From: an uncultured Bacillota bacterium
GTDB taxonomy: Bacteria > Bacillota > DTU025 > MWDF01
DNA length: 64,000 bases
Direction: 5' to 3'
Assembly: GCA_963823655.1 (NCBI GenBank)
Contig: CAWGMK010000013.1
Coordinates: forward strand, 266,964-330,963
Shown here: positions 1-64,000 of the stretch, piece after piece
Position numbering within the stretch: position 1 is the stretch's first letter
How the letters are laid out: the number at the start of each line of letters is the position of its first letter
Translations under genes and position numbers: made by a program
The notes under the pieces: generated by a model
Told to the model about the DNA's origin: nothing
The model's input: the letters and a program-made list of their open reading frames with translations, nothing else
Databases searched by the model: none

Positions 1-12
1 AGAGGTGAGGCT

Positions 13-655
13 ATGAGAGTAGCTGCCATAGTCCCGGCGTTCAATGAGGGCCCGAGGATCGCCGCCGTAACATCTGTGCTTTCCAGGTGCGAGTTCCTTG
101 ATGAGATACTAGTGGTAGACGACGGCTCCTCCGACAATACCGCGCAAGCAGCACGGGCGACCGGTGTTGAAGTCCTTTCCATGCCCTCTAACATGGGCAA
201 AGGCGCAGCCGTCGCAAGAGGCATCGCGGCTACGTCCAGCGACATCGTGCTTCTGATGGACGCCGATCTGGTCGGGCCTCACCAGAAAGCATGTGGAGGA
301 TCTGCTTGATCCCGTCGCAAGAGGGGATGCGGATATGTCCATCGGCATCTTCAGAGGCGGCCGTGTCTTCACCGACCTCGCCCAGATGACGACGAGCTTC
401 CTTTCAGGCCAGAGGGCGATTAACAGGAGCCTGCTTGAGCCCGATGAGCTTGCTGATACGAAATACGGCCTCGAGACGATACTCACACAGATAGCAAATG
501 AGAGGTCCTTACGGGTGAAAAAGGTCTTCCTCGATGATTTGACGCAAGTCATGAAAGAGGAGAAGATGGGGCTGGCAGAGGGCAGCAGGCTTCGTTTCAA
601 GATGTACTGGCACGTGATAAAACAGGTTTTCAAGAGGCTGTTTCGCATTAAGTAG
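13..655 (+). pseudogene. Family 2 glycosyltransferase (dolichyl-phosphate sugar transferase-like), split across two frames near position 295
   Basis: ORF 13..309 carries the GT2 N-terminus (PAFNEG..DDGSSDNT..DADL). ORF 293..655 in the next frame continues the conserved GT2 core (ARGDADMSIGIF..). A good RBS gaggtgagg lies before the ATG at 13. Confidence 0.6.
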
Positions 656-663
656 CTTATGGA

Positions 664-3600
664 GTGATTCCCTTGCAATATTGCCTTTACCCCCAGGCGG
701 GGGCCACCGACGCTAAAACCCTAATAGAGTGCATGACGGGCGCGCCAGCTCATGAGGAGCTGGCGCTTTGCCGCATTGACGGCATTTCGGTAAATTCCAC
801 AGACGGCGCGTGGACTATCAGGGCAGGCGGTCCCAACACTCTGATGGAAACCTGCGTTACCTCTCTTATAAAGGCACTTGACGCCTATTGCCCGGACGTA
901 AGAAGCGATGTATTCTTCATGCCGCTTCAGAAGGACGAGTGGATCAAGGCTTACTGGAAGTCCATAGCCAAAGAGGCATCGGCAGTATGCAAAGTGAACT
1001 TCGGCTCACTTCTATCCTGCGAGCCCTCCTGGAAGGATGTCGTCAGCCTCTCCGTGCCGAGTGAACCCCAGCAGGCCGCCTTTCAAAGGAAGAGCCTTGC
1101 CGGAATCATCCAGGCACTTATCGCCAAGCAGACGGGCGCAAGGCCTGAAGTAAAACTTGAGGTGCATGAGCAAAGGCGCGTCGATTACTCCGATGCGCTG
1201 CCGGTTAGCCCGGCCGAAACCGAAAAGGAGCACATTGTCAGCAGATCTTCTGCTGCCCCGCTAGTCGGCGTCAACATCAACATCAAATGTACAGCGATTG
1301 GCTTGTCGCTCGAACCTTCGGATTATGTGGCCCTCGAGGGGTTCATAGTAAAGCCCGAAACTTATACTTCAAGGCGGAACAACCCCGTTTTGACTTTCGT
1401 ACTGGCCGACGATTCCGGATCCGTCCTTTGCAAGTATTCGGCAAAGGACGGCGAAGTGCTTCCTGAGCTTGAAGGCACATACAAGGTTGCAGGCAAAATG
1501 GCTCTGGACGAGCGCAGACAGGATGCGGGGCCGGCCGAACCCATACTCATGGTCGAGGACATCGAAGAGGTCCTTGCCGAGAGTGCGGAGGTACTAAGGA
1601 TGTGCCAGAGGGTTGAGCTGCATTGTCACACTAAAATGAGCGCATTGGATTCGGTATGCGATCCGGAGCAGATCATTACCGCCGCGAAAGAAATGGGGCA
1701 TAAGTCGATAGCTGTCACTGACCACGGCGTAGTCTACGCCTTCCCGGCATTCTACCAGGCGGCAAAAAAGAGCGGAATAAAAGCGGTATTGGGCATGGAA
1801 GGCTATCTCAAACAGGGCGAAGGCGACGAGACCAGCCATTTTACCATTCTCGTTAAGGACAAGGCGGGGCTCACCAACCTTTACAGGATGGTTTCCAGCT
1901 CGCACCTTGACCATTTCAGGCGTCATCCCTTGGTGCCAAGGAAGCTTGCCTCAGAGCTGAGGAACGGCCTTTTGTATGGATCGGCTTGCGCGGGCGGCGA
2001 AATCTTCAGGATGGCGCTGAACGGCTCGGACGACAAGCAGATAGTCGATGCAATGGGTTTCTACGACTATATAGAGATAATGCCCGCCCAGAACAGCTCC
2101 TTTCTGCTTAGGGAGGGAAGGCTCCCGGACCTGGATGCGATAAGGGATATCAACAGGCGCATTGTCGCCCTGGCCAAGGAAGCAGGCAAGCCATTCATAG
2201 CAACCGGGGATGTCCATTACATCAGGCCCGCGGATGCCGTCTACAGGCAGGTCCTGCTCGCAGGCCAGGATTTCAAGGACGTTCAGGAGCAACCCCCTTT
2301 GCATTTGCGCACTACGGAGGAGATGCTCGACGAGTTCTCATACCTCGGGCAGGAGGATTGCCTTGAGGCCGTCGTACTTGCCCCCAACCGCATAGCCGAT
2401 TCCGTTGATTCTCTCAAGCCTGTCCCGGACGGGCTGTTCACCCCGGTCCTCAAAGGCGCAGAAGAGCAGGTAAGAGACAAGACTATTAGCAGGGCGGAGT
2501 CCCTCTATGGCTCGCCTTTGCCTGCGGAAGTGGATGCCAGGATCAAAAAGGAGCTTCACTCCATCATAGACAACGGATTCGCCAGCATTTACCTGGTTGC
2601 GATGAAGCTGGTCGCAAAATCCCTGGAAGACGGCTATCTTGTGGGCTCCAGAGGCTCGGTAGGATCCTCGCTTGTGGCGACTCTTCTTGGAATAACCGAG
2701 GTCAACCCCCTTGGACCGCATTACAGGTGCGGGTCCTGCAGTTTCTCGGATTTCGGCCCATTTCAAGCAAGTCACGGCTTCGACCTTCCTGAAAGGAAAT
2801 GCCCCCGCTGCGGCATGGCGCTCAAAAGGGACGGCCATGACATACCTTTCGAAGTGTTCCTCGGTTTCGAAGGAGACAAGGTGCCTGACATTGACCTCAA
2901 CTTCTCGGGCGAGTACCAGCCAAGGATCCACAAATTCAGCGAGGAGATGTTCGGCTCGGACAATGTCTTCAGGGCAGGCACCATAGGGACCATAGCCGAA
3001 AAGACGGCATACGGCTTCGTTAGGGCATATGAGGAGCATACAGGCGAGAAGGCGTCGAGAGCGCACTCCACCAGGCTTGCGGTGGGCGCAAGCGGCGTTA
3101 GAAGGACCACCGGGCAGCACCCGGGCGGCATCATTGTGCTGCCCGAGGGCTTGGATATCCATGACTTCACGCCGGTCCAGCATCCGGCCAATTCCAAGGA
3201 GAAGGGCATCATAACGACGCATTTCGAATACACTGCACTGCACGACAACCTGCTCAAGCTCGACCTTCTAGGGCATGACGACCCTACGATGATAAAGATG
3301 CTCGAGGATGTAACGGGGCGATCCTTCAGGGACATCCCTTACGATGATGAGGCTACCATGTCCATTTTCTCCGGCATCGAGGCCCTGGGGCTGGACGGTT
3401 CGAAGTATGGGCAGGAAGTAGGCACGATCGGCATACCCGAGTTCGGGACGAGATTCGTACGCGGCATGCTGTCGGACACAAGGCCCAGGACTTTCGACGA
3501 GCTGGTAAGGATCTCCGGGCTTTCGCATGGCACCAACGTCTGGCTTGATAATGCGCAGGAAGTGATCAGAAACGGTGACGGCACGCTCAAAGACGTGATA

Positions 3601-4302
3601 TCCGTCCGCGACGATATAATGAACTACCTGATATCAAAGGGCATGGGGCCGAAATACGCCTTCCAGATCATGGAGAAGGTGAGGAAGGGAAAAGGCCTTT
3701 CTACTGAAGACGAGAAGGCCATGAATGGCTTCGGAGTCCCTGCATGGTATTCGGATTCATGCAACAAGATCAAATACATGTTCCCCAAGGCGCATGCATG
3801 CGCATATGTAATGATGGCGTTTCGCATTGCTTACGCCAAAGTGCATATGCCCGCCGCCTTCTACAGCGCGTATCTGAGCATAAGGGCTACGGATTTCGAT
3901 CCTGCATTCGCCCGCATGGGGGTAAGGGAGCTTGAGAAGCTCATGCGCTCGATAGATTCGAATAAGGCCGCGACCCAGAAGGAGAAGGACACGGTCCCCA
4001 TACTTGAAGTAATTCGCGAGGCGCTGATGAGAGGCATCTCACTAAAGCCAGTTAACCTGGCGCTTTCCGACCCTTTGAAGTTCGTGGCCGAGGCAGATGG
4101 CATAAGAGCACCCCTTCTGTCGGTGGCAAGGCTCGGTCAGAAGCCTGCCCTTGCCATATCCGAAGCCCGCAATGATGCGCCGTTCGGCTCTGTCGAGGAG
4201 CTGAGGGAAAGGGCCAAGCTCGGCAAGGCACACATCGATGCGCTAAGGGAAGCGGGAGCTCTTGAGGGCTTACGCGAGAGCATGCATATGGAATTGTTCT
4301 AA
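664..4302 (+). CDS. polC: DNA polymerase III alpha subunit, PolC-type. N-domain, OB fold, PHP, Zn-finger and pol core are present, but no 3'-5' exonuclease insert is detectable
   Basis: Motifs VELHCHTKMSALDS (PHP), GHDDPTMIKMLEDVTG and RCGSCSFSDF..CPRCG (PolC zinc module) are present. The protein is 1212 aa; the PHP segments are contiguous with no DEDD motifs. Confidence 0.85.
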   Translation: MIPLQYCLYPQAGATDAKTLIECMTGAPAHEELALCRIDGISVNSTDGAWTIRAGGPNTLMETCVTSLIKALDAYCPDVRSDVFFMPLQKDEWIKAYWKSIAKEASAVCKVNFGSLLSCEPSWKDVVSLSVPSEPQQAAFQRKSLAGIIQALIAKQTGARPEVKLEVHEQRRVDYSDALPVSPAETEKEHIVSRSSAAPLVGVNINIKCTAIGLSLEPSDYVALEGFIVKPETYTSRRNNPVLTFVLADDSGSVLCKYSAKDGEVLPELEGTYKVAGKMALDERRQDAGPAEPILMVEDIEEVLAESAEVLRMCQRVELHCHTKMSALDSVCDPEQIITAAKEMGHKSIAVTDHGVVYAFPAFYQAAKKSGIKAVLGMEGYLKQGEGDETSHFTILVKDKAGLTNLYRMVSSSHLDHFRRHPLVPRKLASELRNGLLYGSACAGGEIFRMALNGSDDKQIVDAMGFYDYIEIMPAQNSSFLLREGRLPDLDAIRDINRRIVALAKEAGKPFIATGDVHYIRPADAVYRQVLLAGQDFKDVQEQPPLHLRTTEEMLDEFSYLGQEDCLEAVVLAPNRIADSVDSLKPVPDGLFTPVLKGAEEQVRDKTISRAESLYGSPLPAEVDARIKKELHSIIDNGFASIYLVAMKLVAKSLEDGYLVGSRGSVGSSLVATLLGITEVNPLGPHYRCGSCSFSDFGPFQASHGFDLPERKCPRCGMALKRDGHDIPFEVFLGFEGDKVPDIDLNFSGEYQPRIHKFSEEMFGSDNVFRAGTIGTIAEKTAYGFVRAYEEHTGEKASRAHSTRLAVGASGVRRTTGQHPGGIIVLPEGLDIHDFTPVQHPANSKEKGIITTHFEYTALHDNLLKLDLLGHDDPTMIKMLEDVTGRSFRDIPYDDEATMSIFSGIEALGLDGSKYGQEVGTIGIPEFGTRFVRGMLSDTRPRTFDELVRISGLSHGTNVWLDNAQEVIRNGDGTLKDVISVRDDIMNYLISKGMGPKYAFQIMEKVRKGKGLSTEDEKAMNGFGVPAWYSDSCNKIKYMFPKAHACAYVMMAFRIAYAKVHMPAAFYSAYLSIRATDFDPAFARMGVRELEKLMRSIDSNKAATQKEKDTVPILEVIREALMRGISLKPVNLALSDPLKFVAEADGIRAPLLSVARLGQKPALAISEARNDAPFGSVEELRERAKLGKAHIDALREAGALEGLRESMHMELF

Positions 4303-4311
4303 AGGGCGGCT

Positions 4312-4340
4312 TGCATAACTTCCATACTTGTAGTAATATT
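4312..4340 (+). promoter_or_regulatory. Putative sigma-A promoter of the rimP-nusA-infB operon (TTGCAT-17-TAATAT)
   Basis: -35 TTGCAT at 4312..4317, 17-nt spacer, -10 TAATAT at 4335..4340, about 100 nt upstream of rimP. Confidence 0.4.
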
Positions 4341-4371
4341 TCTGTGGTAGGTCAAGCTTTTGTTGTTTTCA

Positions 4372-4401
4372 GGAGTGGGATTTTCCCACTCTTTCGTGTT
4401 T
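4372..4401 (+). promoter_or_regulatory. Leader stem-loop (ggagtggga-tttt-cccactc) followed by a T-rich run. Possible attenuator in the rimP-nusA leader
   Basis: A 9-bp perfect inverted repeat with a 4-nt loop, directly upstream of the rimP RBS. Confidence 0.3.
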
Positions 4402-4437
4402 AAGAGGCTGTAGAAGCCTTAGACGGGGGTTCTGGAA

Positions 4438-4897
4438 ATGGACGTCAGGGGAATAGAGTTGCAGGTGGCAAGGCTAACGGAGCCGATCGCCGAAAGTATG
4501 GGGCTCAGGTTGTTGGACGCGGAGCTTTCATACGAGATGTCGAATTGGTATCTGCGACTATATATAGAAAAAGATGGGGGAGTGGGGATAGAGGATTGCT
4601 CGAAGCTGAGCGTCGAAGTGGACGCAAAGCTGGAGGCGGAGGATCCCATCCCGCAGGCCTATATCCTGGAGGTAACATCGTCCGGAGAGAAGCCTCTCAG
4701 ATTCCCCGAGGAGTATACGAAGTTCGCAGGCAGGCACATCCAGGTTTCCACATACAAGCCCATTGAAGGGGCCAAGAAGCATGAGGGCTCCCTTGCTGGG
4801 GCTTATGGACGGAATAGTAAAGATTGACGTTGAGGGCAAGCAAGTTAGCATACCGCTGGAGATGGTGAGCAAAGCCAGGTTGGCTTTCAAGTATTAG
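4438..4897 (+). CDS. rimP: Ribosome maturation factor RimP (apparent frame change near 4795)
   Basis: The N-terminal part matches RimP. The conserved C-terminal segment DGIVKIDVEGKQVSIPLEMVSKARLAFKY is in the adjacent frame. Confidence 0.75.
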
Positions 4898-4903
4898 GGG
4901 GTC

Positions 4904-6016
4904 GTGGAGAAAATGAGCCAGCAGATTGAGGGCAAGGAGATCATTAGCGCAATAAATGAGATAGAGCGTTCCAGAGGCATTTCTAAGGACGTTCTAATTC
5001 CTGCCTTGGAGACGGCGCTCAGCGCCGCATACAGGAAGCACTACAGCGGCCTTCATGCGAATGTGAAGGTCACGATAGACTCCCAAAGCGGCGAGCTTAG
5101 GGTAGCCTCTTTGAAGTCCGTAGTCGAGGAAGTCGCGGACGCCAGATCCGAGCTCACCTTCGAACAGGCCCAGGAGTACGGCGAATTCCTGGTGGGCGAA
5201 ATTGTGGAGATCCCCGTGCCGATGGATGATTTCGGCACCGGCAGGATCGCAGCCCAGACCGCCAAACAGGTAATCGTGCAGAAGATCCGCGAGGCAGAGC
5301 GCGGCATGATATATTCCGAGTTCGCCGACAGGGAGGGCGACATAATTACGGGCATGGTCCAGCGCGTGGACCCTCGTAACGTAGTCGTGGAGATAAACCA
5401 CGTAGAAGCCTTCCTTCCCTCTCACGAGCAGATACCCAACGAAAGGTATATGGTCGGCTCAAGGATCAAATGCTACGTATTCGAGGTTAAGAAGCTCCAG
5501 AGGGGCTCCACAACGATACAGCTGTCCCGCACACACCCGAACCTCCTCAGGAAGCTTCTTGAGCTCGAGGTTCCGGAGATAAAAAGCGGTCTAGTAGAGA
5601 TCAAGGCCATATCCAGGGAGGCCGGTTCGAGGTCCAAGGTCGCTGTCTACTCTCACGATCCCAATGTGGATCCGGTCGGCGCATGCGTAGGGGCCAAGGG
5701 CGCCCGCATCCAGAGCATCGTAAACGAGCTGTCAAATGAGAAGATAGACATAATACCCTGGTCCGAGAACAACGCCGAGTACGTGGCGAACGCGCTAAGC
5801 CCGGCAAGGCCGACCAAGGTAATACCCGATATTCTCACGAAGGTTGCGACAGTTATAGTCCCGACTACGCAGCTGTCCCTTGCCATCGGCAGGGAAGGCC
5901 AGAACGCAAGGCTTGCGGCCAAGCTCACCGGCTGGAAAGTGGACATCAAGAGCGAGGCCCAGATGGAAGAGAGCGGAGACTACGGCTTCGTAGGAGCCGG
6001 CAAAGTCGATTTTTAG
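4904..6016 (+). CDS. nusA: Transcription termination/antitermination factor NusA
   Basis: 370-aa protein with NusA N-terminal, S1 and KH domains, in the conserved operon position. Confidence 0.9.
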   Translation: MEKMSQQIEGKEIISAINEIERSRGISKDVLIPALETALSAAYRKHYSGLHANVKVTIDSQSGELRVASLKSVVEEVADARSELTFEQAQEYGEFLVGEIVEIPVPMDDFGTGRIAAQTAKQVIVQKIREAERGMIYSEFADREGDIITGMVQRVDPRNVVVEINHVEAFLPSHEQIPNERYMVGSRIKCYVFEVKKLQRGSTTIQLSRTHPNLLRKLLELEVPEIKSGLVEIKAISREAGSRSKVAVYSHDPNVDPVGACVGAKGARIQSIVNELSNEKIDIIPWSENNAEYVANALSPARPTKVIPDILTKVATVIVPTTQLSLAIGREGQNARLAAKLTGWKVDIKSEAQMEESGDYGFVGAGKVDF

Positions 6017-6051
6017 GGAGGTTTGCGCTTGATTAAGGCAAGGAAGCAGCC

Positions 6052-6310
6052 CATGAGGACGTGCCTTGGTTGCGGCGGAGTATTCCCGAAGAAAGAACTT
6101 TTAAGGGTGGTGCGTACGCCCGGCGGCCAAGTCCTGATCGATAAATCAGGCAAGCTTGCCGGAAGAGGTGCATATATTTGCAACAGCACGGAGTGCCTTG
6201 ACAAGGCCGTGAAGGCCAAGAGGTTGGGGCGCTCACTTGAGACGGAAGTGGGACCCGATGTGATAGAACAACTCAGAGGGTCATTGGAGGTGCGCATTGG
6301 ATCTGACTGA
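6052..6310 (+). CDS. ylxR: YlxR/DUF448 RNA-binding protein
   Basis: MRTCLGCGGVFPKKELLRVV..GRGAYIC motif. RBS aaggaag lies 6 nt before the ATG at 6052. Confidence 0.8.
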
Positions 6311-6590
6311 AAACCTGGGCTTCATAGGCCTGGCCAGGAAGGCCGGCGCCCTGGAAATCGGGGCGGAGGCGGTCGAATGGGCGCTTTCAAAAGGAAAAGC
6401 AAAGATTTTGATACTTGCCTCAGATGCGGGCAGGAGCACGGTGGGCAAATATACGTCCATGTGCGAGGAGAAGGGCATCCCGATTTTAAAGGCGACCGAC
6501 AAGGAGTCCTTAGGAAGGATCCTTGGCAGGAGCCAGGTGGCAGTAGCAGCGGTTACAGAGAAGCATTTCGCAAAAAGGATGCTCAGTTGA
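6297..6590 (+). CDS. ylxQ: L7Ae-family ribosomal protein-like YlxQ
   Basis: GLARKAGALEIGAEAV..ILILASDA motif and conserved operon position. Confidence 0.8.
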   Translation: MDLTENLGFIGLARKAGALEIGAEAVEWALSKGKAKILILASDAGRSTVGKYTSMCEEKGIPILKATDKESLGRILGRSQVAVAAVTEKHFAKRMLS

Positions 6591-6620
6591 TTTTCGGATT
6601 TCTCTTGGAGGTGCAGATAT

Positions 6621-9600
6621 TTGGGTAAAGTCAGAGTTTTCGAGCTTTCGAAGTTGGTGAACATACCTAGCAAGGACCTCGTCGACCTCTTGAACAAGTT
6701 GGGCGTTCCTACGGCCAACCACATGAGCGCAATAGACGAGAACGCGGCGAAGTATGTGCTTAGGAAATACGGCCCCGATGCCGAAAAGGAGAAGGCAGCG
6801 CCTGCGAAGCAGAAGGCCAAGCAGAAGCCGCAGCCTAAACCGGCAGCATCCCAGGAGCCGCAGGCCGAGGCGAATATGTCCATAAGAGGCCCGCTTCCTA
6901 ACCAGTCGAGGCTTCAGAGAAATATACCACAGCCTCAGCAGAGGCCCCAGATCCAGGCTAAACCCCTTCCGGGCCAGGCGCCCAGGGCAGCGGCTCTACA
7001 GCTGGCAGCAGCAAGGCTGCAGCAGGCTCAGGAGGAGCAGAAAGCCCTTGAGGCAAGACTTGCCATAGAAAGGGCGGAGGCTGAGAAGCTGGCAGCCGAA
7101 AGAGCGGCAGTGGAGGCTGAAGAGGCGAGGAAGGCCGAAGCCGCACTGAAAGCCGAAGCCGAGCTCGAAGAGAAGAAGAAGGCAGCCGATGCCCGCCACG
7201 AGGCCAAGAAGGCAAAATCGCACAAGAAGGACGAGGAAGCCCCGGTACTTGAGGCTACTGAGCCCAAGGTTGAAACAAAGGAGCCTCAGGCAGAAGCAAC
7301 CGCACCAAAGCCGGAGCCCGCAGTAATCATCGCGGAAGAGGTTATTGAGAAGGCAGGCAGAGGCAGCACCAGTTGAGGAGCCCAAGGCACCGGTAGAACC
7401 GGCGCTTGTAATAAGCGCGCCTAAGCCGGCACCTCAGGTTCAGCCGCAACCTACGGCAGTCCCTTCGCCAAGGCCCCAGGTTGCAGCCCCTACGACGGGT
7501 GCTTACCCGCAGAGGCCGCAAGGAGTCGGTACCGGCACTGCAACTTACAGGAACCAGCCGGGAGTTGGCACAGGCACCGCAACTTACAGGAACCAGCCCG
7601 GCGTTGGCACAGGCACCGCCACTTACAGGAACCAGCCGGGCGTTGGCACAGGTACTGCAACTTACAGGAACCAGCCCGGAGTTGGCACCGGCACCGCAAC
7701 TTACAGAAACCAGCCCGGACAGGGTACCGGAACCGCTACGTACAGGCAGAATACCGGCACCGGCAATTTCGCCCCAAGGCCTCAGGGAACGGGAAACTTC
7801 GCACCCAGGCCTCAGGGCACAGGCACGTTCGGTCCGAGGCCGCAGGGAGGCACCGGCGGTTTTGCTCCCAGAAGGCCGCAGACGGGTGCGGGTATAACAG
7901 TCCCGCCGCCCGCAACAGAGGCGCCCATCAGCAAAGGCAAGGGCAAATCATGGGGCAATACTGGCAAAGAGAGGCGCTTTACTTCCGAGGATGACAATAT
8001 GCGCGGTCCTATCAAGGGCAAGGCCGCTCCGATAAAGAAGGGCAAGAAGGGCATGGGCCCCGATTCAATTCTCGACAAGAACCTCAGGAATGTGGACGTC
8101 GAGATGCTCGATGAGGACGGCAATGTAGTTCGCAAGTCGATCAAGAGAAGAGAGAAGGCCGTCAAAACTAAGAGGATCATCATCGAGCCTGTGATGACAG
8201 TAAGGGATCTGGCTTTGAAGATGGAAGTAACGCCGGGGGATCTCATAAGAAAGCTTATGTCTCTCGGGGTCATGTCCGGCATAAACCAGACTATAGACAG
8301 CGATACGGCCCAGATAGTCGCGTCGGAGTTCGGAATCGACACAGAGCTCAAATCGGAGGCTGATGTCAGGGAGACATCCCTTACCAAGCTTGAGGACAAG
8401 CCGGAGATGCTTAAAACCAGGCCCCCCGTGATAACGATAATGGGCCATGTCGACCACGGCAAGACCACTCTGCTGGACGCAATCAGGAAGACCAATGTGG
8501 CAGCAGGTGAAGCCGGCGGCATAACCCAGGCGATAGGCGCCTACCAGGTGGAACTGAATGGCAGGAAGATCACTTTCATAGATACACCGGGACATGCGGC
8601 CTTCACTTCGATGAGGGCAAGAGGCGCCCAGGTAACGGACATTGTCGTACTTGTAGTTGCAGCCGACGACGGCGTGATGCCGCAGACCAGGGAGGCCTAC
8701 AACCACGCCAGATCCGCAGGAGTGCCGATCATTGTCGCAGTAAACAAGATCGACAGGCCGAACGCCCAGCCGGACAGGGTGCTTCAGGAGCTCTCCGAAT
8801 TGGGCCTTATATCTGAGAAGTGGGGCGGAGATACGGTAACTGTCGAAGTCTCGGCCATTCAGAAGAGGGGCATCAGCGAACTGCTTGAAATGATCCTTCT
8901 TGTAGCCGATATGAAGGACCTGAAGGCGAACCCGGACAGGCCGGCCCAGGGAATAGTAATCGAGGCCGAGAACAAGGCCGGGCTGGGCCCGTTGGCCACC
9001 GTCATAATCAAGAACGGTACGCTCAAGAGGGGCCAATACTGCCTGGCAGGCGAGGTGTCCGGACGCGTAAGGGCTCTTATAAACGAGAAGGGCGAGAGGC
9101 TGGACGAAGCCGGCCCGTCCACACCGGTGCAAGTCGTTGGGCTTTCAGCGGTACCGCACGGAGGGGATCCCTTCGATGTGGTCACCGATGAGCGAGAGGC
9201 CAAGGCGGTCGCCCAGAGAAGGGCCGACATCAGAAGGTCAAGCGAGCTTGTCGAGGAGAAGAAGCCCATAACGCTTGAGGACTTCTTCGCTCAAAAGGAA
9301 TTCGGAGTCGTAAAGGACCTCAATATAATCCTGAAGGCGGACGTACAAGGCTCTGTGGAGGCCGTAAAGAAGTCGCTTGAGGAGCTCTCCAACGCCGAAG
9401 TCAGGGTAGTGGTCGTGCACAGCGGCGTAGGCGCAGTCTCCGAAAACGACGTCATGCTAGCATCTACTTCGGACTCGATAATCATCGCGTTCAATGTCAG
9501 GCCGGACAGCATAGCAGCCAAAGAAGCCGATGAAGTCGGCGTAGACATAAAGAGCTACAGGATAATCTACGAAGCAATCAATGACGTGGCTTTGGCAATG

Positions 9601-9939
9601 GAAGGCCTGCTCGAACCGGAGTACAAGGAGATAAGCCTCGGAAAGGCCGAAGTCAGGGCCGTGTTCAGCGTCCCGAAGGCCGGCAATATCGCAGGCTCCT
9701 ATGTAATATCGGGGAAGATCACCAGAAACTCCACCGCCAGGGTCGTGCGCGACGGCAAGATCATACACGAGGGCAAGGTAACATCCCTTAGAAGGTTCAA
9801 GGATGACGCCAAGGAAGTGCTCGAGGGCTTCGAGTGCGGAATCGGCTTCGAAAGCTTCAACGACATAAAAGAGGGCGACATAATCGAAGCTTTCGGCCAG
9901 GAGCTTGTTAAGAGGACTGTTCTTGTAGAGCAGAAGTGA
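6621..9939 (+). CDS. infB: Translation initiation factor IF-2. The reading frame changes at about 7345..7376 inside the low-complexity linker; the N-domain ORF is 6621..7376 and the G-domain/C-terminal ORF is 7345..9939
   Basis: IF-2 N-terminal domain ([20 protein letters not shown]), Ala/Glu/Lys-rich linker, G domain ([21 protein letters not shown]) and C-terminal domains. Confidence 0.85.
7522..7845 (+). repeat. Tandem coding repeats in the infB linker: about 5.9 copies of a 39-bp unit ([13 protein letters not shown]), then 3 copies of a 30-bp unit ([10 protein letters not shown]-like)
   Basis: Direct reading of 7522..7755 and 7756..7845. Copies differ mainly at third codon positions while the peptide is identical. 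Confidence 0.9.
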
Positions 9940-10223
9940 GATCGTCTGCCTGCCTCATGACGCTTCGCGTAACCTTGAGCGAGTCGACTAGCCTCAAGGA
10001 CAAACGTTCCGTGATCAGGGGGATAGTGGACAGGCTCGGCAGGTTGAAGAACGTGGCGATTGCCGAGACTGGCCTGAGAGACAGCTTGGCTTCGGCGGAG
10101 CTGACCATCGCGGTGGTTGGGGATTCCCCTACTTTCGTAGATGAGGCGATGGAAAATATCATTAATGACATCGATTCGGCGGACGAGTTAACAATTTCTG
10201 TCCTCCGAGTCGAGAGATACTAG
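9936..10223 (+). CDS. ylxP: DUF503 protein (YlxP-like)
   Basis: Conserved position between infB and rbfA; about 95 aa, typical of DUF503. Confidence 0.7.
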   Translation: MRSSACLMTLRVTLSESTSLKDKRSVIRGIVDRLGRLKNVAIAETGLRDSLASAELTIAVVGDSPTFVDEAMENIINDIDSADELTISVLRVERY

Positions 10224-10227
10224 GAAG

Positions 10228-10599
10228 GTGCAGTGTCAAATGTCCTTTAGAAGGAACAGGATGCAGGATGCTATAAGAGACGAGCTCTCCGTGATAATCT
10301 CCAAGGAGCTTGGAGACCCGAGGCTTGCTTTCGCAAGCGTCACGGCAGTCGAGCTCGCACAGGATATGGCCTTCGCCAAGGTCTTCATAAGCTCGTTCAA
10401 GAAGGAGCCGGATGCTGCGGACGCGGCAGCCGAAGCGCTTGAATCGGCAAAGGGCCGCATAAGAGGGGAGATCGGCAGGCGCCTTATGATGAGGCATGCC
10501 CCCGAGCTGACCTTCAGGCCCGACCATTCAATGGAGAAGGCAGCGAAAGTGCTCGAGATATTAAACGACATCAAGCAAGAAGCGGAGGAGCCCAAATGA
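10228..10599 (+). CDS. rbfA: Ribosome-binding factor A
   Basis: RbfA-like sequence (RNRMQDAIRDELSVIISKELGDPRL) in operon context. Confidence 0.85.
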   Translation: MQCQMSFRRNRMQDAIRDELSVIISKELGDPRLAFASVTAVELAQDMAFAKVFISSFKKEPDAADAAAEALESAKGRIRGEIGRRLMMRHAPELTFRPDHSMEKAAKVLEILNDIKQEAEEPK

Positions 10600-11594
10600 G
10601 GGTCCCGGAGAATATAATCGCCGCCATACGCAGCGCCGAATCTGTGCTGGTTACGTCTCACATCGTCCCCGACGGCGATGCCATCGGTTCGGTGCTGGGG
10701 CTTGGCCTTTCCTTAAAGGAAGCAGGCAAGCGGGTATATCTGCTGGTAGACGGCGGGGCTCCGAGAAACCTGTCATTTCTTCCCGGTGCGTCCTATATAC
10801 TCACGGACCCCGAGGAGATACCGGAAGGCCTCGACCTTGCGGTAATCCTGGATGTGGGCTCATACGACAGGATAGGAGTCGCAGAGGCTCCTGCAAAGTC
10901 GTGCAAATTGAAGGTGAACATCGACCACCATGCTACGAACTCCGGGTTCACCGAGCTTGCGTGGGTGGATACTTCGGCCCCTGCGACAGGCCTCATGGTG
11001 GCGGAGCTGGTCAAATCATTGGGGCTTCCTTTCAAACCTGCCGCGGCGACTGCGATATTCTGCGCGATTTCAACAGATACCGGCTCTTTCAGGTATAGCA
11101 ACACTAACTCGGCGTGCTTCAGGCTCGCGGCGGAGCTCATCGACGCAGGCGCAGATCCTTATGGAGTGTCCATGAACGTCTACGACAGCAGGCCTCTGGG
11201 CGCGGTAAAAGGGCTGGGCGCAGTGCTTTCCGAAATTGAGATAAAAGTCGGCGGCAAGCTTGCAGTAATGCAAATAAGGCGGGCTCTCATGCTCGAGTAC
11301 GGCCTTAGCGAGAGCGACGTCGAGGGCTTCATCTCCTACGGAAGGTCCATCGACGGCGTCGAAGTATGCGTAGCTTTCAAGGAGCTGGAAGACGGCGTAG
11401 TGAAAGTCGGATTCAGGTCCAAATCGCTTATTGACGTGTCCGTAATTGCCTCCGGGTTCGGAGGGGGCGGCCACAAGCGCGCATCGGGATGCACAGTTGA
11501 AGGCGGCCTTGACAGGGCCCTCGGGATGATCATCCCGGCAGTAGAACGGGCGATTGCGGAAGGGTATTCCCATGGACGGAATTCTAGGGATTGA
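10596..11594 (+). CDS. nrnA: DHH-family phosphoesterase (bifunctional oligoribonuclease/pAp phosphatase, NrnA-like)
   Basis: DHH motif NIDHHATN, a DHHA1-like C-terminal part ending with GGGH. Confidence 0.8.
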   Translation: MRVPENIIAAIRSAESVLVTSHIVPDGDAIGSVLGLGLSLKEAGKRVYLLVDGGAPRNLSFLPGASYILTDPEEIPEGLDLAVILDVGSYDRIGVAEAPAKSCKLKVNIDHHATNSGFTELAWVDTSAPATGLMVAELVKSLGLPFKPAAATAIFCAISTDTGSFRYSNTNSACFRLAAELIDAGADPYGVSMNVYDSRPLGAVKGLGAVLSEIEIKVGGKLAVMQIRRALMLEYGLSESDVEGFISYGRSIDGVEVCVAFKELEDGVVKVGFRSKSLIDVSVIASGFGGGGHKRASGCTVEGGLDRALGMIIPAVERAIAEGYSHGRNSRD

Positions 11595-12519
11595 CAAGCC
11601 CGCAGGCCTGACGTCCTTCGATGTTGTTGCAAGGATGCGGAGGGCTTCAAGGGAAAAGAGAATTGGCCATACAGGCACACTGGATCCGGAGGCAACAGGC
11701 GTGCTTGTAATCTGTATGGGGGCGGCCACAAGGCTTTCCTCAAGGCTTACCGAAAGCACCAAGTCTTACTCGGCCGGCCTTTCGCTTGGCAGGTCAACCG
11801 ACACAGCCGACGCCTGGGGCCGGACTATCCGCGAGGAGGCCGGCTTTATTTTACGCCCTGCCGAGCTTATATCTTGCCTTGCGAGCTTCCAGGGTGAAAT
11901 TCTTCAGGTACCTCCCATGTTCTCGGCTTTGAAAGTGGGCGGCAGGAAGCTTTACGATATGGCGAGAAACGGCGAGCAGGTAGAGAGGGCAGCGAGGAAA
12001 GTAACGATATCCTCGATATCAGCCAATATCCCGCCCGACAAGGCAGAGCTCAAATTCGGCGATGTGGTGGAGATTTCGGTTGAGTGCTCAGCCGGCACCT
12101 ATATCAGGACGCTTTGTGAGGATATCGGGAAGTGCCTCGGCATACCGTCGCACATGTCCAGCCTGAGAAGGACCTATGCATCGGGATTCGCAATAGAGCA
12201 GTGCCTGAAGCTGGAACAGGCGGAGAAGATCGCATCCTCCGGTGAGCTGCGATCCATTATCATACCGATAGAAAAGGCGCTTCCGTTGATGCCTCGCGTA
12301 ATGCTTGAGGCATTCGATGCAAACAGGGCTTGCATGGGCAATGAGATATTGTATCCAGGTCATATCGACTCCGATGAGGCGATGCTGATCGGGCCTTCTG
12401 GCGAGGCGATAGCCATCGCGCTGGCAGATACAATTCCAGCTGATAATAACAGGACTATACTAAGGCCCAGGGTCGTTTTCAGAAGTTCGGAGGAAGTTTT
12501 CGCAAATGGCGCCAGGTAA
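11572..12519 (+). CDS. truB: tRNA pseudouridine(55) synthase TruB
   Basis: GILGIDKPAGLTSFDVV..GHTGTLDPEATGVL catalytic motif. Confidence 0.9.
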   Translation: MDGILGIDKPAGLTSFDVVARMRRASREKRIGHTGTLDPEATGVLVICMGAATRLSSRLTESTKSYSAGLSLGRSTDTADAWGRTIREEAGFILRPAELISCLASFQGEILQVPPMFSALKVGGRKLYDMARNGEQVERAARKVTISSISANIPPDKAELKFGDVVEISVECSAGTYIRTLCEDIGKCLGIPSHMSSLRRTYASGFAIEQCLKLEQAEKIASSGELRSIIIPIEKALPLMPRVMLEAFDANRACMGNEILYPGHIDSDEAMLIGPSGEAIAIALADTIPADNNRTILRPRVVFRSSEEVFANGAR

Positions 12520-13285
12520 TATGAATGCAATAGCGCTCGGGACATTCGACGGCGTGCATATCGCCCACAGGATGCTCATCAAACAGGCACTTGCCGCGAA
12601 ATCTGGCGGCAAGGTCATAGCCGTTACCTTCGACAGGATCCCGGGTTCGATGTTCGGAAAAGACGGCAAGATGCGGCAGATTGTAGATTGCCAGGACAAG
12701 CTGCGCCTTTTGTATAACGCAGGGGCCGAGGAAGTGAAGCTTCTGGCCTTTGACGAGAAGCTCTACTCAATGAGCCCGGAGGCCTTCTTCGAAGAGATCA
12801 TTGTAGGACGTTATGGCGCCGGGCTGCTGGCTGTCGGCCATGATTACAGGTTCGGCAGGGGAGGCAAAGGAGACGTAGACCTTCTTCAGAGGCTCTGTAT
12901 AGAACAAGGCGTGCAGCTTCTGGTGCTCGGGGAGATGTCCATGGGGGATATCAGGATTTCGAGCTCGGAGATCAGGCGCAGGATAGCCTCCGGGCAGTCC
13001 TTGGAAGCCGCCGAAATGCTGGGCAGGGTGCATTCTTTCAAAGCCGTCGGAAGCGGCGGTTCCTATCTCGTGGATGAGGAGCTTGCGCTGCCGCCCGCAG
13101 GGATGAAGTTCAAAACCGCAGTATTCGACGATTTGCCCGATTTCGCAAGCTTCGATGAATACGATTCCATATTTTGGTTGGAGCAATCCCGGGACGGATA
13201 TGTAATCAGGCTTCAGGGCAATGCTCCGATCCGGGGCAAAAGGGAGATCTATTTGCTCTTCGGCCCTCGGGCCGGCCAGGTTTAA
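12506..13285 (+). CDS. ribF: FAD synthetase / riboflavin kinase RibF-like. The C-terminal kinase part is short or divergent
   Basis: N-terminal FAD synthetase motif [12 protein letters not shown] and the conserved truB-ribF-rpsO order. Confidence 0.7.
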
Positions 13286-13287
13286 GG

Positions 13288-13316
13288 TTTACAGGTCCAA
13301 GCTGCTCTGTTATACT
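13288..13316 (+). promoter_or_regulatory. Putative sigma-A promoter for rpsO (TTTACA-17-TATACT)
   Basis: Near-consensus hexamers with a 17-nt spacer, about 90 nt upstream of rpsO. Confidence 0.45.
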
Positions 13317-13404
13317 GTTATGTGTATTAAGCCAACCCATGCTCAGATGCTCGCAACTCCGGCGGCTTCCTAGCTTGGGGGGTCATAAAATGGAGGAGAA
13401 AGAA

Positions 13405-13674
13405 ATGCCGCTAGATCTCGTAAAGAAGAGACAGATCATCGATGAGTACAAACAACATGAAACAGACACCGGTTCGCCTGAAGTGCAGGTCGCGATGCTG
13501 ACCGAGAGGATCAATTACCTCACAGAGCATCTAAAGGAGCACAAGAAGGACCATCACTCGCGCCGTGGGCTTTTGAAGATGGTCGGACAAAGGCGAAGCC
13601 TATTGAACTATCTGAAGGACCGCGATGTAGATCGCTACCGCGCGATAGTCGAGAAGCTGGGTCTGCGCAAATAA
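13405..13674 (+). CDS. rpsO: 30S ribosomal protein S15
   Basis: [44 protein letters not shown]..; RBS ggaggag lies 6 nt upstream. Confidence 0.95.
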
Positions 13675-13685
13675 TAGACGCATAT

Positions 13686-13730
13686 GGGAGCGTGGAGGCG
13701 AAGAAGGTCCTAACCGCGCTCCCTTATTTT
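13686..13730 (+). terminator. Stem-loop plus T-tract between rpsO and pnp (rpsO terminator / pnp leader processing hairpin)
   Basis: gggagcg..cgctccc stem followed by ttatttt. Confidence 0.5.
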
Positions 13731-13752
13731 GAGGAGGAAGTGTAAAGAGAAG

Positions 13753-15993
13753 ATGCATCAAATTTTCACAATGGAAATTGGAGGGAAAACATTTACGGCC
13801 GAGACGGGCAAGTTCGCCAAGCAGGCATCAGGTTCGGTCCTTTGCCGTTATTCGGACACTGTGGTGCTGGTAACAGCCACGATGTCCAAGCAGCCCAGAC
13901 TGGGAATAGATTTCTTCCCGCTCACGGTGGACTATGAAGAGAGGATGTATGCCGCAGGCAAGATACCCGGCGGCTTCATCAAGAGGGAAGGTAGGCCCAG
14001 CGAAGCAGCCATACTTGCAGGCAGGATGATAGACCGCCCTGTAAGGCCCCTTTTCCCGGAGGGCTTCAGAAACGACGTCCAGGTGGTAGCCACTGTTCTG
14101 TCAGTAGAGCAGGGCGTCGAACCCTCGCTAGTAGCGATGAACGGCGCATCCATCGCCCTTTCGATCTCACCGACCCCCTTCCAGGGACCCATCGGCGGAG
14201 TGAAAGTGGGCAGGGTGGACGGCAAGTTCATAATCAACCCCGACACTGAGCAGCAGAAGGCATCCGACATGTCCGTGGTTGTGGCAGGCACGCGCGACGC
14301 CATACTCATGGTAGAAGCCGGCGCCAACGAAGTCAGCGAGGCTGACATGCTCGAGGCCATTCTATTCGGCCACGAACAGATCAAGAAGATCATCGAATTC
14401 CAGGACGGGATCGTTGCCGCCGCTGGCGCCCCGAAGGTGGAGTTCAAGAACTTCGAGCCTGCAGCCGAAAAGATGGACATGGTGCGCTCATTCGGCGAGG
14501 CCATGCTTATAGAAGCCGTGAAGAACCCCGACAAGCTCTCCCGCGATGCGAAGATTGAGGAGGCGAAAGCCGCCATATACGAGCATTTCAGCGAGCAGAT
14601 GGGCGAAGGCGCCGACCTCGGGGAGCTTTCATACATAGTCGATTTCCTGGAGAAGGAAGTCGTCCGCATGATGATCACAAGGGAGCACATGAGGCCCGAC
14701 GGCCGTGCCCTTGACGAGATCAGGCCCTTGTACTGCGAAGTCGGCCTGCTTCCCAGAGTCCACGGATCCGGCCTTTTCCAGCGCGGCCAGACCCAGGTCC
14801 TGACAAGCTGCACGCTAGGTTCGGCAAGCGAGGAGCAGATCCTAGACGGCCTCGGACTTGAGGAATCGAAGAACTATATGCACCAGTACAACTTCCCGCC
14901 TTACTCGGTAGGCGAAGTAAAGCCCATGAGAGGCCCCGGCCGCCGCGAGATAGGGCACGGTGCCCTTGCAGAGCGCGCTCTTGTGCCTGTGATACCCCCT
15001 CAGGATGTCTTCCCTTACACCATAAGGATGGTATCCGAGGCTATCGAATCTAACGGCTCAACCAGCCAGGCATCGATATGCGGCAGCACCCTCGCCCTTA
15101 TGAACGCGGGCGTGCCGATAAGGAAGCCCGTTGCCGGAGTAGCGATGGGACTCGTCAAATTCGGCGAGGACTACGCAATACTTACAGACATCCAGGGCAT
15201 AGAGGACCATTTGGGCGACATGGACTTCAAAGTCGCGGGAACCGCAGACGGCATCACCGCCATTCAGATGGACATAAAGATCAAGGGCCTTTCCAAGGAC
15301 ATCCTCGAGAAGGCACTTGCCCAGGCGAAGAAGGGCAGACTGTTCATCCTGAAGACCATGCTCGAGTGCATCGACAAGCCCAACACAGAGCTTTCACCTT
15401 ACGCGCCCAGGATAATCTCCTTCACCATCGACGTCGACAAGATCAGGGAGGTAATTGGCCCTGGCGGCAAGATGATAAGGAAGATAATCGAGATGACAGG
15501 CGCCGGCATAGACATAGAGGATGACGGCCGCGTATTCGTGTCATCAGTAGGCCAGGAGGGCGCAATCAAGGCCGAGAACTACATCAAGGCACTTGTCAGC
15601 GACCCCGTGGTAGGCACGGTTTATAACGGCAAGGTCACAAGGATAATGACTTTCGGAGCCTTTGTGGAGATCCTCCCGGGCAAGGAAGGCCTCGTACATA
15701 TTTCCCAGCTGGCGGCCGATCGCGTTGCCAAGGTGGAGGACGTCGTCAAAGTGGGCGATGAGCTTTCAGTCAAGCTGATGGAGATCGACTCCCAGGGAAG
15801 GCTGAACCTATCGCACAAGGAGCTGCTGCCCAAGCCGGAAAGGCCAGCTGTTAGTCCGATCGAAAGGCCAATCGCCCCTCAGATCGAAAGACCGGCGGCA
15901 AAGCCGGTAGAGCAGGCGGAACCGGTAGAGCAGACACAGAAGTCAGAAGATGACCTCGACGGCAAGTTCTACGCCAGGCCCAAGCGCAGCTAG
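13753..15993 (+). CDS. pnp: Polynucleotide phosphorylase (polyribonucleotide nucleotidyltransferase) with a low-complexity C-terminal tail
   Basis: Two RNase PH domains, KH and S1 domains ([26 protein letters not shown]). The start is uncertain (13729, 13753 or 13771). Confidence 0.9.
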
Positions 15994-16041
15994 TAACAAG
16001 TACTTCAGCGCGAAAGGACCATGACAATACGGAGGTGCCTT

Positions 16042-17124
16042 ATGAGCAACGCAGGAAGAGGCCCGATTACCGTACTTGCTGTAAATCCGGGCTCGACTTC
16101 AACCAAGGCGGCCGTCTTCACTGACGGCAAGCTGTCGGAATCATTCAGCATAGAGCATGACAAAGCGGTCCTTGATTCGCTGGGGGCAATCAAGGACCAG
16201 CTCACATACAGACTGGATGGTATAAGAGCCGCCCTTGTCCACGACGCCGGATGCCTTGACGGGCTGAGCGCAGTAGTGGGAAGGGGCGGCCTTCTCAAAC
16301 CTATGGAGGGCGGGGTGTATGAGGTCGGCCTCAAAATGGTCGAAGATGCCCTGGAGCGCCCCATGGCGCAGCATGCGGCAAATCTCGGCTGTGCGCTTGC
16401 CTTCAACCTTGCAAAGGAGCACGGTGTGCCCGCCTATATAGTGGATGCCGTCTGTACGGACGAGTACGAGCCCGAAGCCCGCATATCGGGGCTTCCCGCG
16501 GTGCCCAGGATATCCTTCCTGCACGCCCTCTCTGCGAGGGCATCTGCCAGAAGGGCCGCCTCCGAGCTCGGCCTGGCCTTCGAAAAGGCGAGCTTCGTCG
16601 TAGCGCACATGGGAGGCGGGACCACAATCTGCTCGGTCAGGGGCGGAAGGCTAATCGATGCCAACAACTCAAATGACGAAGGACCTTTCACACCTGAAAG
16701 GACCGGCACTCTGCCGGCTGGCTCGGTTGTGGATATTTGTTATTCGGGCAAGTACACTAAGCAGCAGCTAAGAGACATATTCCTTCGCAAAAGCGGCCTG
16801 TTCGGATATACCGGCACCAATGACGCCAGGGAGATAATCAAAAGGATTGAGGCCGGCGACGAGAAGGCGAGGGAAGTCATGTCAGCCATGGCATACCAGA
16901 CAGCAAAAGAGATAGGCGCCTATGCCGCGGTCCTTTCCGGGAAACAGGACGCGGTCGTGCTGACCGGAGGCCTTGCTAACTGGTCCATGTTCGTCCAGGA
17001 GCTTACAGGATACATTTCATTTTTAGGCAAAATCCTTGTGTATCCGGGAGAGAATGAGATGCAGGCGCTTGGCGAAGGCGCAACGCTTGCCGTAATGGGC
17101 AAAGTGCCCGTGAAGAAATACTGA
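16042..17124 (+). CDS. buk: Butyrate (branched-chain fatty acid) kinase
   Basis: VLAVNPGSTSTKAAVF N-terminus and acetate/butyrate kinase family fold; RBS acggaggtg. Confidence 0.85.
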   Translation: MSNAGRGPITVLAVNPGSTSTKAAVFTDGKLSESFSIEHDKAVLDSLGAIKDQLTYRLDGIRAALVHDAGCLDGLSAVVGRGGLLKPMEGGVYEVGLKMVEDALERPMAQHAANLGCALAFNLAKEHGVPAYIVDAVCTDEYEPEARISGLPAVPRISFLHALSARASARRAASELGLAFEKASFVVAHMGGGTTICSVRGGRLIDANNSNDEGPFTPERTGTLPAGSVVDICYSGKYTKQQLRDIFLRKSGLFGYTGTNDAREIIKRIEAGDEKAREVMSAMAYQTAKEIGAYAAVLSGKQDAVVLTGGLANWSMFVQELTGYISFLGKILVYPGENEMQALGEGATLAVMGKVPVKKY

Positions 17125-17140
17125 TGAGGGGGGCTTTGGG

Positions 17141-18048
17141 ATGCTGAATACCTTCCAGCAGATTATCGATGAGGCAAAAAGGGGCGGCAAACAGCGAATA
17201 GCGATAGCCGCCGCAAATGACGCCGATGTCCTGGAGGCTGTCAAAATGGCGATGGAAATCGGGCTTGCCGATTTCACGCTGTTCGGGGACCTGGCCTCCA
17301 TTAGGCAGACTGGCAAAGGAAGTCGGGCTGAGCCTTAAAGATGTAGAGATAGTCGACGAACCAATCCTTACAACCGCCGCGCTCAAAGCCGTGCAGCATG
17401 TCAGCTCCGGCAAGGCAGGAACCCTTATGAAGGGCCTAATAGGCACGTCCGATTTTCTAAGGGCAGTGCTCGACAAGGAAGTGGGCCTCCGGACAGGAAA
17501 CCTCCTATCCCATGTGGCCGTCATCAAATCGTGCCAGGTTCGACAGGTTCTTCTACCTTACCGACGGGGGCATGAACATATCGCCCACGCTCGAGCAGAA
17601 GGTACAGATAATCGGAAACGCCGTTAAAGTGGCCCATGCGCTGGGCAATCCGGAACCAAAGGTGGCCTGCATATCAGCGGTGGAGATTGTAAATCCCGAC
17701 ATTGCGGCCACGATGGATGCCGCACTTCTCGCGAAGATGAGCGACAGGAAACAGATCAAAGGCTGCATAGTCGACGGCCCGTTCGGCCTGGATAATGCGG
17801 TTTCAGCTGAAGCGGCCAAACATAAGGGGGTAACAGGCCCTGTGGCCGGCCAGGCTGAGATTCTGATGTGCCCCGACATTAACACGGGAAATGTGATCTA
17901 CAAGGCCCTGAGCTACTTCGCCGACATCGAATGCGGCGCAATGATCGCGGGGGCAAGGGCCCCGATAGTGCTCACCAGCAGGGCCGATTCGCCCAGGACC
18001 AAGCTTTTATCGATGGCGACTGCAGCAGCTGTTGCCCGCAACTCCTGA
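17141..18048 (+). pseudogene. ptb: Phosphate butyryltransferase, interrupted by two frame changes (about 17300 and 17535)
   Basis: Three consecutive ORFs in different frames each match successive parts of Ptb (RIAIAAANDADVLEAV.. / ..SSGKAGTLMKGLIGTSDFLRAVL..LSHVAV / ..FYLTDGGMNISPTLEQK..). Confidence 0.7.
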
Positions 18049-18070
18049 AAGTAAATCAAGGAGGTTCAAA

Positions 18071-19138
18071 ATGAGGCTCCTTATAATTAACCCCGGCTCG
18101 ACTTCAACAAAGGTTGCCCTTTTCGAAGGCCTGAGCCAGACGGCGGCCGAGACTCTGAGGCATTCCCCGGAGCAGCTTTCCCCATACCCAACCATAGCCG
18201 ACCAGCTCGATTTCAGGGCTGCCGAGGTCAGCGATTTCCTCATGGCCCAGGGCAACCCTCCTTTGGACGCAGTAATGGGAAGAGGCGGTCTGCTCCCACC
18301 AATGCCAAGCGGTGTCTATGAGGTTGATGATGCCCTCATGGAGAAGCTGCTGCATCCTTCAGGCCAGCATGCATCCAACCTCGGGGGACTGATCGCAAAG
18401 AAGATCGCCGCCGAGAGGGGCATCCGTGCTTTCATTGCGGACAGCGTAACCACGGATGAGCTCTGCCCTCTGGCGAGATATTCGGGAAGCCCCCTAATTC
18501 AGAGGGTCAGCATCTTCCATGCGCTCAACCAGAAATCCATAGCAAGGCACGCCGCAAAGGACATGGGCAGGCCTTATGAGGAACTGAACCTGATAGTCTG
18601 CCACTTAGGAGGCGGCGTAAGCGTCGGAGCCCATCACAATGGAAGGGTAGTAGACGTAAACAACGCGCTGGACGGCGACGGGCCGTTAGCCCCCGAAAGG
18701 GCAGGAACCTTACCTTTAAACGGCCTTTTAGACCTCTGCTATTCCGGGCAGTACACGCACTCCCAGGCAAGGAAGCTGCTAACTGGCGGCGGGGGTTTCG
18801 TAGCCCATTTGAGCACCAATTCGGGGACCAAGCTCGAAGAGATGGTTGCCGCGGGGGATAAGAAGGCTGAGCTCATCGAAAAAGCCTTCGCGTACACCCT
18901 GGCCAAAGAAGTGGGCCGCATGGCCGCCGTCTTGAAAGGTAAAGTCGACGCAATCATAATTACCGGCGGACTGGCCCATTCCGAGAGGATATGTTCTATG
19001 ATAAAAGAGATGGTGGGAGCCTTCGGGGAAGTGAAATGCTACCCCGGGGAGGATGAGATGAAAGCCTTGGCCGAGGCCGGCGAAAGGGTGCTCGGCTCTG
19101 CCCGCCAAATGCCACCGAAAGGAGGTCAGCCTTGTTGA
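18071..19138 (+). CDS. buk2: Butyrate kinase paralog
   Basis: MRLLIINPGSTSTKVALF. RBS aaggagg; second acetate/butyrate-kinase family member. Confidence 0.85.
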   Translation: MRLLIINPGSTSTKVALFEGLSQTAAETLRHSPEQLSPYPTIADQLDFRAAEVSDFLMAQGNPPLDAVMGRGGLLPPMPSGVYEVDDALMEKLLHPSGQHASNLGGLIAKKIAAERGIRAFIADSVTTDELCPLARYSGSPLIQRVSIFHALNQKSIARHAAKDMGRPYEELNLIVCHLGGGVSVGAHHNGRVVDVNNALDGDGPLAPERAGTLPLNGLLDLCYSGQYTHSQARKLLTGGGGFVAHLSTNSGTKLEEMVAAGDKKAELIEKAFAYTLAKEVGRMAAVLKGKVDAIIITGGLAHSERICSMIKEMVGAFGEVKCYPGEDEMKALAEAGERVLGSARQMPPKGGQPC

Positions 19139-19341
19139 AGAAAGTCGTAATCGACATCGAACGCTGCAAGGGGTGCGAACTTTGCGTAAGGTACTGCCCC
19201 AAGGATGCCCTGGCAATTGATGAGACAACCAATTCGAAGGGATACCTTCCTGCCTTCCTCAAAGACGAGGAAGCGTGCATAAGCTGCGGAATTTGCGGGA
19301 AGATGTGCCCGGATTCCGCAATCGAAGTATTCAAGCCCTAG
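19132..19341 (+). CDS. vorD: 2-oxoacid:ferredoxin oxidoreductase delta subunit (2x[4Fe-4S] ferredoxin)
   Basis: CKGCELCVRYCP and CISCGICGKMCP cluster motifs. TTG start overlapping the buk2 stop. Confidence 0.8.
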   Translation: MLKKVVIDIERCKGCELCVRYCPKDALAIDETTNSKGYLPAFLKDEEACISCGICGKMCPDSAIEVFKP

Positions 19342-19368
19342 CGCAGTAAACTTAAGGAGGCATTTGAA

Positions 19369-20436
19369 GTGTCTGAGAAGAAGCTTTTCAAGGGCAATGA
19401 GGCCGTAGGCGAAGCCGCCATAAGGGCCGGCTGCCGCTATTTCTTCGGCTATCCCATAACTCCTCAGAACGAGATACCGGAATATATGTCCAGGAGGCTG
19501 CCTGAAGTGGGCGGCTGTTTCCTGCAGGCGGAAAGCGAAGTTGCCGCAATAAACATGGTATACGGCGCCGCTGCCGCAGGGGCAAGGGTCATGACCTCGT
19601 CATCGAGCCCGGGCATCTCATTGAAGATGGAGGGCATATCCTATATAGCAGGCTCTCTGCTGTCGCCGCTGATCGTCAACATGGTCCGCGGAGGACCGGG
19701 GCTTGGCGACATACAGCCATCTCAAAGCGACTATTTCCAGGCCACCAAAGGAGGCGGGCATGGGGACTACAAGCTGATTGTATTCACCCCCGCAAGCATA
19801 CAGGAGATGGTGGACCTGATATACATATCCTTCGAGACGGGTGAGAAGTACCTTATGCCGGTCATGATACTTGCCGACGGAGTGCTCGGCCAGATGATGG
19901 AATCGGTGGAGTTCCCCGAGATGAAGGAGCCTAATGATCCCAATTCCAGTTCATTTGCCATTACCGGGGCTGCAGGAAGGCCAGCGAGGGTTGTCAAGGC
20001 CTTCGACCTGGATCCCGAGAAGATGTATCAGCTGAACATGGAGATGGCGGAGAGAAACAAGCTTGTAGAGAAGAATGAGACAAGGGTAGAAGAATACATG
20101 ATGGACGATGCCGAGTTCGCGCTTGTGGCATACGGCACCTCAAGCAGGATATGCCGCTCGGCTGTGGATAAGGCGAGGGCCGAAGGGCTGAAGCTTGGGC
20201 TTATCAGGCCGATAACGGTCTGGCCGTTCCCTTACGAGACGATAAGGAAAGCAGCCTCAAAGGTAAAGGGGTTCCTGGTAGTCGAGATGAGCCTGGGCCA
20301 ATTCATAGAGGACGTCAGGCTCGCGGTAGAGGGAAAGAAGCCCGTCGCGCTGCACGCAATACCTGGAGGCCTCATCCCCAAGAGGGACGAAGTGCTTGCG
20401 CAGGTACATGGCATACTTGACGGGAAGGGGGTTTGA
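19369..20436 (+). CDS. vorA: 2-oxoacid (2-ketoisovalerate/2-oxoglutarate):ferredoxin oxidoreductase alpha subunit
   Basis: KGNEAVGEAAIRAGCRYFFGYPITPQNEI N-terminus typical of the KorA/VorA family. Confidence 0.85.
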   Translation: MSEKKLFKGNEAVGEAAIRAGCRYFFGYPITPQNEIPEYMSRRLPEVGGCFLQAESEVAAINMVYGAAAAGARVMTSSSSPGISLKMEGISYIAGSLLSPLIVNMVRGGPGLGDIQPSQSDYFQATKGGGHGDYKLIVFTPASIQEMVDLIYISFETGEKYLMPVMILADGVLGQMMESVEFPEMKEPNDPNSSSFAITGAAGRPARVVKAFDLDPEKMYQLNMEMAERNKLVEKNETRVEEYMMDDAEFALVAYGTSSRICRSAVDKARAEGLKLGLIRPITVWPFPYETIRKAASKVKGFLVVEMSLGQFIEDVRLAVEGKKPVALHAIPGGLIPKRDEVLAQVHGILDGKGV

Positions 20437-21185
20437 GCATGCAGGAGGTCTACAGGACAGCCAAGTCACTGACGAAAGCAACTATGCACTACTGCCCGGG
20501 TTGCACACATGGCATAATTCATAAGCTGGTGGCGGAGTCAATCGACGAGCTCGGTATTAGGGAGAAGACTATAGGCGTTGCCCCGGTGGGTTGCGCTGTG
20601 CTCGCCTACCAGTACATAGATACGGACTTCGCAGTAGCGGCCCACGGCAGGGCGCCTGCCATGGCCACAGGCATCAAAAGGGTGCACCCCGACAAGATCG
20701 TATTCACATATCAAGGTGACGGAGACCTAGCGTCCATTGGCACGGCTGAGATCGTCCATGCCGCGATGAGGGGCGAGAAGATAACGGTAATTTTCGTAAA
20801 CAACGCGATTTACGGCATGACGGGAGGACAGATGGCGCCGACCACGCTAGTTGGGCAGAAGACCAGCACATCTCCCTACGGCAGGCAGGTCGAGCACTGC
20901 GGCAGCCCCATAAGGATGTCGGAGCTTCTTGCAACGATACCCGGAGCCTACTATGTCACAAGAGTATCGGTTACAACGCCCGCGGGCCTTGCAAAGGCCA
21001 AGCGTGCAATCAAGAGGGCATTCCAAAACCAGATCGACGGCAAGGGGCTGAGCATTGTAGAAGTGCTCTCCACATGTCCTACGAACTGGGGCAGGGCGCC
21101 TTTTGAGTCCATGCGCTGGGTAGACGAGAACATGGCCCCCTATTTTCCGCTAGGAGACTACAAGACGGCGGAGGAGGCGAAATAG
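20433..21185 (+). CDS. vorB: 2-oxoacid:ferredoxin oxidoreductase beta subunit (TPP-binding)
   Basis: HYCPGCTHGI and GDGD TPP-binding motifs. Confidence 0.85.
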   Translation: MSMQEVYRTAKSLTKATMHYCPGCTHGIIHKLVAESIDELGIREKTIGVAPVGCAVLAYQYIDTDFAVAAHGRAPAMATGIKRVHPDKIVFTYQGDGDLASIGTAEIVHAAMRGEKITVIFVNNAIYGMTGGQMAPTTLVGQKTSTSPYGRQVEHCGSPIRMSELLATIPGAYYVTRVSVTTPAGLAKAKRAIKRAFQNQIDGKGLSIVEVLSTCPTNWGRAPFESMRWVDENMAPYFPLGDYKTAEEAK

Positions 21186-21722
21186 ATGCAAAAGGAGTAT
21201 ATTCTGTCGGGTTTCGGCGGCCAGGGATTGATGCTGGCAGGCATGCTTCTGTCCGAAGCCGGCATGCTAGAGGGCAAGAACGTTTCCTGGATACCCTCAT
21301 ACGGCCCCGAGATGAGAGGCGGCACCGCAAACTGCGCCGTAGTCGTCTCAGAGGAGCCCATAGGTTCCCCCATAGTGGATAATCCCGACGTGGTAGTAGC
21401 AATGAACCTGCCGTCCATGGACAAGTTCGAGCCCGCAATAAAGAAGGGCGGCATCATGGTGTATAACTCAAGCCTTATAAAAAGGCCTCCTGCCAGGAAA
21501 GATATCACCTATATAGCAGCGCCCGCCAACGAGATCGCTGAGGCTCTGGGAAACGAGAAAGTCGCCAACATGGCGATGCTAGGAGCTATGTTTGCGGGAG
21601 ATAAATGGGTGAAGGCCGAGTCTTTGGAGAAAGTCCTGTACAAGAAGATGACAGGTGCCAAGGCAAAGCTTATCCCGCTAAATATCGAGGCGATAAAGAG
21701 GGGTGCCGAGGCCTATAAATAG
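21186..21722 (+). CDS. vorC: 2-oxoacid:ferredoxin oxidoreductase gamma subunit
   Basis: ILSGFGGQGLMLAG..PSYGPEMRGGTANC motif. Confidence 0.85.
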   Translation: MQKEYILSGFGGQGLMLAGMLLSEAGMLEGKNVSWIPSYGPEMRGGTANCAVVVSEEPIGSPIVDNPDVVVAMNLPSMDKFEPAIKKGGIMVYNSSLIKRPPARKDITYIAAPANEIAEALGNEKVANMAMLGAMFAGDKWVKAESLEKVLYKKMTGAKAKLIPLNIEAIKRGAEAYK

Positions 21723-21798
21723 CCTCACGCACTGGCAGACTACCCGGGCGCTTCTTGCAATAAGGTGCGCCCGGGTTTTCAATTCGGAAGGGGGAATC

Positions 21799-22356
21799 AT
21801 GTTGAAGTGCTCGTGCGCGAAAACATCCAAAGAGGTAAGGCTCAGCGGGGGCACAGTCTTCCGGGGCAGAATAATGACGGTAGAAGAAGATAGCGTGCTT
21901 CTTCCAACGGGAGGCACTTCCACAAGGGAGGTAGTGCGCACCGCAGATTTGATATCGGCAGGGATAATCGACGCAGATGGCAAGATATGCCTCGTCAGGC
22001 AGTACAGATACCCTGCCGAGAGGCTTCTTTGGGAGATACCGGCAGGAAGGATAGAGCCCGGAGAGGAGCCGGAAGATGCCGCAGTGCGCGAAGCAGGCGA
22101 GGAGACCGGCCTTCGATGCGAGATAAAAAGCAAGATAGCGGGATTTTACCTTGCCGCGGGCTTTGCCACCGAGTATATGCATATGTACCTTATGGAGATC
22201 ACCGGAAAGTCCGACGCGAAGCCGGACGAAGATGAGGATATTGAAACCGCATTCTTCGGCGAAGCGGAGCTCATGCAAATGCTCGATGACGGCAGCATAG
22301 AAGATTCCAAGACGCTGATCTTCCTGAACTGGTATTTCAGAACCCGCCCCAGATGA
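21799..22356 (+). CDS. nudF: NUDIX hydrolase (ADP-ribose pyrophosphatase-like)
   Basis: Nudix box GRIEPGEEPEDAAVREAGEETG. Confidence 0.8.
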   Translation: MLKCSCAKTSKEVRLSGGTVFRGRIMTVEEDSVLLPTGGTSTREVVRTADLISAGIIDADGKICLVRQYRYPAERLLWEIPAGRIEPGEEPEDAAVREAGEETGLRCEIKSKIAGFYLAAGFATEYMHMYLMEITGKSDAKPDEDEDIETAFFGEAELMQMLDDGSIEDSKTLIFLNWYFRTRPR

Positions 22357-22415
22357 CGGCCGGCTAAGGCATGGTATAATATAATATTATGTAAACATGC
22401 AAGAGAGGTGCGCCG

Positions 22416-23321
22416 ATGCTGGAGGAGTTGGAGGACTATCTGAATTTCCTTGCAGTGGAAAAGGGCCTTTCGGAGAACACCCTTTACTCCTATGCGAGGG
22501 ACCTCATGGACTTTGAGCAGTTCCTCGCCGCGAAGTGCGGCGCTAAGTCCTGCTCTGCGGCCATGGTGCTGACTGCGGACGGTTCCACCGTGTCGGCTTT
22601 CGTGTCGCATTTGTCCGTAGCGGGGCTTTCTGCAGCCAGCGCATCCCGCAAGCTTACTACTATTAGGGGCCTCTATAAATACCTGCTGCGGCAGGGCGCC
22701 ATGAAATCGGACCCGGCATCCAGCGTAGAGTCGATCAAGCAGCACAGGACGCTGCCCAAATGCCTTAGCATGGATGAGACCAAGTCGCTCATTGATTCTC
22801 TCAAGAAGAACAGCCCGAGAGAGCTGAGGGACCTGGCGATGCTTGAGGTGCTTTACGGCTGCGGGCTCAGGGTAAGCGAACTCGTCAACCTCAAGGTAGG
22901 CGATGTGAATACCGAGCACGGCTATGTAAGGTGCATCGGCAAGGGCTCAAAGGAAAGGATAGTCCCTTTAGGCTCGTTCGCGGCCAAGGCAGTTGACGAT
23001 TATATGTCATACGGAAGGTCCGCAATTTGCAATATGAAGCCGAGCTCCTGGCTGTTCGTCACATCCGACGCCAGCCCGATGAGCAGGCAGGCTTTCTGGA
23101 AGAACCTGAAGAAAAGGTGCTTGGAGGCAGGCATCAGCTCAGAGGTTAGCCCCCACACCCTCAGGCACTCTTTTGCAACTCACCTTTTGGAAAATGGTGC
23201 GGATCTAAGATCGGTGCAGGAGATGCTAGGACATGCCGACATTGGCACGACGCAGATATATACTCATCTAACGAAGGCAAAGCTCAGGCAGGTATATGAT
23301 AAGCATCACCCCAGATCGTGA
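22416..23321 (+). CDS. xerD: Site-specific tyrosine recombinase XerD
   Basis: C-terminal catalytic HTLRHSFATHLLENGADLRSVQEMLGHADIGTTQIYTHL; conserved nudF-xerD-deoB neighbourhood. Confidence 0.9.
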   Translation: MLEELEDYLNFLAVEKGLSENTLYSYARDLMDFEQFLAAKCGAKSCSAAMVLTADGSTVSAFVSHLSVAGLSAASASRKLTTIRGLYKYLLRQGAMKSDPASSVESIKQHRTLPKCLSMDETKSLIDSLKKNSPRELRDLAMLEVLYGCGLRVSELVNLKVGDVNTEHGYVRCIGKGSKERIVPLGSFAAKAVDDYMSYGRSAICNMKPSSWLFVTSDASPMSRQAFWKNLKKRCLEAGISSEVSPHTLRHSFATHLLENGADLRSVQEMLGHADIGTTQIYTHLTKAKLRQVYDKHHPRS

Positions 23322-23333
23322 CAGGAGGCAGGT

Positions 23334-24520
23334 ATGCTAGCGACTCAAGGAAAAGGGCGATTATATTGGTTCTGGACGGAGTAGGGGCCGGGCAGCTGCC
23401 GGACGCCGCCTTCTTATAATGACGAGGGCAGCAATACGCTTGCCAACACCGCGCTTGCCGCAGGAGGCCTGAGCTTGCCTACACTTGGCTCCCTGGGCCT
23501 TGGAAATGCCGTAGGCCTTTCCGGGCGGAGCATGCTCGGCGTTGAACCGGCGGCAGCTCCTCTTGCCCGGTGGGGCCGCCTTGGCGAGCTGTCGCCTGGG
23601 AAAGACTCCACTACGGGGCATTGGGAGATGGCAGGATGCGTACTTGAGAAGGCCTTCCCGCTCTATCCGAAGGGATTTCCAAAGGAGATACTCGACGAGT
23701 TCGTGAAGCAGACCGGCCGCGGCGTGCTCTGCAACCTCCCATATTCGGGGACTGATGTAATCCGCGATTACGGCGATGAGCATCTGGATACGGGCAAGCT
23801 GATAGTTTACACTTCTGGCGATTTTGTCTTCCAGATTGCGGCGCATACGGATATCGTCCCTCTGGAGGAGCTATATTCGGCATCTGTGAAAGCGCGACAG
23901 ATACTAATCGGCGAGCATGAAGTCGGCAGGGTGATAGCGAGGCCTTTCGCAGGCCCTCGCGGAGCATATGTGCGGATCGGTGCCAAAAGGCGCGACTTTG
24001 CCATAGAGCCGCCCGTGCCCAACTCTACTGCAGCTTGTGAAGGACTCCGGGCTTAATGTCATGGGGTGCGGCAAGATCGATGATCTCTTCGCAAACAAAG
24101 GCTTGACCCATTCAAGGCATGTATCAGGCAACAAGGCGACGATGGAGGCCCTCATGCAGTTCATGGACGAGGGGCAAGCCGGGCTGATCTTCGCCAACTG
24201 CGTCGACTTCGACATGCTATACGGCCACAGGAATGACTATCAAGGGCATGGCAAGCGCCCTTGAGGAAGTCGATGCCCTTATAGCCGATGTAATGGGCAG
24301 GATGGGGGAGTCGGACCTTATAATTATTACGGCCGACCACGGAAACGACCCCACAACGCCAAGCACCGATCATAGCAGGGAGTATACTCCTGTTCTCGTT
24401 TGGGCGCCCGGCATTGATGCCTTAGGCATCGGAGACAGGAAGAGCTTCGCCGACGTCGGCGCCACCGTCGCCAAATGGCTGGGGGTTGGTTGGGGACTGC
24501 CCGGCGAGAGCATTGCTTAG
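23334..24520 (+). pseudogene. deoB: Phosphopentomutase, fragmented by at least four frame changes
   Basis: DeoB segments appear in successive frames: RAIILVLDGVGAG.., NDEGSNTLANT.., the 23475..24056 ORF, the 24037..24264 ORF and the 24233..24520 ORF (..ITADHGNDPT..). Confidence 0.7.
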
Positions 24521-24541
24521 CCGAAAGGAGAGAGCGGATCT

Positions 24542-25846
24542 ATGCTCATCCAGGATATAATCGCGAAGAAGAAAGTAGGATCCCGCCTTGAGAAAGACGA
24601 GATCGATTTCTTCATAAAAGGAATAGTCAGCGGCGAGATCCCGGACTATCAGGCGACCGCCCTTCTTATGGCCATATGGATAAAAGGCATGGATGTGAAG
24701 GAGACGGTAGACCTTACCCTTTCCATGGCTGAATCTGGAGATATGCTGGACCTTTCGGAAATACCCGGCATAAAGCTGGATAAGCACTCAACAGGAGGAG
24801 TCGCGGATACGACGACTCTAATATTGGCCCCGCTTGTAGCGGCGCTCGGCTACCCTGTGGCGAAACTTTCCGGAAGAGGCTTAGGCCACACCGGAGGCAC
24901 CCTGGACAAGCTGGAGTCTATCCCAGGTATGAGCGTCGATCTTTCCAAGAGGCAGTTCATAGAGCAGGTTAAAAGGATCGGCCTTGCCGTTTCAGGGCAG
25001 ACTGCTGATATCGCCCCCGCCGACAAGATACTTTACTCGTTAAGGGATGTCACATCTACGACGGACAACATCGCGCTAATGGCGTCGAGCATAATGAGCA
25101 AGAAGCTTGCCTCGGGCTCAGATGCCATAGTGCTGGATGTGAAGACGGGAAGAGGCGCCTTCCTGCCCGATGTGGCAAGCTCAACGGAGCTTGCGCGGCT
25201 CATGGTCGACATCGGAAGGGCTTCCGGGCGGAGGATGGCGGCGGTTGTTACGGACATGAACCAGCCTTTGGGCACTGCAATCGGAAATGCCCTTGAGATT
25301 ATTGAGGCGGCCGAGATGCTGGCTAGTCCCAAACCCTCAAGGCTGCTTGACATAGTCATGCATCTTGCGACGCTTATGATAAGATGCGCCGGCGACACCA
25401 GAGACGAGAGCCTGATAAACCTGGACCTGCTCAAAGCGCTTGGGACTGGCAAAGCCCTGCAGAAGCTGTGCGAGATGGTGGAGTGCCAGGGAGGGGACCC
25501 TAGCTACATAGAGAATCCTTCCAAATTCGAGCTGGCCGGCAATGTCTTGGAAGTAAAAGCGCAGAAGGCAGGTTGGATCAGCTCTATAGATGGGCTTGAG
25601 CTGGGCAAAGCGTCAGTGGTAATCGGGGCGGGAAGGCGCCGCAAGGGCGATCCCGTAGATTTCGGTGTGGGCATGGTAATTTCAAAGCAGGTGGGCGACA
25701 GGATCGAGGCGGGGGAGCCTTTCGCGAAAGTGTACGCGAGGAACATCTCCGATCTAAATGCTGCGGCAGCATCCTGCATAAGTGCATTTGCGATATCGGA
25801 GACAAGCACGGCGAAGCCACCCCTTGTCTACGAAACCATAGAGTGA
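24542..25846 (+). CDS. pdp: Pyrimidine-nucleoside (thymidine) phosphorylase
   Basis: IIAKKKVG..DYQATALLMAIWIKGM..DKHSTGGVADTTTL motifs. Confidence 0.9.
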   Translation: MLIQDIIAKKKVGSRLEKDEIDFFIKGIVSGEIPDYQATALLMAIWIKGMDVKETVDLTLSMAESGDMLDLSEIPGIKLDKHSTGGVADTTTLILAPLVAALGYPVAKLSGRGLGHTGGTLDKLESIPGMSVDLSKRQFIEQVKRIGLAVSGQTADIAPADKILYSLRDVTSTTDNIALMASSIMSKKLASGSDAIVLDVKTGRGAFLPDVASSTELARLMVDIGRASGRRMAAVVTDMNQPLGTAIGNALEIIEAAEMLASPKPSRLLDIVMHLATLMIRCAGDTRDESLINLDLLKALGTGKALQKLCEMVECQGGDPSYIENPSKFELAGNVLEVKAQKAGWISSIDGLELGKASVVIGAGRRRKGDPVDFGVGMVISKQVGDRIEAGEPFAKVYARNISDLNAAAASCISAFAISETSTAKPPLVYETIE

Positions 25847-25903
25847 TATACCATTTAAGGCACTTGGTTTAGAATAATACTACTCTGTTCTGGAGGTTTG
25901 TTT

Positions 25904-26884
25904 ATGAAGAAGGGGACAATTCTCAGCGGGATGAGGCCGACGGGCAAGCTGCATCTTGGAAACTACCTGACGCTTAGAAACTGGGTGAAGCTGCAGCGCG
26001 AATATGATTGTTTCTTTACTATCGTGGACTGGCACGCGCTGACGACCGGCTATGAGAATACAACCGAGCTGCCCCAGAACATCAAGGATATGGCGCTTGA
26101 CTGGCTTGCGGCCGGCATTGACCCGGAGGCGGCGCCCGTCTTCGTTCAGTCCCAGGTAAAGCAGCACGCTGAGCTGCATTTGCTGCTATCCATGATAACC
26201 CCCCTCGGTTGGCTTGAGCGCTGCCCTACCTACAAGGAGCAGCTTAGACAGATTTCGGACAGGGAGATCCAGACATACGGCTTTCTCGGCTACCCCGTCT
26301 TGCAGGCGGCCGACATTGCGATATACATGGCTGACACTGTGCCCGTCGGCCAGGACCAGGTCCCCCATATCGAGCTGGCAAGGGAAATCGTAAGGAGATT
26401 CAACTTCCTCTACGGCAATACCCTTGTGGAGCCGGCTGCGATCCTTAACAATGTGCCCCTTCTGCCTGGAACCGACGGAAGGAAGATGAGTAAAAGCTAC
26501 GGCAATTACATAGCGCTCTCCGACGCTCCCGAGAAGGTAGCCCAATCCATCTCGCAGATGGTCACCGACCCTGCCAGGATAAAGAAGAGCGACCCGGGAC
26601 ATCCGGACATATGCACCGTTTTCGCTTACTATGCCGCATTCTTCCCGGAGATGCTGGATGAGGTGCGCACGGAATGCGAAGGTGCGCAGATAGGCTGCGT
26701 CGCGTGCAAGAAACGCCTTTCGGCAAAGCTTCTGGAAGTGCTCTCCCCTATACACGAGAGGAGAAGCATGTTCGCCGCAGACCCCGACCTTGTAGACGGC
26801 ATCCTTTTGAAGGGCGCTGCCTCGGCCGAAAAAACCGCGGAAGCTACGATGAAGCGCGTTAGGTCGGCGATCGGGCTGGCATGA
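25904..26884 (+). CDS. trpS: Tryptophan--tRNA ligase
   Basis: SGMRPTGKLHLGNY (HIGH region) and KMSKS-like KMSKSYG. Confidence 0.9.
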   Translation: MKKGTILSGMRPTGKLHLGNYLTLRNWVKLQREYDCFFTIVDWHALTTGYENTTELPQNIKDMALDWLAAGIDPEAAPVFVQSQVKQHAELHLLLSMITPLGWLERCPTYKEQLRQISDREIQTYGFLGYPVLQAADIAIYMADTVPVGQDQVPHIELAREIVRRFNFLYGNTLVEPAAILNNVPLLPGTDGRKMSKSYGNYIALSDAPEKVAQSISQMVTDPARIKKSDPGHPDICTVFAYYAAFFPEMLDEVRTECEGAQIGCVACKKRLSAKLLEVLSPIHERRSMFAADPDLVDGILLKGAASAEKTAEATMKRVRSAIGLA

Positions 26885-27666
26885 TTGCACTCCCGGAGGC
26901 ATCACATGATGCGGGCAGGTTCCAGGCGCAAGGATACAGCGGGCCGCTGAATCTCCTGTTGGACCTCATTGAGCAGAGAAAGGTCGACATCTGCGAAGTA
27001 TCGCTTGCCCAGATCACCGACGACTACTTGCAGAGGATAAGCCTTGTGCAGTGGCCGGACCTTGAGGAATCCTCCCGCTTCCTGGTGATTGCGGCGACTC
27101 TTTTGTTCATTAAGGCACGGGTCCTTATGCCAAAGCGGAAGGACCTGGATGAGCCCGAAGAGATCGAAGAGGGAGAGGACCCTGCCGAGCTTCTGGTTAA
27201 CAGGCTCAGGGCTTACAAGATATTTAGGGATGCGGCGAGGAAGCTTAGGCTGCTTGAAGCCGATGCCTCCCTGCATTTCCGAAGGGGAAGGTACGAGAAA
27301 CTGGGCTCCAGGTGGCCCGGCAACCCTTTGGAGGGCATGCTGCCTCAGGATTTCCTCGACATAATAACTCGGATCGCCGCAGAGAAGAAGCAGGGGGACA
27401 TATCTGTACCTTACGAGGAGACCCCGCTTGAGGATTTCATGAACTCGCTAATCGGGGCGCTCAAGAGGAAAAGAAATGCGGATTTCCTTAAGGCGCTCGG
27501 TACAATAAAGGACAAGCAGGCCCTCATCGGCAGCCTTCTGGCCCTTCTGGAGCTTGCCAAGCTGGGGATAATATCGATAAGCCAAATGGGGCCGGGACAG
27601 CCGATCTGGATGTCCCTGAGGGAGGAGGGAATACATGGACCTGGTAAAGATGAAATCTTTGATTGA
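26881..27666 (+). CDS. scpA: Segregation and condensation protein A
   Basis: FQAQGYSGPLNLLLDLIEQRKVDICEVSLAQITDDYL. Confidence 0.85.
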   Translation: MIALPEASHDAGRFQAQGYSGPLNLLLDLIEQRKVDICEVSLAQITDDYLQRISLVQWPDLEESSRFLVIAATLLFIKARVLMPKRKDLDEPEEIEEGEDPAELLVNRLRAYKIFRDAARKLRLLEADASLHFRRGRYEKLGSRWPGNPLEGMLPQDFLDIITRIAAEKKQGDISVPYEETPLEDFMNSLIGALKRKRNADFLKALGTIKDKQALIGSLLALLELAKLGIISISQMGPGQPIWMSLREEGIHGPGKDEIFD

Positions 27667-28180
27667 AGCCGTGATATTCGCTTCACCCGAGCCCGTGGAT
27701 ATGCAAGACCTTGCCGCGTCATTGGGCATCGAAACAGGCACTATGTCAGCTCTGTTAAGAGATATCGAAGAGGAGCTGAACCGACCTGATTCGGGAATAA
27801 GGCTTTCTAAAGCGGGAGGCGGGGTCAGCATGGTGACGAAGCCGGAGCTCGCTGACGAAATCTCACAGTACCTGGCGGCTATTCGGCATTCGGCGCTGAC
27901 GGACGCTTCGCTTGAGACGCTTGCGATAATTGCGTACAAGCAGCCAATAACCAAGGCAGAAATCGAGCAGATCAGAGGAGTCGGGGCAGAATCCGCGCTG
28001 ATCACCCTCGCTCAAAGAGGGCTGATAGCCGAAAGGGGCCGCAAGAGCGCCCCGGGACGCCCCATTTTGTACGGGACAACTAAGGATTTTCTAGTATACT
28101 TGGGTTTGCCGGACATAGCATCGCTTCCGGGCATTGAAATGGAAACCGACGAGGGGCAGAAGCTTCCGGGTTTAGATTAG
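27635..28180 (+). CDS. scpB: Segregation and condensation protein B
   Basis: LIEAVIFASPEPV..; winged-helix ScpB family; follows scpA. Confidence 0.85.
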   Translation: MDLVKMKSLIEAVIFASPEPVDMQDLAASLGIETGTMSALLRDIEEELNRPDSGIRLSKAGGGVSMVTKPELADEISQYLAAIRHSALTDASLETLAIIAYKQPITKAEIEQIRGVGAESALITLAQRGLIAERGRKSAPGRPILYGTTKDFLVYLGLPDIASLPGIEMETDEGQKLPGLD

Positions 28181-28203
28181 GGCAGCGCAGTTAGCGCTCA
28201 GAG

Positions 28204-28854
28204 GTGTTTATTATGGTAGTAGCAGTGATTGGTCTCGGAGTATTCGGCGTTTCAGTTGCCTTAAAGCTCGCATATGAAGGCGCCGAAGTATTCGCCATCG
28301 ACAAGGAAGAGGAAAAGGTCAAGAAGTACGCAAATTTCGTTACTCATGCCGTTTCGGCTGACGTTACCGATAGGGACGCCATGGAGAGCATCGGCATCAG
28401 GAACGTGGACGTGGCCGTCATAACGACCGCCTCCGATATAACGATGTCGGTCGTGGGAACCATGGTGCTCAAGGAGCTGGGTATCCCCAGGGTAATCGCG
28501 AAGGCGAAGGATGAGATGCACGGCAGAATTTTGCAGGCTGTCGGCGCCAGCCGCGTTGTCTACCCCGAGAAGGAGGCCGGCGAGAGGCTGGCCCACTCCA
28601 TACTCTCGAACAACTTCATCGATCTCATTGAACTCGATCCTAGGTTCTCAATTCTCGAGATCAAGGCGCCGGAGAAGATTGTGGGCAGGACACTCAAGCA
28701 GATAGACGTAAGGGCCAAGTACGGCGTTAACATAGTAGCCGTCAAATCGGCGGACAAATGGATACTGACGCCGGGGGCCAACGATGTAATAAAGCAGAAT
28801 GACATTCTAGTCACCATAGGCTCGAACGAGGATTTGGAGAAGTTCAAGGAATGA
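28204..28854 (+). CDS. TrkA/KtrA-family K+ transport regulatory protein (RCK N+C domains)
   Basis: VIGLGVFGVSVALKL Rossmann motif and RCK_C domain. No adjacent TrkH/KtrB membrane partner. Confidence 0.7.
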   Translation: MFIMVVAVIGLGVFGVSVALKLAYEGAEVFAIDKEEEKVKKYANFVTHAVSADVTDRDAMESIGIRNVDVAVITTASDITMSVVGTMVLKELGIPRVIAKAKDEMHGRILQAVGASRVVYPEKEAGERLAHSILSNNFIDLIELDPRFSILEIKAPEKIVGRTLKQIDVRAKYGVNIVAVKSADKWILTPGANDVIKQNDILVTIGSNEDLEKFKE

Positions 28855-29510
28855 CAGAACAGAGGATATCCAAATATCTCGCCTATTGCGGCATCGCCTC
28901 CAGACGCAAGTCGGAGGCTTTCGTCACATCGGGCAGAGTCAGCGTAAACGGCGAGACCATCACGGATTTAGCCTACAAAGTGAACCCTGATGACAAGGTT
29001 TGCCTTGATGGCCGGCCGATCACTCCTGCGGGCAACTTCATCTATATCATGTTGAATAAACCCAGGGGCTACCTTACCACAGCATCGGACGATCGCGGCC
29101 GCAAGACCGTAATGTCCCTTATAGAGCCCGGAGAGCATAGGGTTTTCCCTGTCGGCAGGCTAGATCTGGATTCGGAAGGCCTTCTTTTGCTGACAGACGA
29201 CGGCGACCTGGCGTTCCGGCTAACACACCCGGGAAAGAATATAGACAAGAAATATGTGGCGGCACTTAGCAATCCTATAAAAGAGGATTTCTTACAGATT
29301 TTGCGAATAGGTATTATGTTAGACGAGACTTTGACCTCACCGGCAAAGGTTAGGAAGGTGCACCCTTCCGGCCTCATAATTGAGGTTGTGATCCATGAGG
29401 GCAGGAAGCGGCAGGTTAGGCGCATGGTAGAGGCAGCAGGTAGCAGGGTATCTCTCACTGAAGCGCACCGAACTGGGGCCCTTGCAGCTGGGTTCGCTGA
29501 AAACCGGTGA
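28851..29510 (+). CDS. rluB: rRNA pseudouridine synthase (RluB/RsuA family), with a probable frame change near the C-terminus (about 29455)
   Basis: S4 domain (ISKYLAYCGIASRRKSEAFVTSGRVSVNG) and a catalytic domain. The conserved C-terminal GEWRYLTEDEV continues in the adjacent frame. Confidence 0.8.
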   Translation: MTEQRISKYLAYCGIASRRKSEAFVTSGRVSVNGETITDLAYKVNPDDKVCLDGRPITPAGNFIYIMLNKPRGYLTTASDDRGRKTVMSLIEPGEHRVFPVGRLDLDSEGLLLLTDDGDLAFRLTHPGKNIDKKYVAALSNPIKEDFLQILRIGIMLDETLTSPAKVRKVHPSGLIIEVVIHEGRKRQVRRMVEAAGSRVSLTEAHRTGALAAGFAENR

Positions 29511-29587
29511 ATGGAGATATCTGACTGAGGACGAGGTTCTGAACCTTAGGCAATTAGGAGACAAAGTCCCCGAAAGGAGGGCCGGCG

Positions 29588-29929
29588 ATGATAAAGAGGA
29601 TCAAGAACAATAGTGGCTTAACGGCAGTCGAGGTAATCGTTGCCGCCGTAATCCTCGTTATTGCATCTGTATCCCTGCTTGGGCTCTATAACAGCAATTT
29701 CGGCTGGATTATTGGGGCCGGTTTCAGGACAGAGGCCGTTGATAAGGCAAAGGCATTGATTGATGCGAAAATCGCGGCCGGGGCAGCTACAGGTTCGACC
29801 GGCCAGCTGGTAATAAGCTTCACGGGAACTGATGACGTTATTGTAGAGGGCGAGTTCGTCAGGTTCACAGGAACAGACGGCCCTAACGACTCAACATCGG
29901 TGACTCTTAATACATTCATCCCTAAGTAG
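29588..29929 (+). CDS. Prepilin-type N-terminal cleavage/methylation domain protein (type IV pilin/pseudopilin-like)
   Basis: N-terminal KNNSG|LTAVEVIVAAVILVIASVSLLGLY; class III signal peptide with Gly at -1 and Glu at +5. Confidence 0.7.
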   Translation: MIKRIKNNSGLTAVEVIVAAVILVIASVSLLGLYNSNFGWIIGAGFRTEAVDKAKALIDAKIAAGAATGSTGQLVISFTGTDDVIVEGEFVRFTGTDGPNDSTSVTLNTFIPK

Positions 29930-29944
29930 ACAGAAAGGAGGAGG

Positions 29945-30397
29945 CGCTAGTGCTCTTACGCAGGCTGAGAAATCAAAAAGGCGTGACTCTGGTCGAGCTT
30001 ATTCTTGTCATTGCAGTGCTCGGATTTGTGATGGCTGCCGCGCTCTCCTTCTTCTTGATTGGGCACCAGGACATTTTCTTTGGGAAGCAGCCAGGCTAAG
30101 GTACAGCAGGAAGCAAGGCTGGCTACGACTATAGTCAGCGGCGATTTGAGGACTTCCTTGAACGTACGCGCCTATTTCCCGGGGGACACATGGGTTGCAG
30201 ATTTAGACGACTATGTAGTGCAGAGGATAGGGACTGAGGCTCCTTTCTCGCTGATGTATACGAGGCCTAGCGGCAATTTGGAGACAGATTCAGTATTTAC
30301 GAGCCTGGTTTTCAACGTTGTTACAGATGCAAACGGAAAGAGGTTCATCGTTTTCGAAGCAACAGGCGTGGATAGGGCAAAGGCAATATACAATTAA
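29945..30397 (+). pseudogene. Second prepilin-type pilin-like gene (GTG start), with a frame change near 30075
   Basis: LRNQKG|VTLVELILVIAVLGFVMAAALSFF classic pilin N-terminus in one frame. The ORF 30059..30397 continues in the next frame. Confidence 0.55.
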
Positions 30398-30504
30398 TTC
30401 TTCCATGTTGCTCGAAAACTATAATAAGCATCCATTACTCGCAGATGGCGAGGGCTATACAGTTATTGTCTTCGACAAGTAAGTAGCTTTGAAGGAGGGG
30501 CGAC

Positions 30505-31900
30505 ATGAGGCATCTAAAAAGCCAGAAGGGCATCGCTCTCCCTATGGTGTTGCTCATAATAATCGTTCTGATATTGCTGGGTTTCGCACTTTCGGTGTTC
30601 GGTTATTACGAGGCTACATCCGCCATAAGGGAAGAGCACCTAGCAAAGGCATACTACTCTGCACGAGGCAGCGTGGCTGCCCTTGCCAAGTATTTGACTA
30701 CAGTGCCGGCAGACGAGGCTGAGGAACAGGTAATCGCAAATTATGTGACTACGATCGCCACCGATGGCGTAAGCGCCGCGGGTACAATCGAAGGTGTGCC
30801 ATATAATCTTGTTGTGACCCAGGCAAACGATTTCGGTTCTGATCCGCCGTTCGGAGTTCTGACATTGACTTCTACAGGGACTTCAGGACAAGTTCTCCAA
30901 GAGCGCGGTAATACAGATCGGTTATAACCTTACAGAGTATATGAACGACGGCCCATTCGGAATAGTCGACAGCGCTTTGTACTCCTTCAACGAGGCTACT
31001 TCCGGCGGGACATTGTCGGATTATAAAGCAAATGCCAATGGCTTGGTCAAGACAGCACTTGGATCCAGCAGGCATGCAAGTGGACGTAATGGTTGATCCT
31101 TTTGATACCCATACTCCAACCCAGGGACTACCCGATGCCTAACGAACCCGAATTTCCTACTACATTGGAGAACAGGAACGAGTTCTTAGTTGACGACGAT
31201 ACCGCGCCTGACGGAAGTTTCGTCTCTACATCTGTGATTACTATCAACCCCGCAGTAAATTACGATGGCAACAATGACAGGGCCGTAATAGTAGACGGGG
31301 CAGGCGTAATTACCACGATTGTTAATAAAGGGACTCCTACATATATCAAAGTAGCAGGCCTGAACATCACGAAACCTCTGCTTTTCGACGGTAACGCTCC
31401 AGTTTATCTATTGGTTGAGAATTTCCTGAACATCGGAGCCGACGTCGGCTGCTCAAGCAAATGCAAAGAGCATTGCTGGAGTCTATACACATGATGCAGA
31501 ATGCTGGCTCGGTCGCGTGAACATAATATATACTGGATCCGATCCAATAACAGTTTCGGGGAATATTCGTATCAGGGCGAATATCGTCTCTTTGCAGGGA
31601 TCGATAAAGGCGATTGACATTTCAATCGGCGGCAACGTCATAATGAGCGGCCATATCATTTGCGGCGGCGACGAAATCAAGCTGCACGGCGTTTTCGAGG
31701 CTGATAAGACGATGATCTACGCTCCGCTGGCATTGGTAGAGGTTAAAGGCTCTGCCGCATCAAATGACGATGAATACCATATAACAGGGGCGATTGTCGC
31801 CAACCACTTCAATGCAACCGCCTATTTCAATATTGAGTACGCGGCAATTACACGCGCGTCATTGCCATTGTGGTTCGACGCCGAAGACAGCGGCGGGAAC
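30505..31900 (+). pseudogene. Large PilX-like minor-pilin / beta-helix repeat protein, fragmented across at least three frames (30505..30927, 31093..31494, 31517..about 31900)
   Basis: PilX_N-like N-terminus LKSQKG|IALPMVLLIIIVLILLGFALSV. Downstream fragments carry beta-solenoid-like repeats (GNIRIRANIVSLQGSIKAIDISIGGNVIMSGHIICGG). Confidence 0.5.
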
Positions 31901-32012
31901 TTAGGGCGACGAAACGCAAATTGGTACCGGCGAGTATTATCCCAGCAACTTCGCGTTCACACGTTGGTTGAAGTAGCAAGTAATAGGCTATTTTGTGAAA
32001 ATTCGAAGCAGC

Positions 32013-32043
32013 GGCCGGACAGAAATGTCCGGCCCTATTTGTT
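32013..32043 (+). terminator. Rho-independent terminator after the pilin-like cluster
   Basis: ggccggaca-gaaa-tgtccggcc hairpin followed by ctatttgtt. Confidence 0.6.
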
Positions 32044-32102
32044 ATAAAACCCGTTTTGTGTTAACTTATTTTTGTGATAATTCTTTTACGAAGGTTTTGC
32101 CA

Positions 32103-32789
32103 ATGCCTCTGATAAGCTCGATAGCAATAGACGGACCTGCTGGTTCAGGCAAAAGCACAATAGCGAAGATGCTTTCGGCGGCCACTGGCCTTCCCTATCT
32201 AAGCACGGGGGAGATGTACAGGGCCATTGCTTTATGCACTCTAAGGGCCGGAGTCTCGCCTGATGATGCACTTGCTGTCCTTGATTGCGCAAAGAAGGCA
32301 ATGATAGGCGCAAGGCCGGACGGCTCAGGCGGTTTCAGGATCTTCTGCGGCGAAGAGGACGTAACCCCGCTTCTGAGGTCTGCGGAAGTAAGCAGGCTTT
32401 CATCCCCCGTGGCGGTCCATGAAGCCGTTCGGAAGCTCATGGTAGAGCTTCAGAGGAATATCGCAATCGAGAACGATGTAATAATGGACGGCAGGGACAT
32501 CGGCACCGTAGTGCTGAAGGAATCCCAGAATAAGATCTATCTTGACGCATCCGTCGAAGTACGGGCCCGAAGGCGCCTTCTTGACTACAAGGATAAGGAC
32601 ATCAGCTATGAAGAAGTCCTAAGGGATCTAAAGGAGCGCGACAGGCGCGACAGCACAAGGCTCGTCGATCCTTTAAGGCCTGCAGAAGACGCCCTGATTA
32701 TCGACTCTTCAGATATGAGTCCGTCAGAGGTAATTGAAAGCATTTTGACATCATATAGGCTTTTCTACTGGGGGGAGACAACTTGCTGA
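32103..32789 (+). CDS. cmk: Cytidylate kinase
   Basis: IAIDGPAGSGKSTIAKMLS P-loop; Cmk family. Confidence 0.9.
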   Translation: MPLISSIAIDGPAGSGKSTIAKMLSAATGLPYLSTGEMYRAIALCTLRAGVSPDDALAVLDCAKKAMIGARPDGSGGFRIFCGEEDVTPLLRSAEVSRLSSPVAVHEAVRKLMVELQRNIAIENDVIMDGRDIGTVVLKESQNKIYLDASVEVRARRRLLDYKDKDISYEEVLRDLKERDRRDSTRLVDPLRPAEDALIIDSSDMSPSEVIESILTSYRLFYWGETTC

Positions 32790-33415
32790 ATAGACCGCTA
32801 GCTTTGTTTATATGGCTATACATCAAGATATTCCACCGCTTCCGCTGCTACGGCCCGGAAAAGGTGCCGATGAGCGGACCTGTGATAGTAGTCGCCAACC
32901 ATGCAAGCTTCATCGATCCGGGGCTTATCGCCTTCAATGTAAAAAGACCGATGTTCTATATGGCAAAAGCCGAGCTATTCAAGAATCCGGTACTTGCGTT
33001 CCTTCTGAAGCTTGTCAACACTTATCCCGTTAAGAGGACAGGCGCAGACAGGGCCGCGATGAACCATTCTATAAAGCTTTTAAATGAGGGCAAAGGGCTT
33101 TGCCTTTTCCCTGAGGGCACCCGTACACTAGACGGCAATCTAGGTGAGTTCAAATCCGGTGCTGCGTACCTTGCCATGGTGACGGGCGCAACGATTGTTC
33201 CTGTTGCATTATCGGGCACTTATGAAGCTTACAAGAAGGGGACGAAGAAGATACATTTCGTTCCGTTTAAATCCGTATTCTCCGACCCGATTAAAGTAGA
33301 GAAGGTAGACACCCACGATATCGAGACGCTCAGGACGGGTTCCTTGGAGCTTACCGAGAGAGTCAAGGCGATAATTCAGGTGCTTCTAGACAAGCAGAAG
33401 GGGGGATTAGCATGA
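32783..33415 (+). CDS. plsC: 1-acyl-sn-glycerol-3-phosphate acyltransferase
   Basis: VANHASFIDP (HX4D acyltransferase motif) and FPEGTR. Confidence 0.85.
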   Translation: MLNRPLALFIWLYIKIFHRFRCYGPEKVPMSGPVIVVANHASFIDPGLIAFNVKRPMFYMAKAELFKNPVLAFLLKLVNTYPVKRTGADRAAMNHSIKLLNEGKGLCLFPEGTRTLDGNLGEFKSGAAYLAMVTGATIVPVALSGTYEAYKKGTKKIHFVPFKSVFSDPIKVEKVDTHDIETLRTGSLELTERVKAIIQVLLDKQKGGLA

Positions 33416-34059
33416 AGCTGTTCATCGACACGGCCAATTTAGAGGAGATCCTCACTGTCGACAGTATGGGCATCATCTGCGGCGTAACTACTAACCCCAC
33501 GCTTATAGCGCGCGAAGGCCATGACCCCGACACAATGGCAATGAAGATAGCCGAGTCGGTCAGTGGCCCCGTCAGCTATGAGGCCGTATCCTTCGATGCC
33601 GAGGGCATAGTCAGGGAGGGCCGGGCGATAGCTGCCATGGCTCCCAATATGGTCGTCAAGGTCCCGCTCACAATAGAGGGCCTTAAGGCAATAAAGACCT
33701 TGTCGCAGTACGGCATCAGGACAAACGCCACCCTCATTTTCAATGAGAACCAGGCATTGCTTGCGGCACGCGCAGGGGCCACATATGTAAGCCTTTTCAT
33801 CGGCAGGCTTGTCGACAAGGGAGTCGACGCCATGGCCATCGTACGCAATACCAGGAGCATATTAGATATGAACGACCTGGATGCGGAGATTATTGCCGCA
33901 TCCATCAGAAATACGGAACAGGTGACGCAGTGCGCGCTTGCCGGCTCGCACATTGCCACTGTGCCCTACAAGATCCTTATGGAAATGGTCGAGCACCCCA
34001 TGACTACGGCTGGCATAGAGAAGTTCATGGATGACTGGAAGAAGGTCTTCGGCAAGTAG
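33412..34059 (+). CDS. tal: Transaldolase / fructose-6-phosphate aldolase family protein (short form)
   Basis: MKLFIDTANLEEI..GVTTNPTLIA motif. Confidence 0.85.
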   Translation: MKLFIDTANLEEILTVDSMGIICGVTTNPTLIAREGHDPDTMAMKIAESVSGPVSYEAVSFDAEGIVREGRAIAAMAPNMVVKVPLTIEGLKAIKTLSQYGIRTNATLIFNENQALLAARAGATYVSLFIGRLVDKGVDAMAIVRNTRSILDMNDLDAEIIAASIRNTEQVTQCALAGSHIATVPYKILMEMVEHPMTTAGIEKFMDDWKKVFGK

Positions 34060-36107
34060 TGGAGATCATTGTCGCAAAAACTGCAGGCTTCTGTGCCGGC
34101 GTCAGGCGGGCGGTCGACATCGCCCTCACTGCTTCTTCAAAAGCGCCTGATGAAGGCTGCAAAGACTGCGTTTCTATAGGGCCTCTGATCCACAATGAGG
34201 ACATGGTACGCGAGCTTGAAAGCAAAGGCGTCCATGTGATAGCTGACATCGACGAAGTGTCAGGCAGGCCCTTGATCATCCCGTCGCACGGCACCAGCAA
34301 AATGGTATCTGTGCATGCAGAGGAACTTGGTTTGCGCATAATCGACGCAACGTGCCCGCATGTCATAAAGCTCAAGCAGTTGGCAATTGAATGGGAACAG
34401 GCAGGCGGGGTCGCCGTAATTGCAGGCGATAAAGGGCATCCGGAGCTCAAAGGGGTAGCCTCATATCTTAATGATCCGATAATCGGCAACGACACAGGCG
34501 AGCTAATGAAAGAGATGGCGGCCCTCCCGGGAAGGCGATTCCTTTTGCTTTCGCAGACAACCGGAATTGCCGAAGATATGGATGCCATGTACGCCACCAT
34601 GAAGGCGGCGGGAATTGATGTAGAATACTGCCGCACGGTCTGCCCTGCCACGCAGCAAAGACAAGCCGAGGTAAGGGCTCTGGCAAATGACACTGATGCT
34701 ATGATAGTCCTCGGCGGCAGAAAGAGCGCAAACACCAACAGGCTTGAGCAAATTGCGAAAAACTCAGGAAAACCTGTATATAGAGCGGCAAATCTGTCAG
34801 AATTGAATTTGGGCGAAATTAAGTCCGCAGGTTTTAGGAAACTTGGCATAACTGCAGGGGCATCGACCCCAAACAGCATTATCGAGGAGGTCGTCAGAGC
34901 AATGATTGAATCCGGCGCAGAGAAAGAGCTCACAATGGCAGAGCTGGAGAAGCTCTATCCCGAGAAAAAAGAAGAAGTCCAGGCAGCACCGAAGAAGAAG
35001 GATCTGCAGGTAGTAACGGGCAAGGTGACGCTTGTTACGGAAGATGAGGTGCTGGCGGACGTGGGGCAGGGCTCGGATGTGCACATACCGAAGAACCAGC
35101 TCACCTTCTCAAAGGCTGTATCACCGCTGAAGATGTTCCAGCTGGGCGATCCCATTACCGTTGCAATAGAGGAGTATGATGCCACCAAGGACGTGCAGTA
35201 CGCCTCCAAGCTGAAGGCAGATGCATTGACCGCATGGCAGAAGGCTCAGGACGCTTTCGAATCCGGCGAGGCCATAGAAGGCGTAATAGTCGAAGCCGTA
35301 AAAGGCGGAGTGGTAGTGGACATGGGTATTAGGGGCTTCATGCCCGCCTCCCAGATAGGGTCCAGGGTTGAGGACCTCAACACACTAATCGGCACCAAGG
35401 TCAAGGCAAAGGTCATAGAGCTGGAGGAATCAAGGAAGGGCGCAGTGCTATCCACCCGCGCGCTTGCCGAGTCGGAAAATGCCAAGCAAAGGCAGGAGAA
35501 TATCGACAAGGTACAGGTAGATGCCATATTCGAAGGCACCGTAAGGAAGCTTATGCCCTTTGGAGCATTCGTCAACCTGCTGCCCGGAATAGACGGCCTG
35601 CTGCACGTATCCGAACTCTCCTGGCAGAGGATCGGCAACCCCTCCGAAGTGCTGAGCGAAGGCATGAAAGTTCAAGTGAAAGTAATCTCAGTGGATAGCG
35701 CCAGGGGGAAAATTTCGCTGAGCATGAAACAGTTGAGCGAGAGGCCTCGTTCTAAGACAGTGACGGCCGATTTGTCGGAAGGCGCTGTATATAAGGGAAC
35801 AGTAGTGAAGCTGATGAACTTCGGCGCATTCGTGAAGATGGAAAACGGCGCCGAGGGCCTCGTGCACGTCTCCCAGATCTCGGAGAAGAGGGTGCAGACC
35901 CCGGACGAGATCCTATCGGTAGGCCAGGAAGTCAAGGTGAAAGTCCTGTCAGTAAACGAGGAGAACGGACGTATCAGCTTATCGATAAAAGACGCTGAGC
36001 TCAAAGAGCAGAGGGACGAATTCGAAGGCTATATGAAATCCGCCGAGGAAGACTTCCAGATTACGATAGCCGACAGGATAAGAATCAAAGGTGAACAGAA
36101 GCGTTAA
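34059..36107 (+). CDS. ispH-rpsA: Bifunctional 4-hydroxy-3-methylbut-2-enyl diphosphate reductase (IspH) / 30S ribosomal protein S1 fusion
   Basis: N-terminal IspH (AGFCAGVRRAV..HNEDMV..ATCPHV) followed by four S1 repeats. GTG start. Confidence 0.85.
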   Translation: MEIIVAKTAGFCAGVRRAVDIALTASSKAPDEGCKDCVSIGPLIHNEDMVRELESKGVHVIADIDEVSGRPLIIPSHGTSKMVSVHAEELGLRIIDATCPHVIKLKQLAIEWEQAGGVAVIAGDKGHPELKGVASYLNDPIIGNDTGELMKEMAALPGRRFLLLSQTTGIAEDMDAMYATMKAAGIDVEYCRTVCPATQQRQAEVRALANDTDAMIVLGGRKSANTNRLEQIAKNSGKPVYRAANLSELNLGEIKSAGFRKLGITAGASTPNSIIEEVVRAMIESGAEKELTMAELEKLYPEKKEEVQAAPKKKDLQVVTGKVTLVTEDEVLADVGQGSDVHIPKNQLTFSKAVSPLKMFQLGDPITVAIEEYDATKDVQYASKLKADALTAWQKAQDAFESGEAIEGVIVEAVKGGVVVDMGIRGFMPASQIGSRVEDLNTLIGTKVKAKVIELEESRKGAVLSTRALAESENAKQRQENIDKVQVDAIFEGTVRKLMPFGAFVNLLPGIDGLLHVSELSWQRIGNPSEVLSEGMKVQVKVISVDSARGKISLSMKQLSERPRSKTVTADLSEGAVYKGTVVKLMNFGAFVKMENGAEGLVHVSQISEKRVQTPDEILSVGQEVKVKVLSVNEENGRISLSIKDAELKEQRDEFEGYMKSAEEDFQITIADRIRIKGEQKR

Positions 36108-36181
36108 TATTCTTTTATCAGCGAATATAGTATAATATTTGTGTTTATTCGAATCTCTTAAGCATGAAAGGGGCATAACCT

Positions 36182-37085
36182 ATGGAGAAGAGCGTGAAGA
36201 AGTCCTATATCATTCTGGCAGCGATTGTTGCCGTCGTAGTCATCGCAGCTGCGGCATGGATCATTTTCAACAAGTCTACAGCGATAGCGATCGTCAACGG
36301 CGAGAGGATAACCAGGAAAGAGTTCCTCGATAAGATGGAGAGCCAGGCAGGCATGCAGATCCTCCAGGAGATGATCAATGCGAAGCTGGTAGCCCAGGAA
36401 GCTGCGAAGGCCGGCATCGAAGTGACCACCGAGAGGGTAGACGAAGAAATGGTGAAGATCAAGGAGAACCTCGGCGACCAGTACGATTACATGCTCAGCA
36501 TGTATGGCATGACTGAAGACAGCCTGAGGAAGACCCTTGAGCAGAACCTGCTTGCTTACGAGATATCGACGAAGGATATCGTAGTCACGGATGAGCAGAT
36601 TGCCACCGACTACACCGAGAATAAGGATATGTATCTCGAGCCGGCTCAGGTAAAGGCAAGCCACATACTAGTTCGTACGAAGGAAGAGGCCCAGGCTATC
36701 CTAGATGAGCTCAAGGGCGGCGCCGATTTCGTAGAGCTGGCGAAGTCCAAGTCCATAGACACAGGCACCGCTGAGGCGGGTGGCGACCTTGGTTTCTTCG
36801 GCAGCCGGTGAAATGACCGAGGTATTTGAAAATGCAGCCTTCGCGCTGGCAGTAGGGCAGCTTTCAGGCATTGTTGAGTCCGAGTACGGCTTCCACGTGA
36901 TCTTGTGCACAGACAAGAAGGCCGAGTTCATGCCGACGCTCGAAGAAGCCCGCGAAGCCGTTATCGAGAAGATAAAGGGCGAGCAGGCAAAGAACATCGA
37001 CACGCTGCTTCTCGAGATCAAGGACAAGTCGACTGTGACAGTAACCGACGAGAAATATAACAGCCTCGCGGTTTCTACCCAGTAG
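36182..37085 (+). CDS. prsA: Membrane-anchored parvulin-type peptidyl-prolyl isomerase (PrsA-like), with a frame change near 36805
   Basis: N-terminal TM segment, SurA-like domain, and a PpiC core (ASHILV..GGDLGFF / ..FALAVGQLSGIVESEYGFHVI) split across two frames. Confidence 0.7.
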
Positions 37086-37103
37086 GAAATCTTGCCACTT
37101 CAC

Positions 37104-37142
37104 GGGGAAAGGCCTTCTTCGGGGGCTTTTCTCCGTTTTTTT
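37104..37142 (+). terminator. Probable terminator after the PPIase gene
   Basis: Imperfect GC hairpin followed by a ccgttttttt run. Confidence 0.4.
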
Positions 37143-37161
37143 CATTAGAAGGGGATATTGA

Positions 37162-38505
37162 GTGAGGAAGATTAAGGCAATAGTAAAGAGCATTTTAGCT
37201 GGCAGCCCTGCTGAAAAGGCCGGCCTTAAGGCCGGAGACCTGATCGAGGGCGTGGACGGCTACGCCATGCTCGACATATTGGACTGGAGATATCTTACCT
37301 CGGATTACACTTTCGTGCTTCAAGTGCTGAGAAACGGCGAGGAATTGGAACTTGAGGTAGTCCGGCAGGAGATGTCGGAGCTGGGAGTCGAATTCGAAGA
37401 TATCCTTTTCGATGGCATTAGGGAGTGCGCCAATAAGTGCATCTTCTGTTTTGTCGACCAGCTGCCGGGAGGAGTAAGGGATACTCTTTGTCTGAAAGAC
37501 GATGATTACAGGCTCTCCTTTCTGCAAGGCAACTTCGTCACCTTGACCAACTGTTCGCAGCGGACGCTGGATCGCATCGTAGAATTCAGGATGTCGCCCT
37601 TGTATGTATCAGTGCATGCGACCGATCCTGAAGTCAGAAACAGGTTGCTTGGGAGAAAGACTACAAAGCCCATTATGGATGTACTGTCATACCTCGGAGA
37701 AAACGGCATAGAAGTCCACACACAGATTGTAGTCGTACCGGGCGTCAACGATTCCGAAGTGCTAAGAAGAAGCCTTAATGACCTGGCAGGCCTGTTCCCT
37801 GTCGTCAAGTCCATAGGTGTAGTACCTGTCGGGCTTACAAAGCACAGGTCCGATGCCGACGGTATAAGACCTGTTAGCCCAGATGAAGCTAGAATTACTT
37901 TAGAGATTATCGATGAGGCCCAGCGGCTTTTCCGGTCTTTGCACAAGACGAGGCTCGTTTGGGCTGCAGACGAGTATTATATCCGCGCAGGAAGGCCTTT
38001 CCCGGCCAGCGCGGAATATGAAGGCTATGTTCAATTGGAAAATGGTATCGGGCTTGCCCGGTCGCTATATGATGATATCGAAGCGTCGCTTGAAGGGCGG
38101 GAAATGGCCCTCGCGGCGGATATTTCAAGGGATCTGATTATTACAGGCGCGGACGGAGCGATTGTGGTTCAGCCGATTTTCGACTCCTTCAGGAAGCAAT
38201 ACGGCTTCGGACCCAAGCTGCTGCCCGTTGAAAACGCCTATTTCGGTAGCTCGGTTACGGTAACAGGGTTGATAGTCGGACGTGATATCATAGATGCCGT
38301 CAAGTCGGCCGGCAGGCATGCCGGCAATACTCGCAAAGTTATCATCCCCGATATAATGCTCAGGCGCGGCGATGCCGTTCTTTTAGACGGCATGACCCCT
38401 GAGGAAGTCGGGGCGGCAATAGGAATTGAGACGGAAGTAGTAGGCACAGGCGCAGAAGGATTGCTCAAAGCAGCAGGACTGACGCCGAAAGGTGGAACAA
38501 AATGA
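37162..38505 (+). CDS. PDZ domain + DUF512 radical-SAM-like protein
   Basis: PDZ-like N-terminus (ILAGSPAEKAGLKAGDLI), a CxxxCxxC motif (CANKCIFCF) and a DUF512-type C-terminus. Lies upstream of der, as in Clostridia. Confidence 0.7.
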   Translation: MRKIKAIVKSILAGSPAEKAGLKAGDLIEGVDGYAMLDILDWRYLTSDYTFVLQVLRNGEELELEVVRQEMSELGVEFEDILFDGIRECANKCIFCFVDQLPGGVRDTLCLKDDDYRLSFLQGNFVTLTNCSQRTLDRIVEFRMSPLYVSVHATDPEVRNRLLGRKTTKPIMDVLSYLGENGIEVHTQIVVVPGVNDSEVLRRSLNDLAGLFPVVKSIGVVPVGLTKHRSDADGIRPVSPDEARITLEIIDEAQRLFRSLHKTRLVWAADEYYIRAGRPFPASAEYEGYVQLENGIGLARSLYDDIEASLEGREMALAADISRDLIITGADGAIVVQPIFDSFRKQYGFGPKLLPVENAYFGSSVTVTGLIVGRDIIDAVKSAGRHAGNTRKVIIPDIMLRRGDAVLLDGMTPEEVGAAIGIETEVVGTGAEGLLKAAGLTPKGGTK

Positions 38506-39830
38506 CAGCTAGACCAATCGTTGCAATCGTAGGAAGGCCGAATGTGGGCAAATCTGCCCTCTTCAACAGGATAATCAAGAGCAGGACTTCGATAGTGGAA
38601 AGCCAGCCAGGTGTGACCAGGGATAGGATTTACGCCGATTCCGAGTGGGAGGGCACTGAATTCGTGCTCGTCGACACAGGCGGCATCACCATGAGCGATG
38701 TCGACCCTTTTAATGAGTTGGTCAGAGGGCAGGCGGAGATCGCGGTCGACCAGGCTACAGTCATCATATTCGTCCTGGATGCCAAGGCAGGGCTAATGGC
38801 AGAGGACGAGGAAGTAGCCAACATCATAAGAAAAAGCAGGAAGCCCTGCGTATTATGCATAAACAAGGTCGATGACCCGAGGCATATGGACTACTCTTTC
38901 TGGTCGCTCGGTTTAGGCGAGCCATTGCCAGTCACCGCAGCTCATGGGACCGGCGTGGCGGAGATGCTCGACGCCGTTGTCGAAGAGATAAAGAAACAGC
39001 GGCCGGAGGAACCCGCAGTCGAGGAGCCAGGGACCGAAAAGCCCATCAAAGTGGCGTTTGTAGGCAAACCGAACGTTGGCAAGTCCTCGATAGTGAACAA
39101 GTACCTCGGCTACGAGAGGAGCATCGTCAGCGAAATCCCCGGAACGACTCGCGACGCGATCGATACGGACATGACGATGAACGGCAAAGCCTTCACCTTC
39201 ATAGATACTGCGGGCATCAGGCGCAAGCCCCGCATCGATTCGGATGTGGAGTTCTATTCCGTCGTCAGGAGCATGTCGGCGATTGAAAGAAGCGATGTCG
39301 CGGTTATAGTCCTTGACGGTACGGATGATATCTCGGAGCAAGATGTGCGCATAGCGGGCTTCGCGCATGAGGCCGGCAAGGCGGTCGTCGTTGCCGTCAA
39401 TAAGTGGGACGCCATGGAAAGGGAGGAAGGCTACTTCAAGGAGCTTACGGAGACGATCAAGGAGAAGCTCTCTTTCATGGATTACGCGAAGATCATCATG
39501 GTCTCGGCCAAGCTGGGCAGGCATTTAAACGAGCTGCTGGATGCGATCATTAAAGCTTACGATGCCAACAGGAGGCGCATAAGCACCGGCGAGATGAACA
39601 GGCTGCTTGAGGAAGCCGTGCTGAGGTTCCCGCCTCCGGGCGAAAAGGGCAGGCAGCCTAAGCTTTACTATATGTCGCAGGTCAGAGTCGAGCCTCCGAC
39701 TTTCGTCATATTCACCAATTCTCCCGAGCTGGTCCATTTCTCCTACTTAAGGTATCTGGAGAACCTTATCAGGGGAGCCTACGACTTCGCGGGTACGCCT
39801 ATACTGCTTCACTTGAAGAAGAGGAGTTAA
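38502..39830 (+). CDS. der: Ribosome-associated GTPase Der (EngA), double G domain
   Basis: GRPNVGKSALFN and GKPNVGKSSIVN P-loops; KH-like C-terminus. Confidence 0.9.
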   Translation: MTARPIVAIVGRPNVGKSALFNRIIKSRTSIVESQPGVTRDRIYADSEWEGTEFVLVDTGGITMSDVDPFNELVRGQAEIAVDQATVIIFVLDAKAGLMAEDEEVANIIRKSRKPCVLCINKVDDPRHMDYSFWSLGLGEPLPVTAAHGTGVAEMLDAVVEEIKKQRPEEPAVEEPGTEKPIKVAFVGKPNVGKSSIVNKYLGYERSIVSEIPGTTRDAIDTDMTMNGKAFTFIDTAGIRRKPRIDSDVEFYSVVRSMSAIERSDVAVIVLDGTDDISEQDVRIAGFAHEAGKAVVVAVNKWDAMEREEGYFKELTETIKEKLSFMDYAKIIMVSAKLGRHLNELLDAIIKAYDANRRRISTGEMNRLLEEAVLRFPPPGEKGRQPKLYYMSQVRVEPPTFVIFTNSPELVHFSYLRYLENLIRGAYDFAGTPILLHLKKRS

Positions 39831-39835
39831 CTTCC

Positions 39836-40447
39836 ATGGGTATCTTATCCGTAATCCTGGGATATGCGATAGGTGCTTTGCCTTTCGGAATAATACTGAC
39901 AAAGCTGGTCATCGGAGTTGACATCAGGACAGTGGGCTCGGGGGCCACAGGCACTACGAACGTAACCAGAGCCCTTGGGATAGGTTATGGCGCGATAAAC
40001 GCCGTCCTTGATATATCTAAAGGCATCGCCCCTGTGCTCATCGCCAGGGCCTTCGGGCTGCCTCTAATATGGCAGGTCGCATCGGCCCTCGCCGCGGTCA
40101 TCGGGCACAACTGGCCCGTATATGCCAGCTTCAAGGGCGGAAAGGGCATAGCGACCAGCTTCGGAGCTCTTGTTGTGCTCGAACCAAGGTTTGCTTTTGT
40201 CGTTCCAGTTTTTGTTATAATTGTTCTTGTAACCAAGATCAAATCTATTGCATCTATCACCTCAGCTGCGCTTATGGTAGTCCTGGCGCTCATACTCCGC
40301 GAACCTTGGGAGATTGTGGCGCTCACAGTTGCCATCAGCGCCCTTGCTCTGTACAGGCATAAGGACAACATCAAAAGGCTGATGAACGGCAAGGAGAATA
40401 AAGTATCTTACGGCCTGAAACCGGACAGATCGCTCAAGCAAAGATGA
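39836..40447 (+). CDS. plsY: Glycerol-3-phosphate acyltransferase PlsY
   Basis: GSGATGTTNVTRALG..HNWPVYASFKGGKGIAT motifs. Confidence 0.9.
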   Translation: MGILSVILGYAIGALPFGIILTKLVIGVDIRTVGSGATGTTNVTRALGIGYGAINAVLDISKGIAPVLIARAFGLPLIWQVASALAAVIGHNWPVYASFKGGKGIATSFGALVVLEPRFAFVVPVFVIIVLVTKIKSIASITSAALMVVLALILREPWEIVALTVAISALALYRHKDNIKRLMNGKENKVSYGLKPDRSLKQR

Positions 40448-40463
40448 TTTAGGATGTGGAATC

Positions 40464-41145
40464 ATGCTTCTGGTAGAGTGGAAAGCCTTTCTTGTTGATG
40501 CAGGATTAATACTGTTGTCCGTGGTCCTGGGCTCCATGATCGGTTTCGAGAGGGAGGCACAGGGCAAATCCGCGGGCCTGCGCACTCACGTGCTGGTATG
40601 CGTAGGCGCGACGTTGATGTCCATTATATCGATGAGAGGGCTTCGGCGCCTGGGAGGACGGGCTAAGAGACCCCGGTCGGATGATAGGATATCTAGTCGC
40701 GGGCATCGGCTTCCTTGGCGCGGGAACAATACTAAGAGACGGCTTTAGCATCAAGGGGCTGACAACGGCGGCGAGCCTGTGGGCAACATGCATGGTTGGA
40801 ATCACCGTAGGATCGGGCCTTGTGCTTTACGCCATCTTTACGACGGTGATCATCGTCATTATCCTGAGCCAGTTCAGCAAGATAGAGCGTTCAGTCGCAG
40901 TGAGGGCGTCTTCGATGCTGAAAATAAGCGCAGTAGACCGACCCGGTTTGCTCGGAGATATCGCCGCCCTGTTCGGGCGGCATTCCATAAGCATAAAGAA
41001 GAGCGATATCAATACGGACCTCAAGACCGGCTTGGTCACCATTGAATTCGAGCTTGAGAAGGTTTCGAAGGAAAGAAGGGTCTGCGATGTCGCATTCGAG
41101 CTGAACGATATCGAAGGCATCTGCAAATATGAGGTCAAGGAATAG
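40464..41145 (+). CDS. mgtC: MgtC/SapB-family membrane protein with an ACT-like C-terminal domain, copy 1 (apparent 1-nt insertion near 40638)
   Basis: Split into 40464..40748 and 40681..41145. The segment gggcttcggcgcctgggagg reads through as G-F-G-A-W-E once one nucleotide is dropped, matching copy 2. Confidence 0.7.
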
Positions 41146-41261
41146 CTGCAAAACTTGATTTGCAGCAGTTTGGCCGTGCGGCAACTACTCTTTTTGATTG
41201 GGTTTGATTAGAAAGCGAGGGCGAATGTTGTTGATCGACTGGAGATTTCTCATTAGTCGAT

Positions 41262-41906
41262 ATGGGGCTTATCGTCCTTTCGTTGATCCTGGGCTCAGGC
41301 ATAGGATACGAGAGGGAGGCCCATGGCAAGTCGGCTGGCCTTCGGACGCATGCCTTGGTCAGCGTGGGAGCAACATTGCTAACGATAGTATCAATGAGGG
41401 GATTCGGCGCCTGGGAGGGCGGCCTCAGGGATCCGGTGAGGATAGTCGGTCAGATTGTAGCCGGCATTGGTTTCCTTTGCGCAGGCACGATACTCCGAGA
41501 CGGACTTAGCGTTAAGGGCCTTACAACGGCAGCCAGCCTTTGGACTACATGCATGATAGGCATTGTTGTGGGTACCGGGCTTATACAATACGGGATTCTT
41601 GGCGCTGTTATTGTTGTTCTGGTGCTTGGCCAGTTCAGCAAGATCGAATCAAGGATTTCGGTAAGAAGCATCTCCATGCTCAAGGTCGTAGCGACCGACA
41701 GGCCGGGCCTTCTGGGAGATATCGGACTTATACTAGGCAAATACCAAATTGGAATCAGCAAAAGCGAAATTAACTCGGATGTAAATTCCGGCCTTGTAAG
41801 CATAGATATGGAGCTGCGGAAACCTTCCAAGGACGTAAGCTTGTCGACGGCTGCGCTTGAGCTGAATTCTGTTCGCGGCATCCGCGATTATGAGATACAT
41901 GAATAG
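41262..41906 (+). CDS. mgtC: MgtC/SapB-family membrane protein, copy 2 (tandem paralog). A possible N-terminal extension is in another frame
   Basis: About 60% identical to copy 1 across the TM and ACT-like regions. An upstream MLLIDWRFLI segment matches the copy-1 N-terminus in a different frame. Confidence 0.8.
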   Translation: MGLIVLSLILGSGIGYEREAHGKSAGLRTHALVSVGATLLTIVSMRGFGAWEGGLRDPVRIVGQIVAGIGFLCAGTILRDGLSVKGLTTAASLWTTCMIGIVVGTGLIQYGILGAVIVVLVLGQFSKIESRISVRSISMLKVVATDRPGLLGDIGLILGKYQIGISKSEINSDVNSGLVSIDMELRKPSKDVSLSTAALELNSVRGIRDYEIHE

Positions 41907-41913
41907 GAGCAAT

Positions 41914-42691
41914 ATGAAAGTATTAGTATCCAATGACGACGGAATCCACGCTGAAGGGCTGGCGTCATTATGCAATTCGCTGAGCTCACTTAACCTTGAA
42001 GTATATGTGTGTGCGCCGGACAGGGAAAGAAGCGCTGCCAGCCATGCGCTGACGATGTACACTCCCTTGAGGTGCCATAGCTGTTGATTCCCCCGGCTTC
42101 CAGGCGAAGAAAGCATGGACTGCCGACGGAACGCCCGCAGATTGCGTCAAAATCGCCCTGGAACTGCTTATGAAGGATGACCTTCCCGATTTTGTAGTAT
42201 CAGGTATCAACCGCGGGCCGAACCTCGGAAACGACATCCTTTACTCCGGAACGGTAGCTGCGGCAGCTGAAGGCTGCTTCTTCGGCATTCCTTCAATGGC
42301 AGTGTCATGCACAGCCAAAAGGAAGCCCGACTATAACGCCGCTTCGGCCTTCATAACCGACCACTTTCTAGGGCTTATGGAGAACGGCTTGCCTCAGGGC
42401 ACAATGCTAAACGTGAACGTACCGCCGGAGGCCAAGACCGAGGCGGGGAAGGCAGTCCTAAGGTTCACAAAAGCAGGGACCATGAAATATGCAGACATCT
42501 TTGAAGTCAGGAATGATCCGAGAGGTAAGCAATACCTATGGATGTCCGGCGAGCCTGTTGAGGTGGATACCGACCCAACCTTCGATACGGTAACGATAAG
42601 GAATGGGTATGTATCAGTAACACCAGTAAGGTTTGAACTCACTGATGATGAGTATTTAAATAGCCTGAGGGACAACAATCGAGAGAAGTAA
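41914..42691 (+). CDS. surE: 5'/3'-nucleotidase SurE (frame change near 42082)
   Basis: MKVLVSNDDGIHAEG N-terminus in one frame; ..WTADGTPADCV and the remainder lie in the 42170..42691 ORF. Confidence 0.75.
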
Positions 42692-42736
42692 GTTTACGTA
42701 CATATTATTATGTCAACTTGGCGGTTATAGAATAAT

Positions 42737-42811
42737 GGCAGGGGAGACAGGACTTGAACCCGCAACCCTCGGTTTTGGAGACCGATGCTCTGCCAGTTGA
42801 GCTACTCCCCT
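42737..42811 (-). tRNA. tRNA-Trp (anticodon CCA)
   Basis: The reverse complement folds as a cloverleaf: AGGGGAG acceptor, anticodon loop cuCCAaa, T-arm GGGTTCAAGTCC, 3' CCA encoded. Confidence 0.85.
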
Positions 42812-42904
42812 GCGATGGCATATTTGCTTGCAATATGTATTCTACCTAGTATAAGTCTTAGTGTCAATTCGATAACTCATTATAAGTGCATGGAGGTAGA
42901 CAAA

Positions 42905-43483
42905 ATGGATGAGTTCAAGGTACCGGTAGGAATATCCAACAGGCATCTTCACCTGAGCGAGGCGGATCTTCATACTCTTTTCGGAGATGGATCTTGCTTG
43001 ACCGTAAAGAAGCCGCTTTCACAGAAGGGGCAATACGCCTGTGAGGAGCTAGTTACTATAGTAGGACCCAAGGGAAGCCTCAGCAATGTTAGGGTTCTCG
43101 GACCTACAAGGAAGCAGACCCAGGTGGAAGTCTCCAATACAGACGCAAGAGGGCTGGGCCTTGAGCCACCGGTAAGGGACAGCGCAGATCTTGCAGGAAG
43201 CGCGTCCGTAAAGCTTGTAGGGCCCAAGGGCGAGCTTACGTTGCCAGAGGGTTGCATCATTGCCAAGCGCCACATCCATATAAACGACGAAGATGCAGCA
43301 AAGCTTGGCTTGAAGGACAGACAGCTAGTTAAGGCAAAGGTCGCCGGCAACCGTGGGCTGGTCTTTGATGAAGTTCTAATCAGGGTGCATCCGACATTCG
43401 TGCTCGAAATGCACTTGGATACGGATGAGGCTAATGCATGCTCTTTGAAGAACGGCGAGACAGTCACCCTTATAACAGGCTAA
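42905..43483 (+). CDS. pduL: PduL/EutD-type phosphate propanoyl/acyl-transferase
   Basis: PVGISNRHLHLSEADL and a second ..IIAKRHIHIN repeat, characteristic of the PduL family. Confidence 0.75.
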   Translation: MDEFKVPVGISNRHLHLSEADLHTLFGDGSCLTVKKPLSQKGQYACEELVTIVGPKGSLSNVRVLGPTRKQTQVEVSNTDARGLGLEPPVRDSADLAGSASVKLVGPKGELTLPEGCIIAKRHIHINDEDAAKLGLKDRQLVKAKVAGNRGLVFDEVLIRVHPTFVLEMHLDTDEANACSLKNGETVTLITG

Positions 43484-43554
43484 TCAGGGGTGGCGAGCGT
43501 CTTGTGTTGCTGGAAGGCCCTAATGTAAAGACCTGGCTCCATTTCGAAGGCGAA

Positions 43555-43822
43555 ATGGAGTCGGGTTCATCTTCATCGCTAGTCATTGCCATGCTGGGTG
43601 GACGCATCGTCCTTGTCTATAATGTGGCAAGAGGCGGCTGGGAGATACCCGGTGGTAAGCAAGAAGATGGTGAATCGCAGCTGGAATGCGCCCAAAGGGA
43701 GCTGCTACGAAGAAACCGGCCTGTTATCAGGTGAAATGGTCCTTATATGCAGCTATCTGGTAGAAAAAGACGGCCGCCAGATGAAGGGCAACATCTTCGG
43801 ATGCGAAATTAGCGGCCTTTGA
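43555..43822 (+). pseudogene. Small NUDIX hydrolase, with a frame change inside the Nudix box (about 43700)
   Basis: GGKQEDGESQLECAQREL in one frame; EETGLLSGEMV in the next. Confidence 0.55.
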
Positions 43823-43952
43823 ACCGGTCCCGGACGGCGCTGAAACATCCGGAGTCGGGCTCTTTAAGGATTGCCCTTCAAAAGTAACCATGGACGATGG
43901 TTTCCTCCAATACATTTTCAAGAAGCTCTTATAAGATATCAGGGGTGAGATT

Positions 43953-44165
43953 ATGCCAATATTCGAATTTAAGTGTGAGGACTGCTGCAATCAATTCGAG
44001 ACATTAGCCAAGAAGGACGAACAAGTAAGTTGCCCAAAATGCCAATCCAAGAACACCAGGAAGCTGCTTTCGAAATTCGGTTTTGCTTCTGGCGCGGGTT
44101 TTAGATCATCTGTGGGAAGCGGCGACTGCGGAAGTTGCAGCAGCACGTCATGCACACCGACTTGA
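43953..44165 (+). CDS. FmdB-family zinc-ribbon protein
   Basis: MPIFEFKCEDCCNQFE..CPKCQS; CxxC...CxxC putative regulatory zinc ribbon. Confidence 0.7.
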   Translation: MPIFEFKCEDCCNQFETLAKKDEQVSCPKCQSKNTRKLLSKFGFASGAGFRSSVGSGDCGSCSSTSCTPT

Positions 44166-44249
44166 GGACATTCACATTAGGGGCCAGTTTGGCTCCTTCT
44201 ATATATAATGGTTAACATAATGTGTATTATGCGACATCATATATAAGAG

Positions 44250-44282
44250 TAAAGGGCCCTCTCCCGGGGCCCCGATTATTTG
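44250..44282. terminator. Bidirectional GC-rich hairpin (gggccc-N7-gggccc) with A/T-rich flanks between convergent genes
   Basis: Lies between the FmdB gene (+) and the yneA-like gene (-). Confidence 0.45.
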
Positions 44283-44310
44283 CAGAACGTCATGCACATG
44301 ACTTCGTGGA

Positions 44311-44687
44311 TCAAGACGTTACTATCTTCTTTCGTAAGCTATTGTCACTGGCCAGTACGGCATCCCTTACCGGTATCGACAATCTCATACCCGGGAATAT
44401 CATTCCGTCCTGAATCCCGTTCTTTTTAATTGTCTCTTCTACGATACCTCTAATATCTTCGGTATCCCCGTATATGGATCTTACGCATTCCCAAACGGTA
44501 TCTCCGGCCTTCACTTCAACGCTGTAGTAATCAAGCATCTCCCCATCATTGCGCGCCAGAGGAGCTGAATACCAGACCAAGCATCAATGTCACAAGCGAT
44601 ATAGCTGTTATGAATATTACCAGCTTATCGGGGCTGTACCTCTTGATCTTCGCGGTATAGTGGACGACTCCTAACATGTTGCCGCAC
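44311..44687 (-). CDS. yneA: YneA-like SOS cell-division inhibitor (N-terminal TM + LysM-like domain). A frame change occurs near 44580
   Basis: LysM-like ..YSVEVKAGDTVWECV..MRLSIP. An N-terminal TM segment (MLGVVHYTAKIKRYSPDKLVIFITAISLVTLMLGL) is in the adjacent frame. The gene is divergent from lexA, with a LexA box in its promoter. Confidence 0.6.
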
Positions 44688-44704
44688 CTCCTACCGAACA
44701 TATG

Positions 44705-44718
44705 TTCTGTTTTGATTA
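44705..44718. promoter_or_regulatory. LexA operator (Cheo box) CGAACATATGTTCT
   Basis: 13 of 14 matches to the Firmicutes consensus CGAACATATGTTCG, located between divergent yneA-like and lexA. Confidence 0.75.
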
Positions 44719-44762
44719 TAGAGCCACTTTCGGTCAGGCAGTCAAGAGGAATCGAACAAATG

Positions 44763-44776
44763 TTTGTATCATATGC
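44763..44776. promoter_or_regulatory. Second LexA operator-like site CGAACAAATGTTTG
   Basis: 12 of 14 matches to the Cheo box; about 45 nt upstream of the lexA start. Confidence 0.6.
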
Positions 44777-44820
44777 ATTGTTCTGATATATTAGGATTAT
44801 AAAAACAAAGGGGTGTTAAA

Positions 44821-45436
44821 ATGCAGAGCCTTAACGATAGAGAAGCAAGGATACTTAACTTCATATGCAATGAGGCTTCCGAAAAGGGCTTCCCCCCATC
44901 CGTAAGGGAGATTTGCGCAGCTGTAGGTCTGAAGTCCACCTCGACTGTACATGGCTATCTAAATGCCCTTGAGAAGAAGGGCTTTATAAAGAGGGATTTG
45001 ACCAAGCCTCGGGCTATAGATGTCCTTCAGAATTCCAGCGATTCGCAGAATATGAGAAGGATAGCGAAAAGCGTCCCGCTCATCGGCGCCGTTACTGCGG
45101 GCCTCCCTATCCTGGCGACGGAGAACATTACCGACTATATTCCCCTGCCTAAGGAATGGGTCGGTGAGGACAAGGTCTTCATGTTGAAGTGTTAAAGGCG
45201 ACAGCATGATCAATGCAGGCATATTCGATTCCGATATGCTGGTGGTTAGAAGCCAGTCGGACGCCGAGAACGGCGACATCGTCGTGGCTATGATTGAAGA
45301 CGAAGCAACGGTCAAACGCATGTACAAATCCAAAGGGCGCATCGAACTGCATCCGGAAAACCCATCCTATAGCGTGATAATCTCGGATTCAACCCAAGTA
45401 TTGGGCAAGGTAATAGGCCTTATGAGGAAAATATAA
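44821..45436 (+). CDS. lexA: LexA repressor (apparent 1-nt insertion at about 45190, between the DNA-binding and peptidase domains)
   Basis: N-terminal wHTH (ARILNFICNEASEKGFPPSVREI). The S24 peptidase region (VKGDSMINAGI..VLGKVIGLMRKI) is in the next frame. Confidence 0.8.
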
Positions 45437-45437
45437 G

Positions 45438-45465
45438 GCCCCGCCGTTAAGCGGGGCAATTTTCA
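45438..45465 (+). terminator. Rho-independent terminator after lexA
   Basis: ggccccgc-cgttaa-gcggggc hairpin followed by caatttt. Confidence 0.6.
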
Positions 45466-45495
45466 ATATTCAATTGGATACGCCCATCTTCGCTC

Positions 45496-45861
45496 CTACA
45501 TCTTCGTTCCTATCGATGAAGTATCCTTCATATCCTTCTTCTCAACGCCACACGCCTTAAAGAAAATCTCCAAGGCCTGTTTGGCACCCCGATCCTCGGG
45601 GCTGCTCATCTGCGGCTTGTCATACAGTGTCGGCAGTTGCTGGTACCATTGCTTGGCAAGCAGGATCGCTCCTTCGACTCCTTCTCCACCTACGACGCCG
45701 ATAAGTCGGTCATAAGTGTTCCTTCTTGCTGTCGCTTGCTTCGCCCAGAAATCGGGGTTCTCAGTCAACTGCGCAGCGAGGAAATCTTGTTTCGCGATGG
45801 CCCTGAAGCTTTCGAGCCCCCGCAGAATATCCTCGCTCGATATGAGGTTCATGGCACTCAC
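45496..45861 (-). CDS. Hypothetical protein, 121 aa, no recognisable family
   Basis: An ORF on the minus strand between lexA and the UDG gene. The C-terminal residues look unstructured, which may reflect another frame error. Confidence 0.35.
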   Translation of the reverse strand: MSAMNLISSEDILRGLESFRAIAKQDFLAAQLTENPDFWAKQATARRNTYDRLIGVVGGEGVEGAILLAKQWYQQLPTLYDKPQMSSPEDRGAKQALEIFFKACGVEKKDMKDTSSIGTKM

Positions 45862-45909
45862 ACCTTTCCTTGTTAATGAACCGTCCCTACTTAATTATAC
45901 GATATTATC

Positions 45910-46543
45910 TCAAGATTCCTCACTAAGTAAAGACAATACTTTCTTCATGTCCGCCCATACATCCGCCTTCTTGGAAGGATCCCTCAGCAAGGCCGCCGGA
46001 TGGAAGGTCGGCAGATAAGTCATTTCGTTATGGATCAGCACCTTCCCCCTCGCTTTGGTGATGCCGTCCTTGGTATCGGGGAATATGGACTTATAAGCAG
46101 TGGAACCGAGCAACACAATGACCTTCGGCTTTATTATATCAATCTGCCTGTTCAGATATCCTATACAGCTTTCGACCTCATCCTTCTCGGGCAAACGGTT
46201 CGCAGGGGGCCTGCACTTCACGATGTTGCCGATGTATACCTCTTCCCTGCTCATTCCCATAGCGGCGATGATATTGTCCAGCAGGTGGCCCGCAGCACCG
46301 ATGAATGGCCTTCCCTTTGCGTCCTCGTCCGCCCCCGGCCCCTCGCCTATGAACATCAGCTTCGCTTCGATGTTGCCCTCTCCAGGCACAGTATTTGTCC
46401 TGGTTAAATGCAATCTGCATCTCGTGCACTTGGCCACTTCGGCCTCTATAGCCCGCCATAAGAAGCTTCCTGTCGTAGATCTTAGTCACGATTTCGTCGG
46501 ATTTCTCCTGCTCAGAGCCGAAAAGGCTAAACTGGACATCCAA
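45910..46543 (-). CDS. udg: Family 4 uracil-DNA glycosylase (frame change near 46440)
   Basis: CTRCRLHLTRTNTVPGEGN..LMFIGEGPGADED..GRPFIGAAG motifs. An upstream N-terminal segment lies in the 46178..46543 ORF frame. Confidence 0.75.
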
Positions 46544-46624
46544 TTGGCAGCACGCCCTTCCATGTAGAAAGTAATTGCAGATGAAAAGCTTCTGTTATAT
46601 TATATTTATTGTCTGATTAGCAGT

Positions 46625-46701
46625 CGAGGTGTAGCGCAGTTTGGTAGCGCGCTTGGTTCGGGACCAAGAGGCCCCGGGTTCAAGTCCCGGCACCTCGACC
46701 A
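46625..46701 (+). tRNA. tRNA-Pro (anticodon CGG)
   Basis: Cloverleaf: acceptor CGAGGUG/CACCUCG, anticodon loop uuCGGga, T-arm GGGTTCAAGTCCC, 3' CCA. Confidence 0.85.
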
Positions 46702-46707
46702 ATTTTT

Positions 46708-46793
46708 GCGAGAGTGGCGGAACGGCAGACGCACCAGACTTAGGATCTGGCGGGGTGACTCGTGCGGGTTCAAGTCCCGCCTCTCGCACCAAT
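46708..46793 (+). tRNA. tRNA-Leu (anticodon TAG), long variable arm
   Basis: 86 nt, type II tRNA; anticodon loop cuUAGga; T-arm GGGTTCAAGTCCC; 3' CCA. Confidence 0.8.
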
Positions 46794-46848
46794 TCCCTTA
46801 ATCATAAGGATTCTTGCGGCCATGGGCCGCTTTTTCTTTTTTACCCCG

Positions 46849-47736
46849 CTACTCCTGCCGATTTCCATAGATTTGCTGATTTATCTCATCCAGCGACTCC
46901 ATGGTGGCCTTTAGCCCTTTCTCTATGATCTCCTCCGCCTTGAAGAACTCGTGAGCCAGATAGCCCTCAATGGCTGGCCTGATTTTAACATCGGCATGAT
47001 GGACGACCATCTTCACAAGCCTCTCCTGGAATATGTCAAAGCTGTTTAGCAGCACTGTTATCATATTGGGTGCGCCTTTGATGTTCGTTTTCGACACATC
47101 CGGAACAACGTCAACTCCTATAACAATATCGATGCCGATCGCAGTCAAGTAGTCGCTTGGCACCGGATTTGACACGGCGCCATCAACGTAGTATTCCTCC
47201 TCAATCATATGAGGCACGAACACGCCTGGAATTGAAATCGACGCTCTGACGGCGCTCCAGACGGCTCCTGTGTCGAATGCTTTCTCTTCGCCTGTCTTAA
47301 TATTGGTTGATATTGCGATGAAAGGCATCTTCGTCTCGGCGAAAGTGCAATTATTCGTCAGCTTCATTATTAGCTTGTTGATCCTGCTGCCCCTCATCAA
47401 GCCAGACCTGCCCGTAATGCCAAGATCCAGGTACTTGATTATGTCGGCCTGCCCTATAGATACCGCAAGCTCCGCCATCTCTCTCGTAGAAGTGCCACAA
47501 GCGTACGCTCCGCCCACAAGAGCGCCTGCGCTGCAGCCGACTATTGCGTCAATCGGGATATTGTTGTCCTCCAGGACCTTAAGAACGCCGATATGTGCAA
47601 GGCCCCTCGCAGCGCCCGAACCCAGCGCCAAACCTACTGTCTTTCTGCCCAGGCCCTGCTTCAGAACGGTAATCCTTCCTCTTGGCTCCTTCAGGAATTC
47701 TTCGTCAGCCAGCACCCTGGCAATGCTGTCTAGCAT
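46849..47736 (-). CDS. Patatin-like phospholipase
   Basis: GLALGSGAARGLAHIGVL (GxGxxG) and GCSAGA (GxSxG) motifs, and a DGA/DGG dyad. Confidence 0.85.
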   Translation of the reverse strand: MLDSIARVLADEEFLKEPRGRITVLKQGLGRKTVGLALGSGAARGLAHIGVLKVLEDNNIPIDAIVGCSAGALVGGAYACGTSTREMAELAVSIGQADIIKYLDLGITGRSGLMRGSRINKLIMKLTNNCTFAETKMPFIAISTNIKTGEEKAFDTGAVWSAVRASISIPGVFVPHMIEEEYYVDGAVSNPVPSDYLTAIGIDIVIGVDVVPDVSKTNIKGAPNMITVLLNSFDIFQERLVKMVVHHADVKIRPAIEGYLAHEFFKAEEIIEKGLKATMESLDEINQQIYGNRQE

Positions 47737-47866
47737 ATGCTCACCTCACAAGTTCAAAAGAAAGTATGACAATGATATTTTCCTCTAAGTATGGACTCAT
47801 TCCTTCTTGTCACTATCCACCGAAGGCAAAAAAATATGGGGCCATCCTATGAAGGACAACCCCATT

Positions 47867-47944
47867 TGGTCGGAGCGGGGAGACTTGAACTCCCGACCTC
47901 TTGCACCCCAAGCAAGCGCGCTAGCCAAACTGCGCCACGCCCCG
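47867..47944 (-). tRNA. tRNA-Pro (anticodon GGG)
   Basis: The reverse complement has acceptor CGGGGCG/CGCTCCG, anticodon loop uuGGGgu, T-arm GGGAGTTCAAGTCTCCC and CCA. Confidence 0.8.
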
Positions 47945-48090
47945 TCGCTAACAATCAATATAATACCAGCATCTCTCCACCCTTTCAATACATTCCTGTT
48001 CAAAGAATTGCATCCCGATGCCAATCTTACATATGTCAACTAAATGGATTATACATTGCTATTCATCACCGTATACCCAGTTATAAAGCA

Positions 48091-48119
48091 AAAAGTAGAC
48101 ATTTATTATGTCTACTTTT
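48091..48119. terminator. Bidirectional terminator hairpin (12-bp perfect inverted repeat aaaagtagacat/atgtctactttt)
   Basis: Perfect palindrome with A/T runs on both sides, immediately 3' of the minus-strand YprB-like gene. Confidence 0.65.
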
Positions 48120-48134
48120 AGTGCGATACCTTAT

Positions 48135-48797
48135 TTACGGCCTCATGAATATGTTCCAGAGCCGGGCCGTTGATACAAGATCCATGATGTTATGGCGAAT
48201 AATCGGAAGGAGCAAATCGTAATTGCGGCTATTTACATATTCCCAATAGACCCTTGGAATTTTGCCGCCGGGGATATCGTCTTCCCTATTCCAGTCGGAG
48301 AGGCCCAGGATGTTTCGTTCAAGAGACTGCAAAGAGCAACTTGCAAGTTTATCCTTGTATCTCTTCCTCGCGGGTTTAAGAAGATCCACAGAGACGATGT
48401 CCGGAAGAGTGATGTTGCAGTAGCTCATCCTTTTCTCGATATAAGGGATGTCGAAGCTGTCGCCGTTGAAAGTCATCACTGCCGAGCGGTCCTTGACATG
48501 CGAGAGAAGCTGGTAGAGAACTGCCGGCTCCTCGGAGGGAGTGCGCGCCAGCAGCTGCGTGCACGATAGGCCGTCTTCCCGGGCGCTAAGAAGCCCTATT
48601 AGGAAAAGAGGCTGGTCTATGCCGGAAAGGCCCGTGGTTTCAATGTCCAGGAAATTGATGCCGAAGTAGTCCTCATATCTGATTTCTTTCACACAGGGAA
48701 GGGAGTTCTCGATGATGCTGCAGATGCCGAAGTCATTTCGCACGTCCTCGCCAACCAGCCTGGCCCCTGATACCAAATGTTCGTAGTCAGTCATCAT
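48135..48797 (-). CDS. RNase H-like 3'-5' exonuclease domain protein (YprB-like)
   Basis: FLDIETTGLSGIDQPLFLIGLL motif (DEDD-type Exo I) in a ~220-aa protein. Confidence 0.65.
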   Translation of the reverse strand: MMTDYEHLVSGARLVGEDVRNDFGICSIIENSLPCVKEIRYEDYFGINFLDIETTGLSGIDQPLFLIGLLSAREDGLSCTQLLARTPSEEPAVLYQLLSHVKDRSAVMTFNGDSFDIPYIEKRMSYCNITLPDIVSVDLLKPARKRYKDKLASCSLQSLERNILGLSDWNREDDIPGGKIPRVYWEYVNSRNYDLLLPIIRHNIMDLVSTARLWNIFMRP

Positions 48798-50019
48798 TTG
48801 GAGTAGGTATACCTCACTTTATACATCTGGGTTACCGTACCCTTCGCAGGCACAATAAGCCTTATAACTGCGGTGTTGCCCTCTTTTCGCTGCCAATCCG
48901 CGCCCGTGTTGTTTATGAGCTCCCAGTCGCCCGGGAAGCTCTCAATCAATTGGACTTCGGTTGCGGTAATCGAGGCAGACCTTACGATTATCCTGAATGA
49001 TTCCTCATACGAGCTGGTCCCTACTGACTTGCTCTCCGTCTTTTCGATCTCGGCGGAAATTTCGGCGGCAGAGTCAATCTTTACGAGCATTCTTCCTCCG
49101 CTAACGCTAATATTCGCAGAATCAACGGATTTGGCCGGTACCATCCCGTTTTGTGCATCCTGCAGATATACTGCCATCTTTATTGTGCTCGAAGGCAGGC
49201 TCTCAAGCGCCGGAGACGACGAGGTCTCCATGAATATGTCCAGTTTTATCTGCTCTTTCACAGCCTGCTTGCCCATGTAACCTTTAAGTCCCGAGCCGAT
49301 GAGCCGCCTACGAAGACTCTATAAGGGACTGAAGCCAGCTCGGCGACCAGCAACTGAAGTTGGCTGTTGCCTGCAAGGTCAATGGACTGGCCAACGGGCT
49401 TTATCGCCTTCCACAGCTCAACTCCGCTGACAAGCCCCTGCGCAGATGGCAGGGATCCCCCGGGGCCGAACAGCAGGAACTCGGCATCGGTGAAATCGAC
49501 AGAAGACAGGTTGCGTATGTTCAGGAAAAGCTGCGCATCCAGGCTCATCGCAACCCCAGCGTTTATGTGCCCGGACACAGCCCAGCTGATGCTCCTTGTA
49601 AGGTATGTGATCTGGAATACCACAGGCCCGCCGTCCTTGGAAAAGGCCTTCCAGGAGAGCATTGAAGGAGCGTTCACCGCATTGCCGATAATAATGGACT
49701 CTATGCTGCAGCTGCCCTCAACCACCTTAATAAGAAGGCTGCCGTCTACAAGGCCTGAATCTGACTGCGCGCCGGTTACTAAGGAGATGCCCGGGCTCAA
49801 CTCCGCACTTGCCACATAAGTGACCATTGCAAGGCCCTGGCTGCCCCCTAATATCTTCAGGTCCGACACAACGGCAGTTATACCGTCCTGGGCCCCTTGC
49901 GTCGGCGGTATGCCCTGCAAGGGTTGTGCCGAGGCGTTAAATGACGGCAAAGCCATGAATGCCGAAAGCAGCAGCATCGCTGACAACAGGTAAGTCCTAT
50001 TTGTTCTGCGACGTATCAT
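48794..50019 (-). CDS. Secreted DUF4139-family protein (frame change near 49265)
   Basis: The N-terminal signal peptide (MIRRRTNRTYLLSAMLLLSAFMALPSFNASA) and domain lie in the 49258..50019 ORF. The C-terminal part lies in the 48794..49276 ORF of the adjacent frame. Confidence 0.5.
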
Positions 50020-50023
50020 GTGC

Positions 50024-51283
50024 CTAACCCCTTCCTATGACCATTTCAGCGAAACCCATAAGTGTCGTCTCCATCTGATGCCTGCTCAGGCCGCCTTGCA
50101 TGTAAGCCGTAAACGGCGGCCTCATTGGTGCATCAGCTGAAAGCTCTATCGACGATCCCTGTATGAACGCGCCCGCCGCCATAACGACATCGTCCGAATA
50201 ACCCGGCATGAACCCGGGTTCAGGTGTTGCCTTGGCATCAACCGGCGAGCCTCCCTGAACTGCCTTCATGAAACTCAGTAAGGCCTCTTTATTACCCAAT
50301 TCTACGCGCACTACCGAATCCCCCCTGCCCTGCCTCGGCCCAGGATCCGTCTTGAAGCCCAATCTGGCAAGGAAGCAGGAGGCGAAGGCGGATGCGCACA
50401 TTGCCTCGCATGTGATCATCGGGGCGAAGTACAGCCCCTGCGCGATGAGACGATTCATGCCTAGCGTTGGTCCGCAGTGCGAGCCCAATCCCGGTGCCGT
50501 AAGTCTTGATGCCGCCTTTTCGACAAGATCGGCCCGTCCTGCGACATATCCTCCCGCCGGCGCGATTCCGCCTCCAGGATTCTTTATGAGAGAGCCTGCT
50601 ATAAGGTGAGCCCCCGCCGCGGTAGGCTCTTGTGTATCGGTGAACTCTCCGTAGCAATTGTCCACTATTACGACAGCCTCGGGATTTGACGAGCCCACTA
50701 CCTCGCAGATTCGTCCTATCTCGCCGATGCTGAGCGGTTTTCTTGTGGAATATCCCCTGGACCTCTGGACAAGCACAGCATCGGCCGACTTGGCGGCGGC
50801 CGATATGGCATCGTAGTCTGGCTCCCCGTCGCTTGCGGGCTCAACCTGAATGTAGCCTATGCCCAGCTCTGCAAGAGAGCCATGGCCCTCTTTCCCGCCT
50901 ATTATCCCGTCCAATGTATCGTATGGCTTGCCGAAAGCAGCAAGCAATTTGCCCCCCGGCCTTAAAACCCCGAAAAGCGCCAATGAGATCGCATGGGTGC
51001 CGGAGACAATCTGATGCCTTACCAAAGAGGCCTCAGAGCCGGCAATCACCGAGAATGCCGCTTCGATTGCCTGTCTGCCTGCATCATTGTAGCCGTAGCC
51101 GGTAGTCCCGCCGAATTGATAGTCCGAAAGACCTGCCGATTTGAATGCGGCAAGTACGCGGGCCATATTGACCCGTCTTATCCCCTCATAGGCAGCCTGC
51201 TGGCCTCGGCATTCCTCAAGCGAGGCCTCTGCCATCTCCACAACCCGGCTGCTGTATTGTCCCAAATTATCGAAAGCTCCCAT
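50024..51283 (-). CDS. ynbB: PLP-dependent Cys/Met-metabolism family protein (YnbB / 'aluminium resistance protein' family)
   Basis: About 420 aa, with YnbB-like conserved segments (..GYGYNDAGRQAIE.., ..DNCYGEF..) and a PLP-fold. Confidence 0.65.
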   Translation of the reverse strand: MGAFDNLGQYSSRVVEMAEASLEECRGQQAAYEGIRRVNMARVLAAFKSAGLSDYQFGGTTGYGYNDAGRQAIEAAFSVIAGSEASLVRHQIVSGTHAISLALFGVLRPGGKLLAAFGKPYDTLDGIIGGKEGHGSLAELGIGYIQVEPASDGEPDYDAISAAAKSADAVLVQRSRGYSTRKPLSIGEIGRICEVVGSSNPEAVVIVDNCYGEFTDTQEPTAAGAHLIAGSLIKNPGGGIAPAGGYVAGRADLVEKAASRLTAPGLGSHCGPTLGMNRLIAQGLYFAPMITCEAMCASAFASCFLARLGFKTDPGPRQGRGDSVVRVELGNKEALLSFMKAVQGGSPVDAKATPEPGFMPGYSDDVVMAAGAFIQGSSIELSADAPMRPPFTAYMQGGLSRHQMETTLMGFAEMVIGRG

Positions 51284-51290
51284 CCTGCCC

Positions 51291-52236
51291 CTATTCCATT
51301 CCCTTCTGCTCATAATCCCTGCTGATAGACTCCGCGATCTCGGCCGGATCCATGAGCCCCGAATCAAACCAGGTTATGTCTTTATGCCTTCTAAACCAGG
51401 TCATCTGCCTTTTGGAGTACTTCCTGGTCTCGGCCTTTATGCTGTCAACGGCGGCCTCTTTCGAGATCCCGCCCTCCAGGTACCTGATCAGCTCTTTATA
51501 CCCAATTGCCTGCAATGCGACTTTATTGGCTGCGAATCCTCCGGCCACAAGGCCGATTACCTCTTCAAGCAGGCCCTGTTCCATCATGCGGTCGACTCTT
51601 GCCTCTATCCTTGCGACAAGCAATGCCCTATCCATATTAACGCCGTAGAAAACCGCAGGGATGCAAGGCCCTGAAACGGATACCTTCTGAAGCTCGCTGA
51701 TGGGCCTTCCGGCGTTGCTGAAGACCTCAAGGGCCCTCACTATCCTTCTTGTGTCATTGGAGTGGATCCTGGAGGCAGCCAGCGGATCTACGGCTTCAAG
51801 CTGCCTGTGCAGGGCGTTTGAACCTTCGGCATCGGCGCGGGCGTAAAGCTCCGCCCTCAGCTTCTCGTCCGCCTGCTTGTCCGGGAACAGGAACCCTCTA
51901 GTGGCCGCGTCCACATAAAGGCCTGTACCGCCCGCGATGATCGACACTTTTCCCCTTGAAGAAATCTCGTCATAGGCGGCTTCGGCAAGCTCGCAATACC
52001 TTGCTACCGACATGGGCTCGTCCGGCCCGCAAACATCGATCAAGTGGTGCCTTACCAGCTGTGCATCCTCTGCCGTAGGCTTGGCGGTACCTATGTTCAT
52101 TCCTTTGTAGACTTGCATGGAAATCGGCGGAGATGATCTCCCCTCCAAGTAACTGCGCAAGCCTCATAGCCACATCCGATTTCCCGGAGGCGGTGGGACC
52201 GACTATGGCAATTGCCTTCCTTCTTGGCATCTGCAA
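51291..52236 (-). CDS. miaA: tRNA dimethylallyltransferase MiaA (frame change near 52120)
   Basis: P-loop IVGPTASGKSDVAMRLA and ..EIISAD lie in the 51970..52236 ORF. The continuation SMQVYKGMNIGTAKP.. is in the 51291..52160 ORF. Confidence 0.8.
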
Positions 52237-52237
52237 G

Positions 52238-53110
52238 CTATACCGCCTTCTCGAATCCCACGTACTCGACTGCGCCGGACGCGCCGGAGTGGAACACCCT
52301 GTAGCCTTTCATCCTGCAAATGAACGAGAGGTCCTCGCCCTTGCTTACTTTCATCACGAAGCGCCTTTTTGCAGCCCTGAACGCCGCCTTGATGTCTTCT
52401 GCTCCGGGCATTCCCCTGACTGACCATGCCCTAATGGCGTCCATCGGAGTCGCATGCGCGAAAGGTTCGGTGAACATCGGATCCATGTAGACGATATCGA
52501 AGCTTCCCTCCGGGCATCCGCCAAGCAATTGCCTGAAGTCCGCATGCCTTCTCTCGATCCTGGAAATTGCGGCTTCTACCGGTCCGTCGCCCTTATATGC
52601 CCTCATACCGAGGTCGACCACTTCGAATATCGCCTTCGAAGCCTCAAGAGCCAGCACTCTTCCTTTGGCCGAGACCACCGAAGACGCCACTATGGAGTCT
52701 GAACCCAGGCCCATGGTGCAATCCAGAAAGCTGTCCCCGGGCAACAGGCCCAGAGCCTCTACAAAAGCGTCCTTGCCGCCGTCAGCGATGCTTTTAAGCC
52801 TCAATAGGGACGAGCTCGGGTGGAAACGCATGCTATTGGCAGCGCGCCCCCCGCAATATCTCCTAAGGCTAACGCCGGACTCCTCGAATACTAAGACATC
52901 GGCAACGTCCAGATCAGAGATCCTGCCTGACAATTGTGCCCTGCTAACGAACTCCCATCCGATCCTCGCGCTCTCGCCAATAGCCCCATCCAACTTATCG
53001 CCGCCGCTCTTGCCGATCGCTATGGATGTAGTGATGAACGCGGGTATGCTATCTGCCTCTTCAAAGGCGGCCGCATTTTCACCCTTATCGCTATCGGGAG
53101 CATAACTCAT
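52238..53110 (-). CDS. Class I SAM-dependent methyltransferase, RsmJ-like (putative 16S rRNA m2G methyltransferase)
   Basis: LDCTMGLGSDSIV (SAM-binding) and FDIVYMDPMF motifs. Confidence 0.6.
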   Translation of the reverse strand: MSYAPDSDKGENAAAFEEADSIPAFITTSIAIGKSGGDKLDGAIGESARIGWEFVSRAQLSGRISDLDVADVLVFEESGVSLRRYCGGRAANSMRFHPSSSLLRLKSIADGGKDAFVEALGLLPGDSFLDCTMGLGSDSIVASSVVSAKGRVLALEASKAIFEVVDLGMRAYKGDGPVEAAISRIERRHADFRQLLGGCPEGSFDIVYMDPMFTEPFAHATPMDAIRAWSVRGMPGAEDIKAAFRAAKRRFVMKVSKGEDLSFICRMKGYRVFHSGASGAVEYVGFEKAV

Positions 53111-53128
53111 CGCCTGCCGACCCCGCGC

Positions 53129-54943
53129 TCAATGCCGGCAAGGTCCACTTTCAGCAAGAATGGGCCTTCCGTGCGGGCAACGTAACGGGTTGGAAGTCTG
53201 GAAAAGCCTCTCTAAGAGATCCTGCATCTGCTCGCGCTCGAGCTTCATGCCCGCCTTCACGGCCCCCTTGCAGGCCATTTCGGTCGCAGCCCTCCTGATT
53301 TTGCCGCCTACGTCGACTGCCTCGCGCCTCTCCTCGGCCAGATCCCTAATGGCTGCCAGCAGCAGCGCCTCGGGCGAAGGTTCGCTGCCCCCTACCAGGG
53401 GAACTGCCCTGATAATCACGCTCCTCAAGCCGAAAGGCTCAACGTCGAAACCTAAAGCGGCGAGGCTGTCTGCCTCCTGCTTCAATACTGCGGACTCTCC
53501 CGGCATCAGCTCAACCGTTTCGCTCATCAGAAGGCTCTGGCTTTGGACGGTGCCCTCCTCCAGCAGCCTCAAAAACCTCTCCACCAATATCCTCTCATGC
53601 GCTACATGCTGGTCGATCACAAGAAGCGAACCGTCTTTTTCCGCAAGGATATAGCTGTTCTTGAATTGGCCTATCACAAAAGCCGGGCTCCCCTGCTCGT
53701 CTTTTCCTAGCCCCTGCAAAAATTCCTCAGTCGCGCGAGCATCGGTCCTGATATTTCCGCCCGGGCCCTCCTGAGGCCTTCCATAAGCTTGAGGCTTCTG
53801 CTTTAGCTGCCAGCCGCCCGACGGCTTTGCGCCTTCGGCGAAATAGCCCATGTAGCGCTCCTTCATGGCGGATCCTGCCGCAGTCGCCCCGTCATGGACC
53901 GAGCCGGCGGCATAGACCTCGGCATCCTCGGCTAAAATCCCTTCGATTCCGGGAGTCGCATCCGGGCTGGTCACCGCCTCTATTACGGCATGATGCACCG
54001 CCGAGAAGACCGCACTTTCGTCGGCGAACCTCACTTCGGCCTTGGCAGGGTGCACATTGACATCAATTCTGGCAGGGTCGATCTCAAGCCAGATTATCAC
54101 AGGCGGGTATGGCGAATGCATCTGCACTCCCTCAAGCCCCCGGTCAATAGCCGCATAAAGCTGCCCGGAGGAGACGGGCCTGCCGTTTACGATTATGAAT
54201 TGGTCCTGCCTCTTCCTCTTCGCCTGTTCGGGCCCTGCCACGAGCACAAATGCCTCGATGCCGGGCGAGCTGGCCGTTCCTTCAGTCATGTCCTCGGCCG
54301 CCCTGCCCAGCACCGCCCTTGCGGCGCTTCTAGGCTCCCCGTCGCCAGCCGACTCGAATGCCTTCGCGCCGTCCACGGAAAGACTCATCGAAACGCCGGG
54401 GTTTGCGAGCGAGAGCCTCTCCATCACCTGCTCTACGCGCCTTGCCTCCGCAGGCTTGGATTTTAGATACTTCAGCCTTGCCGGCGTATTGAAGAACAGG
54501 CTTTCCACCTCGACAGCAGTCCCTTTCCTGCCGGAGGCGGGCCCCTCTTCCATTATTCTGCCGGCCTCAAGCTCGACCCTCCAGGCGGCGTCCGAGCCTT
54601 CCTCCCTGGTGATTAGCCTCATCTTTGAGACGGACGCAATCGAGGGGAGCGCCTCGCCTCTGAAGCCCAGGGTATTGACATGGAACAGCTCATCGGCGCT
54701 TCTAATCTTGCTTGTGGCATGCCTTTCGAAGGCGAGGGAGGCATCCTCCTTATCCATGCCGCAGCCATCGTCGACCACCCTGATTAGCTCAAGGCCGCCG
54801 TCGACTATTTCCACCGCGATGTTGAGGGCGCCTGCGTCAACAGAGTTTTCCACCAGCTCCTTGACTACCGAGGCCGGCCTTTCGACCACCTCGCCTGCGG
54901 CGATCTTGTTTGCGACATCGAGCGGGAGCCTGCCTATCTTCAA
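53129..54943 (-). CDS. mutL: DNA mismatch repair protein MutL
   Basis: GHKL ATPase N-terminus (AAGEVVERPASVVKELVENSVDAGA) and C-terminal dimerisation domain. Confidence 0.9.
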   Translation of the reverse strand: MKIGRLPLDVANKIAAGEVVERPASVVKELVENSVDAGALNIAVEIVDGGLELIRVVDDGCGMDKEDASLAFERHATSKIRSADELFHVNTLGFRGEALPSIASVSKMRLITREEGSDAAWRVELEAGRIMEEGPASGRKGTAVEVESLFFNTPARLKYLKSKPAEARRVEQVMERLSLANPGVSMSLSVDGAKAFESAGDGEPRSAARAVLGRAAEDMTEGTASSPGIEAFVLVAGPEQAKRKRQDQFIIVNGRPVSSGQLYAAIDRGLEGVQMHSPYPPVIIWLEIDPARIDVNVHPAKAEVRFADESAVFSAVHHAVIEAVTSPDATPGIEGILAEDAEVYAAGSVHDGATAAGSAMKERYMGYFAEGAKPSGGWQLKQKPQAYGRPQEGPGGNIRTDARATEEFLQGLGKDEQGSPAFVIGQFKNSYILAEKDGSLLVIDQHVAHERILVERFLRLLEEGTVQSQSLLMSETVELMPGESAVLKQEADSLAALGFDVEPFGLRSVIIRAVPLVGGSEPSPEALLLAAIRDLAEERREAVDVGGKIRRAATEMACKGAVKAGMKLEREQMQDLLERLFQTSNPLRCPHGRPILAESGPCRH

Positions 54944-55006
54944 TGGATATTTCCTCCTGCCATGTTCGCCCCTGAAACAATGCTTTCCTTAGGGCTTGGG
55001 ATTGCT

Positions 55007-57639
55007 TTACGGCTTCTGGATCTCCTCGGCCTCAAGCGCCCTTTTCATCTCGAAAACCAGCTCCAGAGCATCTCTTGGGCTCAACTCCTCGGGTTCAGCG
55101 TCCCTTAAAAGTGCGAGCGCTGCACTCTCCGGCCTCACAACTACCTGGTCCTCCACCTCATCCGGAAGCTCGCTCCAGCCGAAGAGCCTCATCTGGTGCC
55201 CGCCCCTGTCGTAGACCTCCTCAAGCTGCTTTAATATCTGGTTGGCCCTTCTAACTACGTCTTTGGGCAGCCCTGCCATCTTCGCCACGTTCAGCCCGTA
55301 GCTCTTGTCCGTGCCGCCTCTTTGCAGCCGGTACAGGAACACGACCTCGCCCGGCTTCTCGGCCACGCTCACATGGTAGTTCCTCGCGAAGGGAAGCCTC
55401 TCTTCAAGGGCCGCAAGCTCGTGGTAATGCGTGGTGAACAGGCAGCGCGCCCTGGTTACATCGTGCAGGTGTTCCGCAACCGCCCAGGCGAGCGCCATTC
55501 CATCATATGTTGAAGTCCCCCTGCCCAGCTCATCGACCATTACAAGGCTTCTCTCGCCCCCGGTGTTGAGTATCTCCGCCACTTCCAGCAGCTCCACCAT
55601 GAAAGTGCTCTTGCCGCCGGAGATGTCGTCATATGAGCCTGCCCTGTAATAGATGCGGTCGGCGATGCCGATTGTAGCCGATGAGCAGGGCACGAAGGAG
55701 CCGGCCTGCGCCATAAGCTGAATTATGCCGGTGGTCGCCAGTATTGTGGATTTGCCGGCCATGTTCGGGCCGGTCAATATCAAAAGCCTTGCGTCGTCGT
55801 GCTTGAGCTCAATGTCATTCTCGACGAACCTTCCCGCGGGCATCGAAGCCTCCATTACGGGATGCCTGGCCGAATAAAGCAGGGTATCCAGGCCGTCCGT
55901 TACTTCGGGACGGGTCCATCTGCGACTTGTTGCCGCCCCAGCGAAGGATTGCAGCACGTCCGCCTCTGCCGCCGCAGCCGCGTCAGCCATGATTGCATCG
56001 ATAAATCCGGATGCTTTTGCGCAAAGCCCCCTGAAAATCTCGGCCTCCAGCTTTACCTGCTTCTCCTCGGCGCCTAGCACCTTGGTTTCAATGCTCTTCA
56101 GCTCCTCAGTGAAATACCTCTCGGAGCCGGCAAAGTCTGCTTCCTTATGAAATCCGAAGGCACGCTGCCGATATTGGATTTGCTGACCTCGAAGTAATAT
56201 CCGAATACCCCGTTGAAGCCGATTCGCAGGTTTTTTATCCCCGAACGCTCCCGCTCCCGAGCCTCTAAAGTAGCCAGCCATCCCCTGCCTCCAGCAGCAG
56301 CGTCCCTCAGCTCGTCGACTTCGGCATCGTACCCCTTCCTGATGTAGCCGCCCGAACTCAAGTCTGCGGGCAGCTCGTCGGCCAGCGCCGCCGAAATCTC
56401 CTCGGAAAGCGGCTTCAAAGGATCTATCGCCTTGCCAAGTGAAGACAGCCTTGCCGATTTGGCATGTGAAGCAAGCGATGCCTTGAGCCTTCCTGCGGCG
56501 TCAAGCGACTTGCCCAAAGCTGCGAGATCCCTTGGCATTGCATTTCCTATCGCAAGCTTGGAACCCAGCCTCTCCATGTCCTGGATGCCTGAAAGCGAGT
56601 CTTTTATGCCGTCGGCCAGCCTCCTTGAGGCCATGAGCTCCTCTATCGAGTCCTGCCTTTCACCTATGCCCGCAATGTCCAGCAGAGGGGCCTCCAGCCA
56701 GGACTTGAGCATCCTTGCGCCCATCTTTGTGAGAGTCGTGTCCAGCACGTCCAATAGCCCCGCGCCTTTTCCAAGCGCGCGCTCGCTCCCGAAGACCGCC
56801 AGGTTCCTCCAGGACCCTCTATCGATGTGCATGAACGACGAAAGCCTGTATGCGCCCAGAGAACTGATATGCTCCAGGCCTGATTTCTGTGTCTGCTTGA
56901 GATAGGCGAGCAGCGCTCCGGCGGCAGATGCGCCCAAAGGCATGCCGTCCAGGCCGTACCCCTCAAGCCCCACCGCGCCGAAATGCCCCGAAAGCAGCCG
57001 GGCCGCTGCTTTGTGCTCGAACTCGCGCTCGGGCCTTGGCGTCTGTATGACCAGTGAGCCAGCACTCGCTATCCAGCCGGCAATCCCTGCGCCAAGCGCA
57101 GCTCCGGATGGCAGAAGTATCTCGCTGGCAGACAGCCTCTCCAGCTCCTGCACGGCCTTTACTTCGAAATCCTTGCCTTCGGCTTGCGTCGCTCTGAACT
57201 CGCCCGTTGAGACATCGCAGTAGGCAATGCCCACCCCGTCGTCTGAGGGAAATATGGATGCCATATAGTTGTTCGAACCGCCGTCGCCTTCCAGCACTCC
57301 TGGGCTTACCAGCCTGATAATGTCCCTTTTTACCAGCCCTTTGGCGACCTTCGGGTCTTCAAGCTGCTCCGCTATTGCCACCCTGTAGCCCTTCTTGACC
57401 AGCTGCGGCAGGTACTCGTCCAGCGCATGATGGGGGACGCCGCACATCGGCATCCTGTTGCCGGTGCCCACTTCCCTGCCGGTAAGGTAAAGCCCAAGCT
57501 CGCGTGAGGCGATCTCCGCATCTTCGTTGAAGAACTCATAGAAGTCGCCCAGGCGAATCATTAAAAGGGCCTCCGGATAGCGGCCCTTCAGCTCGTTATA
57601 CTGCTCCATCATGGGCGTCAGGCCCCCGGTCCTGGCCAT
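55007..57639 (-). CDS. mutS: DNA mismatch repair protein MutS (frame change at about 56100..56280)
   Basis: The N-terminal mismatch-binding/connector/core part (TPMMEQYNELKGRYPEALLMIRLGDFYEFF) is in the 56098..57732 ORF. The ATPase/HTH C-terminal part (GPNMAGKST) is in the 55007..56281 ORF of another frame. Confidence 0.8.
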
Positions 57640-57656
57640 TTCTCGCCCCTTCCTTC

Positions 57657-59003
57657 CTAGACCCTTGCGCCGTGCAGCACGAATGTCCTTGCCGATTCGA
57701 TTTTCACGCGGACCAGGTCCCCCCGCACACAAGAGCCGTCATCCGGCCAGTGCACCATCTTGTTGGTCCTGGATCTTCCGGCCATCGCAGACGCATCCCT
57801 GTCGGACTTGCCCTCTACAAGGACCTCCTGTATGCTGCCGACAAGCGCGCGGTTCACCCTTAACGATATGCTGTTTTGCAGCTCTATCAGCCTTTTTATC
57901 CTGTCCTTCTTCTCTTCCTCCGTTACCTGGGCCTCCATCGCAGCCGCCCTTGTCCCCTCCCTTGGGGAGTAAACGAAGGTGAATGCCGCATCGAAACTTG
58001 CCTTTTCAAGCACGTCGAGCGTATCCTGGAAGTCTCTTTCGGTCTCGCCGGGGAAGCCTACCATCACATCAGAGGTTATGGCACATCCCGGCACCGCCAG
58101 CCTGATCCTCGCCAGCAAGTCCAGGTACTGGGCTGATGTATAGCCCCTGTTCATCTGCGCAAGTATCCTGTCGGAACCCGCCTGAAGCGGCAGGTGGTAC
58201 TGCTCGCAGAGTTTGGGAAGCGTGGAGATCGCGTCTATCATCCGCTCGTCGGCAAACCTCGGGTGCGATGTCGTAAACCTGATCCTCAAGGGGTCCGGCA
58301 GCTGCTTGTCCAAGAGCCTTAACAGCGACGGGAAATCGGGTGGCTCGCCACCGTTATCTGCGGCAAGCCCTTTTCCGTATGCGTTCACGTTCTGCCCGAG
58401 CAGCGTTATCTCCCTGACGCCGGATTTCGCGGCATCCATGCACTCCGCAAGGATTTCTGCCGGCAGCCTGCTTCGCTCGCGCCCGCGCACATAGGGCACT
58501 ATGCAGTATGTGCAGAAATTGTCGCAGCCATAAGTAATATTGACGAAAGCCTTAAGATCATCCTTCCTCAGCACGGGAAGCTGCTCTACGACTTCCTGCG
58601 CCGCATCCCAGATCTCAATGACCCTCTCGCCGCCATCCAGCCTTGCGAGCAGCTCCGGCAGCCTGTGGATGTTGTGGGTGCCAAACGCAAGGTCCAGCCA
58701 TGAAAGCTTACCGCCAAGTTCGGCCTTCACCCACTCCTCCTGCACCATGCAGCCGCATATGCCGACTAGAAGCCCGGGGCGCGACTTCTTAAGCCGCTTC
58801 GCCTCACCGAGGTTTCCTATCGCCCTGTCCTCTGCATTGCCCCTTACGCAGCAAGTCATGTAGAGAATGAGGTCCGCCTTGGATTCATCTTCGGTCATGC
58901 AGTAGCCGGCCGACGCCAAATAGCCCGCAACGGTCTCTGAATCCCTCTCGTTCATCTGGCAGCCGTAGACGGTAAGCTTGGCCAGCTTCCCAACAAATCC
59001 CAT
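57657..59003 (-). CDS. miaB: tRNA-2-methylthio-N6-dimethylallyladenosine synthase MiaB (radical SAM methylthiotransferase)
   Basis: MTTase N-domain and radical SAM CxxxCxxC (CDNFCTYC); TRAM-like C-terminus. Confidence 0.9.
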   Translation of the reverse strand: MGFVGKLAKLTVYGCQMNERDSETVAGYLASAGYCMTEDESKADLILYMTCCVRGNAEDRAIGNLGEAKRLKKSRPGLLVGICGCMVQEEWVKAELGGKLSWLDLAFGTHNIHRLPELLARLDGGERVIEIWDAAQEVVEQLPVLRKDDLKAFVNITYGCDNFCTYCIVPYVRGRERSRLPAEILAECMDAAKSGVREITLLGQNVNAYGKGLAADNGGEPPDFPSLLRLLDKQLPDPLRIRFTTSHPRFADERMIDAISTLPKLCEQYHLPLQAGSDRILAQMNRGYTSAQYLDLLARIRLAVPGCAITSDVMVGFPGETERDFQDTLDVLEKASFDAAFTFVYSPREGTRAAAMEAQVTEEEKKDRIKRLIELQNSISLRVNRALVGSIQEVLVEGKSDRDASAMAGRSRTNKMVHWPDDGSCVRGDLVRVKIESARTFVLHGARV

Positions 59004-59017
59004 ATTCCACTCCTAAA

Positions 59018-59482
59018 TCAGTCGAGCCGCAACATGAATTTCGACATTATCCTATCGCCCTCGGCGTACATCTCGTCCTGCTCTGGTACGATGGAAGTTC
59101 CCACAAACGCAAAGCCGGCAAGTCTTGCTGACTGCTGGGAGGCGATGTTGTCCGGCTTGGTCGTTATAATGACATACGGCATGTTGAGCTTTCTTGCGAA
59201 TGCACACACCAGCCTGGTCGCCCTCGCTGCGAAATGCTTTCCCCTGAAGCTTTCATCTATGCCGTAGCCGATATGGCCCGCGCAGTCCTCAACGTGCGGG
59301 TTATAGCCCGCCCTTAGCACAATGCCGCCTGCGTGAAGCCCTGTTGTCTGCTCTAGGATTTCAAACTCGTAGAAAGGCACGTGGCTCTTTGCTAGATCCA
59401 CGTCCTCCTGGTATGATTTCAGGGCCAGCCTGACGAAGCCGTCCGATAGCAGGCCCGGATCTACGAATCCAGACGTTTGCAT
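59018..59482 (-). CDS. GNAT-family N-acetyltransferase
   Basis: Acetyl-CoA binding-like segment in a ~150-aa protein. Confidence 0.6.
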   Translation of the reverse strand: MQTSGFVDPGLLSDGFVRLALKSYQEDVDLAKSHVPFYEFEILEQTTGLHAGGIVLRAGYNPHVEDCAGHIGYGIDESFRGKHFAARATRLVCAFARKLNMPYVIITTKPDNIASQQSARLAGFAFVGTSIVPEQDEMYAEGDRIMSKFMLRLD

Positions 59483-60651
59483 CAGAATGCTATGCCGGCC
59501 CCTTTAAGCCTGAGCAAAGCCTGGTCGAGCTTGCCCTCCTCCACGGTCAGCGAGATGCGGAAATAGCCCTCGCCAGCCTTGCCGTAGCCGTTGCCGGGGG
59601 TTATCACAACGCCGCTCTCGTCGAAAACCTTCTCCGCGAAGCTTGCCGATGTGTAGCCCTTGGGCACTGGCGCCCATATATAGATGCTTCCGTTGGGGGC
59701 CGTGAGGTTCCATCCCATGGAGTTGAGGGTGCCGATGACCTTGTCGCGGCGCCTCCTGTAGATCTGCCTCATGTTCTCCACCGAATCCCATGAACCCTCG
59801 AGAGCGGCGGTCGCTGCGACCTGCACCGCCTGGAAGGCGCCCAAATCGATATTGGATTTCAAAGCCGCCAGCGTCCCGACCACATCGGGGTTGCCGACCG
59901 CCCAGCCGATCCTCCACCCTGTCATGTTGAAGTATTTCGATAGGGAGCCGAACTCCATGGAAATGTCCATCGCGCCTTCAAAGCCCAGGATGCTCGGCGC
60001 AGGCTTGCCGTCGTATGTGATTTCGGCATAGGCCGCGTCGTGCACCAGGATGATGCCGTGCGACTTGGCGAACTCAATCGCCTCTTTGTAGAAGCTGTCA
60101 GGCGCGCACGCGCCTGTGGGGTTGTTGGGATAGTTTACGAACATCAGGGCTGAGGACTTCGCAACTTCGGAGGGTATGAGCGAAAAGTCGGGCAGAAAGC
60201 CGTTCTTCTCGAGCAGGGGCATGTGATATGGTATGCCGCCTGCGAAAATCGTGCCCGCCTCGTAGACCGGATAGCCCGGATCGGGTATCAGGTTGTACTT
60301 CCCCGGGTCAGTGAAACACAATGATATGTGGCCGATCCCCTCTTTGGAACCTATCATCGAGCAAACCTGGTTGTCCGGGTTCAGCTCTACGCCGAAGCGC
60401 CTCTTGTAATAGGCGGCGACCGCTTTCCTGTATGAGGCCATGCCCTTTGAAGATGGGTACTGATGGTTTGCGGGATCCTTCATGCCCTCAAGGCCTGCTT
60501 TTACTACGTGCTCGGGCGTGGGCATGTCCGGGTCGCCAATTCCTAGGGAGATTATGTCGCGGCCTTCGCGCCTGGCCTTTTCGATCTTGGCCTCTATCTG
60601 CGCGAAAAGGTAGGGTTGCAGGTTTTGTATCCTCATTGCCCTCTTAATCAT
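59482..60651 (-). CDS. dapL: LL-diaminopimelate aminotransferase (class I/II PLP aminotransferase, DapL-like)
   Basis: ..[13 protein letters not shown].. and ..NYPNNPTG..; PLP lysine region [12 protein letters not shown]. Adjacent to dapF. The exact start is uncertain. Confidence 0.7.
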
Positions 60652-60652
60652 T

Positions 60653-61513
60653 CTATCCCTCCAGCCGTTCAAGATATCTGTCGGTGAGCTCGCCTGCGAA
60701 GACGAAAGCCGCAGGCCCTGTCATCATTACATGGTTGTTCTGCGCCCAATCTATGAAGAGCGAGCCTCCCGGAAGGTCAATGCGGCTCTTCCTTCCCGCC
60801 CTGCCGGAAATGGATGCTGCCACTGCCACTGCACAAGCGCCGCTTCCGCAGGCCAATGTGGGGCCTACACCGCGCTCCCATACGAACACCTTGATGCCGC
60901 CGTCGGGCAGGATCTGGCAGAACTCCACATTAGTCTTTCTCGGAAAGTCCGCGTGCTTCTCAAGAAGCGGCCCCAGCGACATCATAAGCTCGTTGCTTGT
61001 CTCATCGACGAAGGCGACTGCGTGCGGGTTTCCCATGTTGACGCAAGTAATCGGAAGGCTCTTGCCCTTCACCTCATATCTTCTGTCAATTACGGAGACC
61101 GCATCCCCGGGAGCTGCGACCGGGATAAGCTTGGGGCTTAGGGCCGGCTCGCCCATGTCCACTTCTACTTTCCAGTCCCTGCCGCCCCTGTCCACTATGC
61201 GGGCAAGCTGTATTCCTTTCAGCGTCTCCACTTTAATAGGTTCCGCCGCATCGGGGAATTTCTGAGCCCAGAGGACGGCGGCGCACCTTATCGCGTTGCC
61301 GCACATCTCCGCCTCGGAGCCATCCGAGTTGAAGATAACCATCCTCACGTCGGCTTTCAGCGACGGGACAAGCACGATCAGGCCGTCCGCCCCTACGCCG
61401 AAGTTCCTGTCGCAAATGGCCTTCGATATGCCCTGAAGCGCTTCAAGCTTATCTACTTCTGCGAAAGTGAACACGAAATCATTGCCCAGCCCATGCATTT
61501 TGAAGAATTTCAT
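60653..61513 (-). CDS. dapF: Diaminopimelate epimerase
   Basis: [13 protein letters not shown]-terminus and the two catalytic Cys regions. Confidence 0.85.
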
Positions 61514-61529
61514 TCCAACACCGTCCATT

Positions 61530-62207
61530 TCAGATTATCATCGCCGCCAGGGCCGCGATTAATAGCGCGGGCAGCATATTGCTCGCCTTGATCCCGGCTT
61601 TCAGCGCCAGGTTCATGCTAAGTCCCATCAGTATCAGGCCTCCTGCGGCCGTTATGTGCGCAATCATGGCCTCCGTCATGAGATGTCCGATAGAGCCCGC
61701 GGCAAGTGTGATACCGCCCTGCACTATGAATACTACAATCGCTGAGAAGCCCACGCCGATGCCCATGGTAGACGCGAGCGCCATCGAGCTTACCCCGTCC
61801 ATCACCGATTTCATGGCGAGAATCGAATAGTCTCCCCTGAGTCCGTCGGCGATAGAGCCCATCACTGTCATCGGGCCTATACAAAACAGCAGCGAGGCGG
61901 CCATAAGCCCTTCGGTGAACCTTCCCTCGCCAAGCTTTCCCAGCTTCGATTTCGCAATGTCCCCGAGGCCGTTGAGCCTTTCATCGAACTTGAGGACCAT
62001 ACCGAATATCGTGCCGAGCACCACGCAAATCAAGGTCACAAGCAGGTCCGGGGAGGAGCCTGCGTTCTTCAGGCCTATTACAAGCGTGAAAAGCCCCATC
62101 ACCCTTATGAGCTCGGAGCCGAATTGATCGGGGATCCTCCTTCTTAGAAGGATGCCGATAGCGGTGCCTGCGAGCACAGTGCCCGTATTCATGAGAGTCC
62201 CTATCAT
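61530..62207 (-). CDS. DUF554-family integral membrane protein (YqgA-like)
   Basis: Multi-TM hydrophobic profile and DUF554-like conserved segments. Confidence 0.6.
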   Translation of the reverse strand: MIGTLMNTGTVLAGTAIGILLRRRIPDQFGSELIRVMGLFTLVIGLKNAGSSPDLLVTLICVVLGTIFGMVLKFDERLNGLGDIAKSKLGKLGEGRFTEGLMAASLLFCIGPMTVMGSIADGLRGDYSILAMKSVMDGVSSMALASTMGIGVGFSAIVVFIVQGGITLAAGSIGHLMTEAMIAHITAAGGLILMGLSMNLALKAGIKASNMLPALLIAALAAMII

Positions 62208-62385
62208 CTGGCACCTCATTCCGGTGGAAATCTTACCTAATAATTATATCATCTAGCTTCCTGCTCTTTAAGGGCGAACAAAAACGATAAAGTAAGCGTC
62301 AACAGTTGTAGTTTGAGCGATTTGCCCGCATTACGATAATTTGTTAAAATACTTGTGATTTATTATACGAAAGGAGGAACCAACA

Positions 62386-62806
62386 TTGAAGAAGATTCTA
62401 GTAGTAGCTTTCGTACTAGCACTCGTCGCGGTGGTTTCCCTTGCAGTCTACGCAGCGGTACCCACACTAACCGTACCAGGCGTGAATGCCAAGGACGATC
62501 TGCCCAAAGGTTGCGTGGATTGCCACGTCAAGTCCGGTAGCACCGATATCGACGATCCTGGCCGGCATGAAGAAGCTCATCGCCGCAGGCACGCATCCCA
62601 AGGCCCCGGATACCATGGTAGACGAGCTCAAGGACTGCTACGGCTGCCACAAGGCGGGAGCCGCGGCCGGAACCGTAGGTACTGTAGTCCATGTATCGCA
62701 CTTCACCGGCGCCAACAACGCATTCGTGAAGGCTTACAGCGGCAACTGCACCTGGTGCCACAGCGTCGACCTCACAAAGGGTGTCGTCGGAGTCAAGGGC
62801 AAGTAA
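62386..62806 (+). CDS. Small secreted c-type cytochrome with three CxxCH haem-binding motifs (frame change near 62545)
   Basis: TTG start with RBS aaggagga; signal peptide MKKILVVAFVLALVAVVSLAVYA. Motifs CVDCH, CYGCH and CTWCH span the 62386 and 62486 frames. Confidence 0.6.
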
Positions 62807-62825
62807 CTAGCGTCGCATAAAGATT

Positions 62826-62858
62826 GGAGGGCGGTTTTCCGCCCTCCATTTTCTTTGT
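62826..62858. terminator. Bidirectional rho-independent terminator between convergent genes
   Basis: ggagggcgg-ttttcc-gccctcc hairpin followed by attttctttgt. Confidence 0.7.
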
Positions 62859-62883
62859 ACTTAAGTAGTTGTGCGGCCTCCCT

Positions 62884-64000
62884 CTACGGTGTGACGGGAA
62901 GGAATATCGCAACGACGCCCACTATGATTCCCAGCACGCCCAGTATCAGGCCGGTTATCCCAAGGCCCTTGATCTTCTTCATCTCCGCTTGCATGCTCTG
63001 ATTCTGCTCCGCAAGCTGGCCCTCAAGGGACTTTATCTGGCTGTTGAGCTTGGCTTCCCTCTCCTGGGCCTGTATGTCTATGTCGTCCTTCTGGTCGATT
63101 GACGCCTTCTCCAGGTCCTTGAGCTTGGCATCGGTCTTCACTTGCATATCGGCAAGCTTCGCCTCAAGAGTCTCCTGCTTTATCTTCAGCCTGTTAAGAT
63201 CGTCGCTCACTAACACCAGGAGCTTCGTCGTCGACTCGAGGTTGGATTTGAGAACATCAACCGAAGTCTCCAGCCTGGTAAGCCTGGACTCGATTGCCGC
63301 CACCTTCTCTTTAAGCGACGTTATGCTCGCGTTGGCGGTATCCATCGCCACCCTTAAGCCTGCTATCGAGAGGCCCAGCTCCGAATCTGCGTCCTGCAGC
63401 TCGATGGCGTTTCTTACTATCATAGCCTTGGAATCGGAGTCCACCTGGCTTATGGTGGCCTTCAGCTTCGCGATTTCGGACGTGAGCTTAGCATCCGAGT
63501 CAGCCCTTGTAGCCTTTTCCGCGTCGAGCAGCTGGAGCGCATTCTGGTATGATGTGCCCCCTTCCGCCGACAGGGCCGCCTTGAGTGCCGCCGCTTCCGT
63601 CTTTCTCTCCTGCTTCTCGTTCTCAAGTGCTAGCTGCAGGCCTGCCGCCGCCTTCTCTATATCGGCGCCAAGCACTTTGTTCAGCATTTCAAGCCTAGTC
63701 GCGGTAAGGACATCGGCATCGGCCCTGAACCTCGCCTCATCGCTTATCAGACCCTTTAGCGCCTCCACCGCCGATGCCAAATTCCTATCATTTTCTGCAT
63801 CAGTTGAAGCCAGGTTCTTATCGTTTTCTGCGTCGGTTGATGCAAGCATCGCTGACAGGGAATCAAGCTTAGCCGACAGAGAATCAAGCTTTACTTCCAA
63901 AGCCTTCCTGCTGCTGCTCTCGGTCTCGATATAGGCAGAGAGGTTGGTGACGGCCTTGTCGATATCCTGCCCTAACGCGGCCTTTATCGCTTCAATCTCC
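62884..64000 (-). CDS. Coiled-coil, C-terminally tail-anchored protein with internal repeats. The 5' end runs off the window
   Basis: Long heptad-rich Ala/Leu/Lys/Glu/Asp sequence, repeated LASTDAENDKN/LASTDAENDRN, and a C-terminal TM segment GLGITGLILGVLGIIVGVVAIFLPV. The frame stays open to position 64000. Confidence 0.55.
   Translation of the reverse strand, partial: EIEAIKAALGQDIDKAVTNLSAYIETESSSRKALEVKLDSLSAKLDSLSAMLASTDAENDKNLASTDAENDRNLASAVEALKGLISDEARFRADADVLTATRLEMLNKVLGADIEKAAAGLQLALENEKQERKTEAAALKAALSAEGGTSYQNALQLLDAEKATRADSDAKLTSEIAKLKATISQVDSDSKAMIVRNAIELQDADSELGLSIAGLRVAMDTANASITSLKEKVAAIESRLTRLETSVDVLKSNLESTTKLLVLVSDDLNRLKIKQETLEAKLADMQVKTDAKLKDLEKASIDQKDDIDIQAQEREAKLNSQIKSLEGQLAEQNQSMQAEMKKIKGLGITGLILGVLGIIVGVVAIFLPVTP

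Follow-up and report, generated by a model that had tools for sequence, protein, structure and literature searches.

A PolC without the inserted DnaQ-type exonuclease and with a complete PHP metal site in an uncultured Bacillota lineage

The DNA analysed here, a 64-kb stretch from an uncultured Bacillota bacterium (hereafter the window), carries an open reading frame at 664..4302 on the forward strand, which starts with GTG and encodes a PolC-type DNA polymerase III alpha subunit of 1212 amino acids. Downstream of it lie rimP, nusA, ylxR, ylxQ and infB, a succession that marks the orthologous polC locus, and the genes of the window together with those of an independently assembled relative (L081) place the polymerase in the canonical proS-polC-rimP-nusA-infB position. 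No dnaE gene occurs in the 64-kb window. The features of the locus, with the evidence for each in brackets, are the following.

664..4302, forward strand: polC in its exonuclease-less form, 1212 aa (profiles NF001688 and TIGR01405, alignment to 3f2b)
664..1311, forward strand: divergent N-terminal region, residues 1-216, presumed PolC N-terminal domain, NTD (weak match to PF11490, PolC N-terminus II, at 96-160, E=0.097)
1315..1593, forward strand: OB-fold domain, residues 218-310 (alignment to the OB with which the 3f2b construct begins)
1609..1800, forward strand: N-terminal half of the PHP domain, residues 316-379, with H320, H322, D329, H354 and E379 (Pfam PHP, 318-460, E=4.4e-32)
1801..1836, forward strand: 12-residue linker GYLKQGEGDETS, residues 380-391, at the canonical exonuclease site (alignment)
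1837..2343, forward strand: C-terminal half of the PHP domain, residues 392-560, with H392, C442, D516 and H518 (ligands mapped by alignment)
2470..3714, forward strand: polymerase core (palm, thumb, fingers), residues 603-1017 (PF07733, 1.2e-56; PF17657, 1.6e-23)
2722..2814, forward strand: PolC-specific Cys4 zinc module, C689, C692 ... C713, C716 (alignment to the CxxC...CxxC of Geobacillus PolC)
4033..4275, forward strand: tandem helix-hairpin-helix (HhH) DNA-binding module, residues 1124-1204 (PF14579, HHH_6, 2.1e-10)
4285..4299, forward strand: putative C-terminal clamp-binding pentapeptide HMELF (QLxLF in other PolCs)
4438..9939, forward strand: rimP, nusA, ylxR, ylxQ (L7Ae-like) and infB, downstream of polC (open reading frames; same order in L081)

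The product passes both PolC equivalog profiles, with 1310 bits against a cut-off of 873 for NF001688 and 1238 bits against 1043 for TIGR01405; each profile matches in two blocks, residues 389-1212 of the query corresponding to profile positions 613-1444. The Pfam matches are PHP (318-460), DNA_pol3_alpha, the finger domain and HHH_6, and the alignment with Geobacillus PolC (3f2b) extends over 995 aa at 47% identity (E=1.5e-296). The order of the domains is likewise that of PolC, with the OB fold N-terminal to PHP and the HhH module at the C-terminus, the opposite of the arrangement in DnaE. Both catalytic aspartate motifs of the polymerase core, PDIDLNF (740-747) and LGHDDPT (868-875), are conserved in the alignment, and the Cys4 module is conserved across 121 PolCs; the NTD, by contrast, is poorly conserved among PolCs in general (PMC3919608). 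An AlphaFold2 (AF2) model, from which the divergent residues 1-216 were left out, reached a pLDDT of 90.6, shows the OB domain as a five-strand beta barrel (model residues 15-98) and superposes on the delta-Exo PolC crystal structures 3f2c and 3f2b with TM-scores of 0.93 and 0.94, respectively. A sequence-only reading of this DNA had delimited the same 1212-aa frame at exactly these positions, had quoted the peptides LGMEGYLKQGEGDETSHFTILVKD.. and RCGSCSF...CPRCG, both of which are present in the translation, and had described a PolC with OB fold, contiguous PHP domain, zinc module and polymerase core, a description that the profiles, the alignments to 3f2b and 9qpc and the Cys4 motif bear out.

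In canonical PolCs, such as those of B. subtilis and G. kaustophilus and the full-length protein 9qpc, with which the query shares the NTD-OB-PHP-Pol3-HhH layout, the Cys4 module, the catalytic aspartates, a putative clamp-binding tail and the gene neighbourhood, a DEDDh exonuclease of ~211 aa is inserted into the PHP domain; this domain is absent from the query. In an alignment of 121 sequences, only 12 residues (380-391) separate the PHP ligands E379 and H392, whereas about 211 residues (198-225) lie between the same ligands in 90 canonical PolCs. Similarly, residues 216-381 and 390-1212 of the query align with 260-427 and 639-1471 of the full-length PolC 9qpc, so that about 210 reference residues are skipped. 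The product matched neither RNase_T/PF00929 nor any other exonuclease family of Pfam, even at E<=10. A custom exonuclease HMM, built from the 90 canonical PolC inserts and run with all filters off (--max), returned no match to it at E<=10 either, which rules out a hidden or degenerate exonuclease within the frame. The reading frame continues across the junction DNA (1798-1839), no repeats were found to flank this DNA, and in the AF2 model the junction forms a well-ordered hairpin with a tight turn between two strands (pLDDT 86-95). Profiles, alignments and the in-frame junction thus identify the length deficit of ~200 aa as a clean and real absence of the DnaQ-like domain. The earlier claim that the inserted DEDD exonuclease is missing therefore stands, and the alignment and HMM comparison proposed with it, carried out here on 9qpc, the PolC equivalogs and Pfam, gave a skipped exonuclease segment and no DEDD profile match. 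The DnaQ/DEDDh insertion in PHP, regarded as a hallmark of PolC, is accordingly lacking in this protein.

The PHP domain itself retains the entire nine-ligand signature HHDHEHCDH (H320, H322, D329, H354, E379, H392, C442, D516 and H518), which is also complete in every full-length PolC with a missing or dead exonuclease that was examined (>90 sequences). By the published definition, a PHP domain counts as 'active' when it carries the signature HHDHEH[C/H]DH (PMC12926913). PHP exonuclease activity is seen in enzymes that have all nine residues but not in Geobacillus PolC, in which one of them is mutated (PMC5636811). Indeed, the signature is incomplete in Geobacillus and several Bacilli PolCs, where the eighth ligand, D516 in the query, is replaced by Asn. 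The nine ligands are, however, equally conserved in clostridial PolCs that carry the exonuclease, and their conservation is therefore not specific to exonuclease loss; it could also reflect a structural or other role, and a structural role has been proposed for the E. coli PHP domain (PMC3666897). We found no demonstration in the literature of exonuclease activity for the PHP domain of any PolC, nor experimental work on a natural exonuclease-less PolC.

Two kinds of known enzyme resemble the query at this site. The delta-N delta-Exo construct of Geobacillus PolC (3f2b/3f2c) likewise has a short linker in place of the exonuclease, and the query aligns to it end-to-end, with no gap there; the construct is man-made, whereas the query is its natural equivalent with essentially the same fold. 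This construct, described by Evans et al. 2008, reportedly keeps polymerase activity. M. tuberculosis DnaE1 and Thermus Pol III alpha share with the query the full set of nine residues at the trinuclear-metal site and the shortness of the loop at the DnaQ site. This loop has 12 aa in the query; its length is 9 in E. coli, 18 in Taq and 29 in Mtb. The two enzymes differ from the query in being of the DnaE type, with about 20% identity and a TM-score around 0.65.

PolCs of this kind are not new, contrary to what the sequence-only reading implied: they were described in 2014 by Timinskas et al. (NAR 2014; PMC3919608), who put them at about 6% of PolC and found them restricted to Clostridia and Negativicutes, and exclusively in hosts that pair PolC with DnaE1 rather than DnaE3. 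By its sequence the query is a member of this subclass, with which it shares the PolC domain order without DnaQ insertion, the conserved PHP metal site and a Clostridia-like Bacillota host. Among 80 related species-representative genomes, 34 encode an exonuclease-less PolC, including that of Acidaminococcus hominis, and further examples were found among the proteins of Sporomusa rhizae, Syntrophothermus and Peptococcaceae; the architecture of those from A. hominis, S. rhizae and others equals that of the query. What is added here is one more uncultured lineage, of roughly 55% GC, whose PolC is 44-50% identical to those of the other exonuclease-less groups and whose relatives are all Bacillota/Clostridia MAGs. 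For the query's own PolC, an exact look-up in public assemblies gave no record. Specific to the query clade (the query and its homologues P0001-P0010) within the subclass are the 12-aa linker and a predicted clamp-binding motif in which the Leu-Phe is kept and His takes the place of the conserved Gln of QLxLF. Since the predicted motif HMELF is atypical, the role of the enzyme in the replisome may differ from that of model PolCs.

In one related lineage the exonuclease insert is kept with all five DEDDh residues replaced, and deleted forms are nested inside this lineage, which speaks for DnaQ being dispensable where PHP is intact. These dead-exonuclease relatives show a loss in two steps, first inactivation and then deletion, that took place several times independently. 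Several losses are also favoured over a single ancestral one, which we rejected, by the bootstrap support of 0/100 for monophyly of the exonuclease-less forms in an NJ tree whose deep nodes are weak.

These data lead us to regard the query as the orthologous chromosomal polC of the known exonuclease-less subclass, with the PHP domain as its likely intrinsic 3'-5' proofreader, a reading we consider probable. The DnaQ-type exonuclease normally inserted in the PHP loop has been lost from an otherwise intact polymerase, a short DnaE-like loop has taken the place of the former domain, and the trinuclear metal centre has kept its nine ligands; PHP would edit as it does in the DnaE1 of Mycobacterium and the Pol III alpha of Thermus. 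It is because all nine ligands are intact that PHP proofreading is the best-supported mechanism, and from the same residues we infer a site that is catalytically active and performs the proofreading. The choice posed in the sequence-only reading, between a separate DnaQ-like protein and reduced fidelity, overlooks a PHP domain with the complete HHDHEHCDH. A more far-reaching version, which we advance tentatively and hold to be somewhat short of probable, is that PolC in this lineage may have reverted to the ancestral PHP proofreader as its only editing activity, the DnaQ domain having been inactivated and then deleted and the clamp motif remodelled from Gln to His in the query clade.

Three other explanations have to be weighed against PHP proofreading by a genuine chromosomal PolC. 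That a segment of ~600 bp was lost by assembly collapse, or that polC, like mutS, is in decay, might be suspected from the indel errors of the contig, which bears frameshifts, at about 280, 4780, 7355 and 56135, in GT2 (a glycosyltransferase gene next to polC), rimP, infB and mutS. Yet the polC frame is unbroken over 3.6 kb, its junction lacks repeats, the catalytic motifs are all intact and the fold was modelled confidently. Moreover, the independent ENA assembly L081 (protein P0001, 92% identity) encodes the same 1212-aa gene with an identical linker, in the order proS-GT2-polC-rimP-nusA-ylxR-ylxQ-infB and with its genes intact; nine further homologues from ENA, NCBI and Logan (P0002-P0010, 63-66% identity) have a 12-aa junction too, and some exonuclease-less sequences are present on 12-36 contigs. 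Recurrence of the same junction in independent assemblies means that the absence is neither an indel error, as had been argued from the sequence, nor an assembly error, and an artefact or pseudogene is already effectively refuted, with a probability close to nil. The break in mutS, which is due to a single missing base, had been linked to fidelity. However, the essential infB, rimP and GT2 are split as well, and the relative at 92% identity has all three unbroken. The simplest reading of the mutS break is therefore that it, too, is probably an assembly indel, one among many, and not a sign of relaxed fidelity.

Proofreading could instead be supplied in trans, by a separate DnaQ-like (epsilon-type) or other DEDD exonuclease docked on the exonuclease-less PolC. 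Such an arrangement would follow the E. coli and proteobacterial paradigm, in which epsilon docks on DnaE; standalone DnaQs are known from mycobacteria and Treponema, and bacterial proteomes average >3 DnaQ homologues (PMC12926913). Six-frame open reading frames from the window and from 80 loci, each with +/-10 kb, were scanned with the exonuclease HMM. No DnaQ/RNase_T-type gene emerged, either in the 64-kb window or in the +/-10 kb around polC at any of the 34 exonuclease-less loci, and the only candidate was a frame at 48135..48797 on the reverse strand of the window. This reading frame does encode a standalone exonuclease of the DEDD superfamily (PF13482, RNase_H_2, 1.8e-34), with a weak match to a Pol III epsilon model, but it is of the YprB type, not a DnaQ, and lies 44 kb from polC on the opposite strand, unlinked to replication genes. 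YprB-type exonucleases are tied to DNA repair (MrfB). In addition, the PHP site is uniformly intact in exonuclease-less PolCs, whereas PHP has typically decayed in lineages that depend on DnaQ (PMC12926913), and proofreading in trans appears quite improbable to us. Slightly better placed, though still unlikely, is the possibility that this PolC is a lower-fidelity or auxiliary enzyme and that a co-resident DnaE1 with its own active PHP carries out accurate bulk replication, so that an uncompensated loss of the PolC exonuclease would be tolerated. This possibility was raised by Timinskas et al. for PolC+DnaE1 systems (PMC3919608), and the departure of the clamp motif of the query clade from the QLxLF consensus would allow for an altered use of the clamp. 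It is opposed by the position of the gene in the conserved housekeeping polC locus, by evident purifying selection (catalytic, Zn and PHP motifs are invariant from 92% to 63% identity) and by the nine invariant PHP ligands, for which an enzyme that does not proofread would have no need.

Taken alone, the query matters little, and exonuclease-less proteins are already annotated as PolC by public pipelines. It does offer a clean natural example that a PolC with a complete PHP metal site can dispense with its DnaQ domain. A 2026 survey holds that, of the proofreaders in Pol III alpha subunits, DnaQ is not the inactivated one, a statement which the dead-exonuclease relatives qualify. If PHP is indeed the sole proofreader, natural exonuclease-less PolCs would be the first PolCs with a working PHP exonuclease, and would provide a ready system for asking why Clostridia keep up to three replicative proofreaders. 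The case also has some relevance to antibiotics that target PolC and to the estimation of mutation rates in anaerobes of the gut and of digesters.

Elsewhere in the window, a skew switch was observed at about 44 kb; the one candidate dif site for it, a weak 16-mer match at 31516-31531 with flanks unlike dif, was unconvincing. Finally, the ispH-rpsA fusion and the gene order are Firmicutes-like.

The polC gene of the window encodes a polymerase without the DnaQ-type (DEDDh) 3'-5' exonuclease that canonical PolCs carry as an insertion in the PHP domain. The open reading frame, its length and the peptides quoted in the sequence-only reading were all recovered as described there, with the following features:

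664..4302, + strand: polC, GTG start, 1212 aa
1801-1836, + strand: linker GYLKQGEGDETS, residues 380-391, 12 residues between the PHP ligands E379 and H392
4285-4299, + strand: C-terminal clamp-binding pentapeptide HMELF (consensus QLxLF)

The protein exceeds the cut-offs of two NCBIfam PolC equivalogs (NF001688, 1310 vs. 873 bits; TIGR01405, 1238 vs. 1043 bits), and its Pfam matches comprise PHP (318-460), the Pol III alpha NTPase domain, the finger domain and HHH_6, with neither RNase_T (PF00929) nor any other exonuclease family detected at E<=10. The equivalog match is split into two blocks (profile 613-1444 corresponds to residues 389-1212), and the full-length PolC 9qpc likewise aligns in two pieces (260-427 with 216-381, and 639-1471 with 390-1212), so that about 210 reference residues have no counterpart. 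By contrast, 3f2b, a construct of Geobacillus PolC engineered to lack the exonuclease, aligns without a break. When our PolC is aligned by MAFFT with 120 homologues from the database, 12 residues lie between E379 and H392, as opposed to 198-225 in 90 canonical PolCs with intact DEDDh, and a profile built from these 90 inserts, run without any heuristic filter, found no match in our PolC. PDIDLNF and LGHDDPT, the catalytic motifs, are intact, as is the Cys4 Zn module. The profile search for exonuclease motifs thus detected nothing, and the absence of the domain is confirmed.

Loss of a segment of about 600 bp by artefact and decay of polC into a pseudogene are both effectively excluded, and the absence is cleanly in frame, as had been claimed, rather than the product of indels or misassembly. 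The closest relative, P0001 (92% identity), has equal length and an identical linker and was assembled independently (L081, an ENA contig of 130 kb), where the gene order rpsB-tsf-pyrH-frr-uppS-cdsA-dxr-rseP-ispG-proS-GT2-polC-rimP-nusA-ylxR-ylxQ-infB-rbfA-nrnA-truB-ribF-rpsO-pnp is that of the canonical Firmicutes polC locus. The 12-residue linker is common to the homologues P0002-P0010 (63-66% identity; ENA, NCBI and Logan assemblies), no repeats were found flanking the junction DNA, and comparison with P0001 shows a single reading frame from end to end. In an AlphaFold2 model of residues 205-1212 (mean pLDDT 90.6, pTM 0.83) the junction is predicted as a short turn joining two strands (block pLDDT 86-95). 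Superposition of this model gives TM 0.93/0.94 with the crystal structures of delta-Exo Geobacillus PolC, whereas with full-length 9qpc only the target-normalised TM drops, to 0.78.

PolCs devoid of the exonuclease are already known (Timinskas et al., PMC3919608), so that ours adds one member to a described group. In that study all but one came from Clostridia and Negativicutes, groups in which PolC is paired with a DnaE1, and the exonuclease-less forms made up 16% of the PolCs of PolC+DnaE1 systems (Table 2). In agreement with it, a linker of 10-25 aa replaces the exonuclease in 34 of the 80 species-representative genomes closest in similarity to the query. Among the 34 are the cultured Acidaminococcus hominis and MAGs placed in Lentihominibacter, Oscillospiraceae, Desulfitobacteriaceae and other taxa. 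Further cases, from Sporomusa rhizae, Syntrophothermus, Peptococcaceae and Sporomusaceae, came from a second search of proteins, and at NCBI proteins of this kind already bear the name 'PolC-type DNA polymerase III'.

The sequence-only reading concluded that a separate DnaQ must proofread or fidelity would be reduced. Its observation of a PolC without exonuclease stands; this dilemma is not supported, since it overlooks the PHP domain, the second potential proofreader of C-family polymerases (PMC5636811). In M. tuberculosis DnaE1 a trinuclear zinc centre held by nine residues is the replicative exonuclease; activity is present where all nine occur (Mtb, Taq and Tth DnaE, PolX) and absent from Geobacillus PolC, where one residue is mutated, and from E. 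coli Pol III alpha, where five are altered. The DnaQ domain of PolC sits in a loop beside this metal site, and the loop at its insertion point has 9 residues in E. coli, 18 in Taq and 29 in Mtb (PMC5636811). Our PolC fits exactly the signature HHDHEH[C/H]DH, the criterion for an 'active' PHP in a 2026 survey from the Venclovas group (PMC12926913), with H320, H322, D329, H354, E379, H392, C442, D516 and H518, while Geobacillus and several Bacilli PolCs have Asn in place of D516. The signature is complete in every full-length exonuclease-less PolC examined (28 in the MAFFT alignment, 33 in the census, 33 in the second search). As caveats, the nine ligands are equally conserved in exonuclease-bearing clostridial PolCs, and the papers found contain no demonstrated exonuclease activity of a PolC PHP domain. 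Given the complete ligand set and the activity of nine-residue enzymes, we judge proofreading by the PHP domain the best-supported mechanism, and on these sequence grounds somewhat favour the view that this domain would be active in our PolC. That PHP could be the sole proofreader of a PolC is a published hypothesis and no discovery from the window.

Proofreading in trans by a separate DnaQ-like protein seems unlikely: none is encoded in the 64-kb window, nor within 10 kb on either side of polC in 34 exonuclease-less loci. A single gene of the window belongs to the DEDD superfamily, and no other gene there is exonuclease-like; it lies 44 kb from polC, and nothing in the window links it to PolC:

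48135..48797, - strand: standalone YprB-type RNase_H_2 exonuclease, 220 aa (PF13482, 1.8e-34), weakly similar to PolB-exo and Pol III epsilon models
48794-49276 and 49258-50019: two following ORFs without Pfam match

Alternatively, as put forward by Timinskas et al. (PMC3919608), DnaE1 may carry out the bulk of accurate replication, with PolC in an accessory role.

How the exonuclease may vanish under a conserved PHP domain can be seen in relatives. Monophyly of all exonuclease-less PolCs received 0/100 bootstrap support in an NJ tree, which points to recurrent loss; the clade of our PolC and P0001-P0010 received 100/100. Five homologues (P0156, P0017, P0015, P0154, P0155) keep a 198-203-aa insert that is still DnaQ-like (92 down to 16 bits with the insert profile), with all five DEDDh positions changed (VKGDE, VKGEE, AGGAE, AAGGE, APGKQ). 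Nearest to them by identity (81-91% to P0015) are P0013, P0020 and P0157, with linkers of 27-39 aa; in the bootstrapped tree, P0013 and P0020 branch inside the group of five. Sisters of this lineage, including a Capillibacterium MAG, have an active DEDDh, and the PHP signature is 9/9 throughout the inactivated and deleted forms. The lineage is a stepwise series of inactivation followed by deletion, and goes against the 2026 survey, according to which inactivation in Pol III alpha subunits does not fall on the DnaQ proofreader (PMC12926913).

The clamp-binding tails of our clade (HMELF, HLELF, HQELF, HMPLF) have His for the conserved Gln, a replacement found in no other PolC examined, with or without exonuclease.

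The interrupted mutS, which the sequence-only reading set beside a possible reduction of fidelity, is probably not biological:

56098..57732, - strand: mutS part with domains I-IV
55007..56281, - strand: mutS part with domain V
about 280 (275-290): frameshift in the GT2 gene
about 4780 (4760-4800): frameshift in rimP
about 7355 (7352-7357): frameshift in essential infB

One base is missing at about 56135 ('...ACTTTG^CCGGCTCCGAGAGG...'), where an extra G would restore the reading TLAGSERYFTEELK; mutL is intact. GT2, rimP and infB are unbroken in L081, in which different genes (e.g. proS, rseP) are split. At about one per 4 kb, the frameshifts in housekeeping genes are dense enough to suggest that a long-read-type assembly left indel errors.

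Further observations concern other parts of the window. In infB (about 7516-7765, + strand) the N-terminal part of IF2 is repetitive, with about five 13-residue units in tandem and then a second repeat type of 10 letters. The maximum of the cumulative GC skew is at about 44 kb, where coding orientation flips from + to - (zone about 42700-48000, which holds four tRNA genes, for Trp, Pro, Leu and Pro). A replication terminus, an inversion breakpoint or a chimeric join could each fit this pattern, and a dif-motif search gave a single unconvincing match (31516-31531). Two other loci are:

34059-36107, + strand: 682-aa ORF joining ispH (LytB) and ribosomal protein S1 domains
16021-17124 and 18032-19138, + strand: paralogous ORFs of about 367 aa (PF00871, E about 1e-19 to 1e-22)

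The ispH-S1 fusion is typical of Clostridia and fits the taxonomic placement. The paralogues match the C-terminal half alone of the acetate/butyrate kinase family and have the gene for the alpha subunit of a 2-oxoacid:ferredoxin oxidoreductase downstream of them.

Follow-up and report, generated by a model that had tools for sequence, protein, structure and literature searches.

A probable type IV minor-pilin tip module between rluB and cmk in an uncultured Bacillota lineage

The window analysed here is a 64-kb stretch of DNA, and its positions 29588-31976 hold a block of three co-oriented genes, g1, g2 and g3, each with a prepilin-type N-terminus (Table 1). The block follows rluB so closely that the 3' end of rluB and the start of g1 share 26 nt. 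The rluB frame itself is broken by one extra A at 29450, where two frames join as ...GSRV/LSLKRTELGPLQLGSLKTGEWRYL.... An AAGGAGG Shine-Dalgarno sequence lies upstream of g1, and no promoter-like site was detected within the block. As the initial annotation had noted, the block ends at a terminator: the hairpin at 32013-32034 has a 9-bp stem with seven G-C pairs and a 4-nt loop, is followed by a T-rich tail and has a folding z of -3.3. It is the sole terminator-like hairpin on the plus strand between 25.5 and 33 kb, is also kept in the related locus L001, and cmk starts beyond it at 32104. A six-frame motif scan of the window returned the prepilin-like N-termini of g1, g2 and g3 and one chance match inside an oxidoreductase, and an Rfam scan of the window returned only four tRNAs, with no match in the block.

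Table 1. Features of the block and its borders (window positions).
Feature	Position	Strand	Basis
rluB (pseudouridine synthase, context gene)	28851..29613	+	Pfam S4 + PseudoU_synth_2 in orthologues; alignment to intact L001/L005 orthologues
g1, small minor pilin, 113 aa, intact	29588..29929	+	class III signal, orthologues
g2, medium minor pilin, 176 aa frame-corrected	29950..30482	+	N_methyl, TIGR02532, L001 orthologue
g3, large putative tip pilin, ~488 aa frame-corrected	30505..31976	+	intact orthologues, family, AF2 model, ComZ match
g3 predicted pilin-like domain	30505..30940	+	AF2 secondary structure; family profile vs ComZ
g3 predicted beta-rich solenoid-like insert, aa ~158-450	30975..31860	+	AF2 short strands; DUF7305 in orthologues
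g3 predicted extreme C-terminal beta-strand, last ~12 codons, ...YYPSNFAFTRWLK	31938..31973	+	AF2 strand; conservation
Intrinsic-terminator-like hairpin + T-rich tail	32013..32043	+	folding score, L001 conservation

The three class III N-termini on which the initial annotation was built are all present, at 29588, 29950 and 30505. g1 begins with MIKRIKNNSG/LTAVEV (the slash marks the cleavage site), a class III signal with Glu5. Against Pfam N_methyl (PF07963) it scores 19.5 bits, just under the cutoff of 21.2, and its orthologues match in nine of nine cases (best 1.5e-6), with 42 invariant columns in their alignment. g2 begins with (V/M)LLRRLRNQKG/VTLVEL, also a class III signal, and exceeds the cutoffs of both N_methyl (34.3 bits; cutoff 21.2) and TIGR02532 (25.7 bits; cutoff 16.3). 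The g2 orthologue in L001 is intact, 176 aa long and 94% identical. In the orthologues of both genes, the Gly at the cleavage site and Glu5 show strict conservation. Profile searches of the PDB gave matches confined to the N-terminal helices, with pilin N-termini matched by g2 at 2.4e-5. From size, gene order and partnership, we infer that g1 is a PilI/GspI-like subunit and g2 a PilJ/GspJ-like subunit.

g3 begins with MRHLKSQKG/IALPMVLL, with Gly at -1 and Met at +5, and thus lacks Glu5. In the record it is split into ORFs at 30505-30927, 30941-31096, 31093-31494 and 31517-32047. Read across five +1 frameshifts, it has no internal stop; its last 22 codons lie in yet another frame, past an insertion at 31903, and it ends at a TAG at 31974-31976, not at 32047. 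The corrected protein is ~488 aa long (494 aa in the working reconstruction), and it aligns over its full length with intact orthologues of 466-490 aa. The earlier description of a large PilX-like protein appears to hold for its class, that of PilX without Glu5, but not for its length, which had been put at about 450 aa. The quoted repeat GNIRIRANIVSLQGSIKAIDISIGGNVIMSGHIICGG is present; it lies in the solenoid-like insert (GNIRIRANIV...HIICGG), the part of g3 that corresponds to DUF7305.

The g3 family comprises 969 cluster representatives from Bacillota, mostly of 420-510 aa with full-length matches, and 'pilus assembly PilX N-terminal domain-containing protein' is among its NCBI names. Gly occupies position -1 in 100 of 101 aligned members, and none has Glu at +5. 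Among 70 members scanned, 68 match DUF7305 and 27 match PilX_N (best 1e-14); some also match pAdhesive_15 (ice-binding-like), bactofilin or DUF2807. The window g3 has no Pfam match of its own, PilX_N (PF14341) included, and a g3 paralogue in locus L005 reaches 24.6 bits against the PilX_N cutoff of 25.5. For DUF7305 (PF23981), with a gathering score of 27 bits, the C-terminal fragment in the window reaches 16.9 bits and no match is obtained with the reconstructed protein, while the orthologues P0008, P0010 and P0009 score 32.9, 31.2 and 28.3 bits. DUF7305 membership thus holds for the g3 family and is sub-threshold for the window sequence. A literature search for DUF7305 found no paper.

The g3 structure was modelled with AF2 from a 113-sequence alignment (pLDDT 80.6); a first AlphaFold model from 11 sequences (pLDDT 56.5, best PDB match E 0.7) was dropped in its favour. 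In the retained model, a long N-terminal helix (aa 11-65) and a second helix (71-86) lead into a four-stranded antiparallel sheet (aa 90-144), with pLDDT 85-98 across aa 11-140. Runs of short strands are predicted for aa ~158-450, and the chain closes with a strand at aa 482-493 (pLDDT 86-90). This terminal strand contains residues invariant among orthologues, and its Y/F and W are maintained throughout the wider family. We propose that it may complete the sheet of the pilin domain in cis, since the predicted topology fits the description of ComZ (PMC6561018) and the cis-strand model of CpaL/GspK (PMC13533445).

Foldseek comparison of the g3 model with the PDB gave E <0.001 for three chains only, all of them ComZ (6QVI; best E 5.8e-5, probability 0.97). 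Searched against PDB sequences, the g3 family profile likewise returned ComZ at the top (E 2e-4), with its positions 43-174 aligned to ComZ residues 8-163, and an ice-binding protein second (E 0.059). The best match of an orthologue-only PDB search, a phage baseplate beta-helix, was non-significant (E 0.07). The predicted fold of g3 is ComZ-like, with a GspK-like pilin domain and a beta-solenoid before the last strand, in agreement with the beta-helix-like repeats noted at the outset. ComZ itself is described as a GspK-like pilin whose last strand is preceded by an inserted beta-solenoid, and a tip location has been argued for it (PMC6561018). Globally, the g3 model and ComZ superpose with TM-scores of 0.17-0.19 and an rmsd of 21 A, so their domain arrangement may differ.

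The trio lies between rluB and cmk in all nine distinct loci of the lineage, among which the neighbouring housekeeping proteins mostly go down to ~64-80% identity, and cmk lower. Between the window and L001, dN/dS of the trio is 0.05-0.08 (g1 0.084, g2 0.052, g3 0.062), as low as between intact pairs. The trio is fixed and under purifying selection in this lineage. A RluB-anchored metagenome scan, which returned only distant relatives (<=51% identity), gave the deep gene order: in several distant bacteria rluB is followed by a gap of ~1-1.8 kb and then by plsC, without the trio, with an ispH-like gene next in one locus. Of the accessory insertion suggested in the initial annotation, what stands is that the block interrupts an older gene order still seen in distant bacteria, but a strain-variable island is not supported, given its presence in 9/9 loci, the purifying selection and the overlap of g1 with rluB. 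A recent mobile insertion was rejected: neither an integrase nor repeats nor a tRNA lies at the borders, GC content dips by only ~5 points, and the block is a fixed feature of all relatives.

As had been remarked earlier, no assembly machinery lies nearby. We found no pilus ATPase, platform protein, peptidase (peptidase A24 included), PilM/N/O or major pilin in the 64-kb window or up to 10 kb away from the trio in nine related loci, and no secretin in the window. The cluster is conserved at this position, but machinery is not adjacent to it. In three distant relatives (L012, L013 and L014), by contrast, a small/medium/large trio sits inside a complete type IV pilus locus. In Evansella cellulosilytica, pilB-pilT-pilC-pilin-pilD-pilM adjoins genes of 142, 157 and 484 aa, and in two further loci pilM/N/O, pilD and pilB/C/T adjoin large, small and medium genes. 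The g1 profile aligns along its whole length with the small partner genes of L013 and L014 (E ~3e-7), and the medium partners in L012, L013 and L014 are matched by the g2 profile (E 6e-9 to 1e-14). Linkage of homologous trios with type IV filament machinery is seen in L012, L013 and L014, and the ten loci of this lineage have no machinery nearby.

Bacillota pilus-locus proteins with PilX_N and DUF7305, such as Evansella cellulosilytica WP_013489680.1 and the DUF7305 protein of Thermoclostridium caenicola, belong to one family with g3 by profile (E 1e-25 to 1e-23): they are of equal length and have homologous small and medium partner genes. They adjoin pilB/pilC/pilD/pilM-O and major pilins, whereas the window trio stands apart from any such genes. 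The likeness to Thermus thermophilus ComZ extends to a pilin domain with a large predicted beta-solenoid, the lack of the canonical Glu5 and adjacent small minor pilins. However, identity to ComZ is ~10-11%, and ComZ is encoded within the pilA1-A4/comZ locus of a diderm, whereas the trio lies within the rluB operon of an uncultured Bacillota bacterium. The trio also resembles GspI-GspJ-GspK and PilI-PilJ-PilK (PilV-PilW-PilX) in its adjacent small, medium and large genes, of which the large one lacks Glu5, and the conserved extreme C-terminal strand of g3 is in line with the model of cis beta-strand licensing (PMC7248040, PMC13533445). Unlike GspI/J/K, it has no GspH/FimU-like fourth core pilin and no T2SSK Pfam match, and the insert of g3 is a predicted beta-solenoid in place of the alpha-helical insert of GspK.

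A large tip-associated protein with a beta-rich middle, predicted or from the literature, is shared with CpaL/TadG and the Caldicellulosiruptor tapirins, and the N-terminal pilin-like domain of CpaL is completed by its own C-terminus (PMC13533445). In contrast to these systems, the trio shows no sequence or profile match to them, no Tad genes and no Flp-type pilins; the one tapirin match covered the hydrophobic N-terminus of g2 only (E 0.19). A Tad/Flp pilus, one of the initial suggestions, found no support: a Flp-like match of 16.1 bits was sub-threshold (cutoff 33.5) and fell on a hydrophobic helix, the weak Flp_Fap matches in 4/9 orthologues (5.5e-4) also fell on the hydrophobic helix, and no locus contains tad genes. 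A bactofilin-type, polymer-forming protein fared no better, being matched weakly by only three of the 70 family members, which reflects common beta-helix geometry. A PilY1/PilC-type adhesin was likewise set aside, since no beta-propeller Pfam or NCBIfam match was found and the g3 N-terminus is of pilin type.

Taken together, the block can be recognised as one of a known kind in a lineage of uncultured anaerobic-digester Bacillota. Because g3 relatives stand beside g1 and g2 homologues in full pilus loci and ComZ is the sole significant structural match, we consider it likely that g1, g2 and g3 form a PilI/PilJ/PilK-type minor-pilin module for tip initiation of a type IV filament, with the machinery encoded elsewhere and the frameshifts most likely assembly errors. 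The evidence thus favours the earlier suggestion of a minor-pilin or tip module serving a pilus whose genes lie elsewhere. Trimer formation, the tip location, the ligand and machinery elsewhere in the genome are what we infer from this reading. The trio would be co-transcribed with rluB in a transcription unit ended by the terminator, and a prepilin peptidase encoded elsewhere would process all three products. g1, g2 and g3 would then assemble in the membrane as a PilI/PilJ/PilK-type (GspI/J/K-type) initiation complex, which would prime polymerisation of a major pilin encoded elsewhere and subsequently remain at the filament tip. g3 would act as the cap, with its GspK-like domain lacking Glu5 and its solenoid possibly offering a surface to which DNA or a solid substrate could bind.

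Seven +1 insertions break g2 (~30058 and 30375) and g3 (~30890, 31054, 31105, 31465 and 31903), which amounts to seven in 2.0 kb versus ~0.2 per kb elsewhere in the window (~20x). This density favours a decaying relic, in which the frameshifts would be real, g2 and g3 would be pseudogenes and the tip module would have been lost, for example under selection by phage or otherwise directed at the surface. Decay would also fit the fragments P0011 and P0027, which stand in the public record as called proteins, and the independent breakage of g3 by a 34-nt deletion (membrane helix) in L001 and by a 2-nt deletion in GCGCGC in an allele of L009, where split and intact alleles both recur across many assemblies. 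However, the isolated single-base differences from intact L001 inside the block are all insertions in the window sequence, with zero deletions, and most inserted bases are not in homopolymers; the few paired indels in the most divergent stretches of the block go in both directions. The inserted bases are purines in 12/12 cases at 29450-32747 and pyrimidines in 5/5 cases at 21780-24513, which looks like strand-specific read error. Corrected g2 and g3 contain no in-frame stops and keep all invariant family residues, and the low dN/dS values equal those of intact pairs. Similar frame breaks split infB, mutS and lexA, and deoB has single-base insertions of the same kind; this window-wide pattern behind the fragmentation had been overlooked in the initial annotation. 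Since the pattern is all insertions and essential genes such as infB are also affected, the seven g2/g3 frameshifts are probably assembly errors, and gene decay appears unlikely. Programmed frameshifting was rejected, as all seven sites lie outside slippery or homopolymer tracts. Read-level support is needed before any broken gene of this record is called a pseudogene.

The tip module might, more specifically, be a competence DNA receptor like ComZ whose solenoid binds extracellular DNA; it would then serve a Com or type IV pilus given over to DNA uptake and not to adhesion. ComZ, the only significant structural and PDB-sequence match, binds DNA and the adjacent minor pilin and is needed for transformation, not for piliation (PMC6561018), and g1 shows weak ComGE-like similarity (E 0.016). 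Nevertheless, besides the low identity to ComZ, its two DNA-binding lysines could not be placed on g3, the family also matches ice-binding-like 'adhesive' domains, and the relatives' loci encode retraction ATPases of the PilT type along with PilM/N/O, a set characteristic of general type IV pili; we therefore regard this specialisation as a minority reading of fairly low probability. A non-filament surface set, made up of adhesins anchored by their N-terminal helices or of a housekeeping envelope factor without a pilus machine, would account for the location in a housekeeping operon, the absence of machinery nearby in ten loci, the overlap of g1 with rluB and the lack of a promoter-like site within the block. 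This seems very unlikely, because the conservation of Gly and Glu5 in g1 and g2 is explained only by prepilin processing and filament packing and because homologous trios in other bacteria form part of pilus loci.

The tip-module reading, through ComZ and the PilI/J/K model, offers a working function for a large uncharacterised Bacillota family (PilX_N-like with DUF7305, at least 969 clusters). It also suggests that core minor pilins can sit far from their machinery, in a housekeeping operon, which matters for genome-based calls of pilus presence or absence in uncultured organisms. More speculatively, and in our view improbably, a ComZ-like tip module may have become uncoupled from the pilus machine it served and been built lineage-wide into a trpS-scpAB-trkA-rluB operon, with g3 repeatedly switched off in natural populations. 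If such uncoupling occurred, the tip complex would be made constitutively and filament assembly controlled elsewhere, and switching of g3 would mean that a surface receptor varies, by on/off switching or between alleles, under pressure from phages or competition. Four observations would point toward such switching of g3, namely the 2-nt slip in GCGCGC, the 34-nt deletion, a raised synonymous divergence and the additional paralogue carried by one subclade.

The three pilin-like genes between rluB and cmk (small g1, medium g2 and large g3) are likely a tip-initiation module of a type IV filament. In this reading g3 would be a cap resembling ComZ, the Thermus thermophilus tip pilin (PDB 6QVI), exposing its solenoid as a binding surface, and the ATPase, platform protein, peptidase and major pilin would be encoded elsewhere, outside the block. 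The initial annotation had suggested such a module for a pilus encoded elsewhere, and we favour it on the basis of homologous trios in pilus loci and a structural match to ComZ.

All three prepilin-type N-termini claimed for these genes are present, and a six-frame motif scan of the 64 kb returned only these and one chance match within an oxidoreductase. A strong Shine-Dalgarno sequence precedes each gene. Against Pfam N_methyl (PF07963, cutoff 21.2 bits), g2 passes clearly with 34.3 bits and g1 falls narrowly short with 19.5 bits; the g1 orthologues match in 9/9 cases (best 1.5e-6). The g3 N-terminus has Gly at -1, without Glu at +5. The start of g1 and the end of rluB share 26 nt, suggesting that a trpS-scpA-scpB-trkA-rluB transcription unit probably has the trio at its 3' end. 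As previously described, the block ends at a hairpin, which is the only terminator-like site on its strand within 25.5-33 kb.

Features of the pilin-like block, its surroundings and the g3 model (window positions unless a locus or aa is given)
Feature	Position	Details
rluB	28851-29613	upstream flank of trio
g1	29588-29929	same strand as g2, g3; 113 aa, intact; N-terminus MIKRIKNNSG/LTAVEV
g2	29950-30482	same strand as g1, g3; N-terminus LLRRLRNQKG/VTLVEL; two frame changes
g3	30505-31976	same strand as g1, g2; N-terminus MRHLKSQKG/IALPMVLL; five frame changes
terminator-like hairpin	32013-32043	9-bp G+C-rich stem, T-rich tail
cmk	32104-32789	downstream flank of trio
ispH/S1 fused gene	34059-36107	682 aa
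frame-changing extra bases in rluB, g2, g3	29450, 30058, 30375, 30890, 31054, 31105, 31465, 31903	alignment to L001
further extra bases	29929, 29950, 32006, 32747	alignment to L001
kinase-like ORFs	16021-17124, 18032-19138	about 367 aa each
phosphotransacetylase-like fragment	17512-18048	flanked by kinase-like ORFs
g3 paralogue (fourth gene)	L005:11432-12931, L003:9163-10662, L006:11418-12917, L007:8661-end	
Secretin_N protein	L013:1904-3733	609 aa
g3 model, long N-terminal helix	aa 11-65	then second helix; AlphaFold
g3 model, four-stranded sheet	aa 90-144	AlphaFold
g3 model, beta-rich region of short strands	aa about 158-450	AlphaFold
g3 model, confident final strand	aa 482-493	AlphaFold

Three distant members of the g3 family lie beside small and medium pilin-like genes inside complete type IV pilus loci: in Evansella cellulosilytica (pilB-pilT-pilC-pilin-pilD-pilM, divergent from 142-, 157- and 484-aa genes), on a Thermoclostridium-like contig (pilD, pilT, pilC, pilM/N/O, pilB, then 513-, 108- and 163-aa genes, then pilT and two pilins) and on a third contig (pilM/N/O and pilD, then 447-, 119- and 174-aa genes). 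The g1 profile matches their small partners over the full length (E about 3e-7), and the g2 profile their medium partners (E 1e-14 to 6e-9). The GspI/J/K complex (PilV/W/X or PilI/J/K) starts filament assembly and provides the cap (PMC7248040); the trio repeats its small/medium/large pattern, including a large subunit without Glu5, and we infer that g1 is I-like and g2 J-like. Moreover, a C-terminal strand has been proposed to complete the K-subunit sheet, and GspK, the Com pilus K-homologue and CpaL to provide it in cis (PMC13533445); the conserved terminal strand predicted for g3 agrees with this proposal. A nominally monoderm, Thermoclostridium-like contig also has a Secretin_N protein within its type IV pilus locus.

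An exhaustive profile search recovered 969 cluster representatives of the wider g3 family (251 at E <=1e-10), most of them 420-510 aa long and matched over their whole length. Among 70 members scanned, 68 matched DUF7305 (PF23981) and 27 PilX_N (PF14341; best 1e-14); an ice-binding-like adhesive domain (9/70), bactofilin (3/70) and DUF2807 (3/70), all beta-helical families, were also found. In NCBI, members carry the name 'pilus assembly PilX N-terminal domain-containing protein' or 'DUF7305 domain-containing protein'. Nearly all have Gly at -1, Glu at +5 never occurs and a Y/F...W motif is kept in the last residues; at the family level, the PilX_N matches and the missing Glu accord with the earlier term "PilX-like".

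The AlphaFold model of g3 (pLDDT 80.6, 113-sequence alignment) matched solely three T. thermophilus ComZ chains in the PDB at E <0.001 (best E 5.8e-5, probability 0.97), and the family profile ranked ComZ top among PDB sequences (E 2e-4), with an ice-binding protein second (E 0.059). [quoted passage not shown] The predicted topology of g3 agrees with this description. A ComZ-like role in DNA uptake, which would specialise the tip-module reading by making g3 a DNA receptor instead of an adhesin, is possible but unlikely. A filament-independent membrane role for the trio, whose homologues reside in pilus loci, appears highly improbable. Beyond routine annotation, the tip-module reading links DUF7305 to ComZ and places a core minor-pilin module apart from all machinery, in a housekeeping operon, throughout an uncultured lineage; otherwise, the trio belongs to an already known kind of system.

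In a set of 5.8 billion proteins, close relatives of g3 number only about ten; they can be aligned over their entire length at 37-84% identity, and the complete ones measure 466-490 aa. They occupy nine distinct loci, in MAGs, mostly digester-derived, that bear the labels uncultured Clostridia bacterium, Bacillota bacterium or Firmicutes bacterium ADurb.Bin153. The order trpS-scpA-scpB-trkA-rluB-g1-g2-g3-cmk-plsC-tal-ispH/rpsA is kept in all nine. As the initial annotation had stated, no assembly machinery lies nearby: we found no pilus machinery within 10 kb of the trio in any of these loci or across the 64-kb window, where the other genes are housekeeping (for example DNA polymerase III alpha subunit, nusA, infB, truB, ribF, mutS, mutL, miaA). 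None of 80 distant rluB loci from metagenomes carries the trio, and in several of them rluB is followed, after ~1-1.8 kb, by plsC, with an ispH-like gene next in one. Taken together, the nine-locus conservation and this trio-less order indicate, from gene order, that the block breaks into an older arrangement and is an old event fixed in the lineage. The proposed accessory insertion is therefore an interruption but not a strain-level accessory island; the trio is conserved at its position, yet without adjacent machinery.

In the more distant loci, identity of the neighbouring housekeeping proteins mostly falls at about 64-80%, and is lower for cmk. By tblastn, cmk shares 78% amino-acid identity with L001, the closest related locus (neighbours 94-97%), and 41-51% with deeper relatives (neighbours about 80%); a second comparison gave higher values (90% to L001, 73% to L005), and the figures span only about 185-198 of 228 residues, so that the excess divergence of cmk is uncertain. 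The fusion of ispH (LytB) with a four-domain S1 (rpsA-like) gene is kept in all related loci.

Aligned to L001 (85% nucleotide identity across the block), each frame change in rluB, g2 and g3 is one extra base in the window. Of the further extra bases, three are non-coding, one of them (29950) converting the g2 start from ATG to GTG, and 32747 lies within the divergent 3' end of cmk. Removing the extra bases leaves no in-frame stops and yields 176 aa for g2 and about 488 aa for g3 (494 aa in our working reconstruction, which retains junction residues from both frames); g3 is thus large as described, but exceeds the earlier estimate of about 450 aa. Corrected g3 keeps 53/53 orthologue-invariant columns, and dN/dS against L001 is 0.084 for g1, 0.052 for g2 and 0.062 for g3, with 0.02-0.09 between intact-locus pairs.

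Frameshifts split many housekeeping genes of the window, including the essential infB (~7355). Insertions of this single-base type disrupt a deoB-like gene twice (24023, 24241), a PpiC/SurA-like gene (36805) and mgtC (40637); a NUDIX-like gene (43438-43822) is also split, and the breaks in infB, mutS (~56100-56280, minus strand) and lexA (44821-45436) were seen without a relative for comparison. Wherever a relative exists, the housekeeping frameshifts are +1 insertions on the window side. Purines account for 12/12 inserted bases at 29450-32747 and pyrimidines for 5/5 at 21780-24513, suggesting strand-specific read errors in low-coverage parts of a long-read assembly; few sit in homopolymers. 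Fragments of g3, one of 176 aa and one of 140 aa, are called proteins in public databases, and the errors therefore belong to the deposited record. Very likely, the frameshifts are assembly errors at the read level, clustered where coverage or polishing was poor. The roughly 20-fold frameshift enrichment in g2-g3 is not fully explained, and genuine recent pseudogenisation in this strain therefore stays a minority possibility, though a rather improbable one. Within the region, divergence between strains is also highest in this block (60-88% identity per 100 nt). Elsewhere, two paralogous ORFs match an acetate/butyrate kinase model, C-terminal half only; frameshifts may have damaged them too, or they may be unusual kinases.

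Relatives vary at g3. In one subclade, g3 and cmk are separated by a fourth gene, a 500-aa g3 paralogue of about 27% identity (PilX_N 24.6 bits, DUF7305 41 bits), which is absent from the window, L001, L004/L008, L009 and L010. Compared with L010, g3 of L009 (10380-10620) lacks 2 nt of a GCGCGC run, splitting the 469-aa product into 180 aa plus 277 or 285 aa; split and intact alleles each recur across many independent public assemblies. In L001, a 34-nt deletion (9983) removes the membrane helix of g3. These disruptions hint at natural on/off alleles and could reflect such variation of the tip protein. The window and L001 show a dS of 1.36 at g3, about double that at g1, g2, trkA and plsC (0.50-0.75), and the centre of g3 (31000-31500) is only 64-77% identical to L001; this may reflect allele exchange at the tip-protein gene.

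Follow-up and report, generated by a model that had tools for sequence, protein, structure and literature searches.

A conserved gene for a small exported cytochrome with three putative haem sites in a Bacillota genome, split by a probable assembly error

The locus and its surroundings

The window (the whole stretch of DNA analysed, 64 kb in length) carries a small gene on the + strand at 62386-62806. The start codon read from the sequence is TTG (62386-62388, + strand). A ribosome-binding site, AAAGGAGGAA, is placed six bases 5′ of the TTG (62370-62379, + strand) and is invariant in a three-way DNA alignment. Upstream of this, a consensus scan located a promoter-like element on the + strand comprising TTGCCC, a 17-nt spacer and a TG-extended TAAAAT (62322-62350), from which the gene would be transcribed. 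The promoter-like TTTGTTAAAATA block is kept at L001 and at L002, the two orthologous loci aligned. A search of Rfam returned no family upstream of the gene. The start position is common to the orthologues, being TTG in L001 and ATG in L002-L007.

The coding sequence is read in two parts, both on the + strand. Codons 1-54 (62386-62547) comprise the TTG start, a signal peptide, a PGVNAKDD motif and the first haem motif, CVDCH (62512-62526). The N-terminus consists of MKK, an 18-residue hydrophobic stretch and VYA followed by A, an arrangement that is kept in the orthologues. The signal peptide MKKILVVAFVLALVAVVSLAVYA (62386-62454) is followed by AV, with putative cleavage after VYA, and the start frame encodes MKKILVVAFVLALVAVVSLAVYA followed by AVPTLTVPGVNAKDDLPKGCVDCHVKSGSTD. 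Codons 55-139 plus a TAA stop (62549-62806) lie in the +1 frame, which is open from 62486, encodes a protein ending in STILAGMKKLIAAGTHPKAPDTMVDELKDCYGCHKAGAAAGTVGTVVHVSHFTGANNAFVKAYSGNCTWCHSVDLTKGVVGVKGK and terminates at 62804-62806. This second part contains the candidate distal histidine His70 (62594-62596), the second haem motif CYGCH (62636-62650), two further candidate distal histidines, His102 (62690-62692) and His105 (62699-62701), and the third haem motif CTWCH (62747-62761). Left uncorrected, the start frame is free of stops up to 62820; its continuation is rich in Arg, Gly and Gln and matched nothing in Pfam.

Downstream, a consensus scan identified a GC-rich hairpin terminator with a 10-bp stem, a 4-nt loop and a T-rich tail on each side (62825-62848, both strands). 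The promoter-like site and the terminator frame a single gene, and the cytochrome unit is thus monocistronic. On the other side, a divergent gene for a DUF554 membrane protein (61530-62207, − strand) was identified by tblastn and Pfam context. Beyond the terminator, a convergent gene (62884-64000, − strand) encodes the C-terminal portion of a long coiled-coil protein that ends in a membrane anchor. This gene is cut by the window end, and the fragment gave no match in Pfam. An earlier note, made from the sequence alone, had described a TTG start with a strong ribosome-binding site and signal peptide, the motifs CVDCH, CYGCH and CTWCH with the last two in the adjacent frame, and a monocistronic gene between a divergent DUF554 gene and a two-strand terminator. 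The coordinates, the orthologue alignment, the consensus scan and the tblastn and Pfam context bear this description out.

The arrangement is conserved. In 14 related loci the DUF554 gene adjoins the cytochrome gene; in a relative with 44-45% identity the two are 4 kb apart. Within the clade, and wherever the contig reaches, the order is DapF-DUF554, the cytochrome gene (opposite strand) and the convergent SLH/coiled-coil gene. The orthologue of the coiled-coil protein in L002 (10523-13363) is 946 aa long and has a weak SLH-domain match; at that locus it is followed by TonB-ExbD-ExbB genes. Together, the predicted SLH protein and the TonB-ExbD-ExbB genes hint at a diderm Firmicutes envelope with a periplasm. 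In the 44-45%-identical relative (L010, 4292-5509; GCA_034926675.1), DUF554 and the cytochrome gene are separated by three genes. These encode an oxidoreductase with Pyr_redox_2 and Rubredoxin_C domains (405 aa), a Peptidase_S8 protein and a 167-aa protein lacking a Pfam match. MiaB-MutS synteny is kept there.

Genes that might supply or use the cytochrome were searched for in the same regions. The conserved gene is an orphan: in 13 related loci no redox partner was found within 10 kb. It is the only ORF in the 64-kb window with at least two CxxCH motifs, and no other CxxCH-rich gene was found nearby in the window, in the clade loci or in the 44-45%-identical relative. No Rnf match was obtained by tblastn in the window or the clade loci, and neither an outer-membrane or surface cytochrome nor a porin was found near the gene in either set. 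Among about 50 window ORFs there was no ResB, CcsA or Ccm Pfam domain and no tryptophan-rich WGxxWxWD motif, which upholds the earlier remark that no ccm, ccs or resBC genes are visible nearby; the scanned loci L001-L009 also lacked both the domains and the motif. Haem synthesis genes were not found either, in the window or up to 10 kb from the gene in related loci.

Titles of related contigs read Firmicutes bacterium ADurb.Bin153, Bacillota bacterium and uncultured Clostridia bacterium, in agreement with the Firmicutes-type label given previously. A literature search for ADurb.Bin153, or for Limnochordia together with multihaem, found nothing specific. The genome had also been called fermentative. 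At 16021-21722, two butyrate-kinase-like genes flank a frameshifted ptb and are followed by genes for a three-subunit 2-oxoacid:ferredoxin oxidoreductase, and a PduL-type phosphotransacylase (phosphate propanoyltransferase) is encoded at 42785-43483. The buk-ptb-buk and oxidoreductase genes sustain that description, and with PduL they are consistent with fermentation. Two other features of the window were recorded. A 682-aa single ORF at 34059-36107 combines an IspH/LytB domain with three S1 RNA-binding domains. Four tRNA genes (42736-42811, 46625-46791 and 47867-47944) comprise Trp-CCA, Pro-CGG, Leu-TAG and Pro-GGG; because the PduL ORF shares sequence with the end of the tRNA-Trp gene, which is on the other strand, its translation probably starts at a later codon.

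The frame break at 62548

The two coding parts are separated by a single extra A at 62548 (GAT-A-TCG, + strand), which causes a +1 shift; in the DNA alignment neither L001 nor L002 has this base. The earlier note had estimated the indel at about 62545, close to the aligned position. Once A62548 is removed, the gene encodes 139 aa with 97-98% identity to P0001, and all three CxxCH motifs fall in one frame, as the note's proposal of a joined frame required. In 14 related loci from MAGs and metagenomes the gene is unbroken in every case, encoding 139-140 aa with 74-97% protein identity. When a protein collection was searched with the joined sequence, seven full-length relatives of 139-151 aa and 74-97% identity were recovered, each in a single frame. 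A search of metagenome contigs for the DNA pattern across this site gave no match, whether the extra base was included or not.

Values of dN/dS among eight orthologues were 0.04-0.29. For the part of the gene past the shift, comparison with the nearest relative, L001, gave dN 0.018 and dS 0.43 (dN/dS about 0.04).

Other genes of the window are broken in the same manner. Splits were called where a Pfam domain was covered in part and the missing part could be read in another frame (three-frame reading). At least 10 single-base frameshifts were counted in the 64 kb, the cytochrome gene included, and nine of them are +1. The sites are 7327-7376, ~17310, ~17551, ~36819, ~40702, ~42125, ~45191, ~56134 and 62548, and the broken genes are infB, ptb (twice), a SurA-like PPIase gene, mgtC, surE, lexA, mutS and the cytochrome gene. 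For infB, the IF2_N domain lies in one ORF and the remainder in the next, with the junction at 7327-7376. The two shifts in ptb are near 17310 and 17551, and the SurA-like PPIase and mgtC genes are split near 36819 and 40702, respectively. In surE, the N-terminal MKVLVSNDDG is read in one frame and profile positions 84-187 in another. In lexA, the sequence reaches FMLK in one frame and resumes with VKGDSM in the next, near 45191. In mutS, the frame changes at about 56134, and the gene is 1 nt shorter there than at nine orthologous loci. A possible further frameshift was noted in ribF, near 13174-13285.

Given the intact relatives, the many other frameshifts in the window and the purifying selection acting past the shift, the break is most probably an assembly or sequencing error, and neither a pseudogene nor a programmed frameshift. 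The data exclude an old pseudogene. A very recent one is conceivable, and much less likely than an assembly error: the 1-nt insertion would then be real and the gene a young pseudogene of this genome, perhaps in a mutS-defective mutator lineage. The insertion is present in the sequence as given, and mutS is itself frameshifted, which could in principle raise indel rates. Indel miscalls are most often associated with homopolymers, and A62548 lies outside any homopolymer. Against this, at least nine further frameshifts fall in housekeeping genes, including the essential infB, a load incompatible with a viable genome; the corrected frame past the shift is under strong purifying selection; and the gene is intact at every related locus. 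We regard a young pseudogene as quite unlikely. A programmed +1 ribosomal frameshift joining the two frames, both of which are open across the junction, was dropped as having next to no probability because the orthologues are read in a single frame lacking the extra base, GAT-A-TCG contains no slippery or stall motif, and many unrelated window genes are broken alike.

The window thus looks like an indel-prone, under-polished assembly, and the indel in the cytochrome gene informs on sequence quality rather than on biology. Pseudogenes or frameshifts seen anywhere in this sequence need to be checked against reads.

Family, predicted structure and relation to known cytochromes

An exhaustive profile search recovered 202 clusters (50% identity) at E ≤ 1e-3, 80 of them at E ≤ 1e-10. 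Members are mostly 125-150 aa long, with some tandem duplications of about 260 aa, and almost all are named "hypothetical protein" in the databases. A lipobox replaces the usual signal peptide in a few distant members. Ten residues (C43, C46, H70, C84, H88, H102, H105, C121, C124, H125) do not vary among 92 aligned members, and two more, H47 and C87, show a conservation of 90% or higher. Exactly three CxxCH motifs are present in 88 of the 92, which supports the earlier description of a small exported protein with three haem c-binding motifs. Beyond the CxxCH motifs there are exactly three further conserved histidines, H70, H102 and H105, invariant in all 92 sequences, and the order of motifs in the family is CxxCH-H-CxxCH-H-x2-H-CxxCH. 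Three CxxCH motifs together with exactly three additional histidines fit three bis-His haems. The locus is a real, conserved gene for a small exported cytochrome with three putative haem sites.

A non-haem Cys/His metal site was considered and dropped, since three additional histidines are invariant, the protein carries an export signal and it is consistently matched by multihaem profiles. One collected sequence, P0008 (152 aa, from a 534-bp contig), has the first 83 cytochrome residues and then part of a DegT/DnrJ-type aminotransferase (PF01041). Rather than a genuine fusion, this probably reflects a short contig that is chimeric or frameshifted.

The earlier note had proposed structure prediction as a way of comparing the protein with c7 and c3 folds. 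An AlphaFold model built from the 92-sequence alignment was confident (pLDDT 92.9), and a model built from the seven close orthologues only was poor (pLDDT 54). A Foldseek search of the PDB with the 92-sequence-based model found no similar solved structure (best E = 5).

By profile score, the protein belongs to no specific curated Pfam or NCBIfam family, the thresholds not being reached, and the NCBIfam matches were all far below their cut-offs. The generic doubled-CXXCH model PF09699, which names no specific family, gave 21.6 bits with the hand-joined sequence against a cut-off of 20.6, and 17.9 bits with P0001. The best and most consistent profile likeness was to the pentahaem domain II/IV of MtrC/MtrF/OmcA/UndA (PF22113), matched by 35/35 members. 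The cut-off of this model is 30 bits; the window protein scored 22.2 bits and its intact orthologue P0001 23.2 bits. The alignment spans profile positions 82-167 of 176, and TIGR03507 was matched over profile positions 577-669 of 672. In both models the matched region is the part with the last three haem motifs. Unlike the MtrC-type proteins, which are ten-haem surface lipoproteins, the window protein is a stand-alone soluble protein, with three haem motifs and not a five-haem domain.

The c7 cytochromes, represented by PpcA of Geobacter (PF14522, NF043011), are likewise small, soluble and signal-peptide-bearing, with three CxxCH motifs and enough histidines for bis-His coordination, and the proposed role as a periplasmic electron carrier is alike. 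The c7 model PF14522 gave 20.4 bits against a cut-off of 24.8, with weak matches in 34/35 members; NF043011 was matched by 1/35 members (E = 1.4e-4); and PpcA appeared at E = 6.9 in the profile search of solved structures. The mature protein has about 115 aa here compared with 71 aa for the PpcA chain. In c7, two distal histidines precede the first CxxCH, and the order CxxCH-H-CxxCH-HxxH-CxxCH found here is unlike that order. Tetrahaem cytochrome c3 (PF02085) was matched at E = 0.38 by the window protein and by 1/35 members; c3 has four motifs and not three.

NapB and NrfB (PF03892, PF22678, NF008659) are also small periplasmic multihaem subunits and gave weak matches over the last two haem motifs. 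The scores were 21.2 bits against a cut-off of 25.1 for NapB and 21.8 bits against a cut-off of 184 for NF008659 (NrfB). Their haem numbers differ (two or five), and no nap or nrf genes were found in the window or the clade loci. Photosynthetic reaction-centre cytochrome subunits and NapB, which made up most of the matches in the profile search of solved structures, were dropped as family assignments since the similarity was at the level of motifs only. In STC/CctA of Shewanella, another small carrier of the periplasm, two CxxCH motifs enclose an HxxH pair. The corresponding pair here, H102-x2-H105, is enclosed in the same way. This resemblance is a lead; STC/CctA has four haems and the window protein three, and it was absent among the 30 solved-structure matches at E ≤ 10 in the profile search.

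On these sub-threshold scores, the motif-level structure matches and the motif order differing from that of c7, the protein may be described as representing a new variant, at family level, among the small soluble multihaem cytochromes and not as a member of the c7, c3, NapB, NrfB or MtrC families.

Genomic contexts and proposed role

Informative gene contexts came from distant members that are 30-40% identical and mostly belong to a different subgroup, marked by a C-terminal NW motif; the contigs of P0036 and P0019 were too short to show context. In CP070696.1, from a Spirochaetaceae bacterium (L031, 10001-15346; member P0157), and in an unrelated metagenome contig (L015, 1530-6765; member P0020), the family member is the first gene of a cyt-rnfCDGEA-Fer2 operon. 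In both, genes of 2Fe-2S thioredoxin-like and NADH-dehydrogenase 51K type then follow. Adjacent, co-oriented rnf genes were found only with these two distant members and not with the window gene. In L011 (8001-12402), and also in L012 and L013, the family member heads a cluster and is followed by three genes, encoding a 474-aa protein that resembles an outer-membrane beta-barrel and lacks a Pfam match and multihaem lipoproteins of 196 aa and 594 aa. From its predicted products, this cluster resembles a porin-cytochrome conduit. A tandem six-haem version adjoins genes for a NapC/NirT-type cytochrome and Sdh/Frd. Taken together, the distant contexts suggest a periplasmic electron carrier that would link membrane redox complexes to acceptors in the envelope. 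Transfer of this function to the window clade is weak, because the contexts come from members of 30-40% identity and mostly of the other subgroup.

Our preferred reading, to which a probability of roughly 0.7 is given, is that the gene encodes a soluble c-type cytochrome from an uncurated family, exported by the Sec route, about 115 residues long and carrying three bis-His haems, and that the frame break is an assembly error. The apoprotein would be exported and its signal peptide cut after VYA. A maturation system with genes elsewhere in the genome would then attach a haem at each of CVDCH, CYGCH and CTWCH, and His70, His102 and His105 would be the sixth ligands. The mature protein would form a short three-haem wire outside the cytoplasmic membrane, passing electrons from a membrane donor to an acceptor in the periplasm or envelope. 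That haem is attached in this lineage is assumed, since no maturation genes lie in the window or nearby in related loci; the strong conservation of the haem-binding residues under purifying selection is an indirect argument for such a system. For the window clade we infer the cellular location and the carrier role, the latter because the gene is an orphan with neither Rnf nor CxxCH-rich neighbours.

The protein might instead be a dedicated electron-transfer subunit of a complex encoded elsewhere, such as Rnf, with DhcA of Desulfovibrio and MmcA of Methanosarcina as precedents, or a periplasmic reductase that it would serve in the manner of NapB or NrfB. MmcA carries seven haems, and no rnf genes lie near the gene in the window or the clade, unlike the situation of dhcA and mmcA. 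Those two genes occupy the same first position as the distant members of the present family in two lineages: dhcA in dhcA-rnfCDGEABF of Desulfovibrio (PMC4215793) and mmcA in mmcA-rnfCDEGAB of Methanosarcina (PMC13013709). DhcA has ten haems compared with three here, and it is dispensable for Rnf-dependent growth in D. alaskensis (PMC4215793), which counts against this reading. The weak NapB and NrfB profile similarities also favour a dedicated subunit, and their scores, far below the curated cut-offs, speak against it. No rnf, nap or nrf genes were found in the window or within 10 kb of the gene in 13 clade loci, and the gene has its own promoter-like site and terminator. A dedicated subunit is rated as improbable. 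The broader proposal, that the three-haem family is a bacterial counterpart of DhcA/MmcA and a periplasmic outlet for ferredoxin-driven Rnf or another membrane donor, is speculative and a little less probable again. If true, electrons from fermentation would pass to the envelope and from there to external acceptors or partners, and the unlinked clade copy would be an electron sink independent of hydrogen or formate for a fermenter producing butyrate or branched-chain acids.

The earlier note had suggested a capacity for extracellular or periplasmic-side electron transfer, which would make the cytochrome the fermenter's route to metals, humics or a syntrophic partner. One distant member does head the cluster of beta-barrel-like protein and two multihaem lipoproteins, and the relatives come from anaerobic digesters, where multihaem cytochromes are reported to be expressed in many phyla and have been proposed as mediators of interspecies electron transfer (PMC7382037). 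A lone three-haem soluble protein, however, cannot span the cell envelope, and its surroundings in the window and the clade loci contain no surface cytochrome, no porin and no further CxxCH-rich gene. Such a route is considered unlikely for this gene.

A Firmicutes lineage of digesters keeps a small three-haem cytochrome under purifying selection despite nearby metabolism that looks purely fermentative. Its retention under selection implies that haem c is made in this lineage and that some redox chemistry takes place outside the cytoplasmic membrane. With 202 clusters and neither a specific model nor a solved structure, the family is a reasonable candidate for a new family of periplasmic electron carriers, and its Rnf and porin-cytochrome-like links in other lineages are the part of it worth following.
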